Notes under the pieces: generated by a model
The model's input: only the letters and a program-made list of their open reading frames with translations
Databases searched by the model: none
Told to the model about the DNA's origin: nothing
Program-made: the position numbers and the translations under genes
Sequence record: OR067838.1
Length of the DNA: 64,000 bases
Strand: one strand, 5' to 3'
DNA from: Escherichia phage KKP 3954
Part shown: positions 1 to 64,000 of the stretch, one piece after another
Layout of the letters: each line of letters opens with the position of its first letter
Numbering within the stretch: the first letter of the stretch is position 1

Positions 1-1100
1 TTTTCGGGCCGTCAGGTCCACGCAGCGACAATTCCCAAATATCATGAGAATGAGAATAATTATCATTCGTATTCAATGACTTATGCAAGGCTCATGCCAA
101 CATAGCGACAAGGTGGCCCACCTGATTATAAATCACACAAACACTTATTTATCAATGGCTTGGCAACTTCATCATATGACGGAACAATGTCAACTGATCC
201 CGCCCATGACAAGCAGACTATTATTTATATGAGAATGATTATTATTTAAACGTTTATTAGCATATAAACTAAAATAAATCAAGAATTTTCTGATTTTATT
301 TACGTTTAAGAGAAGGTGCTCAACATTCCCGCCTGTGGCGGTAACATTTCGCCCCCAAAATTATTGCTTTTTATCTTATTATGTGCATAGTGTGCAATGT
401 ATCGGAATGATGATAATCATCCTCCCATTGCCCCCATAATTATTGCCATGCTAATTGTTTCCTTACGTAATTACCACAATGATTATTGTTATTGCGCTAA
501 TGTTATGATCTTGGTAATTACATATAATGCTAATAATAAGCCAGCGCAATAAGTGTAAGCGTCATTACGCTTGCAATTATTGCAAGCTACGCAGTAACAA
601 GAAATAACCATCACCGATGGTTATGATTGTTGGGGTGTAGTTGGCTTATTATTAGCTCGCTACGTGTCCGGCGTAGCGTGCTAATGATGATCCTTGGAAT
701 GATTCGTTTTGTAATGATTTCATTCAGTCACTATTATGGCAATATACACTATTTTGCTAATAGTTGATCTTTTAATGGTTTCGTTTGTTATTGTTCGTTA
801 GTTGGTTGTTTTGTCGTGTTATCGTTATCTTGTTTAATATTCATCATGGTTTGATTGTTTGTCGTTATCAGTCATCTTGCTATTATTCCTTTGATTATGA
901 TTAGTTTGCTTATTGTTTTATGTTGTTTGTTGGTTAGTTGTTGCGAACTATTATCAACATTATAGTTATGCACTTATATTGAATAGATAATCAATGATAG
1001 ATGATAATGGTTATCATTGCACTAGAAAGGAGGTAAAAGGGTGTTTTTGATGGTTTGTTGTTGGTTGTTGATCGATTTTAACCGCTCTAAATAGCTCTCT
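1..1100. other. Long non-coding AT-rich region with strong T/G skew on the plus strand, short inverted repeats and operator-like palindromes; no ORF of 60 aa or more on either strand
   Basis: ORF track empty before 1120; low-complexity gtt/ttg/tta-rich sequence at 660-1000; hairpin-capable repeats at 540-700. Confidence 0.5.
45..67. promoter_or_regulatory. Palindromic operator-like motif ATGAGAATGAGAATAATTATCATT (Fur-box-like AATGAT-N-ATCATT core); related copies at 231-247, 405-424, 981-1020, 11607-11628, 11667-11685, 11695-11717
   Basis: Repeated near-palindromic motif seen directly in sequence, confined to the non-coding regions flanking the early gene cluster. Confidence 0.3.
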
Positions 1101-1221
1101 AACAGCCTGTTGCCCTGAGATGTATGGTTATTCGTTTAATGGTCGATTAGCTCGATACCGTGATTTATTCAGTTTTGTTCTGTGTCGGTTTTTCATAGGC
1201 GAAAGCTATCAACATTATTCG

Positions 1222-1251
1222 GGCAAAAAGAAAGGGCGCTTGATGCGCCCT
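1222..1251 (-). terminator. Rho-independent terminator (hairpin AGGGCGCATCAAGCGCCCT plus T-run on minus strand); identical copy at 6145-6173
   Basis: GC stem-loop followed by TTTCTTTTT on minus strand, just downstream of the stop of gene 1267..1650. Confidence 0.55.
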
Positions 1252-1266
1252 GGTATGAAATGTTAT

Positions 1267-1650
1267 TTACTGATAAGCCGGATCATTTGTTATATCAATC
1301 CAATGAGATAAATTAATTTTATTTTTTGCTTTCATTTTCTCGATCAAACGTTCGGCTAATGTCTCGGAACGAATATAAACGTTTTCGCTAAAATCTTGCC
1401 CCGTTTCATCGTCGATCATCTCGCGATATTCAATTTTCCCGATAAACGCGTGATTCAGCGCATAAGTTTTACCCGTGTACCAATTATGTAAATGAATCTC
1501 GCATTTATAATCATCGCTATAACCTTCGGTTGTTCTAACTTCAACCAGATCGCCTTTAAACACTGACAAGCACCACATAGGATCACGGTCTACAGCGCCG
1601 TTAAAGTCTTTACCGTTTACAGTCGCTGCCAGGTTGATGATATTGCTCAT
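1267..1650 (-). CDS. Hypothetical early protein
   Basis: ORF track 1267..1725; start moved to ATG at 1650 with AGGAA Shine-Dalgarno (SD); TTGACA-17-TATTAT promoter upstream. Confidence 0.55.
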   Translation of the reverse strand: MSNIINLAATVNGKDFNGAVDRDPMWCLSVFKGDLVEVRTTEGYSDDYKCEIHLHNWYTGKTYALNHAFIGKIEYREMIDDETGQDFSENVYIRSETLAERLIEKMKAKNKINLSHWIDITNDPAYQ

Positions 1651-1696
1651 GGTGATTCCTCGTTTACCGTTTAAAATTGTTTGCCCTACGTGATAA

Positions 1697-1725
1697 ATAA
1701 TAATGTAAGCGTGATCCGGTGTCAA
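1697..1725 (-). promoter_or_regulatory. Sigma70-like early promoter (TTGACA, 17 nt spacer, TATTAT)
   Basis: Consensus -35 and -10 hexamers read on minus strand upstream of gene 1267..1650. Confidence 0.5.
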
Positions 1726-2033
1726 TAGGTAGAATTGTAAAGATTTGATAGTTTATTCCTTTGATGTTTTGTTGTTTGATAGGCATTAGTTATCAATATA
1801 TAGCGGGGTCTTCCGGTGATTATCTTCCCCTGCTTCCAGGTGCCGCCCGTTCAATAAGTATAACAAAAAACAGAACAAAAACAAGTCCTGTTTTTCTTAT
1901 TTTTAAAACCAGTTGCCAACCGTTTCCAATAGGTCACTGACTACCAGGACAACACTGATCAGCACATATTCAACTATGAAGGGGATAAGCGCCAGCGTCG
2001 CTACTATGATCCCCATTGTGATGATTACCTTTC

Positions 2034-2324
2034 TCATTGTTGGCGGCTTACGTAGGCTTTACCGTTTACGGTCATCGGTATGGCCTCAAGGTCTGGATCT
2101 TCCTTAAGGTCGCGTGCAAGCTCACCGCAGCGGATACCCTCGAATCCGTGGTATTCTGTCTCGCCGTCCTTGAAAGTTTTAGCGGCAAGGCATAGGCGAT
2201 AATTAACACCGATCCGGTTTACTGCGTTGATGTCGGTTAGCGTGATAGATTCCGGCAACTCATTAGCCATTGCAGGCGCGTTAATACCAACAACCAGGGC
2301 AACTACTGCGATCATCTTTTTCAT
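2034..2324 (-). CDS. Small secreted or periplasmic protein (N-terminal signal peptide)
   Basis: ORF track; N-terminus MKKMIAVVALVVGINAPAMA is signal-peptide-like; SD present. Confidence 0.6.
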   Translation of the reverse strand: MKKMIAVVALVVGINAPAMANELPESITLTDINAVNRIGVNYRLCLAAKTFKDGETEYHGFEGIRCGELARDLKEDPDLEAIPMTVNGKAYVSRQQ

Positions 2325-2379
2325 GTTGTTTAACCTCTTCCTATTGCGTTTAATGGGGCGTTACCGCCCTGTTTATGGT

Positions 2380-2616
2380 TTATTGATTGATGTTATAATG
2401 AAAATTATTTTCTTCAATAGCTTTTAAAATAAAAGCCGTGATCGCTTTCGTGTCTACTTGTTCGAACGTATCAGAATAGCACCAATAATAATCATCCCCT
2501 ACTTTCGGCGGGTAAACCTGGACAAGGAGATCGCCACCTGGTTGATCTATAAGCTCAACATGCAAGCCGGATGATTCAGCGGTTTTAACGGCGTTTAATA
2601 CTGTTGCAATACTCAT
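2380..2616 (-). CDS. Hypothetical early protein
   Basis: ORF track; ATG start; GC hairpin leader upstream. Confidence 0.55.
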   Translation of the reverse strand: MSIATVLNAVKTAESSGLHVELIDQPGGDLLVQVYPPKVGDDYYWCYSDTFEQVDTKAITAFILKAIEENNFHYNINQ

Positions 2617-2660
2617 AATCTTTCCCTTTCTGATGTGGGGCGTTGCCGCCCCTTTGTTGA

Positions 2661-2960
2661 TTAGATCGCTGTTTCCAGTAGTTCGGCTAACGTCTTACCG
2701 CCTGATAGTTGGTCTAACGTTTGCTCTTCTGGCAAGAAATTAGCTGATATTAAACCGACTTGATTCCCTTTGTGCCAGTTAGCCTGGCGGATGATTCCAT
2801 CCTTTAAGGATTTTACCGCCATTGTGCAACCGTCGCCAAATGATTCATTTTTATGGTCCATCACTTCATAAGCGCCCAGCTTGCTGCTGTTAGGCACCAT
2901 TAACGCGAATACATCACCAACAACCAGTTTTTCTACGGTAACAATAGCGATAGTTTCCAT
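2661..2960 (-). CDS. Hypothetical early protein
   Basis: ORF track; ATG start; promoter and GC hairpin leader at about 2975-3040. Confidence 0.55.
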   Translation of the reverse strand: METIAIVTVEKLVVGDVFALMVPNSSKLGAYEVMDHKNESFGDGCTMAVKSLKDGIIRQANWHKGNQVGLISANFLPEEQTLDQLSGGKTLAELLETAI

Positions 2961-3041
2961 TTTACTTTCCTCATTATCGGCGGCACCATTGCCGCCCTAC
3001 GTGGTAAATATTAGCACACTGGCGATCTGTGTCAATACTTT

Positions 3042-3428
3042 TTATTCAATATAAATCAAATTATCTTCACCAATGTAAGCCGACACGTTCGGCATAAACT
3101 TAGCTGCATTGGTTAGGCGGTTCGCCGTGTTAGTGGTGTATATTTCAGGGCGATCCCAAAAGCCTACGCCGTGACTGTTACGGGTAAAATGTAAATCATT
3201 CCCGATCTGGTTGGCTGTTGCGCCGTCGCTCATTGCCTCAGAGATAGCGGCAAGATTAGCATTAATAAAGGCTGTTACATCCTGGGCGATCCGTTCGTCC
3301 GCGCTAGGAGAAAAATCATAATCGTCTAAGTTATCAATAAAATTACCTTCATGATCCCTTGCTGATTCAGCAAAAATAAAGGCTTCTTTATAACCGTTGA
3401 TGATTTCAATAATGATTTCTGTTTTCAT
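3042..3428 (-). CDS. Hypothetical early protein
   Basis: ORF track 3042..3446; probable ATG at 3428; overlaps upstream gene by about 22 nt. Confidence 0.5.
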   Translation of the reverse strand: MKTEIIIEIINGYKEAFIFAESARDHEGNFIDNLDDYDFSPSADERIAQDVTAFINANLAAISEAMSDGATANQIGNDLHFTRNSHGVGFWDRPEIYTTNTANRLTNAAKFMPNVSAYIGEDNLIYIE

Positions 3429-3642
3429 GCTGTATACGCTCGACAATAATAATAGTTTGCGGGATCTCGTTTTCTACTACTAACAAGGCTTTTTTCTGTG
3501 TGATAGATATTTTAACACGTTGTAAAGTAGCGGTAAAATCTTTCATTTCATTATGCGCGGATTTAGTACAATGCCAGATCTCAGGTTTACCAACTTGCAA
3601 GCCGCGTAAAAATTCCGTTTTACCTGTCTTATTCGTGATCAT
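3406..3642 (-). CDS. Hypothetical early protein
   Basis: ORF track 3406..3651; ATG at 3642. Confidence 0.5.
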   Translation of the reverse strand: MITNKTGKTEFLRGLQVGKPEIWHCTKSAHNEMKDFTATLQRVKISITQKKALLVVENEIPQTIIIVERIQHENRNHY

Positions 3643-3652
3643 TTGTTTCACC

Positions 3653-3757
3653 TTAGCCGATACCGTGGGAAGATAGGATCATGTTAGCCATAGTTGCAAC
3701 CACTCCAACCGATAACGCCAGGCCCACTATTACAACCGTGAAAATTTTCTCTAACAT
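3653..3757 (-). CDS. Hydrophobic micro-protein (34 aa, single predicted TM segment)
   Basis: Not in ORF track (under 60 aa); ATG 3757 behind early promoter and leader; translation MLEKIFTVVIVGLALSVGVVATMANMILSSHGIG. Confidence 0.4.
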   Translation of the reverse strand: MLEKIFTVVIVGLALSVGVVATMANMILSSHGIG

Positions 3758-3838
3758 GATTCTACCCTCATTAATGGGCGTTGCCTTATTGCCCCGCCCT
3801 ACGAAATACATTCTACCCGATTTATAATTGTTGTCAAA

Positions 3839-4108
3839 TTATTTTTTCAAGCTTGACCACTCAAAACACGGGGCGATCTCGTTAAAACTTGTACCCTGTA
3901 AAGCACATAATTTTTTAGCAATAGCCGCCGTAACCTGGCGTTGAACGCGCGGATCTGCTACTGATTGGAGAAAGTAGGCGGTTTTATATGTGATCATGCT
4001 TTCGCCTGTTTCCTTGTTAACATGATGCACTATTTTAGCCTTATCATCTTTTACCAGGATGTAACCGGATTCGATGGCCTTGATTGCAACGTCCAATGAT
4101 ATTTTCAT
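3839..4108 (-). CDS. Hypothetical early protein
   Basis: ORF track; ATG start; hairpin leader upstream. Confidence 0.55.
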   Translation of the reverse strand: MKISLDVAIKAIESGYILVKDDKAKIVHHVNKETGESMITYKTAYFLQSVADPRVQRQVTAAIAKKLCALQGTSFNEIAPCFEWSSLKK

Positions 4109-4154
4109 GATTTACCTCTTTATTGACGGCGGGGATTACTCCCCGCCTCATTAA

Positions 4155-4325
4155 TTACTCTTCATCGTCGCCGTTATAGTATTCAATGCCGTTTTCATCG
4201 GTTACGGTGATATTAACGCCACCGATAGCAACACGATCACGGGCAAACGTCATGGCTTCATTTAAATCTTCAGACCAAAAAATATTGTGACCTTTGCGCG
4301 ATACATAAAACATAGTCGGGATCAT
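4155..4325 (-). CDS. Hypothetical early protein (about 56 aa)
   Basis: ORF track 4155..4409 begins inside the leader hairpin (translated as HIGRRNGP); start moved to ATG 4325. Confidence 0.5.
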   Translation of the reverse strand: MIPTMFYVSRKGHNIFWSEDLNEAMTFARDRVAIGGVNITVTDENGIEYYNGDDEE

Positions 4326-4410
4326 GATTTGTTTCTCTTCTGTTGTGAGCGGTGGACCATTCCGCCGCCCTATGTGGTAAACTTTACTACGTTGTTTGCG
4401 TGCTGTCAAA

Positions 4411-4695
4411 TTATTTTTTAATGTTTTGCCCTACAAAATTAATCATTTCCTTAAGCTGTCTCTCTGTCATGATCGTACCTGGTAATTCCTCTTTAATTTC
4501 TTGCGGTAAATAGATATTACCGTGCCAGGTTAACAAACAACCGTTTTGATCTTCGCAGATAGAATAAGAAAACATCCACTCGCAATCATTTTCAAGCTCC
4601 CAAAAACACAAAAAGTCTTCTTTCCCTAAGTTTTCAACGGTTAAGCATAATCCGCGACGTGCTGCATAATTAGTTAGGCTTTTTGTGATCTTCAT
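4411..4695 (-). CDS. Hypothetical early protein (Cys-rich)
   Basis: ORF track; ATG start; promoter and hairpin leader at 4700-4770. Confidence 0.55.
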   Translation of the reverse strand: MKITKSLTNYAARRGLCLTVENLGKEDFLCFWELENDCEWMFSYSICEDQNGCLLTWHGNIYLPQEIKEELPGTIMTERQLKEMINFVGQNIKK

Positions 4696-4755
4696 GATTT
4701 TTCTCTCTTCTTGTGAGCGGCATCATTGCCGCCCTACGAGATACACTTTACCAGA

Positions 4756-4884
4756 TTAAGCGGACTTGTCAAACTGTTTTTTCTTTTTCTTTGCTTCTAA
4801 CCGTCTAAGGTTACGGCTTGACTTATTGCGCAAGGCGCTTAGATCGTCGTACCCTTTCCATGCTTGCATATCTTTCGGATTCAT
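4756..4884 (-). CDS. Small basic protein (42 aa)
   Basis: Not in ORF track; SD AAGGGGA then ATG 4884; lysine-rich C-terminus. Confidence 0.4.
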   Translation of the reverse strand: MNPKDMQAWKGYDDLSALRNKSSRNLRRLEAKKKKKQFDKSA

Positions 4885-4893
4885 GTTATCCCC

Positions 4894-5055
4894 TTACTTG
4901 TTAGCCGGATTATATGCCAGGACCGCGCCGCTTGCTTTCACGCTTTCCGCTTCATAATTGCGCAAGTCTTCTTCTGTAAGATTGAGCGCGATCACTTCCT
5001 CGATCTCAACGTCAGCGGCAAGGGCGATCTCTTTGATAATGTCTGTTGTTTTCAT
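4894..5055 (-). CDS. Small acidic protein (53 aa)
   Basis: Not in ORF track; SD AAGGTG then ATG 5055; stop lies in the SD of the next gene. Confidence 0.4.
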   Translation of the reverse strand: MKTTDIIKEIALAADVEIEEVIALNLTEEDLRNYEAESVKASGAVLAYNPANK

Positions 5056-5065
5056 GGTATGCACC

Positions 5066-5185
5066 TTATAAGATGATTAATAAGATAGTGACAACGAAAG
5101 CGATTATACTGATGGCAAATGTCATCTTTTTACCTTCGGATACTGCCGGATTTTGTACCGTGTATTCTACTGTGTATTTGCTCAT
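5066..5185 (-). CDS. Hydrophobic micro-protein (39 aa, C-terminal TM segment)
   Basis: Not in ORF track; SD GAGAGGA then ATG 5185; behind promoter and leader at about 5200-5280. Confidence 0.4.
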   Translation of the reverse strand: MSKYTVEYTVQNPAVSEGKKMTFAISIIAFVVTILLIIL

Positions 5186-5283
5186 CGTGTAATCCTCTCG
5201 TTTGCTTTGGGAACTATTCCCGCCGCCCTATGAATTAAATATACACTATCTCAAAATGATTGCAAGCCTTTTTCTAAATTATT

Positions 5284-5568
5284 TTATGCAGTAAACAAAC
5301 CATCATTTACAACGGCGGCGATGATCTCCCGTGCCATTGATTCAGGGAAAGGGGCGCTATAGTCCTGGCTTGTCTCGTTGGTATCAGTGATCCAATGATA
5401 AGCTAACGAGTAAACGCCTTTACTAATTGTTTTCAGTGAGATGATGATCACTCGATTAAGCTTATTGGTGAATGTTGCCGTTAATGTGTTACCCTCCTGC
5501 GTCATGTTAGACAAGTAAGCGGCATCATTAACCAGGGAAAACATTAGCACGGTGTTAGCTTTACTCAT
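5284..5568 (-). CDS. Hypothetical early protein
   Basis: ORF track 5284..5628; start moved to ATG 5568 after leader hairpin; SD GAGGA. Confidence 0.55.
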   Translation of the reverse strand: MSKANTVLMFSLVNDAAYLSNMTQEGNTLTATFTNKLNRVIIISLKTISKGVYSLAYHWITDTNETSQDYSAPFPESMAREIIAAVVNDGLFTA

Positions 5569-5695
5569 GATTTCATCCTCAAAGGGGGCGCGGCACCATT
5601 GCCGCCCTACACGATAACTATAACACAATATAAAGCAGGATCAACTTTTATTTTTCCACGGTGTTAGTTTGTTAATCATTGGTGATAAATAACGT

Positions 5696-5854
5696 TTACC
5701 AACGTAAAACAAGTACGCCAACTGATGCAACGGCGGCGATCTCATGTAAGGAGGAAGGTCGCGCGGTGTCATAGTAGGTACCGATAATAGCAATAGCGGC
5801 AACGGCGGCAATATCGGTAATGATTTTTTCTTGTTTTGTTGTGATAGTGGTCAT
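5696..5854 (-). CDS. Hydrophobic small protein (52 aa)
   Basis: Not in ORF track; ATG 5854 behind promoter and leader at about 5870-5930. Confidence 0.4.
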   Translation of the reverse strand: MTTITTKQEKIITDIAAVAAIAIIGTYYDTARPSSLHEIAAVASVGVLVLRW

Positions 5855-5939
5855 AATGTTTTTCTCTTTTATGTGGTCGGGAACTATTCCCGCCCTATGC
5901 GATACATCTTATCAGACCTGGTTATGGTGTCAACCATTT

Positions 5940-6125
5940 TTAAAGATATTTTATATTAATAACGTTTTCAGGTTTAACCTTGTTGTGATGTGCATCAACA
6001 TAGATCAGACCATCGTCAGAAAAGCCCAGGATCACGCCCTGCGCAATAAAACCGTATTCGTCACGGTAACGCACGGCTATTTTTAATGTTGCGTTGTAGG
6101 CTGTTTTAAGCTCGTTTAAAGTCAT
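5940..6125 (-). CDS. Hypothetical early protein
   Basis: ORF track; ATG 6125 with SD AGGGGAT. Confidence 0.55.
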   Translation of the reverse strand: MTLNELKTAYNATLKIAVRYRDEYGFIAQGVILGFSDDGLIYVDAHHNKVKPENVINIKYL

Positions 6126-6180
6126 CTGTGTTTATCCCCTGCATGTAAAAAGAAAGGGCGCTTGATGCGCCCTTGTTATG

Positions 6181-6327
6181 TTAATCCTCTAAATCCATCC
6201 AATTATATTTGTCACTCTTCCCGCGCTTTGTTTTATTACGCTTATCGCCTTTGCGGATCACTTCCTCGTTCCAGGCCTTGCGGATCTTGGAAGATTGAAT
6301 TTTTTCTGCGCGATTAGATGTATTCAT
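6181..6327 (-). CDS. Small basic protein (48 aa)
   Basis: Not in ORF track; SD GAGGAAACA then ATG 6327; behind promoter and leader at 6340-6400. Confidence 0.4.
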   Translation of the reverse strand: MNTSNRAEKIQSSKIRKAWNEEVIRKGDKRNKTKRGKSDKYNWMDLED

Positions 6328-6406
6328 TTTGTTTCCTCTTCATATGAGCGGCACCATTGCCGCTATATTGTTAATTTAAACTGTTTTGTAAAATTGTCAA
6401 GGTTTA

Positions 6407-6760
6407 TCATTCATAAGAGCAAGCAAGGATCACGCCTGCAATATAAAGCCAATAATTTTCCCTTTCTCGTTGGATTTTATCATCGCTGCTATTCTCTTTA
6501 ATGTATCCCCAGGATGTTAACAAGCGATCAATTTCCCAATATTCGAAAGCGATATTGATATCTGATGGCAAACCTTGTAACCATGATGCAAGTGCTTTAA
6601 CAATACTATAATTAAAACGTGATTGGTTATCAGGGTACCAATACTCGGAATTAAAACGGCGCATCAATTCCGCGATCTTCTCTTTTTCGGTTGTAATACC
6701 GTAATCATTAAAATCGATAGCGGCAAGGATGTACTCTTTAATTGCATTTTGTGCTTTCAT
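6407..6760 (-). CDS. Hypothetical early protein
   Basis: ORF track; ATG 6760; promoter and leader at 6775-6835. Confidence 0.55.
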   Translation of the reverse strand: MKAQNAIKEYILAAIDFNDYGITTEKEKIAELMRRFNSEYWYPDNQSRFNYSIVKALASWLQGLPSDINIAFEYWEIDRLLTSWGYIKENSSDDKIQRERENYWLYIAGVILACSYE

Positions 6761-6850
6761 GGTCTTTCTCTCTTTTTGAGCGGGAACTATTCCCGCCCTA
6801 CGTGTAACAGTTTACTAAAAATTAAATCCGTGTCAAGCCTTATTTTGTTA

Positions 6851-7063
6851 CTACCATTTGGTATACCCTGTCTCAATGTTAGTAAACACTGTTATCCCGT
6901 CCTGGCGTTCACTCATTAACATACAAGGCGCTAACATCCTTTCTACTGCCTTGCACTCATTATAAGCGGCGGTGATGTCTCCTGCTGCCTTGTCTTCTGT
7001 GGTGAATGTATCGTTTACGTAAACCTGACCAGCAACAACGGCGACAATAGCAAAAGTAATCAT
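6851..7063 (-). CDS. Hypothetical early protein (hydrophobic N-terminus)
   Basis: ORF track; ATG 7063; promoter with -10 inside the hairpin loop at 7085-7135. Confidence 0.55.
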   Translation of the reverse strand: MITFAIVAVVAGQVYVNDTFTTEDKAAGDITAAYNECKAVERMLAPCMLMSERQDGITVFTNIETGYTKW

Positions 7064-7137
7064 GATGTTTCCTTGTTAATAGTGGTTTCTCTTCTCTATA
7101 GCGCCCATTATAAGGCGCTATAACGAAAAGTCAACGA

Positions 7138-7305
7138 TTATTTTTTAAGGCTTAAAGTACCTAACTTGTCAGCATGACGCAGACCAGGGAAGATCCATTT
7201 GCCTGATTCATCTTTTACCGGGGCTTTAAACGTTGCGCCCAGGTTGGCGGCGTTAACTTTACGTGCAACGTTGCGAGCGGCTTCACGGGTAGCGAAAGTG
7301 ATCAT
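7138..7305 (-). CDS. Hypothetical early protein (about 55 aa)
   Basis: ORF track 7138..7389; start moved to ATG 7305 with SD GAGGAAACA. Confidence 0.5.
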   Translation of the reverse strand: MITFATREAARNVARKVNAANLGATFKAPVKDESGKWIFPGLRHADKLGTLSLKK

Positions 7306-7395
7306 GATGTTTCCTCTTCTCTTTGTTAGGCGGTGGGCTATTCCACCGCCTTGATGAATACAGTTTACTTTATTTTTGCAGTATTGCAAGCGGTT

Positions 7396-7611
7396 TTATG
7401 AAATAAATGTCAAAGTAAAATCATAATCTTTTGACAGTTTATATTGCACCTTGTTACCGTATATGTCACCTTTACGTAAAGATCCACGGATACCGATAAC
7501 ATCCTTCACGTCTTTTAAATTTTTCACGCCTGTAATGTCTTTGTTGAAATACTCGTCATCTGAAAATAAAACTTGCTTTGCATTTTTTAACAAGGTGCGG
7601 ATATTAGCCAT
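7396..7611 (-). CDS. Hypothetical early protein
   Basis: ORF track; ATG 7611; hairpin leader at about 7630-7660. Confidence 0.55.
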   Translation of the reverse strand: MANIRTLLKNAKQVLFSDDEYFNKDITGVKNLKDVKDVIGIRGSLRKGDIYGNKVQYKLSKDYDFTLTFIS

Positions 7612-7701
7612 CGTGATAATCTCTCTTCTGTTGTGAGCGGCACCATTGCCGCCCTATGTAATATATTCTACTCTTTTTCTTTCCGGTGTCAACAATCTTT
7701 T

Positions 7702-7929
7702 TCAGATTAATTCGTCCAGGCATAACAAGCGATCAACGTTGAGATCGGTTAGGCTAATCGTCGGCACCTGGTAGGATTCGATATACTCAACGCTTGCATA
7801 TTCCCCAAAATTAGCAACAGCCCAGTTATTCAAGATTTCACATACATCATTAATCTTTTTGTTTGTTACAACTGCTACAACCTGGGAATAGCCAACGGTG
7901 CCGGATACGCGAACAATATTGATAGCCAT
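7702..7929 (-). CDS. Hypothetical early protein
   Basis: ORF track; ATG 7929; hairpin leader at 7953-7972. Confidence 0.55.
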   Translation of the reverse strand: MAINIVRVSGTVGYSQVVAVVTNKKINDVCEILNNWAVANFGEYASVEYIESYQVPTISLTDLNVDRLLCLDELI

Positions 7930-7983
7930 AATCTTTAATCTCTCTGTTGTGAGCGGGAAACCATTTCCCGCCCTATGCGATAC

Positions 7984-8011
7984 ATCTTACACTAATTTTA
8001 AACGTTGTCAA
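7984..8011 (-). promoter_or_regulatory. Early promoter of the conserved family (TTGACA, 16 nt spacer, TAAGAT), followed by GC stem-loop leader at 7953-7972
   Basis: Hexamers read on minus strand; same architecture in more than 20 copies. Confidence 0.55.
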
Positions 8012-8020
8012 CTGTTTTTA

Positions 8021-8260
8021 TTACATTCCAACCATCGCGGCACGGATCGCAGTAGTGCTATATTTGAAACCGTCTGGAGTTTTATCTTGTCCAGTTTGTT
8101 CCAGAAAAAGCATCATATCCCGCGCCGCATCATTACGATTAGCATTAGCGTTAATAAAATCCAAGGCCAACCGATACAATGATTCATCGTTATTAATCCA
8201 AAGGCTTACATTCCAATGAGTTTTGTTTTTGTGACCGTTGTAAGTTTTAGTAATAGCCAT
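8021..8260 (-). CDS. Hypothetical early protein
   Basis: ORF track; ATG start; promoter and leader upstream. Confidence 0.55.
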   Translation of the reverse strand: MAITKTYNGHKNKTHWNVSLWINNDESLYRLALDFINANANRNDAARDMMLFLEQTGQDKTPDGFKYSTTAIRAAMVGM

Positions 8261-8349
8261 GATGATAATCTCTCTTTGAATGAGGCGGGAACTATTCCCG
8301 CTCTCTATGTAATACAGTTTACTCTTTTTATTCGTGCTGTCAATGCTTT

Positions 8350-8715
8350 TTATAAATCTTTTTTACGTTTTACATCGCTTGCATGACTGTATACAGTGAT
8401 CCCATTATCACGGCAAAAACGGGAAAGATACGCGCCACGTGAAAACTCTTTACCTTCCATATTAATAACCTTGCTAAATTCTTCCAGGGCGACGGTATCA
8501 AAATGATCACCATAGCCATATTGAAACGGAACGTTAACCACCTCGATCAATTTACCGCCGATCTCAACGTCAACCATTAAAGAAAAATATGTGTTACCGT
8601 AGGACTGTTGAAACCAGCGACGGGCGCTAATATGCACCGCCTCAATGCTGGATAATTCAATTTTAGCCGTGTTAGCCAGGGTAGCATAAGAGGAAACATT
8701 AATATTACTAGCCAT
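8350..8715 (-). CDS. Hypothetical early protein
   Basis: ORF track 8350..8733; ATG 8715 preferred (SD AAGGT); the 8733 ATG abuts the hairpin without an SD. Confidence 0.5.
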   Translation of the reverse strand: MASNINVSSYATLANTAKIELSSIEAVHISARRWFQQSYGNTYFSLMVDVEIGGKLIEVVNVPFQYGYGDHFDTVALEEFSKVINMEGKEFSRGAYLSRFCRDNGITVYSHASDVKRKKDL

Positions 8716-8803
8716 GATGATAACCTTTTTCATTGTTGGCGGGAAACCACTTCCCGCCCTATGTGGTAAACTATACCAGAAGTTTAAACAGTGTCAACCG
8801 TTT

Positions 8804-9166
8804 TTATTCGTAAATTTTACCGCTTTCGGCCCATACCATAACGCGGCGCATACTATCCCAAGTGTTTTGATCCAGGTTTAAGCCGTGCAACTCTTCGGTA
8901 CTTCCCAGACCAGGTACCGCCTTGTTGTAAGTTGCATATAAGCGCCCTTGATACTCATATGCCAGGGTGAGATCCGTTTGAATCATCTTTTTAAGCATAG
9001 CATTAAGCATCATATTAGCGGCATGTTGATCACGTTTTAGCGGTAACATATCAATAAGGGCGCGATAAGCTGAAACATGAATATCAACCGTTTCACGTGG
9101 TAAATTTTTCATATCATCGCGGAAAGATACCAGATTAAACATGATAGTATTGATTTGCTTGCTCAT
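8804..9166 (-). CDS. Hypothetical early protein
   Basis: ORF track; ATG start; leader hairpin at 9188-9209. Confidence 0.55.
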   Translation of the reverse strand: MSKQINTIMFNLVSFRDDMKNLPRETVDIHVSAYRALIDMLPLKRDQHAANMMLNAMLKKMIQTDLTLAYEYQGRLYATYNKAVPGLGSTEELHGLNLDQNTWDSMRRVMVWAESGKIYE

Positions 9167-9220
9167 TGTGTTACCCTTTTTTGTTTTGGCGGGGAAGTAT
9201 TCCGCCGCCCTATGTGATAC

Positions 9221-9248
9221 ATCTTATCAGATTAAAAAACGTTGTCAA
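9221..9248 (-). promoter_or_regulatory. Early promoter of the conserved family (TTGACA, 16 nt spacer, TAAGAT)
   Basis: Hexamers on minus strand, followed by stem-loop 9188-9209 and SD+ATG of gene 8804..9166. Confidence 0.55.
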
Positions 9249-9256
9249 GAATATTT

Positions 9257-9352
9257 TTAGAAAATAATAACCGCTACTACAATCCAAAATGGAACGGCTA
9301 GAATGATACCGTTAATCGTTCCAACCGTCAAGCTATTTTCTTTATTAATCAT
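9257..9352 (-). CDS. Hydrophobic micro-protein (31 aa)
   Basis: Not in ORF track; SD AAGAGG then ATG 9352; translation MINKENSLTVGTINGIILAVPFWIVVAVIIF. Confidence 0.35.
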   Translation of the reverse strand: MINKENSLTVGTINGIILAVPFWIVVAVIIF

Positions 9353-9434
9353 TGTAAGCCTCTTGTATAATTTCACTATGAGCGGCACCATTGCCGCCCT
9401 ACGTGGTAAATATTATGCTAGTGGCGGCGATATG

Positions 9435-10254
9435 TCAAAGACTATTTTCAAAGTTTTCTAGGGCGATCCTTTTTTCTTCCTCTGTCGGCTGATAATCAGG
9501 AAAAGCATCAACACACAACAACGGCGGGATCTCTTCATACTCTTCCTCTTCCGTTGTCTCCTCGTCTTCCTCCTGGGCTATGGCTGCAATTTTGGCTAAT
9601 TTTCTCTCCGCTTGAATCAGTTTACCATCAAATACGTTTTTTGCCATGTTGTAAGCGGTCCAGGTGATGCGCTTACTTTCTAGTGCTTCATCAAGCGCCG
9701 CTATCTTGCTGGGGTATTCATCCAGGACACGAAAAGCCGGATCAACTTTGTATACAAGGGATTATCTTTCGCACCGTCGCTCGCATCTTCCGCACTGGAT
9801 AAATCAGCGTTACCATTTGCCAGCCAACCAGGGCGCACATAACGCGCTTTTACGTTGCCGTTACTACGTGCTAATCTGTTACCTATTTGCTCCCCGCTAT
9901 AGCCCGTGGATTCATCGACAAGATAATCAGGAATGATGCGCGGATCATCTGCTTCATGTTTTACCCAAGACTGGATCACATATTCGCGGCCCATATTAAC
10001 CACCTTTTTTTCAACAATCGGCATACTTTAAAAAGACTTGCTGAATCCTTGCAAGGGTAGAAAGATGTACGATAGTCACGTACGCCAACCTTGCGGATCT
10101 CGATGTTCTCGCATGTTGTTTGATCAAAAATATTTATTTCATCACGCCCCCTTATATAAACATAATGGGGATGTATTAACGCATACTTTGCTAATCTGTA
10201 AAAAGCGTTATCCTTGAACGCGATCACGTGACCTTTTAATTTGATGTAAAACAT
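9435..10254 (-). CDS. Hypothetical early protein with acidic C-terminal domain; one gene split into three track ORFs (9976..10254, 9701..10024, 9435..9647) by two apparent 1-nt deletions (T7 run 10005-10011; GTATAC 9750-9755)
   Basis: Only the first ORF has promoter, leader and SD (ATG 10254); the internal ATGs lack an SD; reading continues without stops after a -1 shift at each junction; C-terminus is Glu/Asp-rich. Confidence 0.5.
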
Positions 10255-10330
10255 TCTACCACCTTACAAATAGCGGGAACTATTCCCGCTTTATGTAACA
10301 TATTAACAAATTATTCGTTAATGTCAAGCC

Positions 10331-10603
10331 TTAAAGCAAAAACGCTACATCTTGCGCTTTTAGTGTAGTATCAACCATTTTTGGGCTTTTATAATCAACA
10401 AAACGCGCGGTTTTTTCAATAGCAAAACCGAGATAATCTTGTTTATTGAATTTACATTCTTTCTTAAATGTTTCCCGCGCCACGGTGATCGCTGCGTCCA
10501 GGGATAAACGCCCGTCAATGTTGATATTTGCGAAAGATCCGCCACCGCTCATAGGTTTACCAGTGGTGCCAGCTACGATCATTGTTGCGCTATATGATGC
10601 CAT
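10331..10603 (-). CDS. Hypothetical early protein
   Basis: ORF track 10331..10663 starts inside the leader hairpin; start moved to ATG 10603. Confidence 0.5.
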   Translation of the reverse strand: MASYSATMIVAGTTGKPMSGGGSFANINIDGRLSLDAAITVARETFKKECKFNKQDYLGFAIEKTARFVDYKSPKMVDTTLKAQDVAFLL

Positions 10604-10626
10604 GATTATAATCTCTCTTCTGTTGT

Positions 10627-10650
10627 GAGCGGCTGGACCATTCCGCCGCC
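10627..10650 (-). other. Conserved GC stem-loop in the 5-prime leader of early transcripts (example copy; family consensus GGCGGCAATGGTGCCGC with compensatory variants)
   Basis: More than 20 copies between promoter -10 and SD; stem changes are compensatory (e.g. CGGGAACTATTCCCG, CGGGAAACCATTTCCCG). Confidence 0.6.
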
Positions 10651-10661
10651 CTATGTGATAC

Positions 10662-10689
10662 ATCTTATCAGGTTGTTGGTTGTTGTCAA
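10662..10689 (-). promoter_or_regulatory. Early promoter of the conserved family (TTGACA, 16 nt spacer, TAAGAT)
   Basis: Hexamers on minus strand upstream of leader hairpin 10627-10650. Confidence 0.55.
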
Positions 10690-10695
10690 TACTTT

Positions 10696-10893
10696 TTATT
10701 CTATTCCTGCAATCTGATTAACGCGTTTGCATTTTGTAGCGTGCTGGTCTTCTGTAATTACTCCCATTTCTAACAGTGAATCAATGAAAGATAAAACCGT
10801 TTCATGATCATCCTGGGGATGACTGAACTCAGTAAAACCGTTTACTACCACGTTTATTTGTCCAGCTTTCGCCACAATGTGCAATGTTGCCAT
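10696..10893 (-). CDS. Hypothetical early protein (about 65 aa)
   Basis: ORF track 10696..10983; start moved to ATG 10893 after the leader hairpin; SD GGAG. Confidence 0.5.
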   Translation of the reverse strand: MATLHIVAKAGQINVVVNGFTEFSHPQDDHETVLSFIDSLLEMGVITEDQHATKCKRVNQIAGIE

Positions 10894-11080
10894 GATCTTA
10901 ACTCCAAATAGTGAGCGGCACCATTGCCGCGCTACGTGGTAAATATTATGCCGCCACCTGGCGAACGTCAACCACTTTTTCAATCTTTTTTATTTTCTTT
11001 TTGCTTGCTATATATAAAGGAAAGGGCTATCATCTTTCTACCGCGCCAACCAGGGCGCACAACAAAGAAAGGGCGACACC

Positions 11081-11347
11081 ATGACAACTACTACATTACA
11101 CCTTATGCACTCATTGGGCTGGCAAGGCGGCACGGTGCACCAGGTAGCAAGCGCAACAGGCTTAAAGGTTGAAACCGTTCTCAACCTGGGCGATCATAAA
11201 GTGGAAGAGATAGAACATTTTGATCCGTTCGCTGATGGTTATTTATGGGCTTGCAGTGGCGGCGGGGAAAGCAAGATCCCGCCAGCGGCGCGGGGCGATA
11301 TGCATTTTTGGTTAGGTGTCCTTTCCTGGCAAGAAAACAAAAAATAA
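11081..11347 (+). CDS. Hypothetical protein in a GC-rich island (atypical composition, possible moron)
   Basis: ORF track; only plus-strand gene in the first 18 kb; local GC clearly above the genome background. Confidence 0.45.
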   Translation: MTTTTLHLMHSLGWQGGTVHQVASATGLKVETVLNLGDHKVEEIEHFDPFADGYLWACSGGGESKIPPAARGDMHFWLGVLSWQENKK

Positions 11348-11349
11348 TC

Positions 11350-11378
11350 TTGACAAGCCCAGGGATCGGGCTTATACT
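11350..11378 (+). promoter_or_regulatory. Near-consensus sigma70 promoter (TTGACA, 17 nt spacer, TATACT) followed by a GC-rich structured segment of about 110 nt
   Basis: Hexamers seen directly; same GGG(A)CTTATACT -10 context recurs at 46759-46787. Confidence 0.5.
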
Positions 11379-11719
11379 GTTTTACATACAGAAGAGGAAG
11401 CGCCACCCCACGGCGTAAAGGCGGGGCTAACATACCAGGGCGCTGGTTGGAAGGTTGATCGCCGGTAGGCTGGGCGCTATATATTTGTAAAGAAATGTAA
11501 AGATAAAATAATCGCTTGCTTTCCTGGCTGGATCTGTTATTCTTATTACATGGCGAGGGGATACGGGAACGCGAGACAAACACCGCCCCTGCGCGTCATT
11601 CTCTAAATGAGAATGATTATCATTTACCTTATTGAATAAGAATCAATCTCATTTATAAACTTAAATGCGAATCATTATCATTTGCATTTCCATATGAGAA
11701 CTCTTCTCATTCTCACCTG

Positions 11720-11960
11720 CATAAATTTTTGTAAACTTTAAATTTTGCTTTTGTATTTTCATTTTTGTAAAAGCAAAAAAACTTTAAATACTGTGGGCGC
11801 GCAAAATTTTTAAAATTTTCCTTGACTTTTGAGTTTTGTTTTGTATCTAACATTTTAAGATAATTTTCCTAAACTTTAAATTTTGGTTTTCAACTTTCAC
11901 TTTTGTAAATTCTTAAAAAGTTTAAATAATTTGAGGAATTTTTGAGATAACAGGTAGTGG
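11720..11960. repeat. AT-rich region with two imperfect direct repeats of about 65 bp (each with AAACTTTAAATTTTG and TTTTGTAAA) and a TTTGAGATAAC direct repeat
   Basis: Repeats read directly in the sequence; no ORFs; lies between the two minus-strand gene clusters. Confidence 0.45.
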
Positions 11961-12060
11961 TAATTTGAGATAACCTTTAATCTTGTTGGTAAACCTTCAG
12001 GAACCCACCTAGATCGAATCCTAGAAAGGTCAACTGAAAAAGACAAGTGTTTGTATAGGA

Positions 12061-12096
12061 CAAAATAATAGGCTCTCTACGGTGCTGTAGGAGCCT
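12061..12096 (-). terminator. Rho-independent terminator downstream of the NADAR gene
   Basis: Hairpin GGCTCTCTAC..GTAGGAGCC followed by T-rich tract on minus strand. Confidence 0.5.
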
Positions 12097-12151
12097 TATT
12101 TCTGTGCTACAAAGTGGCACCTTTGTTCTAAAAATGAAAAAAGTTAAAATA

Positions 12152-12694
12152 TCACAAATATCGTCTTTGCGGTATTTTGTCTGGGAAAAGTATTTCGATC
12201 AGTTTATTATGATATTTGCCTAAAAGATTCTGCCCTTTCCAAGTGGCAGGGTTGAGCACCCCTGGTTCATACATCCCCATTCCAATTCCGTAAACCTTAT
12301 CGTAGGGGCTTGCTTCAACAAACGTTTTGTATTGGTAAAGGTGCAAGTCTGCATACAAATCTGGATTCTGTATATATTTCAAGCATAAACCTCGCATAAC
12401 AATACGCTCACGGTTCTCTTCCCACACGTTGTTATCAAAATCCGACACTGCCCTACCCATACGTTTGTAATAAGCTTGTTTCCTCTCGTTGTCACGTATA
12501 GTCGAGTGATCAAGGATAGCTGCTGCAATCGCATGATCCTTGAACAGCAAAGCCTTACGCCACATCATGTATTGCTCAACACAACAGAAAGTCTCATTGT
12601 AACCTGGTTCGGTTTCTGTAAAGGGTGCAATATACCAATTACTAAAAACATCTTTATGTGAAAAGAAGAATACATATTCGTCAGTTATTCTCAT
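12152..12694 (-). CDS. NADAR-domain (YbiA-like, DUF1768) protein; candidate ADP-ribose-processing enzyme
   Basis: 180 aa; FFF..FSNW..PF, EQ..M..KA.LF and NP.L motifs typical of the YbiA/NADAR fold. Confidence 0.6.
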   Translation of the reverse strand: MRITDEYVFFFSHKDVFSNWYIAPFTETEPGYNETFCCVEQYMMWRKALLFKDHAIAAAILDHSTIRDNERKQAYYKRMGRAVSDFDNNVWEENRERIVMRGLCLKYIQNPDLYADLHLYQYKTFVEASPYDKVYGIGMGMYEPGVLNPATWKGQNLLGKYHNKLIEILFPDKIPQRRYL

Positions 12695-12870
12695 TTTTTC
12701 ATACCTTCTAAGACTTTAGCTTGCCCGTCTTGAAAAGCTTTCATCAGAACTATCTTAAGATTGACTTCCAAACGTTCTTCATCCTCTTTATAACAATCCA
12801 ACACTGCTTTAAGTTCATCATAGTGGTTCAGAATAGGTTTAAAGATTTCATGATCTGCTAAACGTGCCAT
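12691..12870 (-). CDS. Hypothetical protein (about 59 aa)
   Basis: ORF track 12691..12906; start moved to ATG 12870 with SD AAGGAG. Confidence 0.5.
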   Translation of the reverse strand: MARLADHEIFKPILNHYDELKAVLDCYKEDEERLEVNLKIVLMKAFQDGQAKVLEGMKK

Positions 12871-12883
12871 AGTTTCTCCTTTG

Positions 12884-13249
12884 TTAATCCATCCACCAGT
12901 AGCCATAAACTGCGTCTGCGTCGATGAGTTTGTGTTTGTTGTTCCGCATGTAGTCTAAGATAAGTAGACGTTTATTGTATCTAGAGAGATTATGACCCTC
13001 TTTTCCGCCATAGTCAAAATATTTTGCAAGATCTTTACACTCAAACAAAATCAGTTCGGGAGTTTCTTCACACTGGTCTGTCTGGTACACTTGACGAATG
13101 ATCATGTATACATCGTCGTCTTCCGCTAAATGCTCTACTGGTCCACATCCAGCAGGAACAAATTCATAGTCCCATCTGATCAGATGTTTCTCTACTGCTT
13201 CAAAGAAGTCCATTCTTTCGTTGCGCATAATTTGAACGTCAACTAACAT
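12884..13249 (-). CDS. Hypothetical protein
   Basis: ORF track; ATG 13249 with SD AGGAGGA; contains an in-frame GTATAC at 13106-13111 with no break. Confidence 0.55.
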   Translation of the reverse strand: MLVDVQIMRNERMDFFEAVEKHLIRWDYEFVPAGCGPVEHLAEDDDVYMIIRQVYQTDQCEETPELILFECKDLAKYFDYGGKEGHNLSRYNKRLLILDYMRNNKHKLIDADAVYGYWWMD

Positions 13250-14234
13250 GTTTCCTCCTGTAATGTTCCACCATAAAGTTTATAAATGTTTTGTATTGAG
13301 GCCATGCAAGATAACTCTACTGTTTCTGTGTAGCCATCTGGCATAGAATATTTGCTCACTGCTTCCGTGTGAAGGACACGCTTACAACGCTTTTCTGCAT
13401 CTTTGCATTGCTTCACAGTAGGGAAGTGCCACACTTGGCTCTGTTTCATAGTAAACACATTATGACTATTTTGTTCTTTGATACGGCGATCACTACTATT
13501 GGCAATACCAAACTTCAAAGCACAGAGAAGATTTTGTTCATCGTAGATATAGTTGATGTATGCCTGTTGTTGTGTATGCCCTTTACACTGCGGACAACCA
13601 CGCCCCTTATGTAATAAGTGGTCAGCATTCCCTATTTGCTCCCCGTGATCCTTACATCCATATTTAAACTCTCCTGTTGAGGAAGGTTTACTAATCCACT
13701 CCATCCAGATATATCCTTTACTTTCTAAACCTTTTCTCACCTTGTAAGTGATCTGATCTTTTGTGTAACGGTAAACTCTAGTATACAACGACAAGGGATA
13801 ATCCCTTTTTTAAGATCGTTCCCTGCAATGTAAAATTTACCATCACACACTCCTGCTTGTACGTATTCATCATGAGAACAAACAGGACATTCAACCATCC
13901 AGAGAATATGACTCCCTTTACGTTTGCCTGTATTGGTGAAAATAGTACCAGGTTTAAACTTTCCTGTGTTAATGAAATCTTTTATGTGCTGATCGTCTGT
14001 CTTACCTCCTTTCCCAACTCCTTTCCCAATTGCACAGACAGGACAACCAGCACGACCAGTTTTAAAGTTTTTAAATGTTGTAGTGTTCCATTCATGAGCA
14101 TACTGACAACGATTGATCATTTTCGTGTGTTGTCCTGTAAACGGCTCAACAATTCCAATAATCTCAATCCCTTTAGCAGCAGCAATAGGTTGACACTCTT
14201 CAATATATTGTTCAATACTCTTCTTTACTGGCAT
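13243..14234 (-). CDS. Zn-finger plus T5orf172 (MUG113-like) domain protein; split into track ORFs 13737..14243 and 13243..13794 by an apparent 1-nt deletion at GTATAC 13781-13786
   Basis: N-terminal CxxC pairs; C-terminal LKFGIANSSDRRIKEQN resembles the T5orf172 core; the two ORFs join after a -1 shift inside the overlap. Confidence 0.45.
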
Positions 14235-14311
14235 ATCTAACAATTATCTCCCTATTAAACTGAAATCAATATAACAAAACCCGCCGAAGCGGGTTTAATA
14301 AGGGAGCCTTA

Positions 14312-15453
14312 TTAGAACACGCTACCCAGTGTGGTGGAACGTTGTGTTACAGGCTCCAGCACCACTCGCAGAGTGTTACCTGGTGTAGTGCTCGTCACCA
14401 GAATCTTACCACCTTCAATCAGATCACAAGTTAGACCATCACCCGTTGCACATAGATCAATATGTGGATCACCATCTTCGTCCAGGATAACATAACTGTT
14501 GGTTTCCATTGCTTCCACTTCATCATCTTTCAAACTTTGTAGATAGATGTTCAGGGAACAAGCGCCCGACAAAAACTTAGTAGGGGTGAAGTCGTGCCAG
14601 TTATTGATCCAATTCACCTTCAAGGTTTTGCCATTAGCTACGATAGAAGCCACATTCCATTTAGCATCGTTCCCTAAAGAAATACCCATCATTTCAAGAC
14701 ATTCTTTAAAAGTCATTTTTGGATAGAAATTCAATTCTTCTACAATGCCTTGAATAACATCGAAAGACAACTCTGTGCTAACATCCCATAAACGTTGGAA
14801 GTTATCTACGTGCTTTTTATTTACCAAGTTCTTATCCAAGTAATCTAACATAGTTTCACTAGACAGTTTATCGTAATTGAAACTGTAGTAGATACGACTA
14901 GGACGGTTTACAAAATATTCCGAGATATAGCCACTATTTTTAGTGAGGATGTAAAGTTTATTTCCACTTCCTGTTCCATCCAACAAGGTCAACAGTGCTT
15001 CCTGATCTTCTTTCTTAGCGTATACACTTTATCAAACTCGTCAAATAAAACAACAGCACGATCTGTAATTTTACTCATAAATTCTAAGAATCCAGCATCT
15101 GTGTAAGGCTGTGTCACCAAAATGGTTGGAATACCTAAACCTTCTGTGGACATTAGGGACATGCTAATCAGTTTAGCTAACATCGTCTTACCACTGCCCT
15201 TTGTCCCTGTCAGTAACACCCCAGTATTTTTACCTTCTTTACTACGACGAGCAAATGTTTTAATAACATGTGCGGCGCGGTCTTTAGTTTCCCCATAAAG
15301 AGTGTTCGGAAGAGAGAAACTTTCGCCACGCACTAAAGAGTAGTTACCGTGCGGATCGCAGTTGACAACCCAAACTCCAGCAGGAAGTTTATTAGCTTCA
15401 ACACCATATTCCTTATTTACAACAGCCACATCTCCAAAAATAGTGTATTTCAT
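14312..15453 (-). CDS. P-loop NTPase (AAA-type ATPase); split into track ORFs 14989..15507 and 14312..14992 by an apparent 1-nt deletion at GTATAC 15020-15025
   Basis: Walker A GTKGSGKT and Walker B VVLFDEFD; start at ATG 15453 with SD AAGGAG; downstream ORF begins on TTG without an SD and continues in the -1 frame. Confidence 0.55.
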
Positions 15454-15478
15454 TAAAACGTTTCTCCTTTTAAAATAA

Positions 15479-15811
15479 TTACTGTAAACTTTGCAGTTTT
15501 TTCTCACTCTTAATATTCTTGATTAATAAATACTCTCCTCCAGGTGCATCTTTGTATTGTTTAATAGCTACTATTTCATTTTTGCAAGTAGCTATAATCG
15601 AATAAAAAGGACGTTCCGTGTTATCTTCTTTTCCTGTATATGCCTCAACATCTTTGCACTCTTCTAGAACACCATTCCCAGGTGTATAGTAAAACTTGTT
15701 GCCTGTGATCACAACATCTTTACCAATATCCGTTTTAACTGCTACAAATTTTTGAGCGTAAGTGGTGAAGCTTACGGTAGCCAGCAATGTGGCTAAGATT
15801 AATTTTTTCAT
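15479..15811 (-). CDS. Small secreted protein (signal peptide)
   Basis: ORF track 15479..15841; ATG 15811; N-terminus MKKLILATLLATVSFTTYA. Confidence 0.55.
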   Translation of the reverse strand: MKKLILATLLATVSFTTYAQKFVAVKTDIGKDVVITGNKFYYTPGNGVLEECKDVEAYTGKEDNTERPFYSIIATCKNEIVAIKQYKDAPGGEYLLIKNIKSEKKLQSLQ

Positions 15812-15822
15812 AAACTTCCCTC

Positions 15823-15987
15823 CTATTCCCACAACATACAAATCGCAGCGACAAACATATTAGCAATAGCCGCACCAAGAACTATAAACATCGCCAATTC
15901 AGAACAATATTCACCAACCAAAGGGGATACTATTGCACAAAGTAGTCCCAATGTCAAACACAAGTTGATGATGAAGTTTAAAATCAT
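15823..15987 (-). CDS. Hydrophobic small membrane protein (54 aa)
   Basis: Not in ORF track; ATG 15987; two hydrophobic segments; stop abuts the SD of the next gene. Confidence 0.4.
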   Translation of the reverse strand: MILNFIINLCLTLGLLCAIVSPLVGEYCSELAMFIVLGAAIANMFVAAICMLWE

Positions 15988-15996
15988 ATTCTCTCC

Positions 15997-16161
15997 TTAC
16001 AACCAACCCTTTGCCTGATAGCCTTTAGAAAATCCATCTTCCCATTCTTCGAATTCCTTTTTGTGTGTCATTGGACAATATGGATTTACTTTATTAAACA
16101 TACCAAACTTGAACCCTGCGGTATACCCTTTCTTAAAAGCTATTGATTCTAAAGAGATCAT
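15997..16161 (-). CDS. Hypothetical protein (about 54 aa)
   Basis: ORF track 15997..16188; start moved to ATG 16161 with SD AGGAG. Confidence 0.5.
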   Translation of the reverse strand: MISLESIAFKKGYTAGFKFGMFNKVNPYCPMTHKKEFEEWEDGFSKGYQAKGWL

Positions 16162-16174
16162 ATTCTTTCTCCTC

Positions 16175-16426
16175 TTAGAACTCGACAATGATTTTGTCTA
16201 AGTGTTCTGCTTCAACTTGGGATAATGTTAACACCTGCACCAAACCTCTGTCAATACCAATTTTAATGACTTGCAAATAATCACCAAAAAGATCTGATAA
16301 AGAAATAGCATGTTCCGTAACTACAATAACTTCATTACCTTTAGTGTATTCTTTCCACACCCGACCACATTTATAAATGTAATCTTTTTGATCTTCAGTA
16401 ATCATTTTAGGTTTGATACTTAACAT
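16175..16426 (-). CDS. Hypothetical protein
   Basis: ORF track; ATG 16426 overlapping upstream stop (TAATG). Confidence 0.55.
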   Translation of the reverse strand: MLSIKPKMITEDQKDYIYKCGRVWKEYTKGNEVIVVTEHAISLSDLFGDYLQVIKIGIDRGLVQVLTLSQVEAEHLDKIIVEF

Positions 16427-16764
16427 TACATACTCCCGTATTCTGGTTCAATATTATGTTTACGACAAATGGTATCCCAACGTTCATTACCAAAACTTCT
16501 TCCATGTAGAGCGTTAAATGCGAAATGCTCTGCCAACCACAATACTACATCATCAGGATCTGTGTCAAGAGGAATTCTAAACTCTCGATCATAACGCATA
16601 CGCAGAATAAAATCCTTATCATCTTCAAGGAGATACATGTGACTTTTAGCCCGTGATGCCAAATCAAAGAAAGGAGGCTCGTCTTTCCAAACGTGCCGCT
16701 CAACTTCAACACCATGATCAACTACCAGAGTAGCGATCACCTCTCTCATTTCTTTACTAAACAT
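16426..16764 (-). CDS. Hypothetical protein
   Basis: ORF track 16426..16782; start moved to ATG 16764 with SD GGAGGT. Confidence 0.55.
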   Translation of the reverse strand: MFSKEMREVIATLVVDHGVEVERHVWKDEPPFFDLASRAKSHMYLLEDDKDFILRMRYDREFRIPLDTDPDDVVLWLAEHFAFNALHGRSFGNERWDTICRKHNIEPEYGSM

Positions 16765-16774
16765 ATTACCTCCA

Positions 16775-16951
16775 TTAACCAATTAGTTCAACCGATTTGC
16801 AAATGTAGATCCAAACTGGAGTGAGCATAAGAGCTATACCGAATGCACAATTCCACTTAATTCCCATTTCCTCTATTAGAGACATGATTAAGCCAACAGC
16901 ACTAATAATCAGATAGATCCCTAAGAAAGCCATTGTGAAGAATTCAGACAT
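16775..16951 (-). CDS. Small membrane protein (two predicted TM segments)
   Basis: ORF track 16775..16963; ATG 16951 with SD GGAG. Confidence 0.5.
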   Translation of the reverse strand: MSEFFTMAFLGIYLIISAVGLIMSLIEEMGIKWNCAFGIALMLTPVWIYICKSVELIG

Positions 16952-16953
16952 AT

Positions 16954-17310
16954 TTAGCTCCAAAGATTATCAAAATAACTAGCGAATAAAAGACGGCCTT
17001 CTAACCGTGCCTTCCTTTGATCTTCAGCATACACGATTTCTGGATTACCACTATCAATAAAAGCATTCTCCATCTTTTCTAAAATATTTAACCACTCTCT
17101 TCTACCTGTCTCCTCTTCTTCATCTGTATACGGCGCACTTCGATTTGGATACAAAACACGCATCAGTTTAGTGGGGATCATGACAAACGTGCTATTGTTT
17201 GCCTTCTCACGGAAGGCTTTAATTCCTGCATAGATTACCTTCCCCAAAGCTGCATCCAAATCCATCAGGTCACTTTCTTCTATTTGAATTTCATCGTGTA
17301 TAATTTTCAT
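16954..17310 (-). CDS. Hypothetical protein
   Basis: ORF track; ATG overlapping upstream stop (ATGA). Confidence 0.55.
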   Translation of the reverse strand: MKIIHDEIQIEESDLMDLDAALGKVIYAGIKAFREKANNSTFVMIPTKLMRVLYPNRSAPYTDEEEETGRREWLNILEKMENAFIDSGNPEIVYAEDQRKARLEGRLLFASYFDNLWS

Positions 17311-17594
17311 CGTGCCTTCTCCCGATCTGCATCTAATTTCAACAAGAAAGCTGTATACTCTTCCGAACCTTGGTGTAAAAACATGTGATAAGAGCTTACC
17401 AGTTTCTTCGTTGTCGTATAACGTTCCATTTCCCCAACAACACCTCCACCTAGTGTGTAGAGCACAATACCTTCAACTCCAACATGGGTTACTACTTCAA
17501 CCAAATCTGTGTTATCCCAATAGTAGTTAGGTGACACAATAAGATCTCCCACTGCCAGTTTAATGTTTGCTACTTCGTCTTGTGAATAGTACAT
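17307..17594 (-). CDS. Hypothetical protein
   Basis: ORF track; ATG 17594 with SD GAGAGGAG. Confidence 0.55.
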   Translation of the reverse strand: MYYSQDEVANIKLAVGDLIVSPNYYWDNTDLVEVVTHVGVEGIVLYTLGGGVVGEMERYTTTKKLVSSYHMFLHQGSEEYTAFLLKLDADREKAR

Positions 17595-17606
17595 TTTGTT
17601 CTCCTC

Positions 17607-17900
17607 TCACATTAAGACACGTTTTGTATCGATGGGTGCATTATCAAACATGTTAAGAACATTGTCAAGCAGTTTTACTAATTCATTTGTAATTTGTTCT
17701 TTTGAACGGGAGGAAGTGAGCACTTTGCTTTCACCAACGATATGCATAACTTTTATAGGGGCATCTAAAATAATGTTGTGTTGACGATCCTCTTCAAAAG
17801 AAGCCAACCATTTCTCATTGTTACCGTGCAAGGCTACAATCACACCAAAACCGTTAATTGTTTCAGAAATATTCTTAGTTGCTAAAGTAATGTTCATCAT
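17607..17900 (-). CDS. Hypothetical protein (first gene of the leftward 12-18 kb operon)
   Basis: ORF track; ATG 17900 with SD AGAGAGG; divergent promoter region 17901-18014. Confidence 0.55.
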   Translation of the reverse strand: MMNITLATKNISETINGFGVIVALHGNNEKWLASFEEDRQHNIILDAPIKVMHIVGESKVLTSSRSKEQITNELVKLLDNVLNMFDNAPIDTKRVLM

Positions 17901-17956
17901 CTACCTCTCTTGTTAATGTTCATACATGATACCTGAAAATAATTTCAGATCAAGTA

Positions 17957-17984
17957 TTGACATACTTTTTAATCTTGTTAAGAT
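17957..17984 (+). promoter_or_regulatory. Sigma70-like promoter (TTGACA, 16 nt spacer, TAAGAT) at the strand-switch region, driving the plus-strand module
   Basis: Hexamers seen directly, 30 nt upstream of SD+ATG at 18015. Confidence 0.55.
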
Positions 17985-18014
17985 CAACTCCTACCAAACA
18001 AAAGGAGAAAACAA

Positions 18015-18458
18015 ATGCAAAACATCCAAAACATCAAACTGACTTGGCCCGAAGCTAAAGAAGCAATGAAGGAAGGTAGACGTGTTGAGCACCGCCATTT
18101 TTGTGGTGGCGAATGGTTTGAGATGCGAGATGGTGTTATTCTCGACGAACAAGGTTATAACATGGAAACTTGGTTCAGAGGGGAAGCTTGGCAGGAAGAG
18201 GGTTGGTCTGTAATTGAAAAAGAAGACAGTAAGGAAGAAGGCGTGTTGTCTAATGTAGAACGCAAGATGAGGGAAACAAAGATACCTGCTTTGGATTTTG
18301 TATACCTGGAAGAACTTGTGGCAGCATCTTTTGTAGCAGGAAATCTTTGGAATACACCTGTTAGCCGACTGGAGAACCAAAATAACCCATCTGCTCGTAA
18401 TCACAAGCTTTATAAGGGTAAAGGTCACAACAAATTAAAGAAAGGAAAGAAGAAATGA
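18015..18458 (+). CDS. DUF2829-like (Tad2-like) small protein with Lys-rich C-terminal tail
   Basis: N-terminal about 60 aa (W.EA..A.KEGRRV ... GEWFEMRDGVI ... EGWSVIE) resemble the DUF2829 fold; strong SD. Confidence 0.4.
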   Translation: MQNIQNIKLTWPEAKEAMKEGRRVEHRHFCGGEWFEMRDGVILDEQGYNMETWFRGEAWQEEGWSVIEKEDSKEEGVLSNVERKMRETKIPALDFVYLEELVAASFVAGNLWNTPVSRLENQNNPSARNHKLYKGKGHNKLKKGKKK

Positions 18459-18601
18459 TCTACAAAAACAAGTTCACTGGTTGTCTCCGTAAATTTATCG
18501 ATAAGAAAGGGTATGTTTCTCTTGACAACGGGGTTACATGGACAGAGAATGGCACTTCAGAACAGCTGATCAAAGCTTTGCCTTACTACGAGGAGGTTTA
18601 A
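18455..18601 (+). CDS. Small hypothetical protein (48 aa)
   Basis: Not in ORF track; ATGA and TAAATG coupling with both neighbours. Confidence 0.4.
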   Translation: MIYKNKFTGCLRKFIDKKGYVSLDNGVTWTENGTSEQLIKALPYYEEV

Positions 18602-18925
18602 ATGTCAAACAGTTTGTTTAGCGTGTCAATTGCACCACGTGTCAACATCCGTTGTCAGTTTGTTACTTTACCTGGTGTAACGCATATCACATTAGAATAC
18701 GATCCTCGCTCACGAGACAACCCAATCACAGGGAAAATTGATTGTGCTTATGGAGACTTTGTTATGGATCACCAAACCCTCTTATGCTGTGTGCAACGCT
18801 TACAGGCAGGATCTTTATACATCTTTAAGAAAACAGTGTTCCAAGAGATTGCTCAAGCAGTTGAAAGCGGTATGGAGACTCTTAACGTTATGATTGAAGC
18901 AGCCAACCAGAAGGAGGTTTTATGA
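18602..18925 (+). CDS. Hypothetical protein
   Basis: ORF track; SD GAGGAGG. Confidence 0.55.
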   Translation: MSNSLFSVSIAPRVNIRCQFVTLPGVTHITLEYDPRSRDNPITGKIDCAYGDFVMDHQTLLCCVQRLQAGSLYIFKKTVFQEIAQAVESGMETLNVMIEAANQKEVL

Positions 18926-19179
18926 CACTTTATCACGTAACCACTGAAGGCGATACCGAAGGTCGTACTACGAAAGATTTAGGGTATGTTGAAGCAGATT
19001 CCCCTGAACACGCAATTAAGTATTTGCATTCCATCGGTAAATATGCGACTTATGAATATACTATCTACAAGGTTGAAGTTAGCCCTATACAAGTGGCAAC
19101 TCCTATGGTAGAGTTGAAACATCTTAAGGCAAAAGTAAGCCCTGGTATAGTGTCCGATTACAAAGGGGAAGTAAAGTGA
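18922..19179 (+). CDS. Hypothetical protein
   Basis: ORF track; SD AAGGAGG. Confidence 0.55.
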   Translation: MTLYHVTTEGDTEGRTTKDLGYVEADSPEHAIKYLHSIGKYATYEYTIYKVEVSPIQVATPMVELKHLKAKVSPGIVSDYKGEVK

Positions 19180-19388
19180 GTGGATGGATTAAAGTATCTG
19201 GTACCGAGGATGTTCCTATCGGAGAGTGGCTTGTAATCATGGCAAACGGTAAGAAGGGATTCTGTGAAGTTAACAAAACACGCAATGGCACGATAGTTGT
19301 TATCAATGGTCATTTTTATTTTGACTTGGCACCTGTGATCGCATACCATGCACTACCAACATATGAAGAGGAGATTAACAATGGCTAA
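19176..19388 (+). CDS. Hypothetical protein
   Basis: ORF track; GTG start overlapping upstream stop. Confidence 0.5.
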   Translation: MSGWIKVSGTEDVPIGEWLVIMANGKKGFCEVNKTRNGTIVVINGHFYFDLAPVIAYHALPTYEEEINNG

Positions 19389-19704
19389 CAAAGAACCACA
19401 TGTATACACTGCACTGGTAAAGCACTTGAACAAAGAACGTAACAAGATCATTGCAGATTATCGTAAATTTAAACGTAGTAGTCTAAATCGTAAATACATG
19501 CCACATGCAGCTTTTGACGCTACACGTGCAGTATTTCGTGCAAAGATTGCGGAAATGGATAATCTGCTTAAGCTTGCACGATTATCTATTCAGGCATCCA
19601 AAGTAACAGGGGTCACTCACTTCTTTGACTTCGATACTAAAGCACTATATGCACCAGAAGCAGGTGAACAATTGATTTCTCTACTTACCAAAAATAAGTG
19701 TTGA
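19381..19704 (+). CDS. Hypothetical protein (basic)
   Basis: ORF track 19348..19704; ATG 19381 with SD GAGGAG. Confidence 0.55.
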   Translation: MANKEPHVYTALVKHLNKERNKIIADYRKFKRSSLNRKYMPHAAFDATRAVFRAKIAEMDNLLKLARLSIQASKVTGVTHFFDFDTKALYAPEAGEQLISLLTKNKC

Positions 19705-19873
19705 CTTTTTTCAAAAAATATGCTACCCTAACCCCGAAGGGTCGAGCGATAGCGAGTATAGATTATGTAATAGATTAATCTCTATCGTTAGATGTTCGAA
19801 GAACAGAGATTTAAGTATTTGTTCTTATCGGTAGATGATTGTAAGATCAAGAACAATAATAGGAGAGTGTGTT

Positions 19874-20076
19874 ATGTTAGTCAGTGAAATACTACCTGAC
19901 TCTAATGGTAATCAGATCACTGTTGATTGGTTTCCTGGTATTAATGGTATACACTAGATCTAACTGCTGAATGGTCTGGTGATATTTATGGAGAAGGTGT
20001 ATTATCATTGTCTACAGAACAAATGATCATCCTTCGTGACTTCTTAATTAGTTTAGATCTAGGAGAAAACAAATGA
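19874..20076 (+). CDS. Small hypothetical protein, apparently interrupted by a 1-nt deletion at GTATAC 19947-19952
   Basis: ATG 19874 with SD AGGAGAG; frame stops at 19955 while the -1 frame runs to a TGA overlapping the next ATG; break window 19945-19954. Confidence 0.4.
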
Positions 20077-20342
20077 GTAAAACTTCTGTTGAGTTTATCG
20101 AGAAATCCCCTGTTCCAAAGTTATACCGTTTATCTGAAATTGAACCTATGTCTGTTTTCTACTATTACATTGCAGAAGTAGATGAACAAGAACGGGAATA
20201 CTATTTGGCTACAGATACAGGTGCAGTTTGCTTAACAGGCTCTCGTGCAGGAGAATACATTGTGAATAGTCGTTTTAATGAAGCAGACTCCTGTTGGGCT
20301 AAGGTTGAAACTAAGATTGTCATCAACATCACCAATCATTAA
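20073..20342 (+). CDS. Hypothetical protein
   Basis: ORF track; SD AGGAGAAAA. Confidence 0.55.
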   Translation: MSKTSVEFIEKSPVPKLYRLSEIEPMSVFYYYIAEVDEQEREYYLATDTGAVCLTGSRAGEYIVNSRFNEADSCWAKVETKIVINITNH

Positions 20343-20364
20343 GACTAATCTGATAAAGAGCTAC

Positions 20365-20394
20365 TTGACATGTGCAAAGCTCTTTGTGTAGAAT
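20365..20394 (+). promoter_or_regulatory. Sigma70-like promoter (TTGACA, 18 nt spacer, TAGAAT) with the -35 inside an AAAGAGCT/AGCTCTTT inverted repeat
   Basis: Hexamers and flanking inverted repeat seen directly. Confidence 0.45.
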
Positions 20395-20424
20395 AAAGAT
20401 TCACTTACTAAGGAGATTTTATAA

Positions 20425-20622
20425 ATGGCTACAAAGAAACAGAAAATGAAATGTCTTACTCTCACTGAACTGGGTCAAGCTTCCAACTGCGTTACTGTTG
20501 GTAAGATTTATTCTACAGTTCTTGATAAAGACAACAACAGTTTTACTTTCAAAGATGATAACGGAAACCCTCAAGTTGGGATCTACCCTTCCTGTGCTTT
20601 TGGTATTTGGGAAAAAGTGTAA
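20425..20622 (+). CDS. Hypothetical protein
   Basis: ORF track; SD AAGGAG. Confidence 0.55.
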   Translation: MATKKQKMKCLTLTELGQASNCVTVGKIYSTVLDKDNNSFTFKDDNGNPQVGIYPSCAFGIWEKV

Positions 20623-20665
20623 CTAATTAGAGGGTATACTTGTAAACAAGATTAAGGAGGCATTT

Positions 20666-20839
20666 ATGGGAGATAAACAAAGTAACATCCGTTACGCGCT
20701 TTATGGAAGAATGGGTGCAGATTGTGAATGGATGCTTCTGTCGCAACGTATACCCTCTTACAAAGAGGCTCTTGAAAAAAGAGACTATTATAAACAAACA
20801 TGGCGTTTTGTCATTTGTAAACACTATTTGGAGGCGTGA
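20666..20839 (+). CDS. Small hypothetical protein (57 aa)
   Basis: Not in ORF track; SD AAGGAGG then ATG 20666; TGATG coupling with next gene; preferred over track ORF 20703..20927. Confidence 0.45.
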   Translation: MGDKQSNIRYALYGRMGADCEWMLLSQRIPSYKEALEKRDYYKQTWRFVICKHYLEA

Positions 20840-21147
20840 TGAGTACATTATCATTAGCAGTTACGGTGCACCAGTATTACGAAGAAGCTGTAAAAGATTC
20901 AGAAAATCCATCTACATTAGTATTTGAAGATCGGACTGGTCTTAAATGGGTAGAATCTTGTGGTGAACTTTACTTTTGGTATCCACAAGGTTGCACAAGT
21001 AATTCTAATTTGTATAGTTATGAATTGGAGTATCGTGCGCCTGTAGATGAAGATGATAATTACATCATGTATTATGTTAATAATGGTTGCGGTGAAATGT
21101 TTAATGTAGTATTCTCTAAAGCCTTGAAGTCCGACGAGGAGATGTGA
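20839..21147 (+). CDS. Hypothetical protein
   Basis: ORF track 20836..21147; ATG 20839. Confidence 0.55.
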   Translation: MSTLSLAVTVHQYYEEAVKDSENPSTLVFEDRTGLKWVESCGELYFWYPQGCTSNSNLYSYELEYRAPVDEDDNYIMYYVNNGCGEMFNVVFSKALKSDEEM

Positions 21148-21506
21148 TGAGAAAAGTGCTGTTTGCCTTGCTGTTATTAGCCTCTGCTGGTGTTTTTGCT
21201 CGTGACGGCTTTAAGGTTGGGGCAGATCGCACTAAATTCTTCACATGGTTCGGAGGTGAAGCACTTTACCAAGATGGTAAAGATAAAATAAAATGTAAGT
21301 ATGTAGAAACATTAAAAGGTGTGGATGATTGGGGTGATGCTTATCGAGCAACAGGCTTCTCTTGTAAGAAACACCTTTACATTGTAGTAAAAGAGTTTCA
21401 AGATATAAATAAACAACTTTTTATTTTAGTAGATCCTAGTAAATTTAATGAACGGACAGCTTATGAAGTTGACATGTTCTTAGAATACAAGAAGGAGGAA
21501 AAATGA
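21147..21506 (+). CDS. Secreted protein (signal peptide)
   Basis: ORF track 21144..21506; N-terminus MRKVLFALLLLASAGVFA; SD GAGGAG. Confidence 0.55.
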   Translation: MRKVLFALLLLASAGVFARDGFKVGADRTKFFTWFGGEALYQDGKDKIKCKYVETLKGVDDWGDAYRATGFSCKKHLYIVVKEFQDINKQLFILVDPSKFNERTAYEVDMFLEYKKEEK

Positions 21507-21865
21507 GAGAAACGATTGTAGATGTTGTTATTAATGGTCAACGTTATGTACCTGTTGTAGAGAAAGCTGAACCAGACGCTTTAGATGTTGTTTTTGAAGA
21601 CGATGATCTTGGCACTGTTACTGTGCGTGAATATTTCAGACGACTGCTCTCTACACTTTGGGAAGAAGAAGATAGTTTCAGTGGAAAACGCCCTTTCGGT
21701 AACTCTTGCTGGCAGTTCGATTTGATTATTGGTTTGATCGATGCTGGGTACCTGGAAGGTAAAGTTTATCGTGACGAAGATGGTGGTATAGAAGATACCG
21801 ACTATGATCGTGAAGAAGCAGATAAACTCATCCAGGGTCTGATCGCACGTATGTGTTTAGGTTAA
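21503..21865 (+). CDS. Hypothetical protein (acidic)
   Basis: ORF track; ATGA overlap. Confidence 0.55.
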   Translation: MRETIVDVVINGQRYVPVVEKAEPDALDVVFEDDDLGTVTVREYFRRLLSTLWEEEDSFSGKRPFGNSCWQFDLIIGLIDAGYLEGKVYRDEDGGIEDTDYDREEADKLIQGLIARMCLG

Positions 21866-21869
21866 TATT

Positions 21870-22412
21870 GTGGACATAAAAGAACAACTGTTTTATGCTT
21901 ACTACGCAGGTTGCATAGATTGTGATGGGTCTATTATAAGCAGAAACAGGGAGACTTCAGACTCCTACACAGTAAACCTTACACAACACGAGAGATCGGC
22001 AGAAGAAATGACCGATTTGGCTAAAGAGTTGGAAAGTTATGGATATACTGTCTCTTTCACATCGCGCGTAGCTTGGGCTGAAAAATATGATAATTTGATG
22101 TATAATATCAATGTTAGCAGCAGAGAAAGTGTGATAAGATTGCTTGAGAATTTAATCCCTTATCTCCGTTTCAAAAAAGAGAAAGCGGAAGAGGCTGTCA
22201 GATTGCTAAAAGTGATGGATGTAAAGCAACCTATCATGTATGGTGTGGATGATAGACAAGCTAAACGCCGCTACTGGACAGAGGAAGAAGACCAGATTCT
22301 TGAAAAGTTAAATAGTGAAGGGTATAGTCATGCAGGGATTGGTAAGGTTCTAAACAGATCTCGCAACTCTGTATCCCACAGGTTAATGCGAAATAAGGTC
22401 AACACAAAATAA
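21870..22412 (+). CDS. LAGLIDADG-family homing endonuclease-like protein with C-terminal helix-turn-helix-like region
   Basis: Single motif YAGCIDCDGSI close to the I-CreI-type LAGLIDADG block; C-terminal WTEEEDQIL...GIGKVLNRSRNSV resembles an HTH; GTG start. Confidence 0.55.
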   Translation: MDIKEQLFYAYYAGCIDCDGSIISRNRETSDSYTVNLTQHERSAEEMTDLAKELESYGYTVSFTSRVAWAEKYDNLMYNINVSSRESVIRLLENLIPYLRFKKEKAEEAVRLLKVMDVKQPIMYGVDDRQAKRRYWTEEEDQILEKLNSEGYSHAGIGKVLNRSRNSVSHRLMRNKVNTK

Positions 22413-22424
22413 GAGGAGAATTTT

Positions 22425-22778
22425 TTGAAAAATATTATTGATGTAGATGTGTTTGGTATCACAACACTACAAGACAAACAAGCAACACTGTATTATCATA
22501 AAAAAGAGGACCAAGCTTACATCTACATCGGGGCAGAAAAGTTTGGTGTTGGAGATATGGTTTTAAATGTTGAAGGAGATCTTCCTTTAGAACAAAAGTT
22601 GAAAGTTTTTCGTTTCACAGGAGATGTTAAACTAGACGGCGTTATCGCAATCCTACAAGAAGACCATTATTACATGGTAACTTTCGTTACTCCTGCTTTC
22701 TCTGGCCTTAATGGAGAAGAAGCTCTTAACGATGTTATTATCTTAAAGATTGGTAATGCTCTAAACGATGTAAACTAA
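22425..22778 (+). CDS. Hypothetical protein
   Basis: ORF track; TTG start with SD AAGAGGAG. Confidence 0.5.
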   Translation: MKNIIDVDVFGITTLQDKQATLYYHKKEDQAYIYIGAEKFGVGDMVLNVEGDLPLEQKLKVFRFTGDVKLDGVIAILQEDHYYMVTFVTPAFSGLNGEEALNDVIILKIGNALNDVN

Positions 22779-22791
22779 AGGGGGAGTGAGT

Positions 22792-23301
22792 ATGTTCTTT
22801 GATGCAAATTCTCTTTTTGTATCTACAGCAGGGCAGTCTGCTGTTAATGCAGAATTTGAGGAAAGAGAAGAATGGATTGATAATCACAACTACGATCCAA
22901 GTAATTTAAACTGGTGCAGTTTGGATGTTGGTAATCTTAGTAGAGATAATGCACTTAGAGCATACTACTCTGTATATACTGTTGACAATCTTTATCAATA
23001 CTACGTGTTTCGTAGTCTTATTGTTAATCTTAATTTAGCTGGACGTTTAAAGAACAATAAGGCATTCACATTGGGACATTATATTCCCTTCCGTAAAGGT
23101 GGTGTGCATTTTCCATGTAATTGGATTATTCAAACACGAAAAGAAAATAGTTTAGCAGGAGACACCATGCCAAGATTTAAAGATAAATGGACATGGGAAA
23201 AACAAATGGGGTATATTAATGCACATTTGCCACCTAATCTAAAAGAACCTTATGCCAGCAGAGCTAAGGAAATGATGAGGATTGTCAAGAGTTTTTATTA
23301 A
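22792..23301 (+). CDS. Hypothetical protein
   Basis: ORF track 22786..23301; ATG 22792 with SD AGGGGGAG. Confidence 0.55.
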   Translation: MFFDANSLFVSTAGQSAVNAEFEEREEWIDNHNYDPSNLNWCSLDVGNLSRDNALRAYYSVYTVDNLYQYYVFRSLIVNLNLAGRLKNNKAFTLGHYIPFRKGGVHFPCNWIIQTRKENSLAGDTMPRFKDKWTWEKQMGYINAHLPPNLKEPYASRAKEMMRIVKSFY

Positions 23302-23315
23302 GAGAGGAGAAATAC

Positions 23316-24908
23316 GTGTCTACACAATTGAGTTTTACACCTACCGAGGAACAATACGCTATTGAAAGCGGGTATAAAGAAAATCGTTTCGTTACAATTC
23401 AAGCTAAATCTGGATCAGGTAAAACGTCAACACTGTATATGTTGGCTAATGGCACAAATGATAGTATTCTATACTTGGCGTTTAACAAAAGTATGGCAGA
23501 GGAAGCTCGACGTAAAATGCCGCCTAATGTTATGTGCCGAACGCTACATTCTATCTGCTACCAGCGTCTTCCACAAAACCTTCGACACAAATTGTCTCGT
23601 CCAGAAGGTCAATATGTTAACGTAGCTGGAACTGGTAGTGAGATTGCTAAAAAATTCAAGATTCAGAACTTGATCGATAAGAATGGTAAAGTGCTACTGA
23701 CTCGTGCAATGATCGGGTTAATGGTAAAACAAACTTTAGCTAAATACGAGTTTTCTGACGATGAACATATTGGACATAAACATTTTCCTAAAGTGCATAT
23801 GTCAGATCTTAAACGTAAGAACATCAACGAACAAAAACTTATTAACGAAGTTGTTAAATATGCGAAGCAACTTTGGCGTGAGCGTATTGATCCTAAATCA
23901 GAAACCATTATGACTCATGACACCTATGTGAAACTCTTTGAATTGAGTAAAGAAGATTTAGGATATGATATTATTTTTGGAGATGAATTCCAGGATGTTA
24001 ACCCTGCATTCCTGTCTATCCTTCGCAATGCTAAATCGGCTAAACGTATTGTTGTTGTGGGTGATGAGTTTCAGAGTATTTATCAGTTCCGTGGAAGCCA
24101 GAACATGATGAAGCAAACGGCTACATATGGGGTTGAGTTGCCTCTGACAGCTTGTTTTCGCTTTGGTCCTAAAGTTGCGGACATTGCTAATGCGATCCTT
24201 TCTGATCGCTCACCTCTGAAGCATCCGCTGGTAGGGAAAGGTTATGATACTGTCACTGGAAGTTTTCATTCTGATGTGGTAGATTATAGTAAACCTTACA
24301 CCATTATTTTCCGTAAGAATTTGACCCTGTTGCTCGAAGCTATGGACCGAATCGCTAACGGAGAAGAGATTATTATTAACGTAGATACCAAAGATTTCAT
24401 TTCTATGGTTGATAGTGTTAATGCTTTACGTAGAGGTGATTTGGACAAAGTTAAGCATGAGACAGTTCTACCTTACACTTCTTGGGAAGAATTTGTAGAG
24501 TGTGCAGAATCAGATCCTGATGCAAAACGACTTTTAAACATTGTTGTTTCTGGTAAAGCTAATAATATTGCATACACTTTACGTATGCACCGTAACTCTC
24601 CAACGGCTAAAGTTACTTTAACTACAGCCCACAAATCAAAAGGTTTGGAATGGGATCAGGTTATTGTTGCAAATGACTTCCCTTCTAATTACGATAAGAA
24701 GGGTGAGTGGGTAGGTCTTGAAGAATCAGAACGAAATCTTCTGTATGTTGCACATACACGTTGTATTAAATGTCTGCAATGGAACCGAACTGTTCAAGAG
24801 ATTTTAGACATGCATCGTTTAGGTAAGAGCACGGCTCCTGTATCTGAAGAAGATAAGCTTATAGCTGCCCTTGCTCGTAAGATTAATCAAATCAGAGAGG
24901 ATCGTTAA
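23316..24908 (+). CDS. Superfamily 1 DNA helicase (UvrD/Rep/Dda-like)
   Basis: Walker A AKSGSGKT, motif II GDEFQDVN, motif III VVGDEFQSIYQFRG, C-terminal TAHKSKGLEWD. Confidence 0.8.
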   Translation: MSTQLSFTPTEEQYAIESGYKENRFVTIQAKSGSGKTSTLYMLANGTNDSILYLAFNKSMAEEARRKMPPNVMCRTLHSICYQRLPQNLRHKLSRPEGQYVNVAGTGSEIAKKFKIQNLIDKNGKVLLTRAMIGLMVKQTLAKYEFSDDEHIGHKHFPKVHMSDLKRKNINEQKLINEVVKYAKQLWRERIDPKSETIMTHDTYVKLFELSKEDLGYDIIFGDEFQDVNPAFLSILRNAKSAKRIVVVGDEFQSIYQFRGSQNMMKQTATYGVELPLTACFRFGPKVADIANAILSDRSPLKHPLVGKGYDTVTGSFHSDVVDYSKPYTIIFRKNLTLLLEAMDRIANGEEIIINVDTKDFISMVDSVNALRRGDLDKVKHETVLPYTSWEEFVECAESDPDAKRLLNIVVSGKANNIAYTLRMHRNSPTAKVTLTTAHKSKGLEWDQVIVANDFPSNYDKKGEWVGLEESERNLLYVAHTRCIKCLQWNRTVQEILDMHRLGKSTAPVSEEDKLIAALARKINQIREDR

Positions 24909-25160
24909 ATGGCAGGGTATCACATAACAGACATTAAGAAACAACCTTATGGCAGCATAGAAAAGATTAAAGAGGAAGTAGAAGAACTTTTTGATGCTGT
25001 TGAGCAGGATTGCAAAATAATGCAACTTGTTGAATTGTCAGATATTATAGGGGCTGTCGAGGGAGTTTTAGAACAACAGTTCCCAGATATGACTTTACAA
25101 GATTTAATCATTATGTCCAACATTACTAAACGCGCTTTCCGCACAGGAGGAAGGTCATGA
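24909..25160 (+). CDS. Hypothetical protein
   Basis: ORF track. Confidence 0.5.
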   Translation: MAGYHITDIKKQPYGSIEKIKEEVEELFDAVEQDCKIMQLVELSDIIGAVEGVLEQQFPDMTLQDLIIMSNITKRAFRTGGRS

Positions 25161-25714
25161 ACACAGGTGTGATTGCCGAAGCCATCCAGAGTTATGGACG
25201 CTTTGCTGAAATGTTAGATGTTCCTTATTTAGTGGATGCAGATATTTTGGCATTCACACTGCCACCTGGCAAAGAAGATGCTCCTTTGGGGCATCCTAAT
25301 GGGAAGTTTTATGTTGCCAGTGCCGAGCAATCATTCTTGCAAATGGAAAAGGATGGCTACGAGTTTATCGCTGGTCATCCCTACATGGCCCTGACACCAT
25401 GTTACCGCACAGAGGAAGTGTTGGATGATTCTCACTTCAACATCTTCTTGAAGCTGGAGTTGATTGAGTTCTATCCCAGCTTTGGTGAAGTGAAAGAGTA
25501 TGCCGAAGAAATGCGATACTTCTTCTGGACCTACTACAAAGTCCAAACAAGAATTGTAGAAACAGAAATAGGGCTTGACGTGGAAGACATGAATGGTTTA
25601 GAATTAGGGTCATTCGGAACAAGATTGTCCCCACAAGGTCATCCATATATTTATGCAACAGCCATAGCCGAACCTCGTGCATCTATGGCAATTAACAGGA
25701 GGAATCATGATTAA
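25157..25714 (+). CDS. Hypothetical protein
   Basis: ORF track; SD AGGAGGAAGG. Confidence 0.55.
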   Translation: MNTGVIAEAIQSYGRFAEMLDVPYLVDADILAFTLPPGKEDAPLGHPNGKFYVASAEQSFLQMEKDGYEFIAGHPYMALTPCYRTEEVLDDSHFNIFLKLELIEFYPSFGEVKEYAEEMRYFFWTYYKVQTRIVETEIGLDVEDMNGLELGSFGTRLSPQGHPYIYATAIAEPRASMAINRRNHD

Positions 25715-27092
25715 TAAATTTGCCCGTAAACAGGAAGTTGCTGAAGCAGCACGTCGCGCTGGTGTGTATGACAAATTGTGTGAAGGTATTGTGAAGGTGT
25801 ATGGCTGGGAGGGAGAAGATGATCCAACCTGTTCAGGTGATTTTGCAATGAACGATATGACCTTCCCATATATTTCCTACAATGCCTCCACTGGTGAAAT
25901 AAACGGTGCAACCAGCACCAGTGTTGATCGTTATCCAGACGCAGAACAAACCACAGGAGGTTACATGTTAGATTTGATTCTTAAGAAATCAGGGTTATTG
26001 GGAATCGAAGACGTTTTCGTAGATGCAGATAGTTTATCATTAGGAGATGTTGTTAAACTACTGGTAGACTTTAGATTTGCAACAGGTAAAAGCTTCTGGA
26101 AGCCAGAAGATGCTGAACGTTTGAAGACAATCGATCCAAGTATGTATGAACTGCCACAATATAAAGATAAACAATTCCGCAAGGTTATCTTCTTTGATCG
26201 TCAAGCAGGCTTAGATGCAATGCATATTGAAGTTGGGGATTTACCACGCCCACACTCTGCTGCTACTGGTGATCGCGGCCTTGTAGAAGTCACGGCTCAA
26301 GAATTTAAAAATATGTTTGCTGCGAAATACGATGAAGCTGCGCCTGTGCCAAGTATTGAGGAGCAAGAGGAAGAACAGTTTGTAGCGGAAGATACTGCAT
26401 TTGAATATCTGCCGAACACAGGTGTTATGCCTTCGGAAGATTTCGTGCAGGTTCGCTTCAACAATGGTCAAACAGATGTTGCTAAGGGAACAGTATTCAC
26501 TTGGAATATCGACAATCTGGAAGAGTGGGCGATTAAAGAATACTTCATTCTCCCGCGCACGGCAAAATACAACTATAATAATGGTGGACACCGCCCTTGT
26601 GGTGGTCACGTAGAAGTTCTCTTTCGTGACGGAACTACGGATAGTGGATCGGCTACGCATTTCACTTGGGGTCATGTTGGATATGATCGGGATATTGTTG
26701 GTTGGCTTCCAACTAACAACCCTAAACCACGTTACCGTAAGCCTCGTAAGAAGCCTCCGGTAGGTAAGAAGAGTGTCGTTCGTGTCCTCTACACTACGCA
26801 ACAGACCTACACATTTAAAAATGTGGTAGACGTGCAAGTAACCGAGGAGCGAGTTTATATCCAATATGATCGTGAAGTTACAGAGGGTATCAAAGAATCG
26901 GTTACTACCGAAATTGAAAATAAGCTTGTTATGGCAATCATTGTGGAAGAAAGTAAAGTAGAGAACGGTAAAGCCTATACTGTTCGTGATAGCTTCTTGC
27001 GTAATATCGATGGAACCTGGGATTACAATGGACACGATGGGACCGCTGTGAAGAACGGTAAGATCATGGGAAGACAATTCCTCTCCAAATGA
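25707..27092 (+). CDS. Hypothetical protein (461 aa)
   Basis: ORF track 25677..27092; ATG 25707 with SD AGGAGG; antisense ORF 26241..27077 judged spurious. Confidence 0.6.
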   Translation: MINKFARKQEVAEAARRAGVYDKLCEGIVKVYGWEGEDDPTCSGDFAMNDMTFPYISYNASTGEINGATSTSVDRYPDAEQTTGGYMLDLILKKSGLLGIEDVFVDADSLSLGDVVKLLVDFRFATGKSFWKPEDAERLKTIDPSMYELPQYKDKQFRKVIFFDRQAGLDAMHIEVGDLPRPHSAATGDRGLVEVTAQEFKNMFAAKYDEAAPVPSIEEQEEEQFVAEDTAFEYLPNTGVMPSEDFVQVRFNNGQTDVAKGTVFTWNIDNLEEWAIKEYFILPRTAKYNYNNGGHRPCGGHVEVLFRDGTTDSGSATHFTWGHVGYDRDIVGWLPTNNPKPRYRKPRKKPPVGKKSVVRVLYTTQQTYTFKNVVDVQVTEERVYIQYDREVTEGIKESVTTEIENKLVMAIIVEESKVENGKAYTVRDSFLRNIDGTWDYNGHDGTAVKNGKIMGRQFLSK

Positions 27093-27100
27093 TAAAACTT

Positions 27101-27127
27101 AAAGGCGCACTTTGCGCCTTTTTTGAT
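27101..27127 (+). terminator. Rho-independent terminator
   Basis: AAAGGCGCACTTTGCGCCTTTTTTGA hairpin plus T-run. Confidence 0.65.
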
Positions 27128-27195
27128 TTCCCTCAAAGCTTTTTTCGGTTGAAAGAGGTAGAATAATAGTTCTACTCACAAAATAAGGATTAATA

Positions 27196-29010
27196 ATGAA
27201 AGATTTATACCAAGATGTTTTTTCTTTTTTAGATCGCACTTCAGAAACATACACTAGAGAGAATGCAAACAAACCTTCCCACCTTGTTAACACGCACAGG
27301 GATCTCTTGGCGGGGATTTTAAGCAAACATATGGCAATGACACAGATACTGCCAAAAAACTTGTCAGAATGGCATACAGAAGGTTTTGGACATATTCACG
27401 ACTTGGATTATCTGCTCTCTCCTCTTACAAACTGTTGTCTTGTTAATTATCAAGATATGTTAGAGAATGGTTTTAAGATCGGTGCTGCACAGATAGAAAA
27501 ACCAAAATCTATTGGAGTAGCTACTACAGTGCTAACTCAAATCATCCAAGCTGTTGCCTCCAGTCAGTATGGAGGTCAGACGTGTGCGCACATTGATAAA
27601 GGTCTTAGTCCTTATGTTGAAGCCAGTTTCCTTAAAAACATGGAGATAACCAAACGTCGCTACGGTTGTTATGCAAGGAAAGAAGCCCTAGAAATGACCG
27701 AACAAGATGTATATGACGCTATGCAAACTCTTTTGTATCAGGTTAACACTTTAATGAGTGTTAATGGACAATCTCCTTTTATTACAATCAGTATGGGTCT
27801 GGATACCTCTGTTTTTGGCAGAATGATCACAGCTAACTATCTTAAAGTGCATAGTAACGGTCTAGGTAAAGATCATGTAACGCCTGTATTCCCTAAAGTT
27901 ATTTTCTTTTTACAAGAAGGTGTTAACATGAAACCTAGTGATCCTAACTACGACCTTAAGCAACAAGCTTTGGCATGTTGTGCTGATCGTATTTATCCAG
28001 ATTTTATTTCTGTTCCTTTGAACAAAGAAGTTACGGGATCAGCAGATGGTACCGTTACGAGTATGGGTTGTCGTTCCTTTTTGTCATACTATGCCACCGA
28101 ACAAGGAGAAAAATATGATGGACGATTCAACCTTGGAGTAGTTTCTATCAACTTGCCTCTGATTGCTGCGGAAGCGAGAAGTAAAGGAGAATCTTTCACC
28201 GATCTTCTTAATAAACATATGGAGATAGCCTACGATGCTCACATGCTACGTGTAAACCGTATCAGACATACCAAAGCATCTGAAAACCCTATTCTTTTCA
28301 TGGAAGGGGCTTTAGCGCGTTTAAATGCCAACGATGAAATTGGTGCTTTGTTTGAAGGTGGTTATGCTTCTATTAGTATTGGTTATGTAGGTCTTGCCGA
28401 AGCTTTGGAAATCCTTTATCCAGAGGAAAAAGATAAAAAGGAACTAGGTAAAAACATTCTGCAACATATGAAAGATATGTGTGCTGTGTTTAAAGAACGA
28501 TCTAAGTTGGCATTTAGTCTTTATGGAACTCCAGCAGAATCCTTGTGCTATAAATTTGCAACAGCTTTAAATGAAAAATATCCAGGTCTGGTAGAAAGAG
28601 ACTATCTTACTAATTCTTTTCATCAACCTGTATGGTTGGTAACAAATCCTTTTGAAAAATGGGATTATGAAGCAGGTTTTGCACAGATTAGCAATGGTGG
28701 TAACATAAGTTATGTCGAAACACCAAACTTAAAGAATAACTTAGAAGCTTTGGAGACTTTAGTAGACTACGCTTATGAACATATTCACTATTTTGGTATT
28801 AATCAGCCCGTGGATCAATGCTTTAAGTGTGGTTTTCATGGAGAATTTAAGGCAACGGCTAAAGGGTTTGAGTGTCCTAATTGTGGCAACCATGAAGAAG
28901 AAACTATTTCTGTAGTTAGACGTGTATCAGGGTATCTTTCTGCCCCTAATTCACGGCCTTATAACAAAGGTAAAATGCAGGAAGTTTTGCAAAGGGAGAA
29001 ACATCTTTGA
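27196..29010 (+). CDS. nrdD: Anaerobic ribonucleoside-triphosphate reductase (class III RNR large subunit)
   Basis: 604 aa; C-terminal Zn ribbon CFKCGF..CPNCGNHE and glycyl-radical motif RRVSGYLS. Confidence 0.85.
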   Translation: MKDLYQDVFSFLDRTSETYTRENANKPSHLVNTHRDLLAGILSKHMAMTQILPKNLSEWHTEGFGHIHDLDYLLSPLTNCCLVNYQDMLENGFKIGAAQIEKPKSIGVATTVLTQIIQAVASSQYGGQTCAHIDKGLSPYVEASFLKNMEITKRRYGCYARKEALEMTEQDVYDAMQTLLYQVNTLMSVNGQSPFITISMGLDTSVFGRMITANYLKVHSNGLGKDHVTPVFPKVIFFLQEGVNMKPSDPNYDLKQQALACCADRIYPDFISVPLNKEVTGSADGTVTSMGCRSFLSYYATEQGEKYDGRFNLGVVSINLPLIAAEARSKGESFTDLLNKHMEIAYDAHMLRVNRIRHTKASENPILFMEGALARLNANDEIGALFEGGYASISIGYVGLAEALEILYPEEKDKKELGKNILQHMKDMCAVFKERSKLAFSLYGTPAESLCYKFATALNEKYPGLVERDYLTNSFHQPVWLVTNPFEKWDYEAGFAQISNGGNISYVETPNLKNNLEALETLVDYAYEHIHYFGINQPVDQCFKCGFHGEFKATAKGFECPNCGNHEEETISVVRRVSGYLSAPNSRPYNKGKMQEVLQREKHL

Positions 29011-29477
29011 ATTTTGCAGGATATGAACCTGTAGATCTTATTAATGGTGAGGGAGTTAGGTGCTCCCTCTGGGTTAGTGGTTGTAGCCACGGTTGTCGTG
29101 GCTGTTTTAACCAGAAAGCCTGGTCTTATTCTTATGGGAAACCGTTCACTAACGAAAATGTAGAGCAAGTTTTAAAAGATTTGTCAAGACCGTTTGTAAA
29201 AGGTTTAACAATTTTAGGAGGAGAACCATTAGATCCGCAGAATATTTACAATGTTAAAAACCTTATAGAAAAGGTTAGAGACGTTTATGGGTCAAGCAAA
29301 GATATAATGGTGTATACAGGATATACTTTTGAGGAAGTGCCTTTGTATATTAAAAATCTTGTTGACATTATTGTAGACGGAAAGTATGAAATAAACAATC
29401 CAACCACAAAACCTTTCAGAGGGTCAGATAATCAAAGATTATGGACCAAAACGGCGAGTGGTTGGCAATCAGATTAG
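29007..29477 (+). CDS. nrdG: Anaerobic RNR activating protein (radical SAM)
   Basis: 156 aa; CSHGCRGC radical-SAM cluster motif; TGYTFEE and GSDNQRLW blocks as in T4 NrdG; TTG start overlapping nrdD stop. Confidence 0.8.
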   Translation: MNFAGYEPVDLINGEGVRCSLWVSGCSHGCRGCFNQKAWSYSYGKPFTNENVEQVLKDLSRPFVKGLTILGGEPLDPQNIYNVKNLIEKVRDVYGSSKDIMVYTGYTFEEVPLYIKNLVDIIVDGKYEINNPTTKPFRGSDNQRLWTKTASGWQSD

Positions 29478-29490
29478 CGTAGGAGGTTTT

Positions 29491-29682
29491 ATGGTTACAT
29501 ATTTTGCTGTAGGAGATAGGGTAGGGACGGCAGGAGAACTTTTGAAGAACAGTGATCGGGACGTTAAGGACATTCTTGCAACCCTTGTGGATATTTTACA
29601 AAGAAAAGAGTTGCTTTCTGATCGAGATGTTGCTAAATTACTTGATATCGGAGGAGATGAACTTCAAAGACTTCCATTTTAA
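29491..29682 (+). CDS. Small hypothetical protein
   Basis: ORF track 29458..29682; ATG 29491 with SD AGGAGG. Confidence 0.45.
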   Translation: MVTYFAVGDRVGTAGELLKNSDRDVKDILATLVDILQRKELLSDRDVAKLLDIGGDELQRLPF

Positions 29683-29697
29683 GTGAGGAGATAAGTA

Positions 29698-30303
29698 ATG
29701 CAACATAGTGTAGTAGTCAACATGCCGAATAGTGGGGATAAATCTTTTGGTGTCCCTGCTAAAAAAGTGTGGAAAGCCCATTTTCATCTTACTTTATCTA
29801 ACGTTAGTTCTGAAGAGTTGATGAAAGCAGCTAAGATCATTGGTGCCAAATGCACAACAATTGATTTACATCGGGATACAAAGTCTCAACGTGATCGTAT
29901 GTTAACAAAGTATCAAAGCGATCTCGACACTACGTTAATGTTGCAATGTGTAGAAAAACTTGAGAATGCAGGTTTCAATGTTGTTCGTTACAAACTAGAA
30001 CGAATGTTCAAACATGTTGCCTGTGTTCTTTTCATGGATCTAAGCAAAGAAAATTACGGAGAAGTTCACATTAAAACTTCAGCAAGTGATCCTGAAGTAG
30101 AAACAAACTTCTTCCGTATTTCTTCTAATGCTGAAGAACTTGATTACCGATTTTACAATGCTCGCTTATATTCCGCAGAAGATAAGTTGCGTTTCAATGA
30201 AGCATATGATATGCTCTTGAACAGTGGGATACAGATAAAAGGCTACCACATAGAACAAGTTGTGGTAGACAGTAACTTAAATCTTGATGCATGGTGGGCC
30301 TAA
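29698..30303 (+). CDS. Hypothetical protein, first gene of the Ter-like cluster
   Basis: ORF track; SD GAGGAG. Confidence 0.55.
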   Translation: MQHSVVVNMPNSGDKSFGVPAKKVWKAHFHLTLSNVSSEELMKAAKIIGAKCTTIDLHRDTKSQRDRMLTKYQSDLDTTLMLQCVEKLENAGFNVVRYKLERMFKHVACVLFMDLSKENYGEVHIKTSASDPEVETNFFRISSNAEELDYRFYNARLYSAEDKLRFNEAYDMLLNSGIQIKGYHIEQVVVDSNLNLDAWWA

Positions 30304-30304
30304 T

Positions 30305-30961
30305 ATGACAATAAAACATATCTCTTTTGATGTATGGAATACTCTTATTTCTGCCAATCAAAACTATGCAGATGCACGTACGCACACTATTGCCACATAT
30401 GGTAGAATGTCTGAACGTGCCGCAAAAGAAGCATATAAAGATGCCAAAGAAATTATGGATAATGCTGCACTAAATGGGTGTGCAGAAGGTGTAGCATATG
30501 CATGGAATATGTTGGGAAGAAAGATAGGTTTAACCCCTGTAGAATCTGCACAAATGCGTTTTGAGTGTGAGCAATGGTTTCTTAAATTTCCTCCACATAT
30601 TGCTTTAGATTTGCCAGTTTGTTTGCTATACTTGTCTGGTAAATATGATCTTAGTATTAAAAGCAATACTAATTTTATATCTGGGGATATTTTGCGTCGT
30701 GCTTGCATGTTTGATAGTTGGAATTGTTTTGAATTTATGCATTTTTCAGACGAACATTTGTTGTGTAAACCAGATCCTAGATTCTTTGTTAGGACCGCAA
30801 CATATTCAAGCATTCCTTTGAAGGCTGAAGAGATTTTACATGTTGGGGACAGCGAAGAATTTGATGGAAAATGTGTTGACATAGGGATTAACTTCTGTCA
30901 TATTAAGAACCCTAACGACTTACTAGAGAAACTTAAAAGAGGAGAAATTGTAAATGCGTAA
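30305..30961 (+). CDS. HAD-superfamily hydrolase-like protein
   Basis: N-terminal ISFDVWNTL (HAD motif I variant) and later HVGDS; ORF track 30284..30961 trimmed to ATG 30305. Confidence 0.45.
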   Translation: MTIKHISFDVWNTLISANQNYADARTHTIATYGRMSERAAKEAYKDAKEIMDNAALNGCAEGVAYAWNMLGRKIGLTPVESAQMRFECEQWFLKFPPHIALDLPVCLLYLSGKYDLSIKSNTNFISGDILRRACMFDSWNCFEFMHFSDEHLLCKPDPRFFVRTATYSSIPLKAEEILHVGDSEEFDGKCVDIGINFCHIKNPNDLLEKLKRGEIVNA

Positions 30962-30990
30962 TCAAACTCAAATTTTTGCAAATAAATTTG

Positions 30991-31782
30991 ATGACACTGG
31001 AAACTGCTACTTTTGATATCAAAGATTATTCAAAATTGAAATTTGGTAGTAACCAAGCTGCGCGTCGTATGGGTAAAGAATTGGCACTTCAGTTTTTTGC
31101 TCAAGTGGCAATGAAACATATTGGGGAACAATTTGTTATCATTCCTTCTCCTTATAACCATGTGCATAATGCTGCAACAATGATGACAGATCATTTTATT
31201 AATTACTTTAATATGTTGCAAGCACAATATGATCAAGGTCGTTCAGCAGAACTGGATATTATTCATCGTAAAGTTAGCTATATCAACGATTATGGTTTCT
31301 TGGATAAAGCTAGTCGTAAGAAACTTATTGATGGGGATACATTCTACTGCAACAAAGAATTCTGGGGTGATAAGAAGCTTGTGTTCATTGATGATGTAAA
31401 TATCACTGGAACTCATGAAGACAAACTAATTGAGATTCTTGATGAAAATCAAGTTAAAAATGATGTTTACTTCTTGTATTTTGCAAAATATGAAGGTAAT
31501 CAAGCAGATACCGAAGCTAAGCTGAATTTTAACTATATTAATACACCAGAAGCGTTTGTTAAAATGATTAATGAAGAACGTGATGCACAGTGTCTTGTTC
31601 GTCCTATTAAGTATCTTATGGGCCAAAATCATGAAGACTTCAAAATCATTCTTAGCCAATTGCCACACTACTATGTGGAACAACTTTTCTTCGGCTGTTT
31701 AGCTGAAGGCTACAATCGAATTGCAAAGTATGCTGAAAACTTTGAGTTCTTGGATCGCTACACAAAACAACATATTCTGTAA
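30991..31782 (+). CDS. Phosphoribosyltransferase (PRTase type I)-like protein
   Basis: PRPP-binding motif KKLVFIDDVNITGTHEDKL; start ATG 30991 or TTG 30976. Confidence 0.5.
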   Translation: MTLETATFDIKDYSKLKFGSNQAARRMGKELALQFFAQVAMKHIGEQFVIIPSPYNHVHNAATMMTDHFINYFNMLQAQYDQGRSAELDIIHRKVSYINDYGFLDKASRKKLIDGDTFYCNKEFWGDKKLVFIDDVNITGTHEDKLIEILDENQVKNDVYFLYFAKYEGNQADTEAKLNFNYINTPEAFVKMINEERDAQCLVRPIKYLMGQNHEDFKIILSQLPHYYVEQLFFGCLAEGYNRIAKYAENFEFLDRYTKQHIL

Positions 31783-31795
31783 TAAGGAGCTAAAA

Positions 31796-32269
31796 ATGCT
31801 TAAAATGAAAACAGGTAATCTTATTGATGCCGCTAAAGCAGGTGAAGTAACTGTTATCGCTCATTGTTGCAATTGTATGTGTAATATGGGGGCAGGTATT
31901 GCCCCACAAATCAAACGAGCATTTCCTTACGCATATGCAGCAGACTTAGACACAATGGCTGGTGATCAAAGTAAACTAGGTTGTTTTAGTTTAGGGGTGC
32001 CAGACGAACAATCAGACCCTTTGGTATATAATCTATACGGGCAATACCGTTACGGATACAATGCTAAAGGTCGTCAGTTGGACTATGATGCACTTTACGA
32101 TGCACTAATAGCTATGGCTAATGATTTGCTTCTCCGTGACCAAAAATGTAAGATCGGCTTACCTATGATTGGCGCTGGACATGCTGGAGGTAATTGGGCT
32201 ATCATCCAAGTGATGATTGAAGAAACTTTAGTAAAAACAGGTCACGATGTGACTATTTATAAACTTTAA
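31796..32269 (+). CDS. Macro-domain protein (ADP-ribose binding/processing)
   Basis: VIAHCCNCMCNMGAGIA and GLPMIGAGHAGGNW blocks fit the macro-domain Gly-rich loops; SD AAGGAG. Confidence 0.55.
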   Translation: MLKMKTGNLIDAAKAGEVTVIAHCCNCMCNMGAGIAPQIKRAFPYAYAADLDTMAGDQSKLGCFSLGVPDEQSDPLVYNLYGQYRYGYNAKGRQLDYDALYDALIAMANDLLLRDQKCKIGLPMIGAGHAGGNWAIIQVMIEETLVKTGHDVTIYKL

Positions 32270-32281
32270 GAGGAGATTAGT

Positions 32282-32503
32282 ATGGGTGTTTTTGCAGGTA
32301 TTGTTGCAGTGGTAAGCTTTTTTGTTATTGCTTTTATGCTTAGTTTGATTCCAGCTTGGTTATTGTTGCTGGCTTACAACTATGTTGCTGAAGTTATGGG
32401 TCATGCAGATATCACTGTCCCAGTAACCTTCTGGACCGTGGTTTGTGTTTCGTTTATTCTGGCTGTATTACGAGGAATCTTTTCCTCTCATTCAACAAAA
32501 TAA
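32282..32503 (+). CDS. Small membrane protein (two TM helices)
   Basis: ORF track; hydrophobic throughout. Confidence 0.5.
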   Translation: MGVFAGIVAVVSFFVIAFMLSLIPAWLLLLAYNYVAEVMGHADITVPVTFWTVVCVSFILAVLRGIFSSHSTK

Positions 32504-32506
32504 GTG

Positions 32507-32534
32507 TTGACATAGTTCTTAAAAAGAGTAAGAT
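32507..32534 (+). promoter_or_regulatory. Early-family promoter (TTGACA, 16 nt spacer, TAAGAT) with GC stem-loop leader (32546-32564) upstream of the TerC gene
   Basis: Same promoter-leader architecture as the left-end early genes, here on the plus strand. Confidence 0.5.
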
Positions 32535-32584
32535 ATATCACATGAAGCGGGGAATAGTTCCCCGCAAAGAGAAAGGAGAAAATA

Positions 32585-33559
32585 ATGCAACTTGGTTTCC
32601 CAATCATTGATGTAGTTGTTTTAGTTGGTATTTTAGCATTGTCTATTGGTATCGATTTCTTTGGTCATAAAGAGAATAAAGAAATTGGAATTAAATCTGC
32701 TTTGCTTTGGTCTGTTTTTTGGATTGCTTTAGCTTTAGGATATTACGCATTCATTTGGGTAGAACATGGTAAAGAGTTTGCCGCGCTTTTCCTAAGTGGC
32801 TATGTGTTGGAAAAGAGTCTTTCTGTAGATAACCTAATGGTGTTCATGGCAATTTTTGCAAGCTTTGGAATTAAGAGCACACATCTCCAACATAAGATTT
32901 TACTTTGGGGGATTGCAGGAGCCATTGTCTTCCGAGGTATTTTTGTTGCAGCAGGCACCGCTTTGTTTAACCTTCATTGGTCGGTCCAAGTGTTGTTCGG
33001 TTTGATTGTAGCTTGGTCTGCCGTGGCTATCATCAAAGGTGGTGATGAAGAAGAGGATATCGATTACTCTAAACATTGGGCTGTTCGTTTAGTAGGTAAA
33101 GTTCTGCCTGTGCACAATGCACTGGATGGTGAAAAGTTCATCACCATTAAGAATGGTATTAAATATGCAACTCCTGCTCTTCTTTGTGTGTTTGTTATTG
33201 AGCTTACAGATATTGTCTTCTCTTTTGATTCAGTTCCGGCTGTGATCGGTGTGACACAAGAACCTGTGCTAGTTTATTCTGCAATGCTGATGGCTGTTCT
33301 TGGTTTACGTGCACTTTTCTTTGTGTTAAGTGTAGCTGTGAAATATCTGGTTCACTTAGAGAAAGCTGTTGCTGTGGTTCTGGTGTTTGTTGGTGCTAAA
33401 CTTATGTATCACCCGTTCGGTGAAACACTTCATGCCAAGTGGTCATTCCTCCCGCATGATATTTCCCCTAACGTAAGTCTGATGATTGTTCTAGGCACAT
33501 TAGCTCTTGGTGTTATTGCAAGCTTTATCTTCCCTGAAAAAGAAGAAGCTGCTGTTTAA
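32585..33559 (+). CDS. terC: TerC-family integral membrane protein
   Basis: 324 aa, multi-TM; conserved LSVDNLMVFMAIF and ELTDIVFSFDSVPAV blocks. Confidence 0.7.
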   Translation: MQLGFPIIDVVVLVGILALSIGIDFFGHKENKEIGIKSALLWSVFWIALALGYYAFIWVEHGKEFAALFLSGYVLEKSLSVDNLMVFMAIFASFGIKSTHLQHKILLWGIAGAIVFRGIFVAAGTALFNLHWSVQVLFGLIVAWSAVAIIKGGDEEEDIDYSKHWAVRLVGKVLPVHNALDGEKFITIKNGIKYATPALLCVFVIELTDIVFSFDSVPAVIGVTQEPVLVYSAMLMAVLGLRALFFVLSVAVKYLVHLEKAVAVVLVFVGAKLMYHPFGETLHAKWSFLPHDISPNVSLMIVLGTLALGVIASFIFPEKEEAAV

Positions 33560-33565
33560 TAGATG

Positions 33566-33590
33566 AGCCTCCTTCGGGAGGCTATTTTTA
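33566..33590 (+). terminator. Rho-independent terminator after the TerC gene
   Basis: AGCCTCCTTCGGGAGGCT hairpin plus T-run. Confidence 0.65.
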
Positions 33591-33602
33591 TAGGAGAGAC
33601 TT

Positions 33603-33953
33603 ATGAGCAATTTTGATGAAATTCAAAAACTTGTTTGGGATTTACCTGGTGATGTTGATTACGTTTCAGATTATCTTTCAAAAGTTTACCTTGGGGTAAG
33701 CGTTATGATTGTGACCAAAGATCCAATTAACCTTCCTCCTAATGTAGTAGCTTGTTGTGGAAGTGGTTCAGGAGAGGTAGAACCTGTATCTCGTTGGGAA
33801 TTAACCAAGGCTGTTTCAAAACGAAACGGCGAAGTTTTGAATATTGATATCGAACAAATCTGGACTTCTCCAGCCGCCAAGTGGAATGATCCTAATGGTT
33901 GGGATTTGTTCTTCTGGGATAATGAAACTGATGATGAGGTATTTTTAAAATGA
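33603..33953 (+). CDS. Hypothetical protein
   Basis: ORF track; SD GGAGAGA. Confidence 0.55.
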   Translation: MSNFDEIQKLVWDLPGDVDYVSDYLSKVYLGVSVMIVTKDPINLPPNVVACCGSGSGEVEPVSRWELTKAVSKRNGEVLNIDIEQIWTSPAAKWNDPNGWDLFFWDNETDDEVFLK

Positions 33954-34195
33954 AATACTTGTTGGTTGTGTTTGAAAATATTTGTTTTGCAATAGGGTTG
34001 TTTGTTGTAATTTTTGTATTGACAAGCGTAATCAACGGCAGTAAAGTGAGTTTATACCGAGATGGAGAGCAGCTTTATTGCTTCTCTGGAGATTTCAAAC
34101 ACAGATGTATTAATAGTCAAAACGAGGAAAGCAAATATGAAAAAACTAGCCCTGATTTTAATTGGTTGTATCTTTTTAACAGCTTGCGAGGATGA
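33950..34195 (+). CDS. Small membrane protein (single TM); 3-prime end overlaps the lipoprotein gene in another frame
   Basis: ORF track; the true end is uncertain. Confidence 0.35.
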   Translation: MKYLLVVFENICFAIGLFVVIFVLTSVINGSKVSLYRDGEQLYCFSGDFKHRCINSQNEESKYEKTSPDFNWLYLFNSLRG

Positions 34196-34574
34196 AACAA
34201 ATCCTACACAATATCAACAACCTCCTCAACAATACGCTCAACAAGGATCTGACGGAGATACAACTATTATCAACAATGGTGGCGGTTCTAGTAGTAGCGG
34301 TGTTGGTGAGTTTGCTACAGGTATGTTGTTAGGACATATGATGAGCGGTGGTAGTAATCGTAGCGGCGGGGATTATAACGATAACAGAACGATTATTAAT
34401 AAACATTATAACACACCTAAACCGAAAACTAATTTTTATGGTAAGCCTAAACAAGAGATAAAAACTTATGAAAAGCCAAGACAAACTTTTAAAACAAATA
34501 GCAGCTATACAACTCGTAAATCTTACAATAGCCCTTTAAGTAAAAAGAGTTCATCTCGTAGCAAGCGACGTTAA
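34137..34574 (+). CDS. Lipoprotein (signal peptide with LTAC lipobox; Gly/Ser/Asn-rich; basic C-terminus)
   Basis: ATG 34137 with SD GAGGAAAG; N-terminus MKKLALILIGCIFLTAC. Confidence 0.55.
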   Translation: MKKLALILIGCIFLTACEDETNPTQYQQPPQQYAQQGSDGDTTIINNGGGSSSSGVGEFATGMLLGHMMSGGSNRSGGDYNDNRTIINKHYNTPKPKTNFYGKPKQEIKTYEKPRQTFKTNSSYTTRKSYNSPLSKKSSSRSKRR

Positions 34575-34588
34575 TAAGGAGAAAAATA

Positions 34589-35182
34589 ATGACAATTTCT
34601 ATTCGTACTTCCATCGTAGGTGTTAAAAGGTTGCCTAATGCTTTGCAAATCACACGTGCTTTGAGGGATACGTTCTCTGCTGTGGATGAGCATAAGATGC
34701 TTGATAATCTGTCAAATTGGCCCTATTTTCATTATTTTAAAAATGAAGACGACGAGTTTATAGATGCTGTTTCTTATGGTTATGATTTCGGTAAGGAGGT
34801 TTCTCCTGAAGAATTTGTAGCTACGGTATTCCCAAATGGTTTCCCTACTCGCAGTAAACGTAAAAAAGGACCAAAAAACAAGAAACGTGCTACTAATAAA
34901 GCTACCATTTTCTTTACTGATGGGACACAGTATACGATTAAAGATTTTGAAGAAGTATCTTATACAGCAGGTGGGAATCTTTCTTTCTACACCATCAAAA
35001 AACAAAACTCTACGTTCAGCCATGTTTCTAACATGATTGAAATGTTAGTAGAAGATATTGAAAGCGTGGCTGTGTTAGGTATGCATAAAAGCTTTTTAAT
35101 TACAAATATTTCAGATTTCAGTGCACGTTTATCTGGCCCTGATTTTGAAGCCACGACCACGCATTTCACTTTTAAGGTGTAA
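34589..35182 (+). CDS. Hypothetical protein
   Basis: ORF track; SD AAGGAG; in-frame GTATAC at 34930 with no break. Confidence 0.55.
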   Translation: MTISIRTSIVGVKRLPNALQITRALRDTFSAVDEHKMLDNLSNWPYFHYFKNEDDEFIDAVSYGYDFGKEVSPEEFVATVFPNGFPTRSKRKKGPKNKKRATNKATIFFTDGTQYTIKDFEEVSYTAGGNLSFYTIKKQNSTFSHVSNMIEMLVEDIESVAVLGMHKSFLITNISDFSARLSGPDFEATTTHFTFKV

Positions 35183-35185
35183 GTT

Positions 35186-35776
35186 ATGTATACCGAGAGA
35201 GACTTGCAACTCTTGTGGTGGGAAGTGATGCAGGAAATAAAAGAAGATTTTCCTGTTTACTACAACATGTTACGTGAAGCAGGATATAAAGCTTGTGTTA
35301 GAAACAAAGTGAATAACTCTTTCGGTTGGTGCAACTACCGAGATAAAATTGTTGTTGTAAATTGGCACTTGCATAAGAACTCTACAAGAGATATGATCGT
35401 GGATACAATGAAGCACGAAATTGCTCATGCTATTGATGGTTGTATGGGTAAGTTTAGTCGGCACGGTGCTCATTGGCAAAAACTGGCAGCAGAATTAGGG
35501 GCTAATCCTAAAGCCACTTCCAAAGAGCCGTTGAACCACGAATATAAATATGTTCTTGTTCTGGTAGATAGGTTTGCGACAAGATGTGTTAGAGGTTATA
35601 ATCGTAAACCTAATCGCATGTACCCAGGTAAGCAACCTAATATGTGGTTGAAATCAGATAAAGAAGGGACCGAAGGAAAATTATGGTTGTATAAATGGGA
35701 CGATTGGGTTAAAGTAGCTAAAGAATACGGTGTTTCACCATATATAAGAGATGCAGAAGAGGAGAATGAAGAATGA
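35186..35776 (+). CDS. SprT-like zinc metalloprotease-domain protein
   Basis: HEIAHAI (HExxH) followed by HGAHW, as in SprT-like domains. Confidence 0.55.
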   Translation: MYTERDLQLLWWEVMQEIKEDFPVYYNMLREAGYKACVRNKVNNSFGWCNYRDKIVVVNWHLHKNSTRDMIVDTMKHEIAHAIDGCMGKFSRHGAHWQKLAAELGANPKATSKEPLNHEYKYVLVLVDRFATRCVRGYNRKPNRMYPGKQPNMWLKSDKEGTEGKLWLYKWDDWVKVAKEYGVSPYIRDAEEENEE

Positions 35777-36885
35777 CAAGTCCATTTTTAAAAGCAGCTA
35801 CTGGTGGTCAGAAGAAGCCTGAAATGAGCGTATTTGCTGCAACAACAGATGCAAGTAAATCTGTATTCGCTCCAAGCGTGTTAGATGCCAGTCCTGTTTA
35901 TGCACCAGCGGCACCGCAAGAAGTTCCAGTTTTGCCTTCTATGACCCGACAAGAGATCGAAGAGATTGGGGCAGAGGCAGGAACAACCTTGCGTTCCTTG
36001 AATGCCGAGGTATTAAAACATCAACGTAGTAATCAAGGAGATCAGATGAGTGAACGACTCACAGCTTTGATTAAACAGGCAAAACAACTTGATCCAAACT
36101 CTATTAAACAAAGCAAAGGTATTACTAAACTCATTAAAAAAGTTATGGGTATGAAAGAAGACCTGTTTGGGGAGTTTGATAATGTTAATAACCGTATTGA
36201 AGAGTTGGTAAAGAACCTTCAAATGGATATTCGCAAAGAAGAAGATTCCTTGGTATATCTTGAAAAGCTACATCAAGCTATTGGACAATATGCCGCAAGT
36301 TTGAACCGAGATATGCAGCTTCTAACAGCAACCTACGAAAAAGAAGAACAAGCTTTGGCTGCTCTTCCAGAAGATGCGGTAGAACAGCGACAAGTGATCC
36401 GAGATACTTTGGATCTTCTGGAGATTCGTATTGCGGATTTAAAAGCATTGCGCCTACTGTGTGTCCAAATGGGACCACGTGTGCAAGGTATGCAAAAAGT
36501 TTCTGCAAGCTTAATGCGATCTGCGCGTAACATAGTAAATAATGTTATTCCTGCTTACTCTGCTAACTTCTCAATGTATATTGAGAGCTTGCGTCAAATG
36601 AAAGCCGCAGAGACGCAGAATAACGTTCTTGATGAATTTAACCTGGCAATTAAACTGGGTAGCGATCTTGCCACACAGAATCAGATCGAAGCAGCAGCAC
36701 TGGCTAACCGTCAAGTGTTGGATATTGAAACTCTGCGTCACGATCAGGAAAACTTGGTTAAGATGTTGGAAGAAACTAACCGCATCAATACGGAAGCCCG
36801 TGCTGCTCGTGTTGATTATATTAATGAAGTTCAATCTCTGGAAGACGGGATGGTAGCTGCTGTGAAACGAGGGCTTGGTAAATGA
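35773..36885 (+). CDS. TelA-like (toxic anion resistance family) protein
   Basis: 370 aa, long predicted coiled coils; size and Ter-cluster context fit TelA; assignment from context and composition rather than a sharp motif. Confidence 0.45.
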   Translation: MTSPFLKAATGGQKKPEMSVFAATTDASKSVFAPSVLDASPVYAPAAPQEVPVLPSMTRQEIEEIGAEAGTTLRSLNAEVLKHQRSNQGDQMSERLTALIKQAKQLDPNSIKQSKGITKLIKKVMGMKEDLFGEFDNVNNRIEELVKNLQMDIRKEEDSLVYLEKLHQAIGQYAASLNRDMQLLTATYEKEEQALAALPEDAVEQRQVIRDTLDLLEIRIADLKALRLLCVQMGPRVQGMQKVSASLMRSARNIVNNVIPAYSANFSMYIESLRQMKAAETQNNVLDEFNLAIKLGSDLATQNQIEAAALANRQVLDIETLRHDQENLVKMLEETNRINTEARAARVDYINEVQSLEDGMVAAVKRGLGK

Positions 36886-37077
36886 GAATCCGTATCTATA
36901 TAATTGATGAAGACATTGGTGTCCGTTATGATGACGAAAAACGATTCGCACCGATGGGAGGCATATACCCCCAAGTGTTCTAGCAGTTTGTCGTGATTGT
37001 TATATTTATGAAGGTTGTCGTAACTTCCGTAAATTCGAACTCCTTGCAGATATTGACTTCAATGAGGAGGAGGAGTA
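36882..37077 (+). CDS. Small Zn-ribbon-like protein, apparently interrupted by a 1-nt deletion in a C5 run (36968-36972)
   Basis: ATGA coupling at both ends; 33-codon ORF stops at 36981 while the -1 frame encodes CRDCYIYEGC..EEEE up to a stop abutting the next ATG. Confidence 0.35.
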
Positions 37078-37251
37078 ATGAAAATATTACGAGTGAATAT
37101 TGAAACTGCTTGGTGTGGATGTAATGAGGTTGTGGATATCGAAATTGAAGATGATATGTCTCAAGAGGATATAGAAGATCTTGCGCACGAAACCTTTCAG
37201 GACTATTGTAATTACGGGTTCCATATTTTAGAGGAGGAAGAGGATGTTTAA
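37078..37251 (+). CDS. Small acidic Cys-containing protein (57 aa)
   Basis: Not in ORF track; SD GAGGAGGAGGAG then ATG 37078. Confidence 0.4.
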   Translation: MKILRVNIETAWCGCNEVVDIEIEDDMSQEDIEDLAHETFQDYCNYGFHILEEEEDV

Positions 37252-37447
37252 CTACGATAACGATCCTAATATTATCCAGTTAACCCGACAAGAACTGATC
37301 ACAATCATTGAAGATGCTTTTATTGATGGCTGGAATACACAAGATAATGACTGGGGTGGACCTGAAGCTTTTCTAGAACATCATAAAGCGTATGGAGAAT
37401 TTTGCGAAACCACTGTAGCTCTTGATAATCTGAAGGAGGGTTTGTAA
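37244..37447 (+). CDS. Hypothetical protein
   Basis: ORF track. Confidence 0.5.
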   Translation: MFNYDNDPNIIQLTRQELITIIEDAFIDGWNTQDNDWGGPEAFLEHHKAYGEFCETTVALDNLKEGL

Positions 37448-38010
37448 TGGGTTGTTTTAGTTTTTTGTGTAAGGAATCGGGCAAAGCTGCCCTTTCTACT
37501 TCTTTCGACGGATCACCTTGCTATCTCTTTCTTTTGAAGGATGGTGTTGTTATTGAAGAGATGTATGGCAACTATGATAGTTATGGTTGTGTTTTCTCTG
37601 GAAAGGAGGATGAAAATGGCGTTCGTGAGCGGTTCGAATGGGCTATGGATTGGGGTAAGGTTTGTGATTTAATGCATTCCTCGAATCCAAGGGACGGTAT
37701 CGCTATGGTGCTGGAAGAGTATTTTACAGGCGAGATCCCTACAGAACAATCTGACGGAGATCCTAATCAAGGTTGGGGTGATGGGGAAGAAGATCCAGAT
37801 TGTTTTTTCAGCACAGAAAAGAATAAGTTTAAACGTGTTGACAACCCTTATCACAAAGTGCATAATACTCTCATTGAAACAGAAGATAACAAGATGGAAA
37901 TTGAAGAAGATGATCCTCTTGTAACACTTCCTATAAGCGAGTTGCAAAAGATCACTAAAGAAGCTTACGATTTGGGCTTCAAAATTGGTAAAGGAGGTAT
38001 ACGTGTTTAG
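37447..38010 (+). CDS. Hypothetical protein (acidic)
   Basis: ORF track. Confidence 0.55.
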   Translation: MGCFSFLCKESGKAALSTSFDGSPCYLFLLKDGVVIEEMYGNYDSYGCVFSGKEDENGVRERFEWAMDWGKVCDLMHSSNPRDGIAMVLEEYFTGEIPTEQSDGDPNQGWGDGEEDPDCFFSTEKNKFKRVDNPYHKVHNTLIETEDNKMEIEEDDPLVTLPISELQKITKEAYDLGFKIGKGGIRV

Positions 38011-38281
38011 ATTCAATATTCAAGAAGAAAAGTGCCAGGATTTACCTATTGCTTTCGAAGATCTTGGCATAGGGGCCACATTCATGTATTATGATGCCTA
38101 TGAAGACGCAGGGTTGGATACCTACCGTAACTTGGTGTTCATTAAAAATTCCACAAACAGTGCGATCTGTATTAATGGATCACTAGCACAACGAGGCTAT
38201 ACTCATTGCATCCCACCAGATACAAATATGGTGGAAGTAGATTTAGAAGTTACCAATATTACACTTAAGAAGGAGAAATAA
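38003..38281 (+). CDS. Small protein, paralog of 39305..39574
   Basis: GTG 38003 with SD AAAGGAGG; shared blocks with its paralog (DL.IG.TF.Y, GLD, EV.L.VT.ITLK). Confidence 0.5.
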   Translation: MFRFNIQEEKCQDLPIAFEDLGIGATFMYYDAYEDAGLDTYRNLVFIKNSTNSAICINGSLAQRGYTHCIPPDTNMVEVDLEVTNITLKKEK

Positions 38282-38282
38282 T

Positions 38283-39079
38283 ATGTCCGAGAAAATCAGC
38301 CTGAAAAAACGTCAAGAAAACCTTGCTTTCTCTCTGAAAAAGAATAAGAACCTGAACGAAGGTAAGATTGTTCTTCGTGTAGCATGTGCTCTAGATATTT
38401 CTGGTAGTATGCATGGTCTATATACTCGTGGGGTAGTGAGTGATTTTGTAGGTAAACTGCTTCCTTTTGGTATGCTGTTCGACGATAATGAACAAATTGA
38501 CATGTGGGCCTTCAATACGAGTTCTCAAGAGCTTACTCCAGCAACAGCAGACGTTTACGATGACTACGTTGGTAAATGTATGCGTAATGTTCGTATCGGA
38601 GGTGGAACAAATTACGCCCCTGTAATGGCAGATATCTACGATGAGTATTTTGGCACTGTTACCAAATATGTTACCACTAAACAAGTGGTATACAAGAGGA
38701 GGCTCCAAAGAAAGGCTTCTTTAATCGTCTGCTTGGTAAAACTGAAACAGTATCGGTAGAGCGTGAAAAAGTTGTAGCTGTATCTGAACCAGGTGCTGAT
38801 GTTACTCCTGGCGTTGTATTCTTCCAGACAGACGGTGAGAATGGTGATCCTAGTGCTGTTCGTCGTCTTATTGAAGAGAATAAGAATAAGCCTATCTATT
38901 GGTTCATGGTTGGCGTTGGTAATGAGAAGTTCAGCTTCCTGAAAGAACTGGCAAATGCTTATGACAATGTTGGTTTTATTGGCATTAAAGATTTAGACTT
39001 GACAGATTCAGAGCTTTATGACAAACTCTTATCTGAAGAGTTCGGAGAGTGGGTTGTTAAAGTAGGTGCTAAAAAATGA
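38283..39079 (+). CDS. von Willebrand factor A (vWA) domain protein, TerY-like; split by an apparent 1-nt deletion at GTATAC 38688-38693
   Basis: MIDAS motif DISGSM in the N-terminal part (track ORF 38283..38759); vWA C-terminal half (VVFFQTDGENGD...WFMVGVGNEKF) continues in the -1 frame to a stop at 39077-39079. Confidence 0.6.
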
Positions 39080-39324
39080 TCGACGAGCTTGCCTCTCAAG
39101 TCGTAGAAAATTATTGGCGCGAGAGAGAAGCTTTCATTATGCGCAGTCTCAAAGAATATTTCATTGGGACTGTGAGGATGGAAGATATTGTAAGTAGAGT
39201 AGAGATTCATGTATGGCCTGATTATGAAGAATGGGTTGACAAAGAAAATGAAAATGCTATAATTCTTCGTATATACAAACCGGAGATAACATTAGGAGGA
39301 AGAAGTGTTAAACTTCGAAATTGA
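39076..39324 (+). CDS. Hypothetical protein
   Basis: ORF track; ATGA coupling. Confidence 0.5.
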   Translation: MIDELASQVVENYWREREAFIMRSLKEYFIGTVRMEDIVSRVEIHVWPDYEEWVDKENENAIILRIYKPEITLGGRSVKLRN

Positions 39325-39574
39325 TGAGCAAAAAGTAAATAAACGATGCCTTACCATTAAAGATTTGGATGTAGGAGATACTTTCGTCTATGAAAATGCA
39401 TTTGACGAAAATGGTTTAGACCTTAGTGAAGTAATTGTTTATTTAAAAGTAGATGATGGGGAAAATGATTATTCTGCTGTAGAACTAAACCATCATGCAC
39501 AATTAGTAGCAATCCAAAACACATCTAAGCTTTTGGAAGTAGAATTGACTGTAACTGGTATTACACTTAAATAA
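39305..39574 (+). CDS. Small protein, paralog of 38003..38281
   Basis: GTG start with SD GGAGGAAGAA; paralogous to the gene preceding the vWA gene. Confidence 0.5.
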   Translation: MLNFEIDEQKVNKRCLTIKDLDVGDTFVYENAFDENGLDLSEVIVYLKVDDGENDYSAVELNHHAQLVAIQNTSKLLEVELTVTGITLK

Positions 39575-39589
39575 TAGAGGAGACAAAAG

Positions 39590-40192
39590 ATGACTGATAA
39601 AATTTCCCTGAAAAAAGGCTCTAGCGAAAAAATTTCCCTGAAGAAAGTTGCTCCGGCTCTGAAAGAACTGCGCCTGGAATTCTCTTGGAAATCTGATTCT
39701 AAACTGGATCTGGATGTAAGTGCACTGGTTTGTCGTCATAATGCCGCTGGCAATCCTGAAATGCTGTCTGCACGTCATCTGGTTTGCTATGCTAACAAGT
39801 TTGATCCTGAACGTTCTACCTTCGCTGGTGACGATGTTCGTGATGGAACTGGCAGCATGGAGCAGATTGATATTACTCTGGCTAAAATCTCTCCTGATGC
39901 ACAAGAGATTGCCTTTGTTCTGACCATTGATGATGATACAGGTCTGAAACGTTTTGGTCATGCTTCTGAAGGTATGCTTAAAATCTTCGACTCCGAGCGC
40001 AATGTGGAAATTCTGGATTTTGACTTCCTGGCTCCTGAAGTAGCTGGCAACACAATCTGCCACGTGGCTTCCTTGGTTCGTGAAGATGGGGAATGGAAAC
40101 TGAAAGCATATGGTGTAGGTAAAGCTGGTCTGGATATTTGCGATGTGGTGATGGCCTTCGGTGGTAAAAAAGAATGGTATGAATGTCCATAA
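39590..40192 (+). CDS. terD: TerD-domain protein
   Basis: 200 aa; N-terminal ISLKKG..ISLKK and LDLDVSAL blocks and overall pattern match the TerD/TerE/TerZ family. Confidence 0.75.
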   Translation: MTDKISLKKGSSEKISLKKVAPALKELRLEFSWKSDSKLDLDVSALVCRHNAAGNPEMLSARHLVCYANKFDPERSTFAGDDVRDGTGSMEQIDITLAKISPDAQEIAFVLTIDDDTGLKRFGHASEGMLKIFDSERNVEILDFDFLAPEVAGNTICHVASLVREDGEWKLKAYGVGKAGLDICDVVMAFGGKKEWYECP

Positions 40193-40210
40193 TAATTAAC
40201 AAATGATTTT

Positions 40211-40230
40211 GAGGGGGAGAAATCCCCCTC
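40211..40230 (+). terminator. GC hairpin after the TerD gene (possible weak terminator; no clear T-run)
   Basis: GAGGGGGAGAAATCCCCCTC inverted repeat. Confidence 0.3.
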
Positions 40231-40291
40231 TTGCAATAAAGCCTCTATCGTGTTATACTAGAAGTTCGTTAACTTAAAAAGGAGGCAAAAT

Positions 40292-40813
40292 TTGCTGATA
40301 AAAAACTTTGTAACAGTTGCGTTACTATCCTTAACTGCTTTTACATTTACACCTGTTGTGGCGAAAGCCGAAGCTGCAAACGTAAAAACCGCTAAAGTAG
40401 TTCACAAATATACAAAGCAATATAATGATAAAATTCTATTAGCTTGTGCAATTTACGCAGAAGGTCGCGGTCTGGGTAAAAAGGGAATGAATGCCGTTGG
40501 GAATGTGGTAATCAATAGAAGAAATGATGCCTACTTTCCTAACACAGTCAGAGGAGTCTTGTTCCAGAAAGGGCAATTCTCATATGCGAAAACTTTTAAC
40601 GTAACAGAGAAAGATAAGTGGCAGGAAGCAAAAGCAATAGCGGAGCGTTTACTTTATTTAGAGAAACATTTTCCTGAATTGCGGTCTGTTTTAGATGTTA
40701 CTAAAGGTGCTCTATACTTCAAGAAGCGGAATATAAAGACACACTGGGAGCGTGATATGCGTCTTGTTTATCGAGATAAAGTGCATGGTTTCTATCTACC
40801 AAAGGGGAGTTAA
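40292..40813 (+). CDS. Secreted cell-wall hydrolase, SleB/Hydrolase_2-like (lysin candidate)
   Basis: Signal peptide; ILLACAIYAEGRG..GMNAVGNVVINR..FPNTVRGVLFQKGQFS matches the cell-wall hydrolase fold. Confidence 0.6.
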   Translation: MLIKNFVTVALLSLTAFTFTPVVAKAEAANVKTAKVVHKYTKQYNDKILLACAIYAEGRGLGKKGMNAVGNVVINRRNDAYFPNTVRGVLFQKGQFSYAKTFNVTEKDKWQEAKAIAERLLYLEKHFPELRSVLDVTKGALYFKKRNIKTHWERDMRLVYRDKVHGFYLPKGS

Positions 40814-40814
40814 A

Positions 40815-41099
40815 ATGCAAGAAGATAATACTGTTGTTGTAGCAAGTTACCTGGTTGTCGGTCTTACCGAAGAGGACGTATACTACACCCGTAAGCATTT
40901 GGAAGCATACGCTACTTTGTTTATGGAAGATGAAAAGGATGTAGATAAATACAGTATTGATATGATCAACGACAGTATTTATCCTTGTATGGTTCTTAAA
41001 GTAGATGCTGTGTTGTGGGAGCGTTTTGCAAGGACTCATGATGCTGTAGAATGCTCCGCAGTAATGTCTCAAAACAACATTTTAGGGGAGATTCACTGA
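40815..41099 (+). CDS. Hypothetical protein
   Basis: ORF track 40752..41099 trimmed to ATG 40815; in-frame GTATAC at 40878 with no break. Confidence 0.5.
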   Translation: MQEDNTVVVASYLVVGLTEEDVYYTRKHLEAYATLFMEDEKDVDKYSIDMINDSIYPCMVLKVDAVLWERFARTHDAVECSAVMSQNNILGEIH

Positions 41100-41329
41100 T
41101 GGGAGAAGTCATTGAAGTCAATTTTCGCACTAAACAAAAAGTGCAAAAATATGTCGTTATTAAAAACATTTGCGTTGTCTGCTTCAATACTGTAATATAC
41201 GATTCACGACGCGGAGAAAACGAAAATGAACCTTACATTGAAATTTCTAAGAACAAAGGTCAATGTATTTGTAAGAACTGTGCAGTAGCTATTAAGGAGG
41301 TTGTAAATGAAAACGCTTGGGACCAATGA
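41099..41329 (+). CDS. Small Zn-ribbon protein
   Basis: ORF track 41051..41329 trimmed to ATG 41099; CVVCF...CKNC. Confidence 0.5.
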   Translation: MGEVIEVNFRTKQKVQKYVVIKNICVVCFNTVIYDSRRGENENEPYIEISKNKGQCICKNCAVAIKEVVNENAWDQ

Positions 41330-41498
41330 AACTGGCGAGATCTCTCTTCAAGAAGTGACAAACGACAAACTGATTAAACTACGGGATGTAGCTCGTGACC
41401 ATCTCCAAGAATCTTTTAAAGAATATATGGAAGCACGAGATCGTGTCATCCAAATCCAACAAGAAATGATTAAACGTGGGATTGTAGCTGACAGTTAA
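41307..41498 (+). CDS. Hypothetical protein
   Basis: ORF track; SD AAGGAGG. Confidence 0.5.
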   Translation: MKTLGTNETGEISLQEVTNDKLIKLRDVARDHLQESFKEYMEARDRVIQIQQEMIKRGIVADS

Positions 41499-41514
41499 TA
41501 TAACGGAGGGGAGA

Positions 41515-42078
41515 ATGATTTATTATATTACTCCCTATCTGACAGGAAATATCGGCAAGGCTATCAATGAAGCTATTGCCGTTCTTCCAGATGATAGTTG
41601 GGTGTGTTTAAGAGATACCGATACGATGTTCCTCCTACCTGATCAACCATCTATGCTTGAAGAGCTTGTTATGTCAAACCCGCCTTTTGATGTAATAGGT
41701 GCAACTTGTAACAGGTTAGGTAGTGGTTATCAGCTTTTCTCTAACCAAATTAACGATGATCCAGATATTCTAAACCATATAGAATATGCTAAGATTGCAA
41801 GAGAATATCATAAAGTGAGTGTTGAAGAAGTTCCTTTTGGAACACCTCTGGCAGGTTTCTTTTTGCTTTTTAGAAAATCATTGTGGAATGAAATTCCTTT
41901 CGAAGAAAAATCTATCCAATTTGACTTAATTTTCTCTCGCACTTTACATGAAAAAGGAAAGAGGTTAGGATTGATGCGGGGAATGTATCTGTTTCACATT
42001 TACAGATTAGGTCAAACAAATCCTCAACGGTCTATACATCATTTATTACACTGTCACGATCACAGTAAAACTATTTAG
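41515..42078 (+). CDS. Hypothetical protein, possible glycosyltransferase-like
   Basis: ORF track; DTD motif and cluster context only; weak assignment. Confidence 0.35.
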   Translation: MIYYITPYLTGNIGKAINEAIAVLPDDSWVCLRDTDTMFLLPDQPSMLEELVMSNPPFDVIGATCNRLGSGYQLFSNQINDDPDILNHIEYAKIAREYHKVSVEEVPFGTPLAGFFLLFRKSLWNEIPFEEKSIQFDLIFSRTLHEKGKRLGLMRGMYLFHIYRLGQTNPQRSIHHLLHCHDHSKTI

Positions 42079-42086
42079 GAGAGAAA

Positions 42087-42770
42087 ATGGAAAATATTAA
42101 AATCGGAGTGGGTGTTATCACTGTAGGTGTCCGTCCACTTAAAGACTACCTTGTAACAGATCCACATGCAGATTTTCGAGTATTCAACGATCCAGATCGT
42201 AAAGGTGTAGCTTACGCCAGGAATGAACTTATGCACCAGTTTTATGAAGAAGGTTATGATTATTGGTTTATTTTTGACGACGATTGCTACCCAATCATGG
42301 AGGGATGGGAAACATATTTTGTAGATCAAGCTGTCTCTGGAGGATGGGATTTCTTTGGTATGCCGGAGTATTTCAAAGATAAAGTTGTTGGGAGTAAAGG
42401 AGAAGTTATTCTCTGGGAACTTGCAATGTGTCAATTTGCAATGTATTCTCGTGCCGTTGTTGAGAAGATGGGTTATTTCCGCCCTTACACTCACGGCTAT
42501 GGTTTTGAAGATGCTGAATGGGTACACCGTTTGAAAGCTGCTGGTTTGAATCAGGGTATTCAGGCAATACCTTGTCCACTTCGTATCATGGCTTATATCC
42601 ACCCAGACGATGTTTTTGGAAACAATCCTATGCCTTTTGCTAATCTGACAAAAGAAGAGAAAGAAGCTGCTATTGGCATTAACTGGGAAGAATATAAAGC
42701 GTCTTTAGAAGATATTAAAAATGGGAAAATCCGAATTTCTTATGAGGAGGCACTGGCACATGTCAAATAA
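42087..42770 (+). CDS. Glycosyltransferase, GT-A fold (family 2-like)
   Basis: DxD-type motif FIFDDDCYP and GYGFEDAEW block. Confidence 0.55.
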   Translation: MENIKIGVGVITVGVRPLKDYLVTDPHADFRVFNDPDRKGVAYARNELMHQFYEEGYDYWFIFDDDCYPIMEGWETYFVDQAVSGGWDFFGMPEYFKDKVVGSKGEVILWELAMCQFAMYSRAVVEKMGYFRPYTHGYGFEDAEWVHRLKAAGLNQGIQAIPCPLRIMAYIHPDDVFGNNPMPFANLTKEEKEAAIGINWEEYKASLEDIKNGKIRISYEEALAHVK

Positions 42771-43707
42771 AAAATGGACTAAACTGAAAATTGATGCAAA
42801 ACCTCACAGTGGTTGTGATTATCATCGTATTGTTATACCATTTAACAACAATAATTTTCAGCCTAAGAAAGATGTTGTCGTGTTTAACCGTATTCATTCT
42901 AAAGGGGCAGAATATGTTCTGTCCCTGAAACGTCAAGGTGTTAAGATTATTGTAGATTTAGATGATTTCTACCAACTTAATCCAGAACATTATTTAGCAA
43001 GTTTATATGAGTCAAACACTCATGCTATTGTAGCTATGGTTAAGCTTGCCGATGTGGTCATTGTGACTACGGAATATTTGGCATATAAGATCCGTCACTT
43101 AAATAGGAATGTTGTTGTGATCCGAAATGCACTTCCTTTTGATAGCGGACAATTCACTTTGTCAAATGATCGTTCATCCGGTACCCCTGTTGTATGGGCT
43201 GGCGGTGCTAGTCACGAACCCGATTTACGACTAGTCTCTAATACTTTCGATGATGAACTTCTTACTATTGCAGGATATGAAGCATCGCAGAGTATCACGG
43301 GGCAAGAGTGGATTAAGATCCGTAGAAATTTACCAAACGCCAAATATAAAGCTGCTGTAAAAGATTTAGATAATTACATGAGTGTTTACGAAAGTCATGC
43401 TATTGCTATAGCTCCTTTGGTAGACAATGATTTTAATAATTGTAAAAGTAATCTCAAAATCCTTGAAGCTGGGGCAAAAGGTATTCCGATTGTTTGTTCT
43501 AAGGTATTACCTTATTTTAACCCTGTGGATGCTCGCGCTGTTGCTTACGCAGAGAATAAAGCAGAATGGCATTACGAAATTGTTAAACTTCTTCGCAATC
43601 CGAACTATCGGGAAGATCGCGGCTTGTTCTTAGCGGAACATGTTCGAACACATTATAATCTGGCAGATGCAAACGAATTGCGACGCCAGGTTATTGAAAG
43701 CTTGTAG
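42760..43707 (+). CDS. Glycosyltransferase-like protein, tandem paralog A
   Basis: Shares NNCKSNLKILEAGAKGIPIVCS and other blocks with 43715..44659; ATG 42760 with SD GAGGAGG. Confidence 0.5.
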   Translation: MSNKKWTKLKIDAKPHSGCDYHRIVIPFNNNNFQPKKDVVVFNRIHSKGAEYVLSLKRQGVKIIVDLDDFYQLNPEHYLASLYESNTHAIVAMVKLADVVIVTTEYLAYKIRHLNRNVVVIRNALPFDSGQFTLSNDRSSGTPVVWAGGASHEPDLRLVSNTFDDELLTIAGYEASQSITGQEWIKIRRNLPNAKYKAAVKDLDNYMSVYESHAIAIAPLVDNDFNNCKSNLKILEAGAKGIPIVCSKVLPYFNPVDARAVAYAENKAEWHYEIVKLLRNPNYREDRGLFLAEHVRTHYNLADANELRRQVIESL

Positions 43708-43714
43708 GTGAAGT

Positions 43715-44659
43715 ATGGGACAAATAATTCTTGACAATCGTAACGGAATCAATTATAGTGTCTGCGATTTCCATAGGGTAGTGCTGCCTTACTCAAGGCA
43801 GTTCTCTTCACAACCTAAACACAACGTTTTCGTTTTTAACGGAGTGCCAACAAAAGGTAAAGAGGGCTTTTTAGCCCTTAAAAACCTAGGCTTTAAAATG
43901 GTTATGGATTTGGATGACTCTTTAGTTATTCCAAAAGGACACATGTTAGAAGGTATTTTTGAATCCGGTATTCGTGAACATTTAAAATGGTTTTTAGAGC
44001 ACAGTGATCTTGTTACAACTACGACACCTGCCTTGCAAGTTGAACTTTCACAATACAATGATAATGTGCACATAATCCCTAATGGACTTCCTTATGATGA
44101 AGGTCAATTTGTGTTGACCCGTGATCGCTACTCCAAAACTCCATTAGTCTGGGCTGGAAGTGAAACACATAAACAAGATTTGGCTATCTTACCCGATTTT
44201 GGTAAAGATCTTACAATATGTGGTTTTCGTAGGGATTCTGAAGTTTTAAGTAGTCGTGAATGGTCTTTAATCAGAGAAAATGTAGCACCAACTTGTGTTT
44301 ATGAAGGTGTAAGACCATATGCCAACTACATGGAATCTTACGATGGTCATCAAATCAGTCTTGCACCATTGATCGATAACGTGTTTAATAATGCAAAAAG
44401 CAATCTTAAAATTCTTGAGGCAGGTGCTAAGGGTTTACCTTTAATCTGCTCTCCTCGTGAGAATTATCATACACAAGAGTTTAAAGATTTGTTATTCTTT
44501 GCTGAAACACCTTCCGAGTGGAAAGATATTACGGAATACTTATTAAGTGCTCCCGATGTTTGCATGGAGAAAGGATTAGCATTAGCTAAGTATGTCAGGA
44601 CTCATTATCACATTGATGTGTTGAATGAGCGTCGTAGACTTTTATTTGAGGAGCTATAA
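43715..44659 (+). CDS. Glycosyltransferase-like protein, tandem paralog B
   Basis: About 35-40 percent identical to the preceding gene by eye (NNAKSNLKILEAGAKGLPLICS). Confidence 0.5.
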   Translation: MGQIILDNRNGINYSVCDFHRVVLPYSRQFSSQPKHNVFVFNGVPTKGKEGFLALKNLGFKMVMDLDDSLVIPKGHMLEGIFESGIREHLKWFLEHSDLVTTTTPALQVELSQYNDNVHIIPNGLPYDEGQFVLTRDRYSKTPLVWAGSETHKQDLAILPDFGKDLTICGFRRDSEVLSSREWSLIRENVAPTCVYEGVRPYANYMESYDGHQISLAPLIDNVFNNAKSNLKILEAGAKGLPLICSPRENYHTQEFKDLLFFAETPSEWKDITEYLLSAPDVCMEKGLALAKYVRTHYHIDVLNERRRLLFEEL

Positions 44660-44937
44660 TGATTAACACTTTTGATTTTGAATACACCACTCGTAACGGG
44701 AAAGCCTTGGTCGTGGAGGTGGATTACTATTATGAAGAACCTAATCCACTTTCTCGTGAAAGTGATTGGGATTACCACGGAGGGCTTTTAATTGACGGTA
44801 TTCGTTTTTATGAAGGATCTACAGAAGTTTTTGAAAAAGATTTAAATGTAACTGTAGCAGAAATTGCTTTCCAATTTAGAAAGCACATGGAAGAACTAGA
44901 AGCAGAATATATGATGGAGACTAACGAACCATTTTAA
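44659..44937 (+). CDS. Hypothetical protein
   Basis: ORF track; SD GAGGAG. Confidence 0.55.
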   Translation: MINTFDFEYTTRNGKALVVEVDYYYEEPNPLSRESDWDYHGGLLIDGIRFYEGSTEVFEKDLNVTVAEIAFQFRKHMEELEAEYMMETNEPF

Positions 44938-44949
44938 CAGGAGAACAAA

Positions 44950-46728
44950 GTGTCGCACATTATAACTAAATATGGATTTGATGTTGATCTTAGCAAGGAA
45001 GGACATACAGGTTGTCCGCGCTGCATGAAAAATGGCAAGGATCGCTCTCGTAATAACCTGATGGTTTACGGATTAGATTCTAATGGAGAGCATAAAGGTG
45101 CTAAGTGCTTTGCGTGTGAATACACTATTCCTAGCGTAGAATGGTTACGAGAAAATGGTGAAGTTTTAGAAGAAGAGGAGGAGATTGTGGGTTCGGAATT
45201 TAATAAACAGATTCATCGTAAAATTGTTCAAGAAACATCAACCAACCCACGTGGTTATCGAGGCATTAAAGAAAAAGTTTCATCTTTCTATGGTGTTCGT
45301 TATGAATACCGTCAGGAAGGGGATCAGATGGTAGTAGAAAGTTGTTTATATCCGACTACCATCGGTAAAGAATTGGTTGGTTTTAAGCGTCGTATTCATC
45401 CTAAAGATTTCAGTAAACCTATTGGTCAAGTAGGTAAAGATGTAGATCTTTTTGGACAAATTCGTTTTGCAGACCGTTCTCATACTGTTGTAATTACAGG
45501 TGGTGAACACGATGCTCTGGCAGCTTATCAAATGCTATCTGAAAACTTGGACAGTAAATATGAGCTTCCAGCCGTAGTAAGTGGCACAACTGGTGAAACC
45601 AGTATGTATAAACAAGTTCAGGCACAATATCCTTTCTTTGAAAAATTTAAGAAGATTATTGTTTGCATGGATAACGACAAAGCAGGTAATGAGGCATTTG
45701 AAAATATTGTTAAGGTGCTGCCTCGTAACAAAGTCTACCGTATGCAGATGGATCTTAAGGATGCCAATCAGTATCTGGAAGAAGGCCGTGCAAAAGATTT
45801 CGTAAAAGCTTTTTGGAGTGCTCGTCTATACACCCCAGCAGGTGTTTATGCTTCTAATGTCTTGTATGAAGCTGCATTGGAATGCTTGGAATCCAAGATG
45901 ATTACCTTGCCTCCTTTTATGCGTGTTGCTGCAAACATGTTGGGTGGTGGTTTAGTAGAAGAAGAGATTACAGTCATCCTGGCAAAGACCAGTATCGGTA
46001 AAACTTTGATGGTGAACGAGATCACCAAACATATTATTGTTGCACACCCAGAACATACCCTAGGTATTCTGTCCTTGGAAGCGACTTATAAAAAGTATTC
46101 TCGTAACCTGTTATCCTCTTTCCTACACATTCCTCTACACAGGAAAACACCGGAAGAGAAATTTCAAATCTTGGAAGAGAATAAAGAAAAAATCCTAGAT
46201 TTTTACGAAAGAGAAGATGGATCACCACGTTTTTACGTGTGTGATGATCGTGGAGCAGATGTGGAGTCTATCAAAGAAAAAGTTTTGGAGATGATCATCT
46301 ATTTTGGAGTAACAATTCTTGTTATCGACCCTTATTCTGATTTGCTTTCTGGTATGGATGTTCAAGCCCAGGAAGAGTTAGCAACATGGTTGAAGCGAAT
46401 CATGAAAGAGTATGCTATAACTATTATCGTCATCTCACACGTTAAGAAGTCAGCTAATGGTGGCAATGAGCACTTAACAGAGGACGATGCAATGGGTAGT
46501 AGTTTCTTGGCTAAAGGTGCTGGTATTACCTTGGCTTTGGAACGAGATAAGGCTGCTGAAGATCCTGTAGAACGTAATACAACTCATTGCTTTATCCTAA
46601 AAAACCGTGAGTTCTCGGAGACTGGTCCAGCAGGGCAGTTTTACTATGACATTAGAACTGCAACTCTTCACGACAAAGAGCAGTATTTTAACAACCCTGC
46701 TAACTTACCTACGGATAGCAACTACTAA
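44950..46728 (+). CDS. Bifunctional DNA primase-helicase (T7 gp4-like: Zn ribbon, TOPRIM, DnaB-like helicase)
   Basis: CPRC..C..C zinc ribbon, TOPRIM blocks VVITGGEHD and DNDKAG, Walker A AKTSIGKT, Walker B ILVIDPYSD. Confidence 0.8.
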   Translation: MSHIITKYGFDVDLSKEGHTGCPRCMKNGKDRSRNNLMVYGLDSNGEHKGAKCFACEYTIPSVEWLRENGEVLEEEEEIVGSEFNKQIHRKIVQETSTNPRGYRGIKEKVSSFYGVRYEYRQEGDQMVVESCLYPTTIGKELVGFKRRIHPKDFSKPIGQVGKDVDLFGQIRFADRSHTVVITGGEHDALAAYQMLSENLDSKYELPAVVSGTTGETSMYKQVQAQYPFFEKFKKIIVCMDNDKAGNEAFENIVKVLPRNKVYRMQMDLKDANQYLEEGRAKDFVKAFWSARLYTPAGVYASNVLYEAALECLESKMITLPPFMRVAANMLGGGLVEEEITVILAKTSIGKTLMVNEITKHIIVAHPEHTLGILSLEATYKKYSRNLLSSFLHIPLHRKTPEEKFQILEENKEKILDFYEREDGSPRFYVCDDRGADVESIKEKVLEMIIYFGVTILVIDPYSDLLSGMDVQAQEELATWLKRIMKEYAITIIVISHVKKSANGGNEHLTEDDAMGSSFLAKGAGITLALERDKAAEDPVERNTTHCFILKNREFSETGPAGQFYYDIRTATLHDKEQYFNNPANLPTDSNY

Positions 46729-46748
46729 GGGCTTCGGCCCTTTTATTA
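46727..46748 (+). terminator. Rho-independent terminator after the primase-helicase gene
   Basis: AAGGGCTTCGGCCCTT hairpin plus TTTATT. Confidence 0.65.
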
Positions 46749-46758
46749 AAAATACCTG

Positions 46759-46787
46759 TTGACAACTTTGCGGAAGGGACTTATACT
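46759..46787 (+). promoter_or_regulatory. Sigma70-like promoter (TTGACA, 17 nt spacer, TATACT)
   Basis: Hexamers seen directly; -10 context GGGACTTATACT as at 11350-11378. Confidence 0.55.
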
Positions 46788-46820
46788 TGTCTCATCAACC
46801 AAACAAGAGGAGAAGTAAAA

Positions 46821-47252
46821 ATGCGTATGACAATCGATCTGAATGCAAAAGTTAAAGCTGCTGGTGCTCTGGGTGCTGGTGTTATTAAACACAAACAAGC
46901 GTTGGCATTTGCCATCCCACACATGATTGTTGAGGATCATCCTGAAGAGTTTGCTGTAAAAGTTGTTGAGAACAATGTCTCTGTTATTGAACATCTTCCA
47001 ACTGGACGTTCTTACCGTGTTGTTTCTTCTAAAGGTTTTCGTTTCGATGTAAGCCCTTCTTTCACAAAAGGTGCTGGTCGTAGTAAAGTGGGTATTCTTT
47101 CTTACAAATATTATATCGATAAAGTTGCAGATGGTGTTGCATTCTGTCGTGTAAGTGAAGGTAAAGTAGATATCATCTTTAAAAATACCAAAAACATGGT
47201 TATTTCTGATGATGGTAAAGTGGACCTCACTATTGAGTTCGCTAACAACTAA
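46821..47252 (+). CDS. Hypothetical protein
   Basis: ORF track; SD AGAGGAGAAG. Confidence 0.55.
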   Translation: MRMTIDLNAKVKAAGALGAGVIKHKQALAFAIPHMIVEDHPEEFAVKVVENNVSVIEHLPTGRSYRVVSSKGFRFDVSPSFTKGAGRSKVGILSYKYYIDKVADGVAFCRVSEGKVDIIFKNTKNMVISDDGKVDLTIEFANN

Positions 47253-47261
47253 GGAGGACTA

Positions 47262-48056
47262 TTGAGCAAGTTGAACACACTTGATCAATATTACACTAAC
47301 CCCGCTTATGCGGGGTTCTTATGTGATAAGATCAAAGAAATTTTTGGAGAGGAAGCTAACTACGTAGAACCATCTGCGGGAGAAGGAGCTTTCTCTTCTT
47401 GTTTTAAAAACATAACTTCTTTTGATATTGACCCTAAGTTTGAAGATTGTATTGAGGCAGATTTTTTAGCTCAATCTGTTGAGTCTGTTGGTAGTGTAAC
47501 TGCTTTTGTCGGTAATCCTCCATTTGGAAAAAATGCTAGTCTTGCCATTAAATTCTTTAACCATTGTGCTGAAATGCTGGATAACGAAGGTGGTATTTGT
47601 TTTATCTTGCCTCGCACATTTCAAAAAATCTTTTTTGCACACAAACTAAATCCCCATATGCATCTTCTTTACGAAGAAGAATGTCCAAAAGGATCTTTTA
47701 TTCTTCATGGAGAACCTTGGGATGTTCCTTGTGTATTCCAGATATGGATTAAACGCAACGAGAAGCGTTCTCCCGTTGTTTTAGGAGAGAATCGACTATT
47801 CGTATTAGGTAACAGTAAAGACTACGATATAGCCGTTAGGAGAGCGGGAGCAAGTGCAGGTAAAGTGTTATCAGAAGAAGATTCTTTATCTGAAGCATCT
47901 ACCTATTTTTTAAAAGCCTTGACTTCTGATCTTAAAACGCGTATCATTGAGGCTTACCCGTTACTTAAAGCTGAAGCTAGTAAAACTGCGGGAGTAAGAA
48001 GTTTAAGTTTAAAAGAACTTCAGTGGGTTCTGGAGAACATTAGAAAGGAGGAATAG
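47262..48056 (+). CDS. DNA N6-adenine methyltransferase (gamma-class-like)
   Basis: Motif I-like VEPSAGEGAF followed by motif IV GNPPFGKN; TTG start with SD AAGGAGG. Confidence 0.65.
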   Translation: MSKLNTLDQYYTNPAYAGFLCDKIKEIFGEEANYVEPSAGEGAFSSCFKNITSFDIDPKFEDCIEADFLAQSVESVGSVTAFVGNPPFGKNASLAIKFFNHCAEMLDNEGGICFILPRTFQKIFFAHKLNPHMHLLYEEECPKGSFILHGEPWDVPCVFQIWIKRNEKRSPVVLGENRLFVLGNSKDYDIAVRRAGASAGKVLSEEDSLSEASTYFLKALTSDLKTRIIEAYPLLKAEASKTAGVRSLSLKELQWVLENIRKEE

Positions 48057-50653
48057 TGAGTAAGTTTACATGGGATATTGAAGCAAACGGATTGTTGAAT
48101 AATGACACTATTGATTATTTAGCTAGTCCTTATCGTCTCAAAGACACATTTCAAATGCACTGTATTGTCTTAGAGAACCATGAAACAGGAGAAATAGTAG
48201 CTTTCCACGATGGCCCTAAATACATCTTTGATGGGCGTCCTTATGAAGAGTCAGATGGTAAATACACATATGTTCTTAAAGAGTATGTGGCGCAAGATTA
48301 CACACATTTTCAACTAAAAGATTTCCCAGACTTTATTAATCATGAAGGTTATTTTAAAGATAAGCCTGAATATCTGGTTGAAATGGCTGTGGCTCACAAC
48401 GGTATCAACTATGACTGGTTGGCTACAAAACTGTTTTATGGTTTAGATTACAGTGTTAAATATAATACGTGGGGCAAAAATAAGGTAAAACTTATTGACT
48501 CCTTGATTTTGAGTAAAGTGTTAAACCCAGATCGAAAGATTGAGGGCAAATCAGGACATAGTTTGGCAGCACTTTCTCGAAAGGCAGGGGGTGATGTAAA
48601 AATAGATTTCCGTAAAGAGATTCCAGAAGAAGATCGATTTAAGACTTTTGCTGCTGATATGCTTTATTACTGTATCTATGACAACAAAGCCAATACGAGC
48701 GTATATAATTACCTTATGGAAGAATGGGGTGATTATGATAAATGGGAAGGTCCATTTGAACTTGAACAACGTGTAGCAGACATTATTACACGCCAGGAAC
48801 ACCGTGGGTTTGCTTTTAACATGAAGCAAGCAGAAGAGAACCTTGCTTTTTTGGATGCAGAAATGGAGCGTCTTCGTTTACTCGTTGAGCCTATTTTGCC
48901 ACCTAAACCAGCAACAAAAGGTTATCTTAAGGCTTTTATTCCACCTAAGTTGCAAATTAAAAAGAACTTAGAGCCAACTAACCATATGATCAATTTTGCT
49001 AAGAAACATGATGGTCATTTGGAAGAGAGGGATGGAGATTGGTGGTTAGTGATGTTGGGGAAAGAATGGAAACTGCCAGTTGCAGCAGATGAGCCTTTGT
49101 GTGATCCTAATATCCCTGCAACATTGAACGATACTACCCATATTAAAAACTGGCTTGTAGGATTAGGTTGGGTACCGTCTGAATATAAAGATAAAGACTT
49201 GACTCTTAAATCTGGCACCAAGATTAAAAAGAGCGAGGAAGAACTTCAGAAAGGTATTCGAGCTTACGTTGAGCAAACTCTATCTTCTAATTTTTGTCAG
49301 GATCGTTGTGATCATCTGGAGTGCACACCGGAAACCTTGGAGAGGAAGATTCAAGAGCGTATAGCAAAAGGTAAAGGTCGCGGTCTTAAAGTATTGACTA
49401 ACCCATGTTTTACCAAAGGTCAGGAAAAAGAAATTTGTCCTAACCTGCAAGCTTTGGGTGAGAAATTTCCTTATGCTACACAGATTGTAGAATACTTAAC
49501 GTATAAACACCGTAGGAACTCTATTTTAGGTGGTGGTGCCGATTGGGAAGAAGACGAAGAAGATCAAGAATACGATAAAGGTTTCTTAGCCGCAGTAAGG
49601 GCGGATGGTCGTATTCCTACCCCAGCCGCTACATGTGATGCTGCAACCTCTCGTATGAAGCATAGATCTGTAGCTAATATTCCTCGTGTCACATCTTTGT
49701 TTGGATGGGAGATGCGTAACTTGTTTGGTGTAGAGGTTCCTAAATACTTCCAGATTGGCTACGACTTCGACTCTTTGGAAGCAAAAATTGAATCACACTA
49801 CTGTTGGCGGTACGAGCCGGAGCCACACGAATATTGTAACGCTCTGTTGTTAGAGAAACCTAACGATGTTCACACAATGATGGCAAAACGTATCACTGAA
49901 ACTATTGGACGTAAATTTGAACGTAGTCCTGCTAAATCTGTTAAGTATGGTATTACCTATGGTGCACAAGCCGACAAGGTTGCTAAAACAATTGGTAGCG
50001 ATAAGTTTACAGGTCAGTTGGTGTTCGATGCTTTCTGGGAAGCTGCCTTCCCACTGGCACGTCTTAAAGAACGTTTAAACGATTTCTGGGTTAAAACTGG
50101 TAAACAATATGTTTTGGGTATTGACGGTCGTAAGGTTCCTACTCGTTCTGCTCACGCGATTCTTAACTCTTTGTTCCAAAGCGGTGGGGTTATCTGTGCT
50201 AAACGTGCAATGGTTATTTATGACGACATGATCGAAGAAGAAGGGCTAAGTGTTGACTTCTTTAAAGATGACTGGAAGAATAAAGACTTCGTGCAACAAA
50301 TGATTGCATACCACGATGAAGCCCAGCTTGAAGTTTCTCGTAACCTTGTAGAATTCAAATGGTTTTCACCTGAATCATTAGGTTGGAAGAAAGTAGACGA
50401 TCCTGAAGAACAAAAGAAAATTGATAAAGAATGCCTTGCTAAAGTCGAAGAATGGAAGCATAATAAGGAAAAAGAGACAGGGCAAATTTGGGCTAACATT
50501 CATGAATCTCCCAAAGGTGGATGGTTTACAGCCTATAGTCGGGCAGGTGAACTTGCTGCTTTAGCTGTTACTAAGGCTGGAGAATTTTACAATCTTAACG
50601 TTCAGCTTACTGCCGGATATGATGTGGGTAATTCTTGGGCGTCCTGTCACTAG
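48056..50653 (+). CDS. DNA polymerase, family A, with N-terminal 3-5 exonuclease domain
   Basis: 865 aa; Exo I WDIEANGL; motif A DFDSLEAKI; motif B RSPAKSVKYGITYG; motif C YHDEAQLE. Confidence 0.85.
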   Translation: MSKFTWDIEANGLLNNDTIDYLASPYRLKDTFQMHCIVLENHETGEIVAFHDGPKYIFDGRPYEESDGKYTYVLKEYVAQDYTHFQLKDFPDFINHEGYFKDKPEYLVEMAVAHNGINYDWLATKLFYGLDYSVKYNTWGKNKVKLIDSLILSKVLNPDRKIEGKSGHSLAALSRKAGGDVKIDFRKEIPEEDRFKTFAADMLYYCIYDNKANTSVYNYLMEEWGDYDKWEGPFELEQRVADIITRQEHRGFAFNMKQAEENLAFLDAEMERLRLLVEPILPPKPATKGYLKAFIPPKLQIKKNLEPTNHMINFAKKHDGHLEERDGDWWLVMLGKEWKLPVAADEPLCDPNIPATLNDTTHIKNWLVGLGWVPSEYKDKDLTLKSGTKIKKSEEELQKGIRAYVEQTLSSNFCQDRCDHLECTPETLERKIQERIAKGKGRGLKVLTNPCFTKGQEKEICPNLQALGEKFPYATQIVEYLTYKHRRNSILGGGADWEEDEEDQEYDKGFLAAVRADGRIPTPAATCDAATSRMKHRSVANIPRVTSLFGWEMRNLFGVEVPKYFQIGYDFDSLEAKIESHYCWRYEPEPHEYCNALLLEKPNDVHTMMAKRITETIGRKFERSPAKSVKYGITYGAQADKVAKTIGSDKFTGQLVFDAFWEAAFPLARLKERLNDFWVKTGKQYVLGIDGRKVPTRSAHAILNSLFQSGGVICAKRAMVIYDDMIEEEGLSVDFFKDDWKNKDFVQQMIAYHDEAQLEVSRNLVEFKWFSPESLGWKKVDDPEEQKKIDKECLAKVEEWKHNKEKETGQIWANIHESPKGGWFTAYSRAGELAALAVTKAGEFYNLNVQLTAGYDVGNSWASCH

Positions 50654-50670
50654 TTAACTTATTGTTTTAT

Positions 50671-50692
50671 AAGGGGCTTCTGCCCCTTTATA
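50671..50692 (+). terminator. Rho-independent terminator after the DNA polymerase gene
   Basis: AAGGGGCTTCTGCCCCTTTAT hairpin. Confidence 0.6.
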
Positions 50693-50701
50693 GGAGGAGA
50701 T

Positions 50702-50893
50702 ATGCATTACGATTTAGATTGTTTTGGTATGCCTTACCTACCAGATGAATTTGAAGGTGAAGAAGAACGTGAATGGGATGATGGGGATATCCGTTGTTGG
50801 TCTTGTGGTAAAGATATGTCTTACGAACAACATATGCACAATGATGGTTTCTGCATACATTGTTATAATGAAATTGATCTGGAGGAAGATTAA
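50702..50893 (+). CDS. Small Zn-finger protein
   Basis: ORF track; CWSCGK...CIHCY; SD GGAGGAG. Confidence 0.5.
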   Translation: MHYDLDCFGMPYLPDEFEGEEEREWDDGDIRCWSCGKDMSYEQHMHNDGFCIHCYNEIDLEED

Positions 50894-51060
50894 TGGGAAA
50901 TGGTATCATGATTTGCTATAAAATTGTGCGTATTGTCGGAGACGAAGTTACCACTCGGTATTTTATGATAGAGTCTCAAGCCGATGAGGTTTACAATGAC
51001 TGGCTTGAAAAAGGTGGATACGATTTTGTATCTAAAGAAACTTTCCGTTTAGAAGTATAA
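50893..51060 (+). CDS. Small hypothetical protein (55 aa)
   Basis: Not in ORF track; SD GGAGGAAG; TAATG coupling. Confidence 0.4.
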   Translation: MGNGIMICYKIVRIVGDEVTTRYFMIESQADEVYNDWLEKGGYDFVSKETFRLEV

Positions 51061-51070
51061 GGAGAAAACA

Positions 51071-51289
51071 ATGCGTAAATTAGTGAGCTTTAATGTTTCA
51101 ATTCTTGTTGATGAACAAAATGAAGATGTTATTAAAGGTCTTGCAAATAAGATTGCAGGTGGAATGACGGAAGCTGAAGTGTGGGAAGAATGTGCTCGAC
51201 TTTATGAGGAAGGTGTTATTGAGGTCTTGGGGGATGAGATTAATATGGACGATGTTGTAAAAGTAACTGTGGAGCGTATCAATGACTAA
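51071..51289 (+). CDS. Hypothetical protein (acidic)
   Basis: ORF track; SD AAGGAG. Confidence 0.55.
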   Translation: MRKLVSFNVSILVDEQNEDVIKGLANKIAGGMTEAEVWEECARLYEEGVIEVLGDEINMDDVVKVTVERIND

Positions 51290-51875
51290 ATCAAAACAAA
51301 TCAATATTGCCAAAGAGATTCTTACCGTATTAAAGATCGCTGATCCTAATTCTGTCTTGGCTGGCGGTGCTGTTCGTGATTGGCGTATTCTTGATATTGC
51401 TGGACGTGATCTGGATTTCTACACATCCCTTCCTGCACATCGATCAGAAGAGCAAATACAAGAATTGATTGCATCTGCTTTGATGGGAACTAATGTTCGT
51501 AAACTAGGAAACAAAGAGGCTTCTGACAATTATGAGGGTGTTACTGGTCTTAAACACGTTTTTGAGTTTGAACGTGATGGTCAGCTTTGCAACCTTATGA
51601 TTATGGAACCAAGCGTAATGACAACCTTTCTAAATGAGTTTGATCTGTCCATCTGCCAGGCTGCATTTGATGGGAAGGATTGCTATTATTCTAAAGATTT
51701 TGAAACAACCTTGGAAACAGGGATCTGCTTCTTGCACAAAGATGTTAGAGAAGATGCCAAACACGTTATTAAAATTGCTACACGTTTCCCATATCTTCGT
51801 TTTGTGAAAGAGGTTAAGGTTCCACGTCCACCTCAAGTAGATACCAGATTAGAAGAAGATGATATTCCTTGGTAA
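51282..51875 (+). CDS. Nucleotidyltransferase-like protein (CCA-adding enzyme / poly(A) polymerase head-domain-like)
   Basis: LAGGAVRDWRI ... RDLDFYT resembles the GGxVRD ... DxD nucleotidyltransferase signature. Confidence 0.45.
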   Translation: MTKSKQINIAKEILTVLKIADPNSVLAGGAVRDWRILDIAGRDLDFYTSLPAHRSEEQIQELIASALMGTNVRKLGNKEASDNYEGVTGLKHVFEFERDGQLCNLMIMEPSVMTTFLNEFDLSICQAAFDGKDCYYSKDFETTLETGICFLHKDVREDAKHVIKIATRFPYLRFVKEVKVPRPPQVDTRLEEDDIPW

Positions 51876-51920
51876 TTAAAGCTTGACAATATTAAACATT
51901 TTATGATAGGATAGCATTCA

Positions 51921-52313
51921 ATGACTGAACGTTCTAAGATAGCTGTTGAAACTGTTTATGGAAACTATACCAGTTTAACACTAGTTGAGAAAAATGTTGT
52001 AGGTCTTGACAACTCTTTTTATTTTCAGATTTTGGTTATTCAAGGTGGAAACAAGAAGCTAACTGCTCGTGTTGAAGCATCTGAAATAATTGAAACCACT
52101 GTTACAAACAAAGAATTCATTTCACTGCAAGATACAATCCGAAACGTTATAGACGAAGAAGGCAAAGCTGCCACAATTAAACTCGGAGGTTTTCCAGTGC
52201 AAATAGTTCATTTCCCTAATGGTGAAATTGGAGTTGGAATAGGTAAAGGTAAATACCTGTTAGAGCAAGATGATATGGAAAGACTCCGCTCTTTCTGTGC
52301 AAAATTAATGTAA
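51921..52313 (+). CDS. Hypothetical protein
   Basis: ORF track; promoter-like TTGACA at 51883; no obvious SD. Confidence 0.45.
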   Translation: MTERSKIAVETVYGNYTSLTLVEKNVVGLDNSFYFQILVIQGGNKKLTARVEASEIIETTVTNKEFISLQDTIRNVIDEEGKAATIKLGGFPVQIVHFPNGEIGVGIGKGKYLLEQDDMERLRSFCAKLM

Positions 52314-52329
52314 TGTAGAGGAGATAATA

Positions 52330-53217
52330 ATGTCCGTAATTAATACTGAAACTGATCGTAAAGGCAAAACCGTAACTTATGCAACTGGTATCGTAGACTA
52401 CGTTAAACTGGATAAATTCGCCGAACCTAAAACTTTTCATTGGGAAGGAAAAACGATTGTTTCAACTCACCGAGCTTCTCTTGTTCTGAAAGAGAAAGGT
52501 GCTAAACCAGATGAGAAAGGTGTTTGGATTTCTCTTGGTGACATTGAACTGAAAGAAGGTTATGAAAACCTGCAAGTCAAAGAAGGTGATAACTGGATCA
52601 CTATTGAAAAAGGTGTAGAAGTAAGTATTGATATTGATCGCGTTGATAATAAAGGCGGTAAAACTTACTACAATACTAAAAAATCTCGTATTACAGTATT
52701 GTCTACCGATGGTGTTCAGAAGTCTAACAAATCTTCTGGCAATAAGGGTTCCAACGATGCTGCTCCTAAGCAGTCCTATAAAAAACGTGATACTGTAGGT
52801 CTGGAAACTGGTCACGCAGTAAATGGTGCACTGGAACTGATTCGTAATGGTGTTAAAGGCGATGCTTTCGATATCGCTGGGGTTGTTCAATCTGCAACTG
52901 TCACACTGAAATCGGAAATTGCTGAATCTCGTGGCGTTGATATTAATGATTATGATCTTGGGGCATCTGTTGGTCACGCTATCCTCAATGCTTGTAAAGA
53001 CCATACCGTTAAGACTGTATCTGTAGAAGATCTGATTGATTCTGCTCGTAAAGTTCTGGCTCTGTCTGATAAAGTTGCTGCTGCCATTCGTGGTTCCGCA
53101 GAACAGCCTAAGAAAGAAGAGAAGAAAGAAGTTAAGAAACCTGAACCACAACCAGAACCAACTCCAAGTAATCAAGAAGAACCTCCAATGGACTTCGACG
53201 ATGATATTCCATTCTGA
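52330..53217 (+). CDS. ssb: Single-stranded DNA-binding protein with host-SSB-like acidic C-terminal tail
   Basis: C-terminus ends MDFDDDIPF, the protein-interaction tail of bacterial SSB; Pro/Glu/Lys-rich linker before it. Confidence 0.65.
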   Translation: MSVINTETDRKGKTVTYATGIVDYVKLDKFAEPKTFHWEGKTIVSTHRASLVLKEKGAKPDEKGVWISLGDIELKEGYENLQVKEGDNWITIEKGVEVSIDIDRVDNKGGKTYYNTKKSRITVLSTDGVQKSNKSSGNKGSNDAAPKQSYKKRDTVGLETGHAVNGALELIRNGVKGDAFDIAGVVQSATVTLKSEIAESRGVDINDYDLGASVGHAILNACKDHTVKTVSVEDLIDSARKVLALSDKVAAAIRGSAEQPKKEEKKEVKKPEPQPEPTPSNQEEPPMDFDDDIPF

Positions 53218-53248
53218 TCTTATTGATTTATAAAGAGTTTTTATAAAA

Positions 53249-53279
53249 GAAAAGGGAACCCGCAAAGGTTCCCTTTTTT
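53249..53279. terminator. Bidirectional rho-independent terminator at the convergent junction between the replication module and the tail genes
   Basis: AAAAGGGAACC..GGTTCCCTTTTTT hairpin flanked by A-run and T-run. Confidence 0.65.
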
Positions 53280-53280
53280 A

Positions 53281-55956
53281 TTAGTCGTAATATTTCAAAC
53301 CTGTAATGAACTTCGATCCCCAATCCGCACTTGCGGCGGTGAACGTCAACATCCAAGTTGTAGCTGTACCAGTGAAGACCTCTCGTTGCACAATACCATC
53401 AGTGTGGTAAATGTCCACGCCAGTATGTCCATTCTTAGGAATAGTGAAGGTAACAGCACTGGTAGTGTCTCGTGCATAAGAACAAACAAATGGTGTCCCC
53501 GCCCAAACTGGATTTGTCATATCCCCCATCTCAAGCTGTGGAACCCAAGCAATAAGACCTGCCATACCATCTCCTGCGAAAGTGTCTGATCCACTTGCAT
53601 TCAAAGCTATAATCTCATAGGTTATAGATGCTTGTTTGGCAACTGTCACTTTGTGTAGAATTACACGATACCAACCATTCCCCATATCGATTATGTTTGC
53701 ATCTGCACCTGTAAATGTTCCAGCTACAAGATCATAAGTCCCTTCGTTAATCTCATCTCCTGAAGTCAATTTGAGTTTCACTTTAGTGATCCCATCTGGC
53801 TTCAAGAATACGGATGCCGCCCAGTGCTTACCTGCTGTAATATCAGAAGCTGTATTCACTGCTGATAAAATATGTTGTCCTGAAGTTGTAGAAGGTGTTA
53901 ACTTGTAAGTGTTAGCCGTAGTTCCAACCGGAGAGTTGATTGTTGATGCTGTGACTGTCAAGTTCGTCTTCAACCACGGGGAAGCTGTTGTCAAGTTATT
54001 GTTGATAAAGATATGTATACGGTTGGCTGCTACAACACGTCTACCTTGTGGAGTTGTACCAACATATTCTAAAGGTGCTACGGGAGCAGAACTCTCTGTA
54101 GGTACAAGGATATCTCCAGAAGCCCTGGCATAACGGTTACTCCTGTTGACCTTTACATCCGCCGGAATAGTTTCTTGCGTCAAATCATAGTCCATCACAA
54201 TCACCACAGCATTCACTGCGAGATAAGAACTATCTTCGGCAGTTACCACACCTTGATAAGTTGCTCTACAACCGATACGACAATCCCCATCAGCAACCGC
54301 TGTAATAACGCCTGTAACGGGGTCAACTGTTGCTACCGTAGGATCATTAGAGAAATACTCAACAACCATACCAGGTAAGCTTGCTGCCCCTGTTGGCGTT
54401 ATTTCTGCTACCATTGTTTGTGTTGTTCCTACATCCATCGCAGATAAGCTAGGAGTGTAAACGCTCAATGTTGAAGCATATCCTCCAGAGGTATCTGATA
54501 AAGTTGTTCCTTCAGCGTTTAAGGCTGTCATACCTGCATCAAAACCACCTTCTGCATGGAAAGTCATTAAACCAGTAGATGATATTGTCATGTTTGCAGG
54601 GGCAGAAGAAGTGTATTTAATATTGAAAAGTTTACCTCCTTCTGGGCTAACAGAATGTGTCAACTGTTTAGTTCCACCTACAATACAAATTCCTAAAGAA
54701 TCTGTAGTTAAGCCAGTTGCCAGAACATCACCCGTAATCACGGAGCTTGCTATTGGTGTGAATTTATTATAGTTTAGACCACTATTGAACAGATACGAAG
54801 CTTTCCCATCTTTCCAAATACCGGAATAATACATATCTCCATTATAAACGAAAAAGGTTCCTTGATAACCTAATTGGTTAGTAACATCCATATTCAGCGT
54901 ATGAACGCTTGTGAGCTTGTTTATATCCCAAGAACCCACTCCTTCAGGTTTAACTGGTTTTCCCACTTGGAGTGGATCTCCGCTCGCAGAATCATACCCC
55001 AAACCTAAGTTTGCAGTGTAGTTCTTACCAATAGCCCACAAGGAATTATTGATCCCAACGAAAAAAGAGTGGCGGCTTGGTGGAAACTTCCATGTTGAGA
55101 AACCTGCTGCAAAGGTATCCAGTTTAGTGTAGGTTGTTTCTGTATTAGATCTAACATATAAGTAGTTTACCATACCCGTGCCACCGGAGGTATCTCCTAC
55201 AACTATTGTCTGGGAAACTGTATTGATGTAATCTTTGACATACACTGTTTCAGTAGCGGATATCTTGGCATTGACAAAAGCTGTTGTTGTGTTATTATTA
55301 CCTGCTAAACCTTTACTAGCTCCACAAACACGCAAGGTTCCCACATTGTTGACATAAGAGCATTGGTTGTAACCTGCATCAAAAGCAACTGCTGCACTCG
55401 TTATTTGACGAGGAGTAGAAACTTCGTTAGTAGTACTTGCACCTAAACTGCCTACTGTGTTTTGACCCGATCCATAAAGAACGCCACTATTCATTAACCA
55501 GAGAGTGTTATTATATCCTCCCTTAACCTCTTTAAGATTGGCTAAAGAGATAGTCCCCGTTATTACAGATGGAAAGCTGGTCCAAGTAGTTACACATGCA
55601 TCCATACCACCTGCTGCTATAGATCCTACCAACCCTGCTGTCAATCCTGAATATTGCCATCCCCCACTATTAGTTTTAATAATAAAACAACGATCTGCGG
55701 TAAACACATCCGCTACTACAGTAGAAGCTAAGTAGAAATTATTGAATCGTGCACTACGAGTTCCATCTGCAATCTCACCAAAAAGGTTTGCACCTTGAGT
55801 AAACAATCTACCATCGTTAAGCAAAATTGCTAAACTACTGTTAGAATTACCAGCATTGTCTGGGTAATCTAAAGTGATTACTTTTTTAACAATACCCGCT
55901 GGCAGAGGAACGACACCAGTACTGGTCATAATAGTAAATATTGGAATTGGAAACAT
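53281..55956 (-). CDS. Large tail fiber / receptor-binding protein (891 aa)
   Basis: ORF track; Gly/Thr/Ser/Asn/Val-rich beta-rich composition; tail-gene context; SD GGAGGG; in-frame GTATAC at 54015 with no break. Confidence 0.55.
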   Translation of the reverse strand: MFPIPIFTIMTSTGVVPLPAGIVKKVITLDYPDNAGNSNSSLAILLNDGRLFTQGANLFGEIADGTRSARFNNFYLASTVVADVFTADRCFIIKTNSGGWQYSGLTAGLVGSIAAGGMDACVTTWTSFPSVITGTISLANLKEVKGGYNNTLWLMNSGVLYGSGQNTVGSLGASTTNEVSTPRQITSAAVAFDAGYNQCSYVNNVGTLRVCGASKGLAGNNNTTTAFVNAKISATETVYVKDYINTVSQTIVVGDTSGGTGMVNYLYVRSNTETTYTKLDTFAAGFSTWKFPPSRHSFFVGINNSLWAIGKNYTANLGLGYDSASGDPLQVGKPVKPEGVGSWDINKLTSVHTLNMDVTNQLGYQGTFFVYNGDMYYSGIWKDGKASYLFNSGLNYNKFTPIASSVITGDVLATGLTTDSLGICIVGGTKQLTHSVSPEGGKLFNIKYTSSAPANMTISSTGLMTFHAEGGFDAGMTALNAEGTTLSDTSGGYASTLSVYTPSLSAMDVGTTQTMVAEITPTGAASLPGMVVEYFSNDPTVATVDPVTGVITAVADGDCRIGCRATYQGVVTAEDSSYLAVNAVVIVMDYDLTQETIPADVKVNRSNRYARASGDILVPTESSAPVAPLEYVGTTPQGRRVVAANRIHIFINNNLTTASPWLKTNLTVTASTINSPVGTTANTYKLTPSTTSGQHILSAVNTASDITAGKHWAASVFLKPDGITKVKLKLTSGDEINEGTYDLVAGTFTGADANIIDMGNGWYRVILHKVTVAKQASITYEIIALNASGSDTFAGDGMAGLIAWVPQLEMGDMTNPVWAGTPFVCSYARDTTSAVTFTIPKNGHTGVDIYHTDGIVQREVFTGTATTWMLTFTAASADWGSKFITGLKYYD

Positions 55957-55972
55957 TTAAACCCTCCATAAA

Positions 55973-55997
55973 AAGAAAGCCCCTTTCGGGGCTTCTG
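55973..55997 (-). terminator. Rho-independent terminator/attenuator between the two fiber genes
   Basis: AGAAGCCCCGAAAGGGGCTTTCT hairpin plus T-run on minus strand. Confidence 0.55.
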
Positions 55998-58022
55998 CTA
56001 TCGTGTTACAACAACCATGTCCACGATATCACCCACACCAGGATACGTTAATTGCAAAATTGTTACTGCGTTAGCAGTAGTTGCTATTTCTGTATCATTC
56101 AGTGCTCCATAAGACGCATCTAGTGTAACCGTGTGTCCCGTTGTATCTTGAATCAAATAAATCATTGCTGAAAACGCTTTAGGTTTTGTAGAGCCAGTGA
56201 CACCAGGCCATGCTCCAACTGTCAGAGCGTCAGTTACTGTAACAACATACATATTGGAAGTTCCAGAAGGAGTCCAAGATGCTCCAGAGTTGGTAGTAGT
56301 TGTTTCAAGTTCCATGAAACCTGCTGTAACTCTAGTTGGTGTTATAGCTTCCGTAGGATCTGATCCTGATATTTCGATCCAGTTTCCATCAGAACGACCA
56401 TACGTCAAGCCGTCTTGAGGGGCTTCTGGTATACTAGGAAGAGTTCCTATAAGTGTCCACGTAGAAGAATCTGTTTTCTTAAACACTGCTCCAGTGGTAG
56501 TATTGAAGGCGTAATCATTGATAACACCGTCTCCTGCGACTGGATTAGTTGTTGCTACAAACCACTGTGCGCCGTCCTTACCGTTGGTCCCATCAATACC
56601 GTTGGTTCCGTTTGTTCCAGGATCACCCTTATCTCCTTTATCCCCTTTTTCACCTTTGTCGCCTTTAATACTTCCCATGTCAACAAAAGATGCGGAATTG
56701 GTGTCTTGATCGTAGGTATAGATGTAAAGATTACTAGTGTCTTCAGTTAAGTAGGCATCGCCATAGTTATTGTAAACAGGTAGAGCTTCACTGTTCGGAA
56801 CATGACCTTTAGCTGTAATTGATGTTCCTCCAAGACTACCAACATTCATCCATTCCGTAGCATCTTGAACCCAAACATACAAATCATTATTAATTTTATA
56901 TGCGTCACCTACTTCTCCAGTCGGAGGAAGTTCAGCTTCGCTGTTCAGAACCCCGATAATCTCTAAACCTGATCCTGTTGCACCCACTGGTCCTTGTGGA
57001 CCTAATTCGCCTTGTGGTCCTCGTTCTCCTTGCTCTCCCTTGTCTCCTTTTGGACCTTTAAGCGAGGCAATAAAATCTACTTCTGTCCCTTCATTACCAG
57101 CATCCAGCCAACTTTGATATGCAGATTTCCCTTCATCTCCATCTGTTCCATCTAGACCGTCTTTACCTGCCTCACCTTGTGGACCTTGAGGACCAACAAT
57201 ATTACCCATGTTGACCCAAGCTGTCCCATTGGAGACATAAAGATTACCACTGATAGAATAAGCTTGGCTTACGTTTTCAGAGTTAGGTTGTGGTAAGTTA
57301 CTTGTAGAAGGCAAATCCCCACGATAATCAAAACCATTAGCGTTGACACCAGGTGCACCCTGTGGACCTGTAGGACCAACGTCTCCTTTATCACCTTTTA
57401 TAGAGGCAAGAAAGTCATAAACAGATCCTGTATTACCATCTGCCAACCATACCTCGTAAGCTGATTTCCCTTCTGGTCCAAGAGAAGAAATAAGTTTCCA
57501 AACAGAACCGTCCCAAGCGTAAATCACATCACCTACGATATAACCATCCCCTGCAACGTTACCTGTAGATGGTAGTTCACTAGTGCTTGCTAATGATCCT
57601 TTAATATTAAGTTGAGCACCAGTATCCCCTTTCAAAGAAGCAAGCCATTGTGCTTCTGTTCCAACAAAACCATTATCAAGTGCGATCTGATAAGCCGATT
57701 TACCAGCTTCAGGTATTGCTTCTGACAAATCATCGATCTGTTGTTGCACTGCCGTAAACTTGGCATTGATAATTGCTATATCATCAGCGGTCCCAACACT
57801 TTGCCATGCAAGGGAAGAAATACCACCTGTGGTGGCTGGCGTAGAGTTTGCTGGAACTACTTTAGGAAAAGTTCCTTTCCATTGGTAATAATTCCCTTCT
57901 GCCGCTAACAGCAAAACTTCACGGGAATTACGTAATGTAAAACCTGCCTCAAAGCTGCGACGTTTTCGATAAGTAGCTTCTACCAGATCGGCTATCGCAC
58001 TATTAGGTCTTGTTAAATTCAT
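55998..58022 (-). CDS. Tail fiber protein with collagen-like Gly-X-Y repeat segments
   Basis: ORF track; several Gly-X-Y runs (GDKGDVGPTGPQGAPG; GPQGPQGEAGKDGLDGTDGDEG; GPKGDKGEQGERGPQGELGPQGPVGATG; GDKGEKGDKGDKGDPGTNGTNGIDGTNGKDG). Confidence 0.65.
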   Translation of the reverse strand: MNLTRPNSAIADLVEATYRKRRSFEAGFTLRNSREVLLLAAEGNYYQWKGTFPKVVPANSTPATTGGISSLAWQSVGTADDIAIINAKFTAVQQQIDDLSEAIPEAGKSAYQIALDNGFVGTEAQWLASLKGDTGAQLNIKGSLASTSELPSTGNVAGDGYIVGDVIYAWDGSVWKLISSLGPEGKSAYEVWLADGNTGSVYDFLASIKGDKGDVGPTGPQGAPGVNANGFDYRGDLPSTSNLPQPNSENVSQAYSISGNLYVSNGTAWVNMGNIVGPQGPQGEAGKDGLDGTDGDEGKSAYQSWLDAGNEGTEVDFIASLKGPKGDKGEQGERGPQGELGPQGPVGATGSGLEIIGVLNSEAELPPTGEVGDAYKINNDLYVWVQDATEWMNVGSLGGTSITAKGHVPNSEALPVYNNYGDAYLTEDTSNLYIYTYDQDTNSASFVDMGSIKGDKGEKGDKGDKGDPGTNGTNGIDGTNGKDGAQWFVATTNPVAGDGVINDYAFNTTTGAVFKKTDSSTWTLIGTLPSIPEAPQDGLTYGRSDGNWIEISGSDPTEAITPTRVTAGFMELETTTTNSGASWTPSGTSNMYVVTVTDALTVGAWPGVTGSTKPKAFSAMIYLIQDTTGHTVTLDASYGALNDTEIATTANAVTILQLTYPGVGDIVDMVVVTR

Positions 58023-58083
58023 TTATCTCTCCTATCATTAGACCATTCTATTGGAAGAAGAGGGGGAATCCCCCTCTATTCCA

Positions 58084-61000
58084 TTAGGTTGTTGGCACAT
58101 CTACTACTGGCGTTGGGCGAATAACCGCAGTATTACCTACAGAAACATTACTGGAATCATTAGGTATGGTTTTAATTCTAACTCCAGCACTTGTAGGCGT
58201 TACAATTGGATCTGCAATGTCTATTTTAACTGGGTTAGTCCACGTATCATTATCTTGATAAGGTGCACGAGTAATAACTGTGTCCAAATCTGCTCCACCT
58301 ACGCCAGCACCAGGAATACGGATACGTGTCCCTGCTGACAGAGGGTAATGATACAACCAAGAAGCATTTGTTGCTGTCCCGTTAGGAGTCAAGTTCTGTG
58401 TCAGGAAGGTATCTCCTGCCTGTGTAGCTCGAATACCGAAAGCTGGGATATCTGGAATATATGCCCCACTTGTTGTTACAAGGAAGAACGTATTATCCGC
58501 CTTGACTATCATATCACCTTTGTCAAACTCTTTCCCTGTTGGGAAATGCATTCCATCAATGTTTCGACTAGGATTAGGCTCTAAGTAATAAACTTTGCCC
58601 GTTGTCCCTACAATAGCTCCAATACCACCTGCGATATTGGTATACATATTAGCTTCAACATTACAGTTGACACGATGAATATCCGAGTAACGGCAACGGC
58701 TCCACTGTGGACGACCAGTAACCATCGTCTTGCCATCTGGGTAACAGTTTACGTTAACCATTTCAAGAACAGATTTTTCTCTACGGAAGAATCCATCATA
58801 AAATGTCCCTGGACCAGATTCAGGTTGACCAACACAATCGAAGATATTACAGGTAATGTTAGACATTGAAAGCCAAGAAGCTATACCGAACAACTGCAAT
58901 GCAGCGCAACGAATATTTTCAAAGCTAACTCTGTTTTCATAACCTGGACCAGCGGAAACTCCCGCAAAAACACGCCCAGTTTTGGTGTGAATGTTACGAA
59001 CAGAATAGTTAAAGCATGGATTTGAAGGTCTGCCCTGTGCCGGAACTACCGGATTACCTTCTTCGTCCAGAACTGCGTTAGTTCCCCACTCCAAATAAAT
59101 CATACGGATATTACTTGCAAGTGTGCTACCGTCTGTTTTAGGCTCTCCATAAACACCGTCAATCGTAAAATCTTTACTTCCATACATTACAACTGCGCCA
59201 GTTGCCAAACCTGTCCCAACAGATACAGTCTGGTCTGGATCGCCATGAATGTTTTCGATAGAGATATTACGACCAACTTCTACATGGACAATCTGACGAC
59301 AACGTTTTGCAAAAACGTTACGAATTGTAATATTCTTGCAATATTGATCATCAGGGATTCCGTAACCATATGGTCCTTTACCAGCTACACCGATACCGAT
59401 ACCCCAGTTGGACAGAGGAATAGGAGCGTTAGTCCCATCGATATTAGACAGGTAAATATTCTCAATCACACAACCATCGTCATAATGTTTATTGATGACG
59501 TTCAGTTCTATTGCATCACCTTGCATGTCCATGAAGGTAAGGTTACGGAAGACACCACGTGTTACTGGTTCCCCTGTTCCTTGTTGAAGGATGCCATACA
59601 ACCCGTTTTTAAAAATACAGTTATCAATTTCAAAAATACCTGATATTGGGTTGCCTTGGAATACCAAGCTACCAACTTGACCTGCGCGAGGAGCACCGTC
59701 CCACAAACAATCGAACATGCGCACAGCACCACCCCAATACATAACACGAGAGTTACGGAAAGTTGTGCCTTCTACTGTAGCATTTTGCACACGATAGTCG
59801 CGTTGACCACGGAACACACCCCCACGCAAAGTGATACCTTGAATATCAAAAGAGCTTGTCGTGAAAGTCATATCGCAACCGTAAGCATCGAGAATCTTGC
59901 TTTTCGAAGCTTTTGCTGCTAACAGTGCCGCTTGGAAAGCTGCTTCTGGTGTGGTATATGTTGTTGTGTTGTTAGCAAATTCTGACAAGTAGACAACATC
60001 GAATAAATCGTTGTATGTTCCACCACGAGGGGTTAACAGTCCTTCTGTATTGGTCAGAACCCATGCATTTGGACCTAATCCACCGCTTGTCTCCAATGTA
60101 TCAGAGGCCAAAATACTTTTTGGTAAACTTCCAGCCCAACGATAACGACCAGCACCACGTCCAATCGTCTGATTTTTAGCTGTCAGAGTTACGTTATTAC
60201 CAAAGCTTGTAGGCAAATGAACAAACTGTCCACGTTCAACAGCTAGTGCAGAAAGATCTACAGACCCCCCAGAATAAGTCATTACTCCAGAAACAGACAA
60301 GGATGTTAAAGTTCCTGTGATGTTAGGAGGTAATGTGTAGGAAGACTGTGCTACTGGATCATACAGAGCTTTAATCCCTGTTAACGATTGACCTGCTGTT
60401 GCGTAAGCCACCTCATCATCTAACAAACCATATTTACGAGCAATAGTTTGCAGAGGGACTTTATCCATGCTTTCTGTTAGTTCTTCCGTTTTTGTTTCTA
60501 AACTAACAAGACGGTTCTCTAGATTAGGATCTGTATCTGCTGAAGCTACGATTTTACCAATATAAGCAAAAAGCTTGTTTGGTAGTCCTGTTGCAGGATC
60601 GTGTCCCAAAGGTTCAGATAAGATGATCTTACTATCTTCTATACGGAAAGCTTCTCCCAGAACCTGAATAACACCGTTGATAGTAACAATAGCACTGTCA
60701 AAAATATAAGGAGGACTAATTACTGTTTCATAACCCGTTGCACCAGAATATACCCACGGGGTGACTTCTGTTGCTAATTGTTCTGTTTTCAGTCCCCACA
60801 ATACCCAGTTATTATCCCCTACTGGAGAATACCTTGCATAGGGATTGGGTTTACCAATGTAGCATTAGGAGCATAATAATAACCGCTCAATACCCCATTC
60901 TGGAAATAACGCAGTTGGTTAAAAACCGTTTCATTTGTGCCTTGCGCCCAATCCAATGGACTTTTAAAGAAAAAGTTGTCAACAAGGGCTTTTCTCAGGG

Positions 61001-61139
61001 TTGGTATCAACCCTGATTCTGTTTCAATACTCTCTGTAGCACTTCCATTAATAACATCATGGAGTTGGTTAGACGAGAAAATAACCAGATCTACGCCCTG
61101 TTCAAGAGACGTTGCTGGATATGTTGGGAATGTTGCCAT
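58084..61139 (-). CDS. Tailspike-like protein (probable beta-helix body), annotated as one gene from track ORFs 60819..61139 (106 aa) and 58084..60801 (905 aa)
   Basis: The 106-aa ORF has SD+ATG; the 905-aa ORF begins on TTG with no SD, 17 nt after the TAG and in the -1 frame, which is open back to 60864; composition fits tailspike/depolymerase proteins. Confidence 0.45.
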
Positions 61140-61142
61140 TAA

Positions 61143-61478
61143 TTACCCCTTATTCTGTATACGTTTAACTATGTCATCTAGCATCATTTGAATAGTAGCA
61201 TTCTTGAGGTCCATAATCTTTTCAATCTTTTGCTCAAGAGTGTTATTATTTGCCATTAATGTAGAGTTAATTTGATTTAGCATCTGGGTAAGTTCGGCTT
61301 TAGTTGCATAAGTTGATTCAACAAAGACCAACTTCTTCTCTAGCTCTCGACTTTTCTCCTCCATTTCCTCAAGATCAGAGCCGAATTTATCCATTTTTTG
61401 TTTGAAAAAGAACCAGATGACTCCGATTAAAGGGATGATTGCATCCTTTGCAAGTCCCCATGCTTCTTGAAATTCCAT
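61143..61478 (-). CDS. Small protein with N-terminal TM segment and coiled coil (tail-associated)
   Basis: ORF track; hydrophobic AIIPLIGVIWFFF then heptad-like region. Confidence 0.5.
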   Translation of the reverse strand: MEFQEAWGLAKDAIIPLIGVIWFFFKQKMDKFGSDLEEMEEKSRELEKKLVFVESTYATKAELTQMLNQINSTLMANNNTLEQKIEKIMDLKNATIQMMLDDIVKRIQNKG

Positions 61479-61487
61479 AGTGATCCC

Positions 61488-62033
61488 TTATTCCGTCGGT
61501 AATGTAGGCCAATCTATAGCGTAAGGATAGTTTTTTTGAAGCGGAACACGGTTTAGTTTAACCACATAAACTTGAAGATTTTTAAGATAAGTTAATTCAT
61601 CTTCAGTAGCCATTTCTAAATCTTTAGCATATTGTAAAGGTGTTATAAGTGCTACCGCTGTTTCTTGTAAAGAGCGAATCTTTGCACTAGCTTGTGTCAT
61701 CAACTCTTCACGGGAATACTCTTTATCCTTAAGAGTTAAGGTTTCTAAATCCAAAACCTTGTTCCTAATATCCTCAAAAGTATCTATATTAAAGTCTACT
61801 TGTGCTATAGAAAGATCTTCAGGGCAAAGTAGTGTAGGATCAGTATTCCAAAACACAATACGATTTTGATCATCAAAAACGACTTTCATTTTGTCGTTAT
61901 TGAATTCTGTGCTACGTAAATCATACCAATCGTAACCTTGATCACAACGAAGGAAAAGAATGTTCTCTGCTTCTACCAATTCTTTTAGTTCAGGATCTTC
62001 AGGAATATACTTTTTAAAATTTGTAAATATCAT
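61488..62033 (-). CDS. Hypothetical tail-associated protein
   Basis: ORF track; tail-module context. Confidence 0.5.
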   Translation of the reverse strand: MIFTNFKKYIPEDPELKELVEAENILFLRCDQGYDWYDLRSTEFNNDKMKVVFDDQNRIVFWNTDPTLLCPEDLSIAQVDFNIDTFEDIRNKVLDLETLTLKDKEYSREELMTQASAKIRSLQETAVALITPLQYAKDLEMATEDELTYLKNLQVYVVKLNRVPLQKNYPYAIDWPTLPTE

Positions 62034-63095
62034 TTAGCCTCCAATATCATACCAGTTTCCGTTAACGTTGCGCTGGAGGCGTTTGAAGTAAACCCCACCA
62101 ATGTTATCCGCAGAACTACGACCTGTTTCCTGAACAATAATACCAGAAAGAACATAACCAGAAGAACAGATATAAGTCCAAGAAACTTCGTTCCCTGGTG
62201 GATAATACACACCTTGGCTAGTATAACGAATATCTCTTACAAAGGTTCCATTAGCATAGTTGTAGTTATTTGTAATCTGATTTTGATGATTACTTTCTAC
62301 ATTGTTTATACGGGAAGAGAGGTTGCTGTTAACACTATTCAGGTTGTTTTGAACAGTGTTAATATTCGTCTGCAATGTGTTCTGAAGAGAAGTCAAACGA
62401 GAATTCAGATAATCTAAGCGAACCAAGGCATTTCCGTTAGAAGTGTCTTGTCCATTGTTTGATCTTGGATTATCTATTAGAACATAACCTGCATCATATA
62501 AACGAACACCTGCGGCTACACTACCTGTGCTAGGATTTCTACGATAAATATAAAGCTGACCTCCACTTTGGTATTCGGCAGAAATCTCACCATTAGTCTG
62601 TCCTGCAAAGTTCTTGAAAAACAGGGTTGCAGGATCTGTTGTGGAAATACCATTAACATAAACATCACCACCATAAATAGCACCACCTGCATCACGTTTT
62701 ACCAACACATTTGGTGTTACTATTGAACTAGTAGCATCTGTAATGTTTGCCGATAAGTGATTATGACTGTTGTCTTGAACTTGGATAGATAAAGTAACTT
62801 CTTTATTACCATTCCAAGTAGCTTCACCAGTAGCATCACCTGCCATTGTAATCTTAGTTCCAACTAAAGGCAAGTAAGTATCAGGTAAAGTTGGAAGAAA
62901 GTCATCCACCAAATAGCGAATCCATAAACCGATATTATTAAGAATCCAGTTCATTTCTTCGCAAGTCATGATTTGACCATAATCCATACCAACTGTGCGG
63001 ATGGTTTCTTTAGGTCTAATTTTGTTTGTGTTTAAAGTTCCTGGGAGCGTTACAGTTTGTGTAGCCCAGTCAGGATAATATATTGGCTTCGCCAT
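62034..63095 (-). CDS. Tail fiber / baseplate-associated fiber protein (353 aa)
   Basis: ORF track; Asn/Ser/Thr-rich with coiled-coil segment (LDYLNSRLTSLQNTLQTNINTVQNNL). Confidence 0.55.
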   Translation of the reverse strand: MAKPIYYPDWATQTVTLPGTLNTNKIRPKETIRTVGMDYGQIMTCEEMNWILNNIGLWIRYLVDDFLPTLPDTYLPLVGTKITMAGDATGEATWNGNKEVTLSIQVQDNSHNHLSANITDATSSIVTPNVLVKRDAGGAIYGGDVYVNGISTTDPATLFFKNFAGQTNGEISAEYQSGGQLYIYRRNPSTGSVAAGVRLYDAGYVLIDNPRSNNGQDTSNGNALVRLDYLNSRLTSLQNTLQTNINTVQNNLNSVNSNLSSRINNVESNHQNQITNNYNYANGTFVRDIRYTSQGVYYPPGNEVSWTYICSSGYVLSGIIVQETGRSSADNIGGVYFKRLQRNVNGNWYDIGG

Positions 63096-63104
63096 TTAAA
63101 CTCC

Positions 63105-63734
63105 TTAATCTATTTGCTTGAGAAGCGTATACATGCGTCCTGTTTCATCCCCAGTAGATTCCATGTATAGGGAACCTAAACCACCAATACCATGAGGCGG
63201 TTTGGTAGCATAATAAGAACTAAAACCAAAAGCTGATCCTGCTTTTGCTCCAAGACGGTAGCTACTAATAATAGGGAAAACACTTAGCAACTGTTCTAAA
63301 GCTTGATCAGATTGAAGACACAGGTTGTAGAAAAACACATCAAAGGTTTTATTCAAACCTACGTAAGTATTAAGCGTTTCACGCTCTGTTCCTGTGAAAC
63401 GGGCGAAGATATCAATTATGTCACCACGAGTCCCCGATGAGGCTACGCGGTAAGCCCTGATTTTTAATATTGTTCTATACTCTTCATCATCAGAGCCATT
63501 ACGTTCGATCCCCATTTCTTCTCCTAAGATATCTAGGTATTTGCCTGTGGCTGTGGAGATCAAGCGGTGTTTAGCAAGATAGATCATTGCCTGATCTATC
63601 TTTTGCTTTTCACTGGATACGATGTAGAGGAGCTTGACAATGTTAGGAGAAGATTTAAAATCTTCAATCAGAAGGTTTTTAACGTCTTCATTGATACTGG
63701 CCCAAGTTGTTACATGGTCAACACTCACTGCCAT
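63105..63734 (-). CDS. Tail/baseplate structural protein (hypothetical)
   Basis: ORF track; tail-module context. Confidence 0.5.
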   Translation of the reverse strand: MAVSVDHVTTWASINEDVKNLLIEDFKSSPNIVKLLYIVSSEKQKIDQAMIYLAKHRLISTATGKYLDILGEEMGIERNGSDDEEYRTILKIRAYRVASSGTRGDIIDIFARFTGTERETLNTYVGLNKTFDVFFYNLCLQSDQALEQLLSVFPIISSYRLGAKAGSAFGFSSYYATKPPHGIGGLGSLYMESTGDETGRMYTLLKQID

Positions 63735-63736
63735 TT

Positions 63737-64000
63737 TTACACTCCATACTCGTAAGAAATGTTATCAAGGTCAAAAGAAGGGACAACATTATAAGCAGGA
63801 ACTATATTATTCTCTGTATATTTACTGTCATCCTCAGTATTAAGTTTAACATAAACACGAAGAGAAGTCAAGCGTCCAAAAGCAAGTGCTGCATAAATAA
63901 CACCTTTGATTTGATCGTTCGTTACTGAAGAACCTAATTCAAAGTAAGCTTGCAGGTTTTGTAAAGCTTCTACAATGTTTTGTTTTTCTGTTCCACTTAA
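63737..64000 (-). CDS. C-terminal part of a minus-strand gene continuing beyond the window end (partial)
   Basis: Frame checked by hand as open from the stop at 63737-63739 to position 64000; absent from ORF track because it has no start inside the window. Confidence 0.45.
   Translation of the reverse strand, partial: LSGTEKQNIVEALQNLQAYFELGSSVTNDQIKGVIYAALAFGRLTSLRVYVKLNTEDDSKYTENNIVPAYNVVPSFDLDNISYEYGV

Follow-up and report, generated by a model that had tools for sequence, protein, structure and literature searches.

[quoted passage not shown] Very probably this gene encodes a selfish, DNA-cutting enzyme of the I-CreI type with an extra DNA-binding tail. The gene, its neighbours and the junctions of the allele replacement are located as follows.

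21870..22412, + strand: LAGLIDADG-HTH homing endonuclease gene, 180 aa, GTG start, TAA stop
21503..21865, + strand: upstream flanking gene, 120 aa, without family match, conserved with either allele
21866..21869, + strand: left junction of the allele replacement, from the alignment of the window with phAPEC8
22413..22425, + strand: right junction, GAGGAGAATTTTT, the final 13 nt of gp037, the phAPEC8 DUF4326 gene
22425..22778, + strand: downstream flanking gene, 117 aa, TTG start, without family match, conserved with either allele

The upstream gene ends in a TAA at 21863-21865, and the four nucleotides TATT separate this stop from the GTG, confirming the spacing given by a first-pass annotation of this DNA. 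The GTG start is supported by homologues that have ATG at the same codon (e.g. 'ATG GAA ATA AAA GAG CAG' in L016). The sequence 'TAATAT' is common to the window and to the phages that carry a DUF4326 gene, divergence begins at 21869 in the alignment against phAPEC8, and homology to the DUF4326-carrying phages restarts at the right junction, where GAGGAGAATTTTT provides the downstream 117-aa gene with its ribosome-binding site and its start region. The same annotation had placed the gene between unrelated small genes, which is true, but the slot is not an arbitrary one: most siblings have a DUF4326 gene there.

Promoter-like sites on the plus strand were absent from the ~570 nt 5' of the endonuclease start, the nearby plus-strand matches all lying inside the endonuclease ORF itself, and a search for a terminator of the gene gave none. 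Since the window gave no Rfam match at gathering score, whether to a group I intron or to another RNA, and no intron match at E<=1 between 21000 and 23300, the gene can be taken as free-standing, as had been proposed. A group I intron context was thereby ruled out, with the ORF abutting the neighbouring ORFs, and so was an intein context, the gene being an independent 180-aa ORF in whose product no Hint/intein Pfam matches were found. The protein matches phrog_16747 (E 7e-46), and the annotation of PHROG 16747 is 'unknown function'.

An I-CreI-type core with an HTH tail

Within the protein we distinguish a core domain, a linker and an HTH domain.

21870..22229, + strand: I-CreI-type LAGLIDADG core domain, residues 1-120 (alpha1, beta1-2, alpha2, beta3-4, alpha3, alpha4)
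21903..21929, + strand: LAGLIDADG motif YAGCIDCDG, residues 12-20, D19 corresponding to the catalytic D20 of I-CreI
21984..21986, + strand: codon of Q39, corresponding to I-CreI Q47, family-invariant, in the NLTQH motif
22173..22175, + strand: codon of K102, corresponding to I-CreI K98, family-invariant, in the PYLRFKK motif
22230..22280, + strand: flexible linker, residues 121-137, with a KRRYW stretch and the invariant W136
22281..22409, + strand: GcrA/Myb/HTH_38-like three-helix HTH domain, residues 138-180, from AF2 and profiles

The core was defined from an AF2 model, Foldseek, hhalign against I-CreI, and phmmer against I-MsoI, I-CvuI and I-CreI. The AF2 model, built from an alignment of only 7 sequences and of poor quality in two of its five versions, gives the secondary structure H3-18, E21-26, E31-40, H44-56, E61-70, E73-82 and H85-98. 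In Foldseek against the PDB its best 46 matches are I-CreI, I-CvuI, I-MsoI or engineered derivatives of these (E about 1e-6), and 1bp7_A superposes on it at an rmsd of 1.9 Å over 120 columns. The profile check suggested by the first-pass annotation was done with a 47-member family profile, which hhalign aligns with I-CreI at a probability of 97% (E 2.9e-11), so that the single-motif, I-CreI-like assignment proposed there is borne out by model, structure search and profile together. In Pfam searches the window protein alone matches LAGLIDADG_3 with E 7.8e-4 and 20.1 bits, under the cutoff of 22.5, and among the 47 family members LAGLIDADG_1 is matched by 26 and LAGLIDADG_3 by 19 (E<=0.01).

A search for the family gave 161 matches at E<=1e-10, and it comprises at least 47 full-length members with 24-77% identity to the window protein. 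In these 47, A13, D17 and G20 of the motif (YAGCIDCDGSI, residues 12-22) are invariant, the helix-packing residues A13 and G14 are conserved, and Q39 and K102, which align to I-CreI Q47 and K98, are likewise invariant. Loss of the catalytic acidic residues had been named as evidence against an endonuclease; D19 is in fact retained, and conserved in at least 90% of the members. The spacing between the catalytic Asp and Gln is 7 residues less than in I-CreI, which indicates a shorter beta1-beta2 hairpin. The window gene and its L008 homologue differ with pN 0.15 and pS 0.78 (saturated), and by this comparison both the LAGLIDADG and the HTH domain are under strong, long-term purifying selection.

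The linker is poorly ordered in the AF2 model (pLDDT <50 at residues 119-128), and the HTH helices span 138-149, 154-161 and 165-177. The conserved Trp expected of a GcrA/Myb/HTH_38-type HTH is present as W136, invariant in the 47-member family. A profile of the C-terminal domain matches the GcrA DNA-binding domain 5yiu over its whole length (positions 7-50, E 1.3e-5), followed by Myb (2.8e-5) and RcsB. Pfam gave sub-threshold matches of the window protein alone to HTH_38 (E 2.4e-4) and Myb (E 1.6e-3), and 14 of the 47 members match HTH_38; the Sigma70_r4/Sigma70_r4_2 profiles score well under cutoff (E 0.011-0.029, with Sigma70_r4_2 at 0.011) and sigma-70 region 4 is matched by 4 of 47. An AF2 model of the HTH alone from the single sequence (pLDDT 65) was uninformative, Foldseek against the PDB returning nothing under E=4, so the classification rests on the profiles. 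These place the HTH nearest to GcrA/Myb/HTH_38, with sigma-70 region 4 as a related HTH class that matches weakly; of the earlier alternatives, sigma-70 region 4 or Myb, the Myb-like one is the closer. The domain probably adds flanking DNA contacts and, by analogy with I-TevI, may have a secondary autoregulatory role.

Two annotated phage proteins, RB43ORF066w and a PcCB7V 'intron-encoded endonuclease I-CreI', belong to the same family (38-41% identity), and both entries are annotations only. On the strength of a weak LAGLIDADG Pfam match, E 0.15, RB43ORF066w had been entered among the putative mobile elements in 2006 (PMC1524935). Some other family members occupy classical homing-endonuclease hotspots, such as the nrdB-denA interval in RB43. 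A scan of metagenome contigs with the family alignment recovered mostly generic LAGLIDADG domains (query residues about 10-117), with L031 as the sole true member. Our literature search found no paper on the HTH, the family, its DUF4326 linkage or its activity, nor any family, described biochemically, in which a single LAGLIDADG domain with intact catalytic residues is fused to an HTH.

Alleles at the slot and the link to DUF4326

Across Phapecoctavirus the slot is filled in one of three ways: by the endonuclease gene, by the 106 nt that remain of it after a deletion, or by a DUF4326 gene, to which it is unrelated. Two further features of the window bear on their history.

21861..22306, + strand: deletion of the remnant alleles, 446 nt absent in AV126, nepoznato and DIJ07P2
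21347..22941, no strand assigned: tract identical to 536P1, 1,595 nt with 0 differences, ~525 nt on each side of the gene

An intact or nearly intact endonuclease gene is found in 11 other isolates at 99.8-100% nucleotide identity. In 57 records the slot belongs to DUF4326, and 0/57 carry the endonuclease gene or its remnant; the two genes are mutually exclusive in the genus. A search of the whole 536P1 genome gave a single endonuclease gene and no DUF4326 gene at any position, and the 64-kb window has no DUF4326 copy elsewhere. Of DUF4326 itself, the window gene and its surroundings retain nothing but the shared 13-nt GAGGAGAATTTTT, which is uninformative as a remnant because it doubles as the downstream ribosome-binding site. 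The DUF4326 alleles differ by up to 4.6%, whereas the endonuclease alleles are almost monomorphic.

Decayed copies were detected in two forms. The 446-nt deletion is flanked by 5-nt direct repeats, GTTAA, at 21861-21865 and 22307-22311, and leaves only the 3' part of the endonuclease gene (22307-22412, 106 nt); the copy in ukendt is frameshifted. These deletion alleles and the one frameshifted copy show that the gene is dispensable. The first-pass annotation had read the locus as a mobile homing-endonuclease insertion, and a gene that varies among near-identical phages, decays in some and keeps its catalytic residues agrees with this. Presence at the same position in all relatives, which it had regarded as contrary evidence, is not what we observe, given the DUF4326 and remnant alleles. 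The comparison it proposed with relatives lacking the gene did reveal variable presence, but no naive empty site in the genus: the alternative is a DUF4326 gene in the exact slot, and genomes that look empty carry the 3' remnant.

The endonuclease gene is carried on two different upstream backgrounds, one of which also occurs with DUF4326. Between the window and 536P1, the flanks adjoining the identical tract differ by about 1.7-2% and the surrounding 6.8 kb by 3.7%, and the 1,595-nt tract is a candidate co-conversion or recombination tract. The remnant allele, which is nuclease-dead, also lies on different flanking backgrounds in AV126 and nepoznato, so general recombination alone can shuffle alleles at this locus. 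Another lineage, at 73% nucleotide identity, is likewise endonuclease-only and its flanks are as diverged as the gene, from which it follows that the gene is old at the slot; to judge from these sequences it may have been largely inherited vertically. A recent insertion as the sole history is tempered by this lineage.

The role predicted for DUF4326 proteins is the processing of phosphates derived from ADP-ribose during conflicts between virus and host (PMC9503650). Among more distant phages, the endonuclease gene is usually directly 3' of a DUF4326 gene, an arrangement seen in 9 loci on diverse phage backgrounds, where the two genes abut in most cases (57 nt apart in L114) and their stop and start codons often overlap. 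In four lineages (L011, P0011/L017, P0022/L020 and P0103) a displaced DUF4326 3' end follows the endonuclease gene or is fused to it, and all four of these remnants begin at the second Cys of CxC...CHGD, the most conserved motif of DUF4326. The genome L115 has DUF4326 without the endonuclease gene in the gene order of L011 and L014; DUF4326 identity to L115 falls from 93-98% in the 5' part to 66-68% in the 3' part, with the break at the second Cys codon, and the L011 remnant is 84% identical to the native DUF4326 3' end of L115. Comparable occupied and empty sites of a site-specific insertion are therefore found in relatives (L115 against L011/L014), not for the window copy, which is tied to DUF4326 by its slot position and by its relatives, with no DUF4326 remnant in the window. 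The closest relatives that are not endonuclease-only, P0003-P0006 (50-57% identity to the window protein), are all DUF4326-linked. Family members in RB43-like phages, PcCB7V and L113 do not adjoin DUF4326, so specificity varies within the family.

A pseudo-palindrome of the kind that a homodimer should recognise was sought around the insertion point in four short-loop DUF4326 genes; the best symmetry, 5-6 of 11, is within the gene-wide background, so a target cannot be predicted from it. A strict rule by which long-loop DUF4326 accompanies the endonuclease gene and short-loop DUF4326 its absence was rejected as an absolute: L117 has a long-loop DUF4326 without the endonuclease gene, and L016, L114 and L023 have short or nearly short-loop DUF4326 beside it.

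A probable homing endonuclease of DUF4326 and the alternative readings

We think it reasonably probable that the protein is an active homing endonuclease, encoded by a free-standing gene whose lineage targets DUF4326 and whose copy in the window has taken the place of that target. The enzyme would be a homodimer of the I-CreI type in which a linker and the GcrA/Myb-like HTH replace the C-terminal subdomain of I-CreI, and its lineage would home into the small DUF4326 gene at the codon for the second Cys of CxC...CHGD. In the distant relatives the mobile unit would consist of a substitute DUF4326 3' end together with the endonuclease gene, so that DUF4326 stays intact while its native 3' end is displaced and remains behind the endonuclease gene. 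In the window lineage the endonuclease gene lies alone, exactly in the DUF4326 slot of its siblings, which would leave the genome without a target of its own. During mixed infection the enzyme could then cut the DUF4326 gene of siblings that carry it, and repair of the break off the endonuclease-carrying genome, through flanking genes that are 98-100% identical, would convert the DUF4326 allele to the endonuclease allele and co-convert nearby markers. The gene would later decay, by frameshift or by microhomology deletion.

More tentatively, we hypothesise that the LAGLIDADG-HTH family could be a gene drive of natural origin in phages, of the 'cut-and-rescue' or gene-replacement type, with the active-site-motif codons of DUF4326 as its homing site, a possibility that we regard as rather doubtful. 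If it were so, one form of the drive would bring a cleavage-resistant 'long-loop' 3' end with which the target gene survives, and the form in the window would replace the target gene entirely, leaving a genome that is immune and a target that is gone. Long-loop DUF4326 genes without the endonuclease, of the L117 type, would in that case represent resistance alleles that the drive had either left behind or selected for, and the dimorphism would change the counter-defence repertoire and so possibly the host range.

The exchange at the slot could also be explained if the protein is an active site-specific nuclease for which DUF4326 is not the target in the source phage, cutting another sequence instead, for example in a competitor phage or the host, with the alternation being cassette exchange by general recombination. 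This would fit the presence of the nuclease-dead remnant on different backgrounds, the RB43-like, PcCB7V and L113 members away from DUF4326, the failure to find a palindromic candidate site in DUF4326 genes and the window without a DUF4326 remnant. We nonetheless regard it as unlikely, in view of the consistent DUF4326 linkage of P0003-P0006 (50-57% identity), the placement of the endonuclease gene exactly in the DUF4326 slot with mutual exclusivity, the one breakpoint common to four independent DUF4326 remnants and the near-monomorphic endonuclease alleles, unlike those of DUF4326.

Another account would have cutting lost, with the gene encoding a domesticated, WhiA-like DNA-binding protein that regulates the neighbouring early genes; co-option as a regulator had been raised by the first-pass annotation. 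It is not supported: D19, Q39 and K102 are conserved family-wide, the gene is patchy and dispensable, with deletion and frameshift alleles and, in most isolates, an unrelated gene in its place, and the DUF4326 genes of relatives bear site-specific insertion footprints. We consider it quite improbable, even granting the parallel with WhiA in combining a LAGLIDADG scaffold with a C-terminal HTH (PMC3384342), the closeness of the HTH to the regulator GcrA, a gene that has persisted at the slot with purifying selection in both domains, and its place inside the early-gene array without promoter or terminator of its own.

That the gene is an intact-looking but functionally dead relic, drifting to loss, seems to us very unlikely. 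In the established cycle model, homing endonuclease genes are expected to degenerate once they are fixed or their targets become rare, and degeneration of this kind, with decay alleles in the same genus, would be in keeping with a relic. The window ORF is, against this, full-length with intact catalytic residues, several isolates share an identical gene, divergence from L008 points to long-term purifying selection, and potential targets are abundant, as DUF4326 alleles are in the majority. Finally, we give hardly any credence to a two-gene functional module (e.g. counter-defence or nucleotide/ADP-ribose processing) in which DUF4326, a predicted phosphatase, would have the LAGLIDADG-HTH protein as its regulator or partner, since the tight adjacency with often overlapping stop and start codons in 9 loci and the predicted ADP-ribose-derived phosphate processing by DUF4326 in virus-host conflicts (PMC9503650) are outweighed by mutual exclusivity in Phapecoctavirus, where phages with neither gene are viable, by displaced DUF4326 3' ends and a sharp one-codon identity break that indicate insertion and not co-evolution, and by L115, in which otherwise identical surroundings contain DUF4326 but no endonuclease gene.

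Returning to the homing endonuclease reading, E. coli Phapecoctavirus isolates already exist for each of the three alleles (endonuclease, DUF4326 and remnant), members of the genus are being gathered for biocontrol (PMC10844046), and the dimorphism could affect host range because the displaced DUF4326 gene encodes a predicted counter-defence enzyme. If active, the enzyme would reveal the way in which an accessory HTH extends the recognition of a minimal I-CreI scaffold whose hairpin is shortened, which is relevant to meganuclease engineering, and would give an active counterpart of the 'domesticated' WhiA architecture. It would also make the replacement of alleles by an endonuclease, and the evolution of resistance alleles, readily accessible to study in lytic phages.

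Comparison with known systems

I-CreI, I-MsoI and I-CvuI are LAGLIDADG homing endonucleases that have a single motif, work as homodimers and come from group I introns of algal chloroplast rRNA; enzymes of this homodimeric, I-CreI-like subfamily cleave site-specifically and leave 4-nt 3' overhangs. The window protein has the same core fold with one LAGLIDADG motif per chain, and the I-CreI motif 'AGFVDGDGSI' is almost identical to the 'AG-x-[IV]-D-x-DGSI' of the family. It differs from these enzymes, to which it is only about 20% identical, in being encoded by a free-standing phage gene outside any intron, and in having the linker and HTH in the place of the C-terminal helical subdomain and loop of I-CreI. 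WhiA (DUF199) is a bacterial sporulation and cell-cycle regulator. It joins a LAGLIDADG scaffold to a C-terminal HTH (PMC3384342). Its chain contains two degenerate LAGLIDADG domains that have lost the catalytic residues, and it does not cut DNA, whereas the window protein has one domain with conserved catalytic residues, belongs to a mobile, dispensable phage gene and shares with WhiA only the C-terminal HTH.

In its modular build the protein resembles I-TevI, a GIY-YIG endonuclease with a linker and a C-terminal HTH that is also an autorepressor. Both join a catalytic domain through a flexible linker to a small DNA-binding HTH module, and moonlighting regulation of the I-TevI kind is possible for the window protein (PMC3384342). 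The catalytic folds are different; the HTH domain of I-TevI gives most of the binding, while the LAGLIDADG saddle of the window protein should itself bind DNA. A further likeness is with integrating elements such as tRNA-gene-targeting islands, which supply the gene they enter with a replacement 3' end. As in these islands and in synthetic 'cleave-and-rescue' drives, the inserts of L011, L017, L020 and P0103 restore the target with a 3' end of their own, and as in the islands the original 3' end is displaced downstream; the process would be endonuclease-driven double-strand-break repair and not integrase recombination, so this is an analogy only, and not one visible in the window.

GIY-YIG and HNH enzymes make up the majority of the free-standing phage homing endonucleases that have been characterised, among them Seg and Mob of T4-like phages, which are known for 'intronless homing' and marker exclusion. 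Like their genes, the window gene lies beside conserved genes and is variably present among close relatives; by prediction, its product would cleave alleles that lack the endonuclease when phages of both kinds infect a cell, and the gene would spread and co-convert its flanks. It is distinguished from Seg and Mob by its LAGLIDADG fold, and by the fate of the target: in its relatives the cassette would bring a substitute target 3' end and leave the old one behind, and in the source phage the target would have been replaced outright.

The endonuclease gene and its protein

The window belongs to a Phapecoctavirus, a phAPEC8-like E. coli myovirus, and over 21000-23400 it shares 99.3% identity with phage 536P1 and 99.1% with Schickermooser. 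The gene under study lies within a same-strand array of small early genes:

21870-22412, + strand: endonuclease ORF, 180 aa, GTG start
20365-20394, + strand: strong sigma-70-like promoter match (TTGACA, 18-nt spacer, TAGAAT; 11/12)

As the first-pass annotation had noted and can be read directly, 4 nt separate the TAA of the upstream 120-aa gene from this GTG; homologues have ATG at the equivalent codon. Neither a group I intron nor a member of any other Rfam family was found at the locus, so the gene is free-standing. Across window positions 1-64000 no Rfam match reached the gathering threshold, leaving no tRNA, intron or known sRNA family. There was no + strand promoter-like site within ~570 nt 5' of the gene and no terminator near it; the match at 20365-20394, 5' of the array, is a plausible early promoter of the cluster.

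Searched alone in Pfam, the protein remains sub-threshold (LAGLIDADG_3, 20.1 bits; cutoff 22.5). Its PHROG match is 16747 ('unknown function'; E 7e-46), and a PDB sequence search gave weak but domain-long matches to I-MsoI, I-CvuI and I-CreI. When its predicted structure was compared with the PDB by Foldseek, the best 46 matches were I-CreI, I-CvuI, I-MsoI or engineered derivatives (1bp7_A: rmsd 1.9 Å, 120 columns). An exhaustive profile search returned 2,352 matches at E<=0.001, and several dozen among the best 150 share the full-length LAGLIDADG-HTH architecture. The alignment of 47 full-length members, 24-77% identical to the window protein, matches I-CreI with a probability of 97% (E 2.9e-11) and equates D19, Q39 and K102 with D20, Q47 and K98 of I-CreI. 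Loss of catalytic residues was not seen: A13, D17, G20, Q39, K102 and W136 are invariant in the family and D19 is conserved in at least 90% of it. The catalytic Asp and Gln are 20 residues apart, versus 27 in I-CreI, which suggests that the beta1-beta2 hairpin may be shorter in the window protein.

In the AF2 model a disordered linker is followed by a three-helix bundle at residues 138-177. Pfam matches of the window protein to HTH_38, Myb, GcrA and Sigma70_r4 are all sub-threshold; a profile built from the C-terminal domain has its best match, spanning the full domain, in the DNA-binding domain of GcrA (5yiu, E 1.3e-5), with Myb and RcsB next, while HTH_38 is matched by 14/47 family members and Sigma70_r4_2 by 4/47 (E<=0.01). 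Judged by these profiles, the domain is best named GcrA/Myb-like. Foldseek, the family alignment and the C-terminal profile thus agree with the initial description of an I-CreI-like protein with a C-terminal HTH; of the two kinds of HTH then proposed, the Myb type is the closer match, and sigma-70 region 4, a related HTH class, is a weaker one.

Alleles of the slot and their history

Between the conserved 120-aa and 117-aa genes, four allele states share one slot. The endonuclease gene is present in 11 other isolates at 99.8-100% nucleotide identity (Schickermooser, 536P1, WPEC1, WPEC2, WPEC4, WPEC6, ukendt, 10C3, 118, iGC_PHA_EC001 and MirsaeidiM). In ukendt (L030 301-844) it is 1 nt longer (544 against 543) and has been annotated as a pair of ORFs (127 + 69 aa), which may reflect a true frameshift pseudogene or an error in sequencing. 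Only the final 106 nt of the gene remain in AV126, nepoznato and DIJ07P2, after a 446-nt deletion bounded by GTTAA direct repeats (21861-21865 and 22307-22311). In 57 records the slot holds an unrelated 122-aa DUF4326 gene (Pfam E 1.3e-21). The replaced segment is exact: the sequences diverge past 'TAATAT' and homology returns at 'GAGGAGAATTTTT', where the downstream gene has its ribosome-binding site. No surveyed record carries both genes; the complete 536P1 genome has a single endonuclease gene and lacks DUF4326, which was found nowhere in the 64-kb window either. With DUF4326 and remnant states in existence, the endonuclease gene is not fixed among relatives.

The DUF4326 gene that fills the slot in 57 phage records (in phAPEC8 gp037, L003 2368-2736) bears the RefSeq name 'ribonucleotide reductase NrdA-like', yet no RNR domain was found in it, and the name looks like a propagated misannotation. 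In WPEC1 (PV659873.1) the endonuclease query was matched over 89% of its length only and at 4 places in the record; misassembly or a rearrangement could account for this.

Endonuclease alleles show 0-1 nt differences in 543, against up to 4.6% for DUF4326 alleles. Flanks within 600 nt differ by ~1.25% between Schickermooser and the window, and of the 262 sites at which the window departs from 536P1 over 6.8 kb, none lies in 21347-22941, a tract roughly centred on the endonuclease gene. Furthermore, two upstream backgrounds are found for the gene, distinguished by the presence or absence of an extra 101-aa gene and a diverged block; one of the two is also found with DUF4326 (tuntematon). Taken together, the near-identical alleles, the difference-free tract and the two backgrounds are signs of recent horizontal spread. 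The remnant allele also sits on differing backgrounds (AV126 vs nepoznato), hence general recombination moves alleles at the slot as well. That it alone shuffled them, around a nuclease with some other target, we regard as improbable.

The extra 101-aa gene of MirsaeidiM, WPEC4 and tuntematon is inserted at ~21145 of the window, and in these phages a 120-aa gene at 21144-21506 is present in a strongly diverged version (31-58 differences per 150 nt); window ~21145-21557 is a mosaic block that varies independently of the endonuclease/DUF4326 allele. Elsewhere, 25112-25711 has 152 differences per 600 nt against 536P1 and ~1 kb at 25702-26727 has no megablast match there, so that 25112-26727, within ORFs 25157-25714 and 25677-27092, is a hypervariable or replaced segment. 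Positions 53225-54206 likewise lack a megablast-level 536P1 match; they cover the C-terminal part of a tail-fibre-like protein and are probably a swapped receptor-binding domain:

53281-55956, - strand: large tail-fibre-like ORF, 891 aa

Spread appears to be superimposed on a deeper history. The P0002 lineage (loci L008-L010, metagenomes only) has the same endonuclease-only arrangement, with a protein 76% identical to that of the window (73% nt), flanking genes at 57-73% and a UvrD helicase at 88%. Synonymous sites between the two endonuclease genes are saturated (pS 0.78), against pN 0.15 in both domains. A gene long resident at the slot and maintained by purifying selection is therefore indicated by these comparisons. 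Such selection disfavours an intact but inactive relic, which is a possible reading. WhiA is the closest architecture to the window protein and has lost its catalytic residues (PMC3384342); a pure regulator of that kind, or the co-option as a DNA-binding regulator initially suggested, is unlikely here, since the catalytic residues are conserved and the gene is dispensable. In L010 the UvrD-type helicase (5436-8075) has 879 aa versus 533, with Hint/intein matches, and a 339-aa T5orf172/DUF723 gene (1489-2508) is inserted upstream of it; other mobile elements thus segregate in the same neighbourhood.

DUF4326 and insertion footprints in relatives

Homologues P0003-P0006 (50-57% identity) all lie directly 3' of a DUF4326 gene, on at least three genomic backgrounds, as do the more distant P0011, P0022, L023, L031 and P0014. 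DUF4326 is not nearby in RB43, RB16, KP27 and P0008, where the gene lies between nrdB and denA, a classical hotspot of homing endonuclease genes, nor in PcCB7V and P0009. In RB43-like T4-type phages the members are:

L029 (RB43), 2459-3016: family member between nrdB and denA
L111, 2501-3058: family member between nrdB and denA

L111 also has an HNH-AP2 gene ~1.5 kb downstream.

In locus L011 a 32-codon DUF4326 3' fragment directly follows the endonuclease stop codon (E 3e-10, DUF4326 profile), in P0011/L017, P0022/L020 and P0103 such a fragment continues the endonuclease C-terminus in frame, and L014 keeps only its final 9 nt. The first four displaced fragments all (4/4) start at the second Cys of CxC...CHGD, and each looks like the C-terminus usual in its lineage. 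We joined the L011 5' part to its remnant as a predicted ancestral DUF4326, and this query retrieved a natural 113-aa protein, P0156, 94% identical, from a contig (L115) with the gene order of L011 and L014 and no endonuclease gene, giving matched occupied and empty sites. Against L115, identity in the DUF4326 5' part is 92.8% for L011 and 98.4% for L014; past the CxC codon it is only 68.5% and 66.3%, and the displaced L011 remnant is 83.9% identical to the L115 3' end. In these phages the mobile unit is therefore the endonuclease gene together with a substitute DUF4326 3' end, entering at one fixed codon. These footprints, and the mutual exclusion of the two genes, contradict a functional module of endonuclease and DUF4326.

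Homing endonucleases and inteins usually insert at the most conserved coding motif, and the insertion point lies within the most conserved motif of DUF4326; no pseudo-palindrome was conspicuous near the breakpoint. In the substitute end the loop separating the Cys residues is longer (KQEGKxVx). In an alignment of DUF4326 proteins (P0156-P0178, L003, L011, L013, L014 and L016) the loop between CxC and CHGD is sharply dimorphic, with 4 residues ([AS]P[AQ]x) or 8 (KQ[EP][GD][KR][ED]V[AP]), and the dimorphism is widespread, 11/29 related proteins having the long form; P0160 and P0161 are identical as far as the loop and nearly identical past it. The long form looks as if it spreads horizontally and is possibly a cleavage-resistant allele, although loop type is not strictly linked to the endonuclease (long without it in L117; short with it in L016, L114 and L023). 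Between L011 and L014 (4070-4540), flanks are 80-95% and DUF4326 89-95% identical and the endonuclease genes just 54-77%, suggesting replacement by another endonuclease lineage or fast evolution. In the literature DUF4326 is placed in the rhodanese-phosphatase superfamily, with a predicted role in virus-host conflicts, where it would process the terminal phosphates of ADP-ribose derivatives (PMC9503650).

A proposed homing model and known systems

The product of the window gene is most probably an active I-CreI-type homing endonuclease, free-standing and with an accessory HTH, from a DUF4326-targeting lineage. In the window lineage the endonuclease gene would stand in place of its target, and its own genome would therefore be uncuttable. 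During mixed infection the enzyme, presumably as a dimer, would cut DUF4326-carrying siblings at a site in that gene, and the endonuclease gene would then be copied into them via the nearly identical flanks. Variable presence, decay states and the relatives' footprints bear out the mobile insertion first proposed, homing by the window copy being the step we infer.

Among relatives with solved structures, I-CreI, I-MsoI and I-CvuI come closest; in biology the nearest parallel is the intronless homing of the T4 Seg and Mob enzymes, and in modular design it is I-TevI. The RB43 homologue appeared as a putative mobile element in a 2006 listing, with a Pfam match at E 0.15 (PMC1524935), and one Pectobacterium phage homologue (PcCB7V) is annotated as I-CreI-like; our literature search found no description of the LAGLIDADG-HTH family, of its HTH fusion or of a link to DUF4326. 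Taken alone, the window gene is a homing endonuclease of a fairly ordinary sort, and the interest lies in the behaviour of the family, with its constant point of insertion at one DUF4326 codon, its substitute 3' end and, in Phapecoctavirus, outright replacement of the target.

Follow-up and report, generated by a model that had tools for sequence, protein, structure and literature searches.

A Ter module of the Stephanstirmvirinae in Escherichia phage KKP 3954

The window analysed here, 64,000 nt of Escherichia phage KKP 3954 (record OR067838.1), contains at positions 29698-40192 a phage-borne Ter module in its Stephanstirmvirinae form. Its core consists of a TerC/Alx-type membrane protein, TelA, a TerF-type vWA protein, one TerD and a HAD-PRTase_3 enzyme pair, and its lineage-specific extras are small membrane proteins, a lipoprotein, a Macro domain, a SprT-like protease and several unassigned ORFs. 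The module is old, vertically inherited and selectively maintained, and is not host cargo. Superinfection exclusion or envelope protection is its most likely function, a reading in which we infer every functional step. The direct results are family identities, conservation, purifying selection, the anatomy of the terC promoter and terminator, and the recurrence of six genes in unrelated phages. The first-pass annotation of this DNA had described Ter-type genes within about 10.5 kb of one strand, and all of the genes that it listed do lie on the + strand between these positions, as do the genes and elements of the block given by coordinates below.

Conservation of the block among phages

The source genome is that of a lytic-type Phapecoctavirus (phAPEC8-like) of about 150 kb, and the block is flanked by nrdDG and a SleB-type lysin gene, in agreement with the earlier placement in a virulent phage between nrdDG and a lysin. 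Many deposited phages match the block at 97.8% nucleotide identity, and 63 phage records span at least 80% of it. Within the genus, phAPEC8, ESCO5/13/25 and ZCKP1 have the same block at 97-98% nucleotide identity (97.5% over the block for ZCKP1). The same block is found in phi92 of the genus Justusliebigvirus (gp172-187), where it is collinear for 14 genes and dS is saturated. Nothing substantive distinguishes the KKP 3954 block from these published ones, other than three probable sequencing frameshifts.

A recent insertion of host DNA, which would have told against the first-pass reading, can be rejected, since the GC content of 0.36-0.40 is that of the remaining window, no megablast match to the block was found in 5,426 complete E. 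coli genomes, dN/dS is low and collinearity extends to Justusliebigvirus. Values of dN/dS are 0-0.04 for TerC, TelA, TerD, HAD and PRTase and 0.034 for nrdD; the core genes are thus under strong purifying selection, similar to nrdD.

That related phages carry the same Ter gene set is already known. In the published relatives, genes of the block are annotated as TelA-like, tellurium resistance, stress protein, orotate PRTase, phosphatase or VWA, and the ZCKP1 paper (PMC6141743) takes up four genes related to tellurite together with superinfection exclusion. Ter clusters that include PRTase and HAD have likewise been published for phages, as has the superinfection-exclusion hypothesis itself; the novelty first attributed to the system was overstated. 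What is added here is the promoter-plus-hairpin unit of terC with its conserved terminator, and the six-gene recurrence in unrelated phage contigs.

Core Ter proteins and the predicted terC transcription unit

In profile HMM searches, the PRTase_3, Macro, TerC, SprT-like, TelA, TerD and vWA ORFs fell in Ter-network or named families and not in unrelated ones. TerC (32585..33559) is an integral membrane protein of the TerC/Alx family (PF03741, E 3e-40) with multiple hydrophobic segments and a dN/dS of 0.023, and it passes TIGR03718 (TerC/Alx) with 318 bits against a cutoff of 246.4. The TelA-like protein (35773..36885; PF05816, E 3e-33; dN/dS 0.018) is 100% identical to the phAPEC8 protein. The vWA protein (38283..39079), present in this record as two fragments, has a DISGS MIDAS motif; it had been called TerY-like, but its family is the TerF C-terminal type (PF10138). 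The TerD-domain protein (39590..40192; PF02342, E 3e-28) matches the Klebsiella TerD structure 2KXT with an E of 1.5e-15 and about 30% identity over the HMM alignment, and shows no nonsynonymous differences from SF1-1 (dN 0). Its acidic Ca2+ motif GDGDDE reads GTGSME, with three Asp lost. The two small proteins described as paralogous are indeed so (30% identity, E 1e-12): paralogue A (37985..38281) is directly upstream of the vWA gene, and paralogue B (39305-39574) follows an 82-aa ORF in the interval 39076..39574. Inside the 82-aa ORF is a perfect sigma-70 consensus, TTGACA-16-TATAAT with a TG extension (39236-39263).

The first-pass annotation had also called the cluster apparently complete, which is too strong: it has neither TerB nor the TerY-P genes, and also lacks further TerD paralogues, ATP-grasp and HpcH-like enzymes and the triad of TerY, PP2C and kinase. 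The match to bacterial ter neighbourhoods stands in part. TerC, TerD, TelA, the TerF-type vWA, PRTase and HAD agree with the Ter network in the description of Iyer et al. 2021. Macro, the SprT-like protein and ORF1 are not constant components of the modules of other phages.

An early-type promoter had been noted before terC, and the element at 32502..32575 does belong to a repeated family. It consists of TTGACA-16-TAAGAT, followed by the 5′ hairpin GCGGGGAATAGTTCCCCGC and then the terC RBS. The promoter-plus-hairpin pattern has 15 matches against 0.05 expected, 14 of them on the minus strand at 2.9-11 kb, and a covariance-model search finds about 21 members, with the terC copy as the single strong member on the + strand. 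The other members lie in an opposite-strand array of small ORFs that are putative early genes; early-class expression of terC is therefore suggested by its promoter sequence family. The unit is kept in phi92, with compensatory stem changes in the hairpin. Directly after terC is an intrinsic-terminator-like hairpin (33566..33591; AGCCTCC-TTCG-GGAGGCT, then a T-run), and phi92 has a GC hairpin with a TTCG loop at the same position.

One alternative, which we consider unlikely, is that the block is a metal-homeostasis helper, in which TerC/Alx would export Mn2+ or another divalent cation or metalate exported proteins, with TelA, vWA and TerD as cation-binding accessories and phage yield, not competitor exclusion, as the gain. 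TerC-family proteins are Mn2+ exporters and metalation factors, acting on exoenzymes (PMC10550928; Alx, PMC10197570), which points to a metal function and not to exclusion, and the phage TerC passes the curated subfamily model. The vWA protein retains its MIDAS metal site, TerD has a Ca2+-binding fold, and the adjoining nrdDG genes encode metalloenzymes. This explanation, however, leaves the co-conserved PRTase_3/HAD pair unaccounted for. An Rfam scan of the window found nothing, including no Mn riboswitch ahead of terC, whose leader is a generic phage hairpin, and no obvious Mn-dependent exported phage protein was found.

The HAD-PRTase_3 pair, ORF1 and the Macro protein

The block opens with ORF1 (201 aa; 29698..30303), a lineage-specific ORF without family assignment that is absent from phi92 and so is not a core Ter gene. 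ORF1 is not the HAD protein, which is encoded by the next ORF (30305..30961). This hydrolase, a divergent member of the HAD superfamily that pairs with the PRTase, matches NCBIfam models and phrog_14393 ('hydrolase'). Its Pfam Hydrolase score of 19.5 bits is under the 26.4 threshold, and matches to several NCBIfam HAD-IA models (E 1e-8 to 1e-3, best 1.3e-8) are all far under the curated cutoffs. The earlier HAD-like call is thus weak in Pfam, but is supported by the NCBIfam matches and by conserved pairing, with PRTase_3 always directly downstream of HAD in the other phages and rhizobia examined. Motif I is D-x-W-x-T in 13/13 aligned homologues, which retain the Ser/Thr, Lys and GDxxxD motifs. 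The usual Asp+2, the general acid/base of phosphatases, is missing, so that a 'PRTase then phosphatase' order may be wrong. The ComF-like phosphoribosyltransferase PRTase_3 (30954..31782; PF15610, E 1.5e-41) has an invariant PRPP-loop motif, DDVxITGTHE, and a single, weak PDB sequence match, to the PRPP loop of HGPRT.

Next in order is a Macro-domain protein of the TARG1/DarG/SCO6735 class (31796..32269; PF01661, 22.5 bits, cutoff 22), with a PADLOC DarG match (E 2.7e-10) and PDB matches to 5E3B (E 1.9e-12), DarG 5M31 and OARD1. Its gene adjoins the Ter module in phi92 and is 7-8 kb away in XaC1 and L008. The first-pass annotation had put forward a possible role in host manipulation or anti-defence. 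These genes raise the possibility of an anti-defence unit, in which PRTase_3, HAD, Macro and ORF1 would make or destroy nucleotide-derived molecules against host immunity, for example by removing DarT-type DNA ADP-ribosylation, by replenishing or sequestering signalling nucleotides, or by antitoxin mimicry. The Macro protein most resembles ADP-ribosyl hydrolases of the DarG and TARG1 classes, PADLOC models labelled AbiEi pick up ORF1 (E 5e-13), and in one related contig an Acb3-family gene and a cREC domain lie within 8 kb. Neither Macro nor ORF1 is a constant member of the module, though, and ORF1 has no match to Pfam AbiEi. The membrane and sub-membrane proteins have no known anti-defence role, and we regard such a unit as quite unlikely.

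Envelope proteins and small ORFs

The small membrane protein of the first-pass annotation is borne out by its hydrophobic segments and the lipoprotein by a lipobox. By hydropathy, the segments of a 73-aa and an 81-aa protein fit 2 and 1 TM helices, respectively. The gene for the 73-aa protein (32282..32503; phrog_16065) is conserved in phi92 and, with 82% aa identity to SF1-1, has diverged more than any other in the block. Between terC and telA, in keeping with an envelope theme, are the genes for an 81-aa protein with an N-terminal TM segment by hydropathy (33950..34195) and, overlapping it, the predicted lipoprotein (34137..34574). The lipoprotein starts MKKLALILIGCIFLTAC, has the lipobox LTAC, is rich in Q/G/S/N with a basic C-terminus, and has a homologue in phi92 (gp180) annotated with a signal peptide. 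It does not belong to the spanin pair, which in phAPEC8 is at 62013-62641 of NC_020079.

Given these proteins, control of lysis timing or membrane integrity could be envisaged, with TelA, TerC, the small TM proteins and the lipoprotein stabilizing the inner membrane, or acting in a holin/antiholin-like manner, to delay lysis until assembly is done. The endolysin gene starts 100 bp past the end of the block, and the two-TM protein, the one-TM protein and the lipoprotein fit the proposal. We nonetheless hold it to be improbable: the phAPEC8 spanin pair is located elsewhere, Ter genes sit away from lysis genes in other phages, and nothing in the block matches a holin family.

Among the remaining genes, a 116-aa ORF (33603..33953) is absent from phi92 and a 197-aa ORF (34589..35182) is partly conserved there (gp179). 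The SprT-like zinc metalloprotease (35186..35776; PF10263, E 4e-9; HEIAH motif) was not found in phi92, and in L009 a SprT-like gene is about 9 kb from the Ter module. After telA are a small ORF (36882..37082; 66 aa in SF1-1) with phi92 gp177 at the same position, a 57-aa DUF7167 protein with a 67-aa ORF (37078..37447), and a 187-aa protein (37447..38010) with an N-terminal domain (about 135 aa) that occurs widely among phages and is not Ter-specific.

Recurrence and comparison with known systems

Four metagenomic phage-like contigs encode TerC, TerD, vWA-TerF, HAD and PRTase_3 together, with PRTase about 48% identical. Gene order varies among them; TelA is recognizable in two of the four, and one encodes a PRPP synthetase near the Ter genes. 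In the phage database, PRTase_3 occurs in 156 records, TelA in 222 and TerD in 145. The link of the HAD-PRTase pair to the membrane genes is not obligatory, as XaC1, CcrColossus and rhizobial genomes have the pair without recognizable Ter genes in the 10-12 kb flanks examined; in the rhizobial genomes, a ClpP-like gene follows it.

The phage Ter systems of Iyer et al. 2021 (PMC7824862) share PRTase and HAD, TerD, TerC, TelA and the TerF-type vWA with the block, are likewise from lytic tailed phages and have a proposed role against superinfecting phages. Caulobacter and Brevundimonas phages have PRTase_3, TelA and TerD homologues in common with the window. ME3 was not among the PRTase_3 tblastn matches, and its PRTase may therefore belong to another family. 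The KKP 3954 genome differs in being about 150 kb and not jumbo, its block adds Macro, SprT-like, lipoprotein and small TM genes, and its dedicated early-class terC promoter was not described by those authors.

TerC, a TerD-fold protein and the TerF C-terminal vWA type are shared with the plasmid or chromosomal terZABCDEF operon (R478, pTE53, the E. coli O157 TAI island, Klebsiella). Unlike that operon, the phage block encodes a single TerD paralogue and none of TerA, TerB, TerE and TerZ. Its vWA protein is without the full TerD domain of TerF, and TelA and PRTase_3/HAD are present instead; the phage proteins are also distant. The Bacillus subtilis yceCDEFGH operon, a cellular stress operon, similarly brings TerD, TerC and TelA together, with three TerD paralogues, MeeF/YceF as TerC and YceH as TelA, and with no vWA and no PRTase/HAD. 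Experiments have shown that MeeF (YceF) takes part in Mn-dependent metalation during secretion (PMC10550928).

Proposed function

As the best explanation of the whole, we tentatively propose, with somewhat less than even confidence, that the Stephanstirmvirinae module alters the envelope of the infected cell and thereby shuts out phages that arrive later, and possibly colicins as well. In this scheme TerC, expressed ahead of the other components from its own early-class promoter, would enter the inner membrane, and TelA, TerD and the vWA protein, the last through its MIDAS site, would come together below it. PRTase_3 may couple PRPP to a base and HAD may process the product to a nucleoside-like ligand, which TerD-type domains could sense. 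Early-expressed membrane proteins and lipoproteins that block secondary phage DNA entry are known from T4 (imm/sp) and T5 (llp); the analogy is functional only, no sequence or fold relationship having been found. Cells with the R478 ter cluster inhibit phages and resist colicins (Whelan 1995, cited in PMC9796965 and PMC6141743), and Iyer et al. 2021 propose an exclusion role for phage Ter systems. The authors of PMC9796965 consider phage ter subsets of this kind unlikely to give tellurite resistance. Our literature searches found no experimental work on phage Ter genes. TerB is required for the phenotypes of the plasmid ter system, and its absence from the phage block counts against exclusion, as do the three Asp lost from the Ca2+ motif of TerD.

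Frameshifts in record OR067838.1

Three genes of the block are frameshifted in this record. A TA insertion of 2 bp at about 38690 divides the vWA gene into two pieces, a +1 insertion near 30996 puts the N-terminal 14 codons of PRTase_3 out of frame, and a 1-nt deletion at about 36968 breaks the 66-aa small ORF. These could be taken to show passive cargo, a decaying remnant being lost in this phage, which we find scarcely credible. Relative to ESCO25, the record has about 13 non-triplet indels across some 50 kb, including homopolymer slips, at an equal rate inside and outside the block. Six are GTAC->GTATAC insertions, one of which (15023) is inside a conserved ATPase gene. The three frameshifts are thus probable record-wide sequencing artefacts. 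The split vWA version is found in no phage record and the intact version in 55, and dN/dS is 0.02-0.12 on either side of the frameshift. With the inserted 2 bp removed, the vWA gene encodes a 264-aa protein that scores 129 bits to PF10138.

Ter genes of phage KKP 3954

The Ter gene cluster at 29698-40192 of the window (+ strand, hereafter the block) is an already known type of phage Ter module, in a phage genus that is known as well. The Escherichia phages ESCO25, AV125 and nieznany match it over its full length at 97.8% identity, phAPEC8_ev052, ESCO13 and Klebsiella phage ZCKP1 match it at 97.5-97.7%, and at least 80% of its length is covered in 63 phage records. ESCO25 belongs to the genus Phapecoctavirus of the Stephanstirmvirinae. 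Phage Ter systems that combine PRTase and HAD ‘signal biosynthesis’ enzymes with TerD, TerC, TelA and a TerF vWA protein were described by Iyer et al. (2021), who proposed a role in competition with superinfecting phages. The ZCKP1 paper, on a relative with 97.5% identity over the block, lists four tellurite-related genes, with superinfection exclusion and colicin resistance as suggested roles. Similar remarks on Ter genes are in print for phiKp34 and phiPsa374, a safety screen of a phage cocktail flagged the phi92 genes, and GenBank annotations in relatives read TelA-like, tellurium resistance, stress protein, PRTase, phosphatase and VWA. The finding of a phage Ter module is thus itself a repeat of existing literature (Iyer et al. 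2021; ZCKP1 paper), and the first-pass annotation overstated its novelty. Literature searches yielded no experimental study of a phage Ter gene. Added here are the corrected component list, the diagnosis of frameshift artefacts, a recurrent six-gene core, the HAD DxWxT signature and the early-class promoter/terminator bracket around terC.

Nearly all gene labels from the first pass were borne out by profile searches. TerC, an integral membrane protein, matches PF03741 (138 bits, E 3e-40) and scores 318.3 bits against the curated TerC/Alx model TIGR03718 (cutoff 246.4), which places it in the Alx subfamily. TerD (PF02342, 98.9 bits, E 3e-28) matches the TerD structures 2KXT and 3IBZ and aligns with Klebsiella TerD, the acidic motif GDGDDE being changed to GTGSME. 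TelA is matched by PF05816 (115.7 bits, E 3e-33), the SprT-like protein at E 4e-9, and the Macro domain at 22.5 bits against a cutoff of 22, its nearest relatives being of the SCO6735, DarG and TARG1 class. The vWA protein had been taken as TerY-like and is of the TerF C-terminal type: once a 2-bp insertion is removed, its 264 aa match the vWA-TerF-like family PF10138 at 129 bits with the MIDAS motif DISGS present, and its score with the generic VWA model is below cutoff. The two small proteins at 37985-38281 and 39305-39574 are real paralogues (A and B), a canonical lipobox is present in the lipoprotein, and the hydrophobic segments of the small membrane proteins fit one and two transmembrane helices. 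A two-component spanin was considered for the transmembrane protein and overlapping lipoprotein at 33950-34574 and rejected, as the phAPEC8 i-/o-spanin pair is located at 62013-62641 in the spanin census and differs in sequence from these ORFs.

The enzyme pair near the start of the block deserves separate mention. PRTase_3 (143 bits, E 1.5e-41) keeps the PRPP-loop motif DDVxITGTHE, and sequence searches found no solved relative. For the HAD-like hydrolase (30305-30961), profile support is weak, with a score under the Pfam cutoff and matches to several NCBIfam HAD-IA models that all fall short of curated cutoffs; the label is upheld by its invariant pairing, the HAD gene lying without exception directly upstream of PRTase_3 in the phage and rhizobial loci compared. 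The nucleophile Asp, Ser/Thr, Lys and GDxxxD motifs are retained. Motif I is an invariant D-x-W-x-T, in KKP 3954 and in the homologues at PRTase_3 loci L002-L009, L013, L021, L023 and L024, with Trp replacing the Asp+2 general acid/base; therefore the chemistry may not be simple dephosphorylation, and it is doubtful that the Ter-linked HAD is an ordinary phosphatase.

The label of the first ORF (ORF1, 29698-30303) was wrong, as the protein belongs to no known family. PADLOC models labelled AbiEi cover its full length (E 5e-13), and no Pfam family was matched, AbiEi included. A confident structure model gave only generic ferredoxin-like PDB matches; by fold, ORF1 is related to uncharacterised proteins of giant viruses (Klosneuvirus, Bodo saltans virus) and of the phages Acinetobacter ME3, Sinorhizobium phiM12 and Aeromonas LAh_8. 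ORF1 might be an antitoxin mimic. The 187-aa ORF was rejected as a hidden Ter component: it has no PDB fold match, and its domain, which has no link to Ter genes, is very common in phage metagenomes and widespread in phages that lack Ter genes.

Measured against the Ter network (sensu Anantharaman, Iyer and Aravind), TerD, TerC, TelA, a TerF/TerY-type vWA and the PRTase-HAD pair are all present. TerB (PF05099), which also belongs to that network, was matched by no block ORF at E <= 0.01, so that the cluster is not ‘apparently complete’ as first described. From the terZABCDEF operon set TerB, TerC, TerD and TerE, the block has TerC and one TerD only. These four proteins together are the set needed for tellurite resistance. 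The TerY-P defence system comprises a TerY vWA protein, a PP2C phosphatase and a Ser/Thr kinase; PADLOC gave no TerY-P match in a scan run without the vWA ORF, and the block contains no kinase or PP2C domain.

Genomic setting and conservation

Block genes are on the + strand throughout, from nrdD/nrdG (27196-29477) to a SleB-type cell-wall hydrolase (40292-40813) followed by glycosyltransferases, which agrees with the setting between nrdDG and lysin first proposed. Control of lysis timing is one of the less supported readings of the block. Upstream of nrdD, a 471-aa ORF (25677-27092) carries the label ‘ribonucleotide reductase / class III RNR’ in relatives and had no Pfam match here. The glycosyltransferase genes run from 41515 to 45000, directly downstream of the lysin, and one of them weakly matches a TET-associated glycosyltransferase (E 1.3e-3); cell-surface modification was suggested as their role in the ZCKP1 paper.

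The possibility that the block is a recent host-DNA insertion, raised at first as what could overturn the phage reading, is ruled out by its base composition, its selection and its distribution. Its GC content (0.36-0.40) is like that of the remainder of the window, and no similar DNA was found in complete E. coli genomes. Against SF1-1, dN/dS is 0 for HAD and TerD, 0.018 for TelA, 0.023 for TerC and 0.039 for PRTase_3; the value for nrdD is 0.034. In phi92, which belongs to a different genus and at which dS is saturated, 14 block genes are kept in unchanged order: HAD, PRTase, Macro, the 73-aa TM protein, TerC, the 81-aa TM protein, the lipoprotein, the 197-aa ORF (a partial homologue), TelA, the 67-aa ORF, the 187-aa ORF, paralogue A, vWA and TerD. 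Because ORF1, the 116-aa ORF, the SprT-like gene, DUF7167, the 82-aa ORF and paralogue B are missing from phi92, we regard them as accessory. Anti-defence enzymology, which would act through Macro, ORF1 and PRTase, is a less supported explanation. Judged from sequence, the Ter block is real and functional.

Regulation of terC

A generic promoter scan of the window returned 51 sites against 43 ± 6 expected, without overall enrichment. The 82-nt gap before terC holds TTGACA-16-TAAGAT, then the hairpin GCGGGGAATAGTTCCCCGC, then a ribosome-binding site. The pattern TTGAC-N24-40-GCGG-N8-16-CCGC has 15 matches in the window versus 0.05 expected; 14 copies lie on the minus strand at 2.9-11 kb between small ORFs, in an arrangement that we infer to be typical of an early region, and the fifteenth is the terC element. 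A covariance model gathers about 21 members with the terC copy as the sole strong + strand member; this copy was in the training set of the model, so independent evidence comes from the pattern count. The full unit spans 70 nt (TTGACA, 17 nt, TAnnnT, ...CACATAGGGCGG-loop-CCGC) and is present in about 20 copies between small ORFs at 1670-10976 on the minus strand, with one more before terC. It looks like a family of phage early promoters with a 5′ stem-loop, and such a family supports the early-type promoter first noted before terC.

The terC promoter element is kept in phi92, where stem changes are compensatory, and in both genera terC is followed by a GC hairpin with a TTCG loop and a T-run. 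Because of this promoter-family membership, the phi92 conservation and the hairpin after the gene, terC appears to form its own early-class transcription unit inside a block of another class; we found no description of such a unit elsewhere. The main rival to an envelope function is a role in metal handling, given that TerC/Alx proteins are now viewed as Mn2+ exporters and metalation factors. A yybP-ykoY Mn2+ riboswitch leader is a trait of TerC/Alx exporters. No Rfam match was found in the window, and a Mn riboswitch before terC was rejected; the leader is the 82-nt promoter-plus-hairpin unit common to putative early genes. Elsewhere in the block, a perfect extended sigma-70 consensus (TTGACA, 16 nt, TG-TATAAT) lies at 39236-39263 within the 82-aa ORF, upstream of paralogue B and terD, and matches the promoter-family model weakly (15 bits).

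A recurrent core and possible functions

Four unrelated phage-like metagenomic contigs carry PRTase_3 homologues at about 48% identity, and on all four TerC, TerD, a vWA-TerF-like protein, HAD and PRTase_3 lie within a few kb in differing gene orders. TelA is recognisable on two of the four; 390-400-aa proteins at loci L006 and L007 were rejected as divergent TelA, BLASTP not being significant. On one contig, genes for a PRPP synthetase and a SprT-like protein lie near the module. In the phage database, 156 records contain PRTase_3, 222 TelA and 145 TerD, among them phages of Escherichia, Klebsiella, Caulobacter, Brevundimonas, Rhizobium, Xanthomonas and Pseudomonas. The HAD-PRTase_3 pair is also found without recognisable Ter genes in 10-12 kb flanks, in XaC1, CcrColossus and rhizobial genomes. 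Bacterial PRTase_3 occurs mainly in rhizobial HAD-PRTase_3-ClpP-like loci lacking Ter genes, in a motif-limited genome scan that is no test of the published bacterial Ter linkage. At L011-L022 (Rhizobium, Sinorhizobium and Ensifer, including plasmid pRL10) the pair has about 40% identity, and in L013, the one rhizobial locus annotated, a ClpP-like protease gene follows it with no Ter genes nearby. Nucleotide-cofactor genes lie near related phage Ter loci (L009 13389-14351, L006 13029-14612, L004 17126-18803); they encode a PRPP synthetase and, together with NadR-like kinases or adenylyltransferases, PnuC-like NMN transporters, and may give a clue to the PRTase substrate pool.

Envelope-directed exclusion or protection is the best supported, though inferred, explanation of the module, by analogy with the plasmid ter cluster, whose phenotypes are phage inhibition and colicin resistance. 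TerC would be placed early in the membrane, TelA, vWA and TerD would assemble beneath it, and a nucleoside-like product of PRTase_3 and HAD would serve as ligand. A bolder version, which we consider improbable, is that TerC, TelA, vWA-TerF, TerD, the DxWxT-type HAD and PRTase_3 form a minimal self-contained Ter machine, in which the enzyme pair would make a new nucleoside-like messenger, and TerD would sense it and gate a TerC/TelA/vWA membrane complex, switched on within minutes of infection through the terC early promoter. If true, a 150-kb lytic phage would be the first tractable system for the decades-old question of Ter function.

Ter genes, found widely among bacteria, plasmids and phages, serve as markers of pathogenic E. 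coli and Klebsiella. The phage version is a practical experimental entry point, being compact, strongly selected and present in easily handled coliphages: phAPEC8, phi92 and, among the matches, EmilieFrey, a member of the BASEL collection. In candidate therapeutic phages, Ter genes are routinely flagged as ‘resistance genes’ (Intesti cocktail analysis, ZCKP1), and knowing if they mediate only phage-phage competition would settle a recurring safety question.

Frameshifts in the record

In record OR067838.1 the vWA gene is broken by a 2-bp TA insertion near 38690, PRTase has lost its first 14 codons through a +1 insertion near 30996, and a -1 deletion near 36968 disrupts a 66-aa ORF. No other phage record shares the vWA insertion, and 55 have intact sequence. 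Over about 50 kb aligning with ESCO25 at >= 97% identity there are about 13 non-triplet indels, at a rate no higher in the block than elsewhere in the window. Because the vWA insertion is unique, the indels are record-wide and dN/dS is low on either side of the vWA break, we attribute the frameshifts to sequencing or base-calling errors in this record rather than to biology. Pseudogenisation specific to the cluster is ruled out by the record-wide spread, and decay or passive cargo as an account of the block is effectively excluded.

Six of the indels are GTAC to GTATAC changes relative to close relatives (3435, 6864, 9753, 15023, 19948 and 38691), site 15023 lying inside a conserved ATPase gene, and several others are homopolymer slips; together they look like a systematic base-calling error. 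Since relatives encode an N6-adenine methyltransferase, the error is possibly at a modified motif. GTAC itself is about 3-6-fold rarer than expected, with 37 occurrences in the window and 71 in ESCO25 versus about 230 expected.

Follow-up and report, generated by a model that had tools for sequence, protein, structure and literature searches.

A single missing T breaks a small gene in a Phapecoctavirus genome record that also carries a separate class of breaks at GTAC sites

Among the tightly packed small genes of Escherichia phage KKP 3954 that lie 3' of a TelA-like gene (35773..36885), one is split between two reading frames, and the question that it raises is whether the phage itself carries a broken gene or whether the break belongs to the sequence record. 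A sequence-only reading of this DNA had described it as a Zn-ribbon gene interrupted within a C5 homopolymer, had attributed the interruption to consensus errors typical of long reads, and had regarded a set of frameshifts at GTATAC elsewhere in the same DNA as events of the same kind. The window, by which we mean the whole 64-kb stretch of DNA that was analyzed, is part of a Phapecoctavirus genome (a phAPEC8/ESCO13-like Escherichia myophage) and is collinear with dozens of GenBank phages at ~98% identity. We used comparisons with these relatives, with metagenome and Logan assemblies, and with a second assembly of the same phage to weigh the possible origins of the break and its relationship to the other frameshifts in the window.

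The truncated open reading frame of the small gene (36882..36983, + strand) begins with an ATG at 36882 that overlaps the TGA of the TelA-like gene and extends for 33 codons to a TAG at 36981-36983, encoding the 33-aa product MRIRIYIIDEDIGVRYDDEKRFAPMGGIYPQVF. The rest of the gene follows on the + strand in the -1 frame, running from 36971 to a TAA at 37076-37078 that overlaps the ATG of the next gene, and encodes PSVLAVCRDCYIYEGCRNFRKFELLADIDFNEEEE (PSVLAVCRDC...EEEE). The gene is therefore broken where the sequence-only reading had placed the break, but it ends at 37078 and not at 37077. In the relatives it is a single annotated CDS of 64 to 68 aa (e.g., HOR21_gp217 of ESCO13), and the intact protein matches phrog_24000, a family of unknown function, from end to end. 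A zinc ribbon would be recognizable by two CxxC knuckles supplying four ligands or by a match to a family model; the intact 66-aa protein has three cysteines only, in a CxxC-x5-C arrangement (CRDC...C), and a Pfam search with it retrieved no match, leaving phrog_24000 as its sole family match, so that its description as a Zn ribbon is unsupported. Toward its 3' end the gene has four consecutive GAG codons (37064..37075, + strand), against five in ESCO13, as part of an in-frame length polymorphism among the relatives. The window lacks one of these Glu codons with the frame kept and, to judge from the 64- to 68-aa versions across the relatives, this loss is a natural length polymorphism. The (GAG)n codons of the C-terminal poly-Glu tract double as the GAGGAG ribosome-binding site for the gene that follows (37078): the GAGGAGGAGGAG stretch sits at the putative ribosome-binding position for that gene, and such a site is annotated there in ESCO13.

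Alignment of the intact versions of the gene with the window placed the defect at the junction 36967..36968 (+ strand), where a single T that is found in every intact relative is missing. The relatives read GGCATATA[T]CCCCCAAG and the window reads GGCATATACCCCCAAG, by which the codons TAT CCC CCA are converted to TAC CCC CAA. This comparison took in more than 20 loci, some of them copies of one genome, from GenBank, ENA, and Logan assemblies together with two JGI metagenome contigs. The deletion lies in a low-complexity context formed by a (TA)3 stretch followed by the C5 run at 36968..36972. The window and all of the intact relatives agree in the length of this run (GGCATATA-T-CCCCC-AAG in the relatives versus GGCATATA-CCCCC-AAG in the window), and the lost base is the T that flanks it. 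The earlier placement of the break within this run was thus right in that a C5 stands there and wrong in that the run is not shortened, the missing base being the T on its 5' side. Since the number of Cs is unchanged, the break is not a classic run-length error of long reads. Over positions 36500-37000, the window is identical to the intact assembly from SRR24556894 (L017) apart from the missing T, which fits a single one-step event.

We found three alleles at this codon, namely, the intact TAT+C5, a natural frameshift of the form TAT+C4, and the TA+C5 of the window, the last of which was absent from all of the relatives compared, including the two JGI metagenome contigs. The TAT+C4 allele, a true shortening of the run, is present in GCA_019973095.1 (a 148.6-kb contig) and in the Logan assembly of SRR15046814 and yields the same 33-aa product as the window; this exact product is on record in SRR24296944, SRR15046814, and GCA_019973095.1. 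In the C4 genome, all 34 neighboring genes over 20 kb are of normal length and the density of GTAC is normal. The loss of one C in an otherwise clean genome indicates that the gene tolerates frameshifts naturally and that the site may be a mutational hotspot. We also considered a derivation of TA+C5 from TAT+C4, which is unlikely: around the gene, the window is closer in haplotype to the matching L017 than to GCA_019973095.1, and the derivation would need an additional T->C change on a nonmatching haplotype.

The second occurrence of TA+C5 comes from Logan contigs of SRR24296944, which we located by exact-protein look-ups and which carry the private SNPs of the window. Three of these contigs correspond to positions 51330-61158 (9.8 kb, 99.89% identity to the window), 30888-35688 (4.8 kb, 99.92%), and 35729-37362 (1.6 kb, 100%), and the last of them has the same deletion at the small gene within a 1634-nt stretch that is 100% identical to the window; look-ups for contigs spanning 9753, 10011, 15023, and 38691 gave nothing or other samples only. 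The differences between the two assemblies are almost entirely at GTAC sites or in the form of small indels. In the covered regions, the GTACs that the window retains are ATAC or GTAT in the SRR24296944 contigs, except at 35620, where the contig keeps GTAC and has lost the adjacent C; the number of GTACs left in the three contigs is 0, 1, and 0 in 16 kb. Insertions that the window has at 60828 and 30996 are absent from SRR24296944, which consequently has intact genes for the tail spike (1017 aa) and for PRTase_3 (275 aa). These contigs have indels of their own, with A4->A3 at 35239, C3->C2 at 35623 beside a GTAC, and a garbled stretch at 53362-53366, which implies that the underlying reads were indel-prone. 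The simplest reading of these comparisons is that the window and SRR24296944 represent one phage sequenced with noisy long reads that contained a motif unreadable to the basecaller, and the two were probably built from the same reads.

That motif is GTAC. The GTATAC breaks, far from being of one kind with a generic homopolymer error, are motif-specific +2 insertions of TA at ancestral GTAC sites. One of them, at 38688..38693, breaks a 264-aa vWA-TerF-like gene whose truncated product is not on record elsewhere, and the same conversion of GTAC to GTATAC is seen at 3432, 6861, 9750, 13781, 15020, and 19947, with the insertion at 13781 splitting a gene for a CapR-type endonuclease, of which two relatives have intact versions. 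Full-length alignment of the window to three relatives showed that the window has 37 GTACs versus 71-72 in the relatives. Among the GTAC sites conserved in all three relatives, 27/43 are altered in the window versus 2.0 expected (p=8e-26), and in the same alignment no other 4- to 6-mer came near this level of change. The substitutions at GTAC are strongly polarized, 24/26 being G1->A or C4->T (binomial p=1e-5), and none of the altered sites is ATAT, with both ends changed. Examples of the conversion to ATAC or GTAT are found at 27207, 28086, 35725, 40410, 53393, 55604, 56596, 59615, 59636, 62049, and 63130. The ATAC and GTAT outcomes are not interspersed at random but grouped by region (5 runs versus 12 expected; permutation p=0.001). 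These substitutions are nonsynonymous in 16/26 cases versus 31% of the remaining 615 private substitutions that lie in coding context (Fisher p=0.002), and they include Thr->Ile/Met and Cys->Tyr changes in tail and endolysin-like genes. Seven Thr->Ile/Met changes lie at GTAC sites that read NGT ACN across the codon boundary; the genetic code is such that a synonymous T->C in the NGT codon would equally destroy each of these sites. Dam or Dcm methylation was examined as a cause of error and set aside, as 12/265 GATC and 7/75 CCWGG sites are changed, which is approximately background, and an inserted A at 30996 is the only event at a Dcm site. AGTGG emerged as a second enriched motif but, with varied positions of change and no pattern, was treated as noise. 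The 36968 site contains no GTAC and falls outside this motif class.

The expectation that other genes of this assembly hide indels was borne out. We counted 14 frameshifting indels that are private to the window, in that none occurs in the relatives with comparable sequence at the site concerned (2-21 per site); 9 of them are at or adjoin GTAC (p=6e-17), and two, those at 30996 and 60828, are missing from the second assembly. The extra A at 30996..30996 lies inside a CCTGG (Dcm-type) site, shifts the frame of the 275-aa PRTase_3 gene 14 codons after its start, and is absent from 15 relatives as well as from the SRR24296944 contig. At 60827..60832, the window has GAATAC where the relatives have GTAC, a 2-nt insertion that breaks the 1017-aa colanic-acid-degrading tail spike gene, and the SRR24296944 contig reads plain GGAATACC there. 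An A is inserted immediately 5' of the GTAC at 5711. Changes in run length are also found. One is the T7 at 10005..10011, by which the final ~5 codons of a gp164-like gene (- strand) are altered to give a product with no exact match on record elsewhere; others are the differences between the window and the Logan contigs in the A4/A3 and C3/C2 runs noted above. The T7 had been offered as a 1-nt loss of the same polarity as that in the small gene, but seven relatives have T6, which makes it a +1 insertion of opposite polarity. The proposal of long-read consensus errors is thus sustained to the extent that errors are present and that the 36968 break may be one of them, whereas the supposed pattern of losses from homopolymer runs is not.

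Two further disrupted stretches were seen in the course of these comparisons. At 15504-15505, there is a private TC duplication (GTTTTTTC[TC]ACTC), not at a GTAC and absent from seven relatives, as a result of which a 118-aa gene has its final ~17 codons changed. At 19938-19952, two GTAC sites that are 9 nt apart in the relatives (GGTACTGGTACAC) have become GGTATTAATGGTATACAC in the window, with a gain of 3 nt and then of 2 nt, and this particularly garbled stretch destroys a 65-aa gene.

On the whole, the GTATAC breaks look like a separate class of error that arises from modification-induced nanopore miscalls rather than from evolution. They are confined to one motif, and the associated base changes are A/G or C/T confusions. 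One of the Logan contigs ends exactly at a GTAC-derived variant (61158/61159). Under such a mechanism, a base modification at GTAC in the phage DNA would cause the reads of one strand to call RTAC and those of the other to call GTAY, and polishing would then leave GTAC, ATAC, or GTAT. We infer that the merging of top-strand ATAC reads and bottom-strand GTAT reads with a 2-nt offset could generate GTATAC, and the same offset logic would cover the A+GTAC at 5711 and the GAG+AATAC at 60828. Methylation-induced nanopore errors have been described as strand-dependent R/Y (A/G, C/T) ambiguities in reverse-complement motif pairs, and only part of such miscalls end up in the assembly (PMC11610573); unrecognized modifications are also known to lower consensus quality at conserved motifs (PMC10687267). 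The pattern at GTAC suggests that the DNA taken for sequencing bore a modification specific to this motif. Literature searches for Phapecoctavirus together with GTAC, and for the run SRR24296944, found no papers.

The competing view of these sites, to which we attach very little probability, is that the changes are real and that the lineage, attacked by a restriction-modification system with GTAC specificity, has been erasing these sites, with C->T changes arising by deamination of methylated C and GTATAC being the scar left by G^TAC cleavage, 5'-TA fill-in, and religation. The enzymology is apt, as a G^TAC cut of the Csp6I/CviQI type followed by fill-in gives exactly GTATAC. GTAC is also the most underrepresented palindromic tetramer in the relatives (O/E 0.35), pointing to a history of pressure in the genus, and some of the GTAC changes are synonymous. 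In such a scenario, the frameshift in the small gene would be one more lesion tolerated under heavy restriction pressure. Against it, the disagreement between the window and the SRR24296944 contigs is almost wholly at GTAC sites, other substitutions being absent, and the state of the 60828 site precludes descent of either assembly from the other. Selection for the loss of sites also sits poorly with the 62% of changes that are nonsynonymous, among them Thr->Ile/Met replacements at sites that a silent change of the NGT codon would have sufficed to remove, with frameshifts in an AAA ATPase, the vWA protein, and the 1017-aa tail spike, and with the garbled sequence adjoining some of the sites (19938-19952, 53362-53366, and 55171). 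Moreover, half of the GTAC sites remain, so that little protection would have been gained. A milder version retains the GTAC-specific modification, of host or phage origin, for which we found no report in the genus.

Several features of the relatives and of the window touch on restriction and modification more generally. In the homologous region of the relatives L004-L009 (ESCO13, AV125, and ESCO37), a second-order model gave O/E values of 0.35 for GTAC, 0.36 for GGCC, 0.46 for CCGG, and 0.50 for CTAG; such tetramer counts suggest long-term pressure from restriction systems of these specificities. We examined one window-specific replacement region, at 13243-14243, for a GTAC methyltransferase private to this phage and found instead a CapR-type endonuclease. 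This region (- strand) encodes an ~330-aa CapR-type variant where ESCO13 has a 486-aa DUF723/CapR endonuclease, and the variant is also found in SRR6825914, ERR7123925, and ERZ27315363. Beside the DNA polymerase gene, 47262-48056 (+ strand) encodes a 264-aa protein with an NPPF motif that is common to the relatives and has weak matches to methyltransferase families, i.e., phrog_799 (1e-10) and, below the cut-off, Pfam Eco57I. It is a candidate phage-encoded adenine methyltransferase. The adjacent DNA polymerase I gene (48056-50653, + strand) encodes 865 aa in the window and several relatives and 1077-1189 aa in AV125 and several metagenome/Logan contigs; this difference suggests an insertion polymorphism, perhaps due to an intein or homing element.

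Returning to the small gene, we judge it somewhat better than even that the break at 36968 is a long-read consensus deletion error. A single T would have been lost at the (TA)n/C5 junction in the basecalling or consensus of a nanopore-type long-read assembly, and the true gene would encode the intact 65-aa phrog_24000 protein. The missing base itself is read directly from the alignment; we infer, in contrast, the long-read, nanopore-type platform and the basecalling or consensus origin of the deletion. In favor of an error are the 14 private frameshifting indels in the 64-kb window, set beside relatives such as GCA_019973095.1 that have at most one broken gene per 20 kb. Against it, TA+C5 recurs in the SRR24296944 contig, from which the errors at 30996 and 60828 are absent. 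This recurrence is also an argument for the chief competitor, to which we give a substantial but smaller share of belief, namely, that the deletion is real and that the T was lost at the (TA)n/C5 junction, leaving a dispensable small gene as a naturally frameshifted (pseudogene) allele, in parallel to the C5->C4 allele of the other lineage. The identical allele is present in two assemblies of the phage, and GCA_019973095.1/SRR15046814, in which the other genes in 20 kb are of normal length, have this codon broken by C5->C4. Further, the private indels common to both assemblies in the covered regions (32573, 33589, and 36968) resemble ordinary natural variation, while those that are not shared lie at GTAC or CCWGG, and early termination need not be polar because the downstream gene has its own GAGGAG site. 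The force of the recurrence is reduced by the probable derivation of both assemblies from one read set, which would make them nonindependent, and the window demonstrably contains many false frameshifts. True slippage should alter the length of the run, as in the C4 allele, and not drop a flanking T, and TA+C5 is found nowhere else among the relatives compared. The 36968 break is nonetheless the only frameshift in the window with evidence for being real, in the form of the identity with SRR24296944 and the C5->C4 change in an independent genome.

Two other accounts of the break fared much worse. It is quite improbable that the true sequence is TAC+C6, with a private synonymous TAT->TAC change and the run undercalled as C5 by a genuine homopolymer error. 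Such undercalling is the commonest error of long reads, the observed TA+C5 is exactly C6 minus one C, and run-length errors or variants do occur in the window, as is evident from T6->T7 at 10005-10011. Yet no relative has TAC at this codon, and the account needs an extra substitution at exactly this base of a haplotype that is otherwise identical to TAT+C5 over 500 nt. No ancestor with TAC+C6 was found among the loci compared; a pattern scan of IMG/VR gave no matches at all, and a scan of JGI metagenomes retrieved two contigs, both with the intact TAT+C5. Fainter still is the prospect that the frameshift is decoded, i.e., that a -1 ribosomal slip on C_CCC gives the wild-type protein (…IYPPSVLAV…). 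A P-site slip of CCC back onto the preceding C would indeed restore the exact wild-type sequence, and two different frameshift alleles have arisen at the same codon. The site, however, is not a canonical X XXY YYZ heptamer, since in C CCC CAA the CAA cannot re-pair on CCA, and there is no downstream stimulatory structure (MFE z = -0.3). Every intact relative is in frame, and recoding is hence not a conserved feature of the gene. Whether a consensus error or a natural frameshift, the break is ordinary and involves no novel biology.

The biological weight of the break is accordingly small, as it affects a 65-aa protein of unknown function that has already been lost in at least one natural lineage. 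Its setting has more practical consequences, for no fewer than 14 frameshifts and ~25 base substitutions in the genome record are probably false, most of them tied to GTAC. The genes broken or altered include those for the AAA ATPase, the vWA-TerF-like protein, a homing-endonuclease-like protein, the PRTase, and the tail spike, and gene calls, protein sequences (with their Thr->Ile/Met and Cys->Tyr changes), and SNP comparisons taken from this record would mislead. The useful yield of the analysis is a map of probable errors in the genome and a hint of GTAC modification.

Set beside known systems, the break and its surroundings resemble several without coinciding fully with any. A slip on C_CCC that would restore wild-type reading in the window is reminiscent of programmed -1 frameshifting, but the canonical heptamer and the downstream structure are lacking and in-frame genes are the norm in the genus. 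The C5->C4 change in GCA_019973095.1/SRR15046814, at the same codon and with the same 33-aa product, offers a parallel in natural slipped-strand polymorphism, from which the window allele differs by keeping its C5 and lacking the flanking T. As in assemblies with long-read indel errors, the window has a private 1-nt deletion beside C5 and (TA)3 and many other private indels; unlike in such errors, the length of its C5 is unchanged and the allele recurs in a second assembly. The comparison with nanopore modification miscalls (Lohde et al. 2024, PMC11610573; Chiou et al. 2023, PMC10687267) does not extend to the 36968 site, which has no GTAC, or to the 2-nt TA insertions, which are not described in those studies. 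It does extend to the tie of the GTATAC breaks to palindromic GTAC and to the GTAC changes themselves, which exchange purine for purine or pyrimidine for pyrimidine, affect a fraction of the sites, and differ between the two assemblies.
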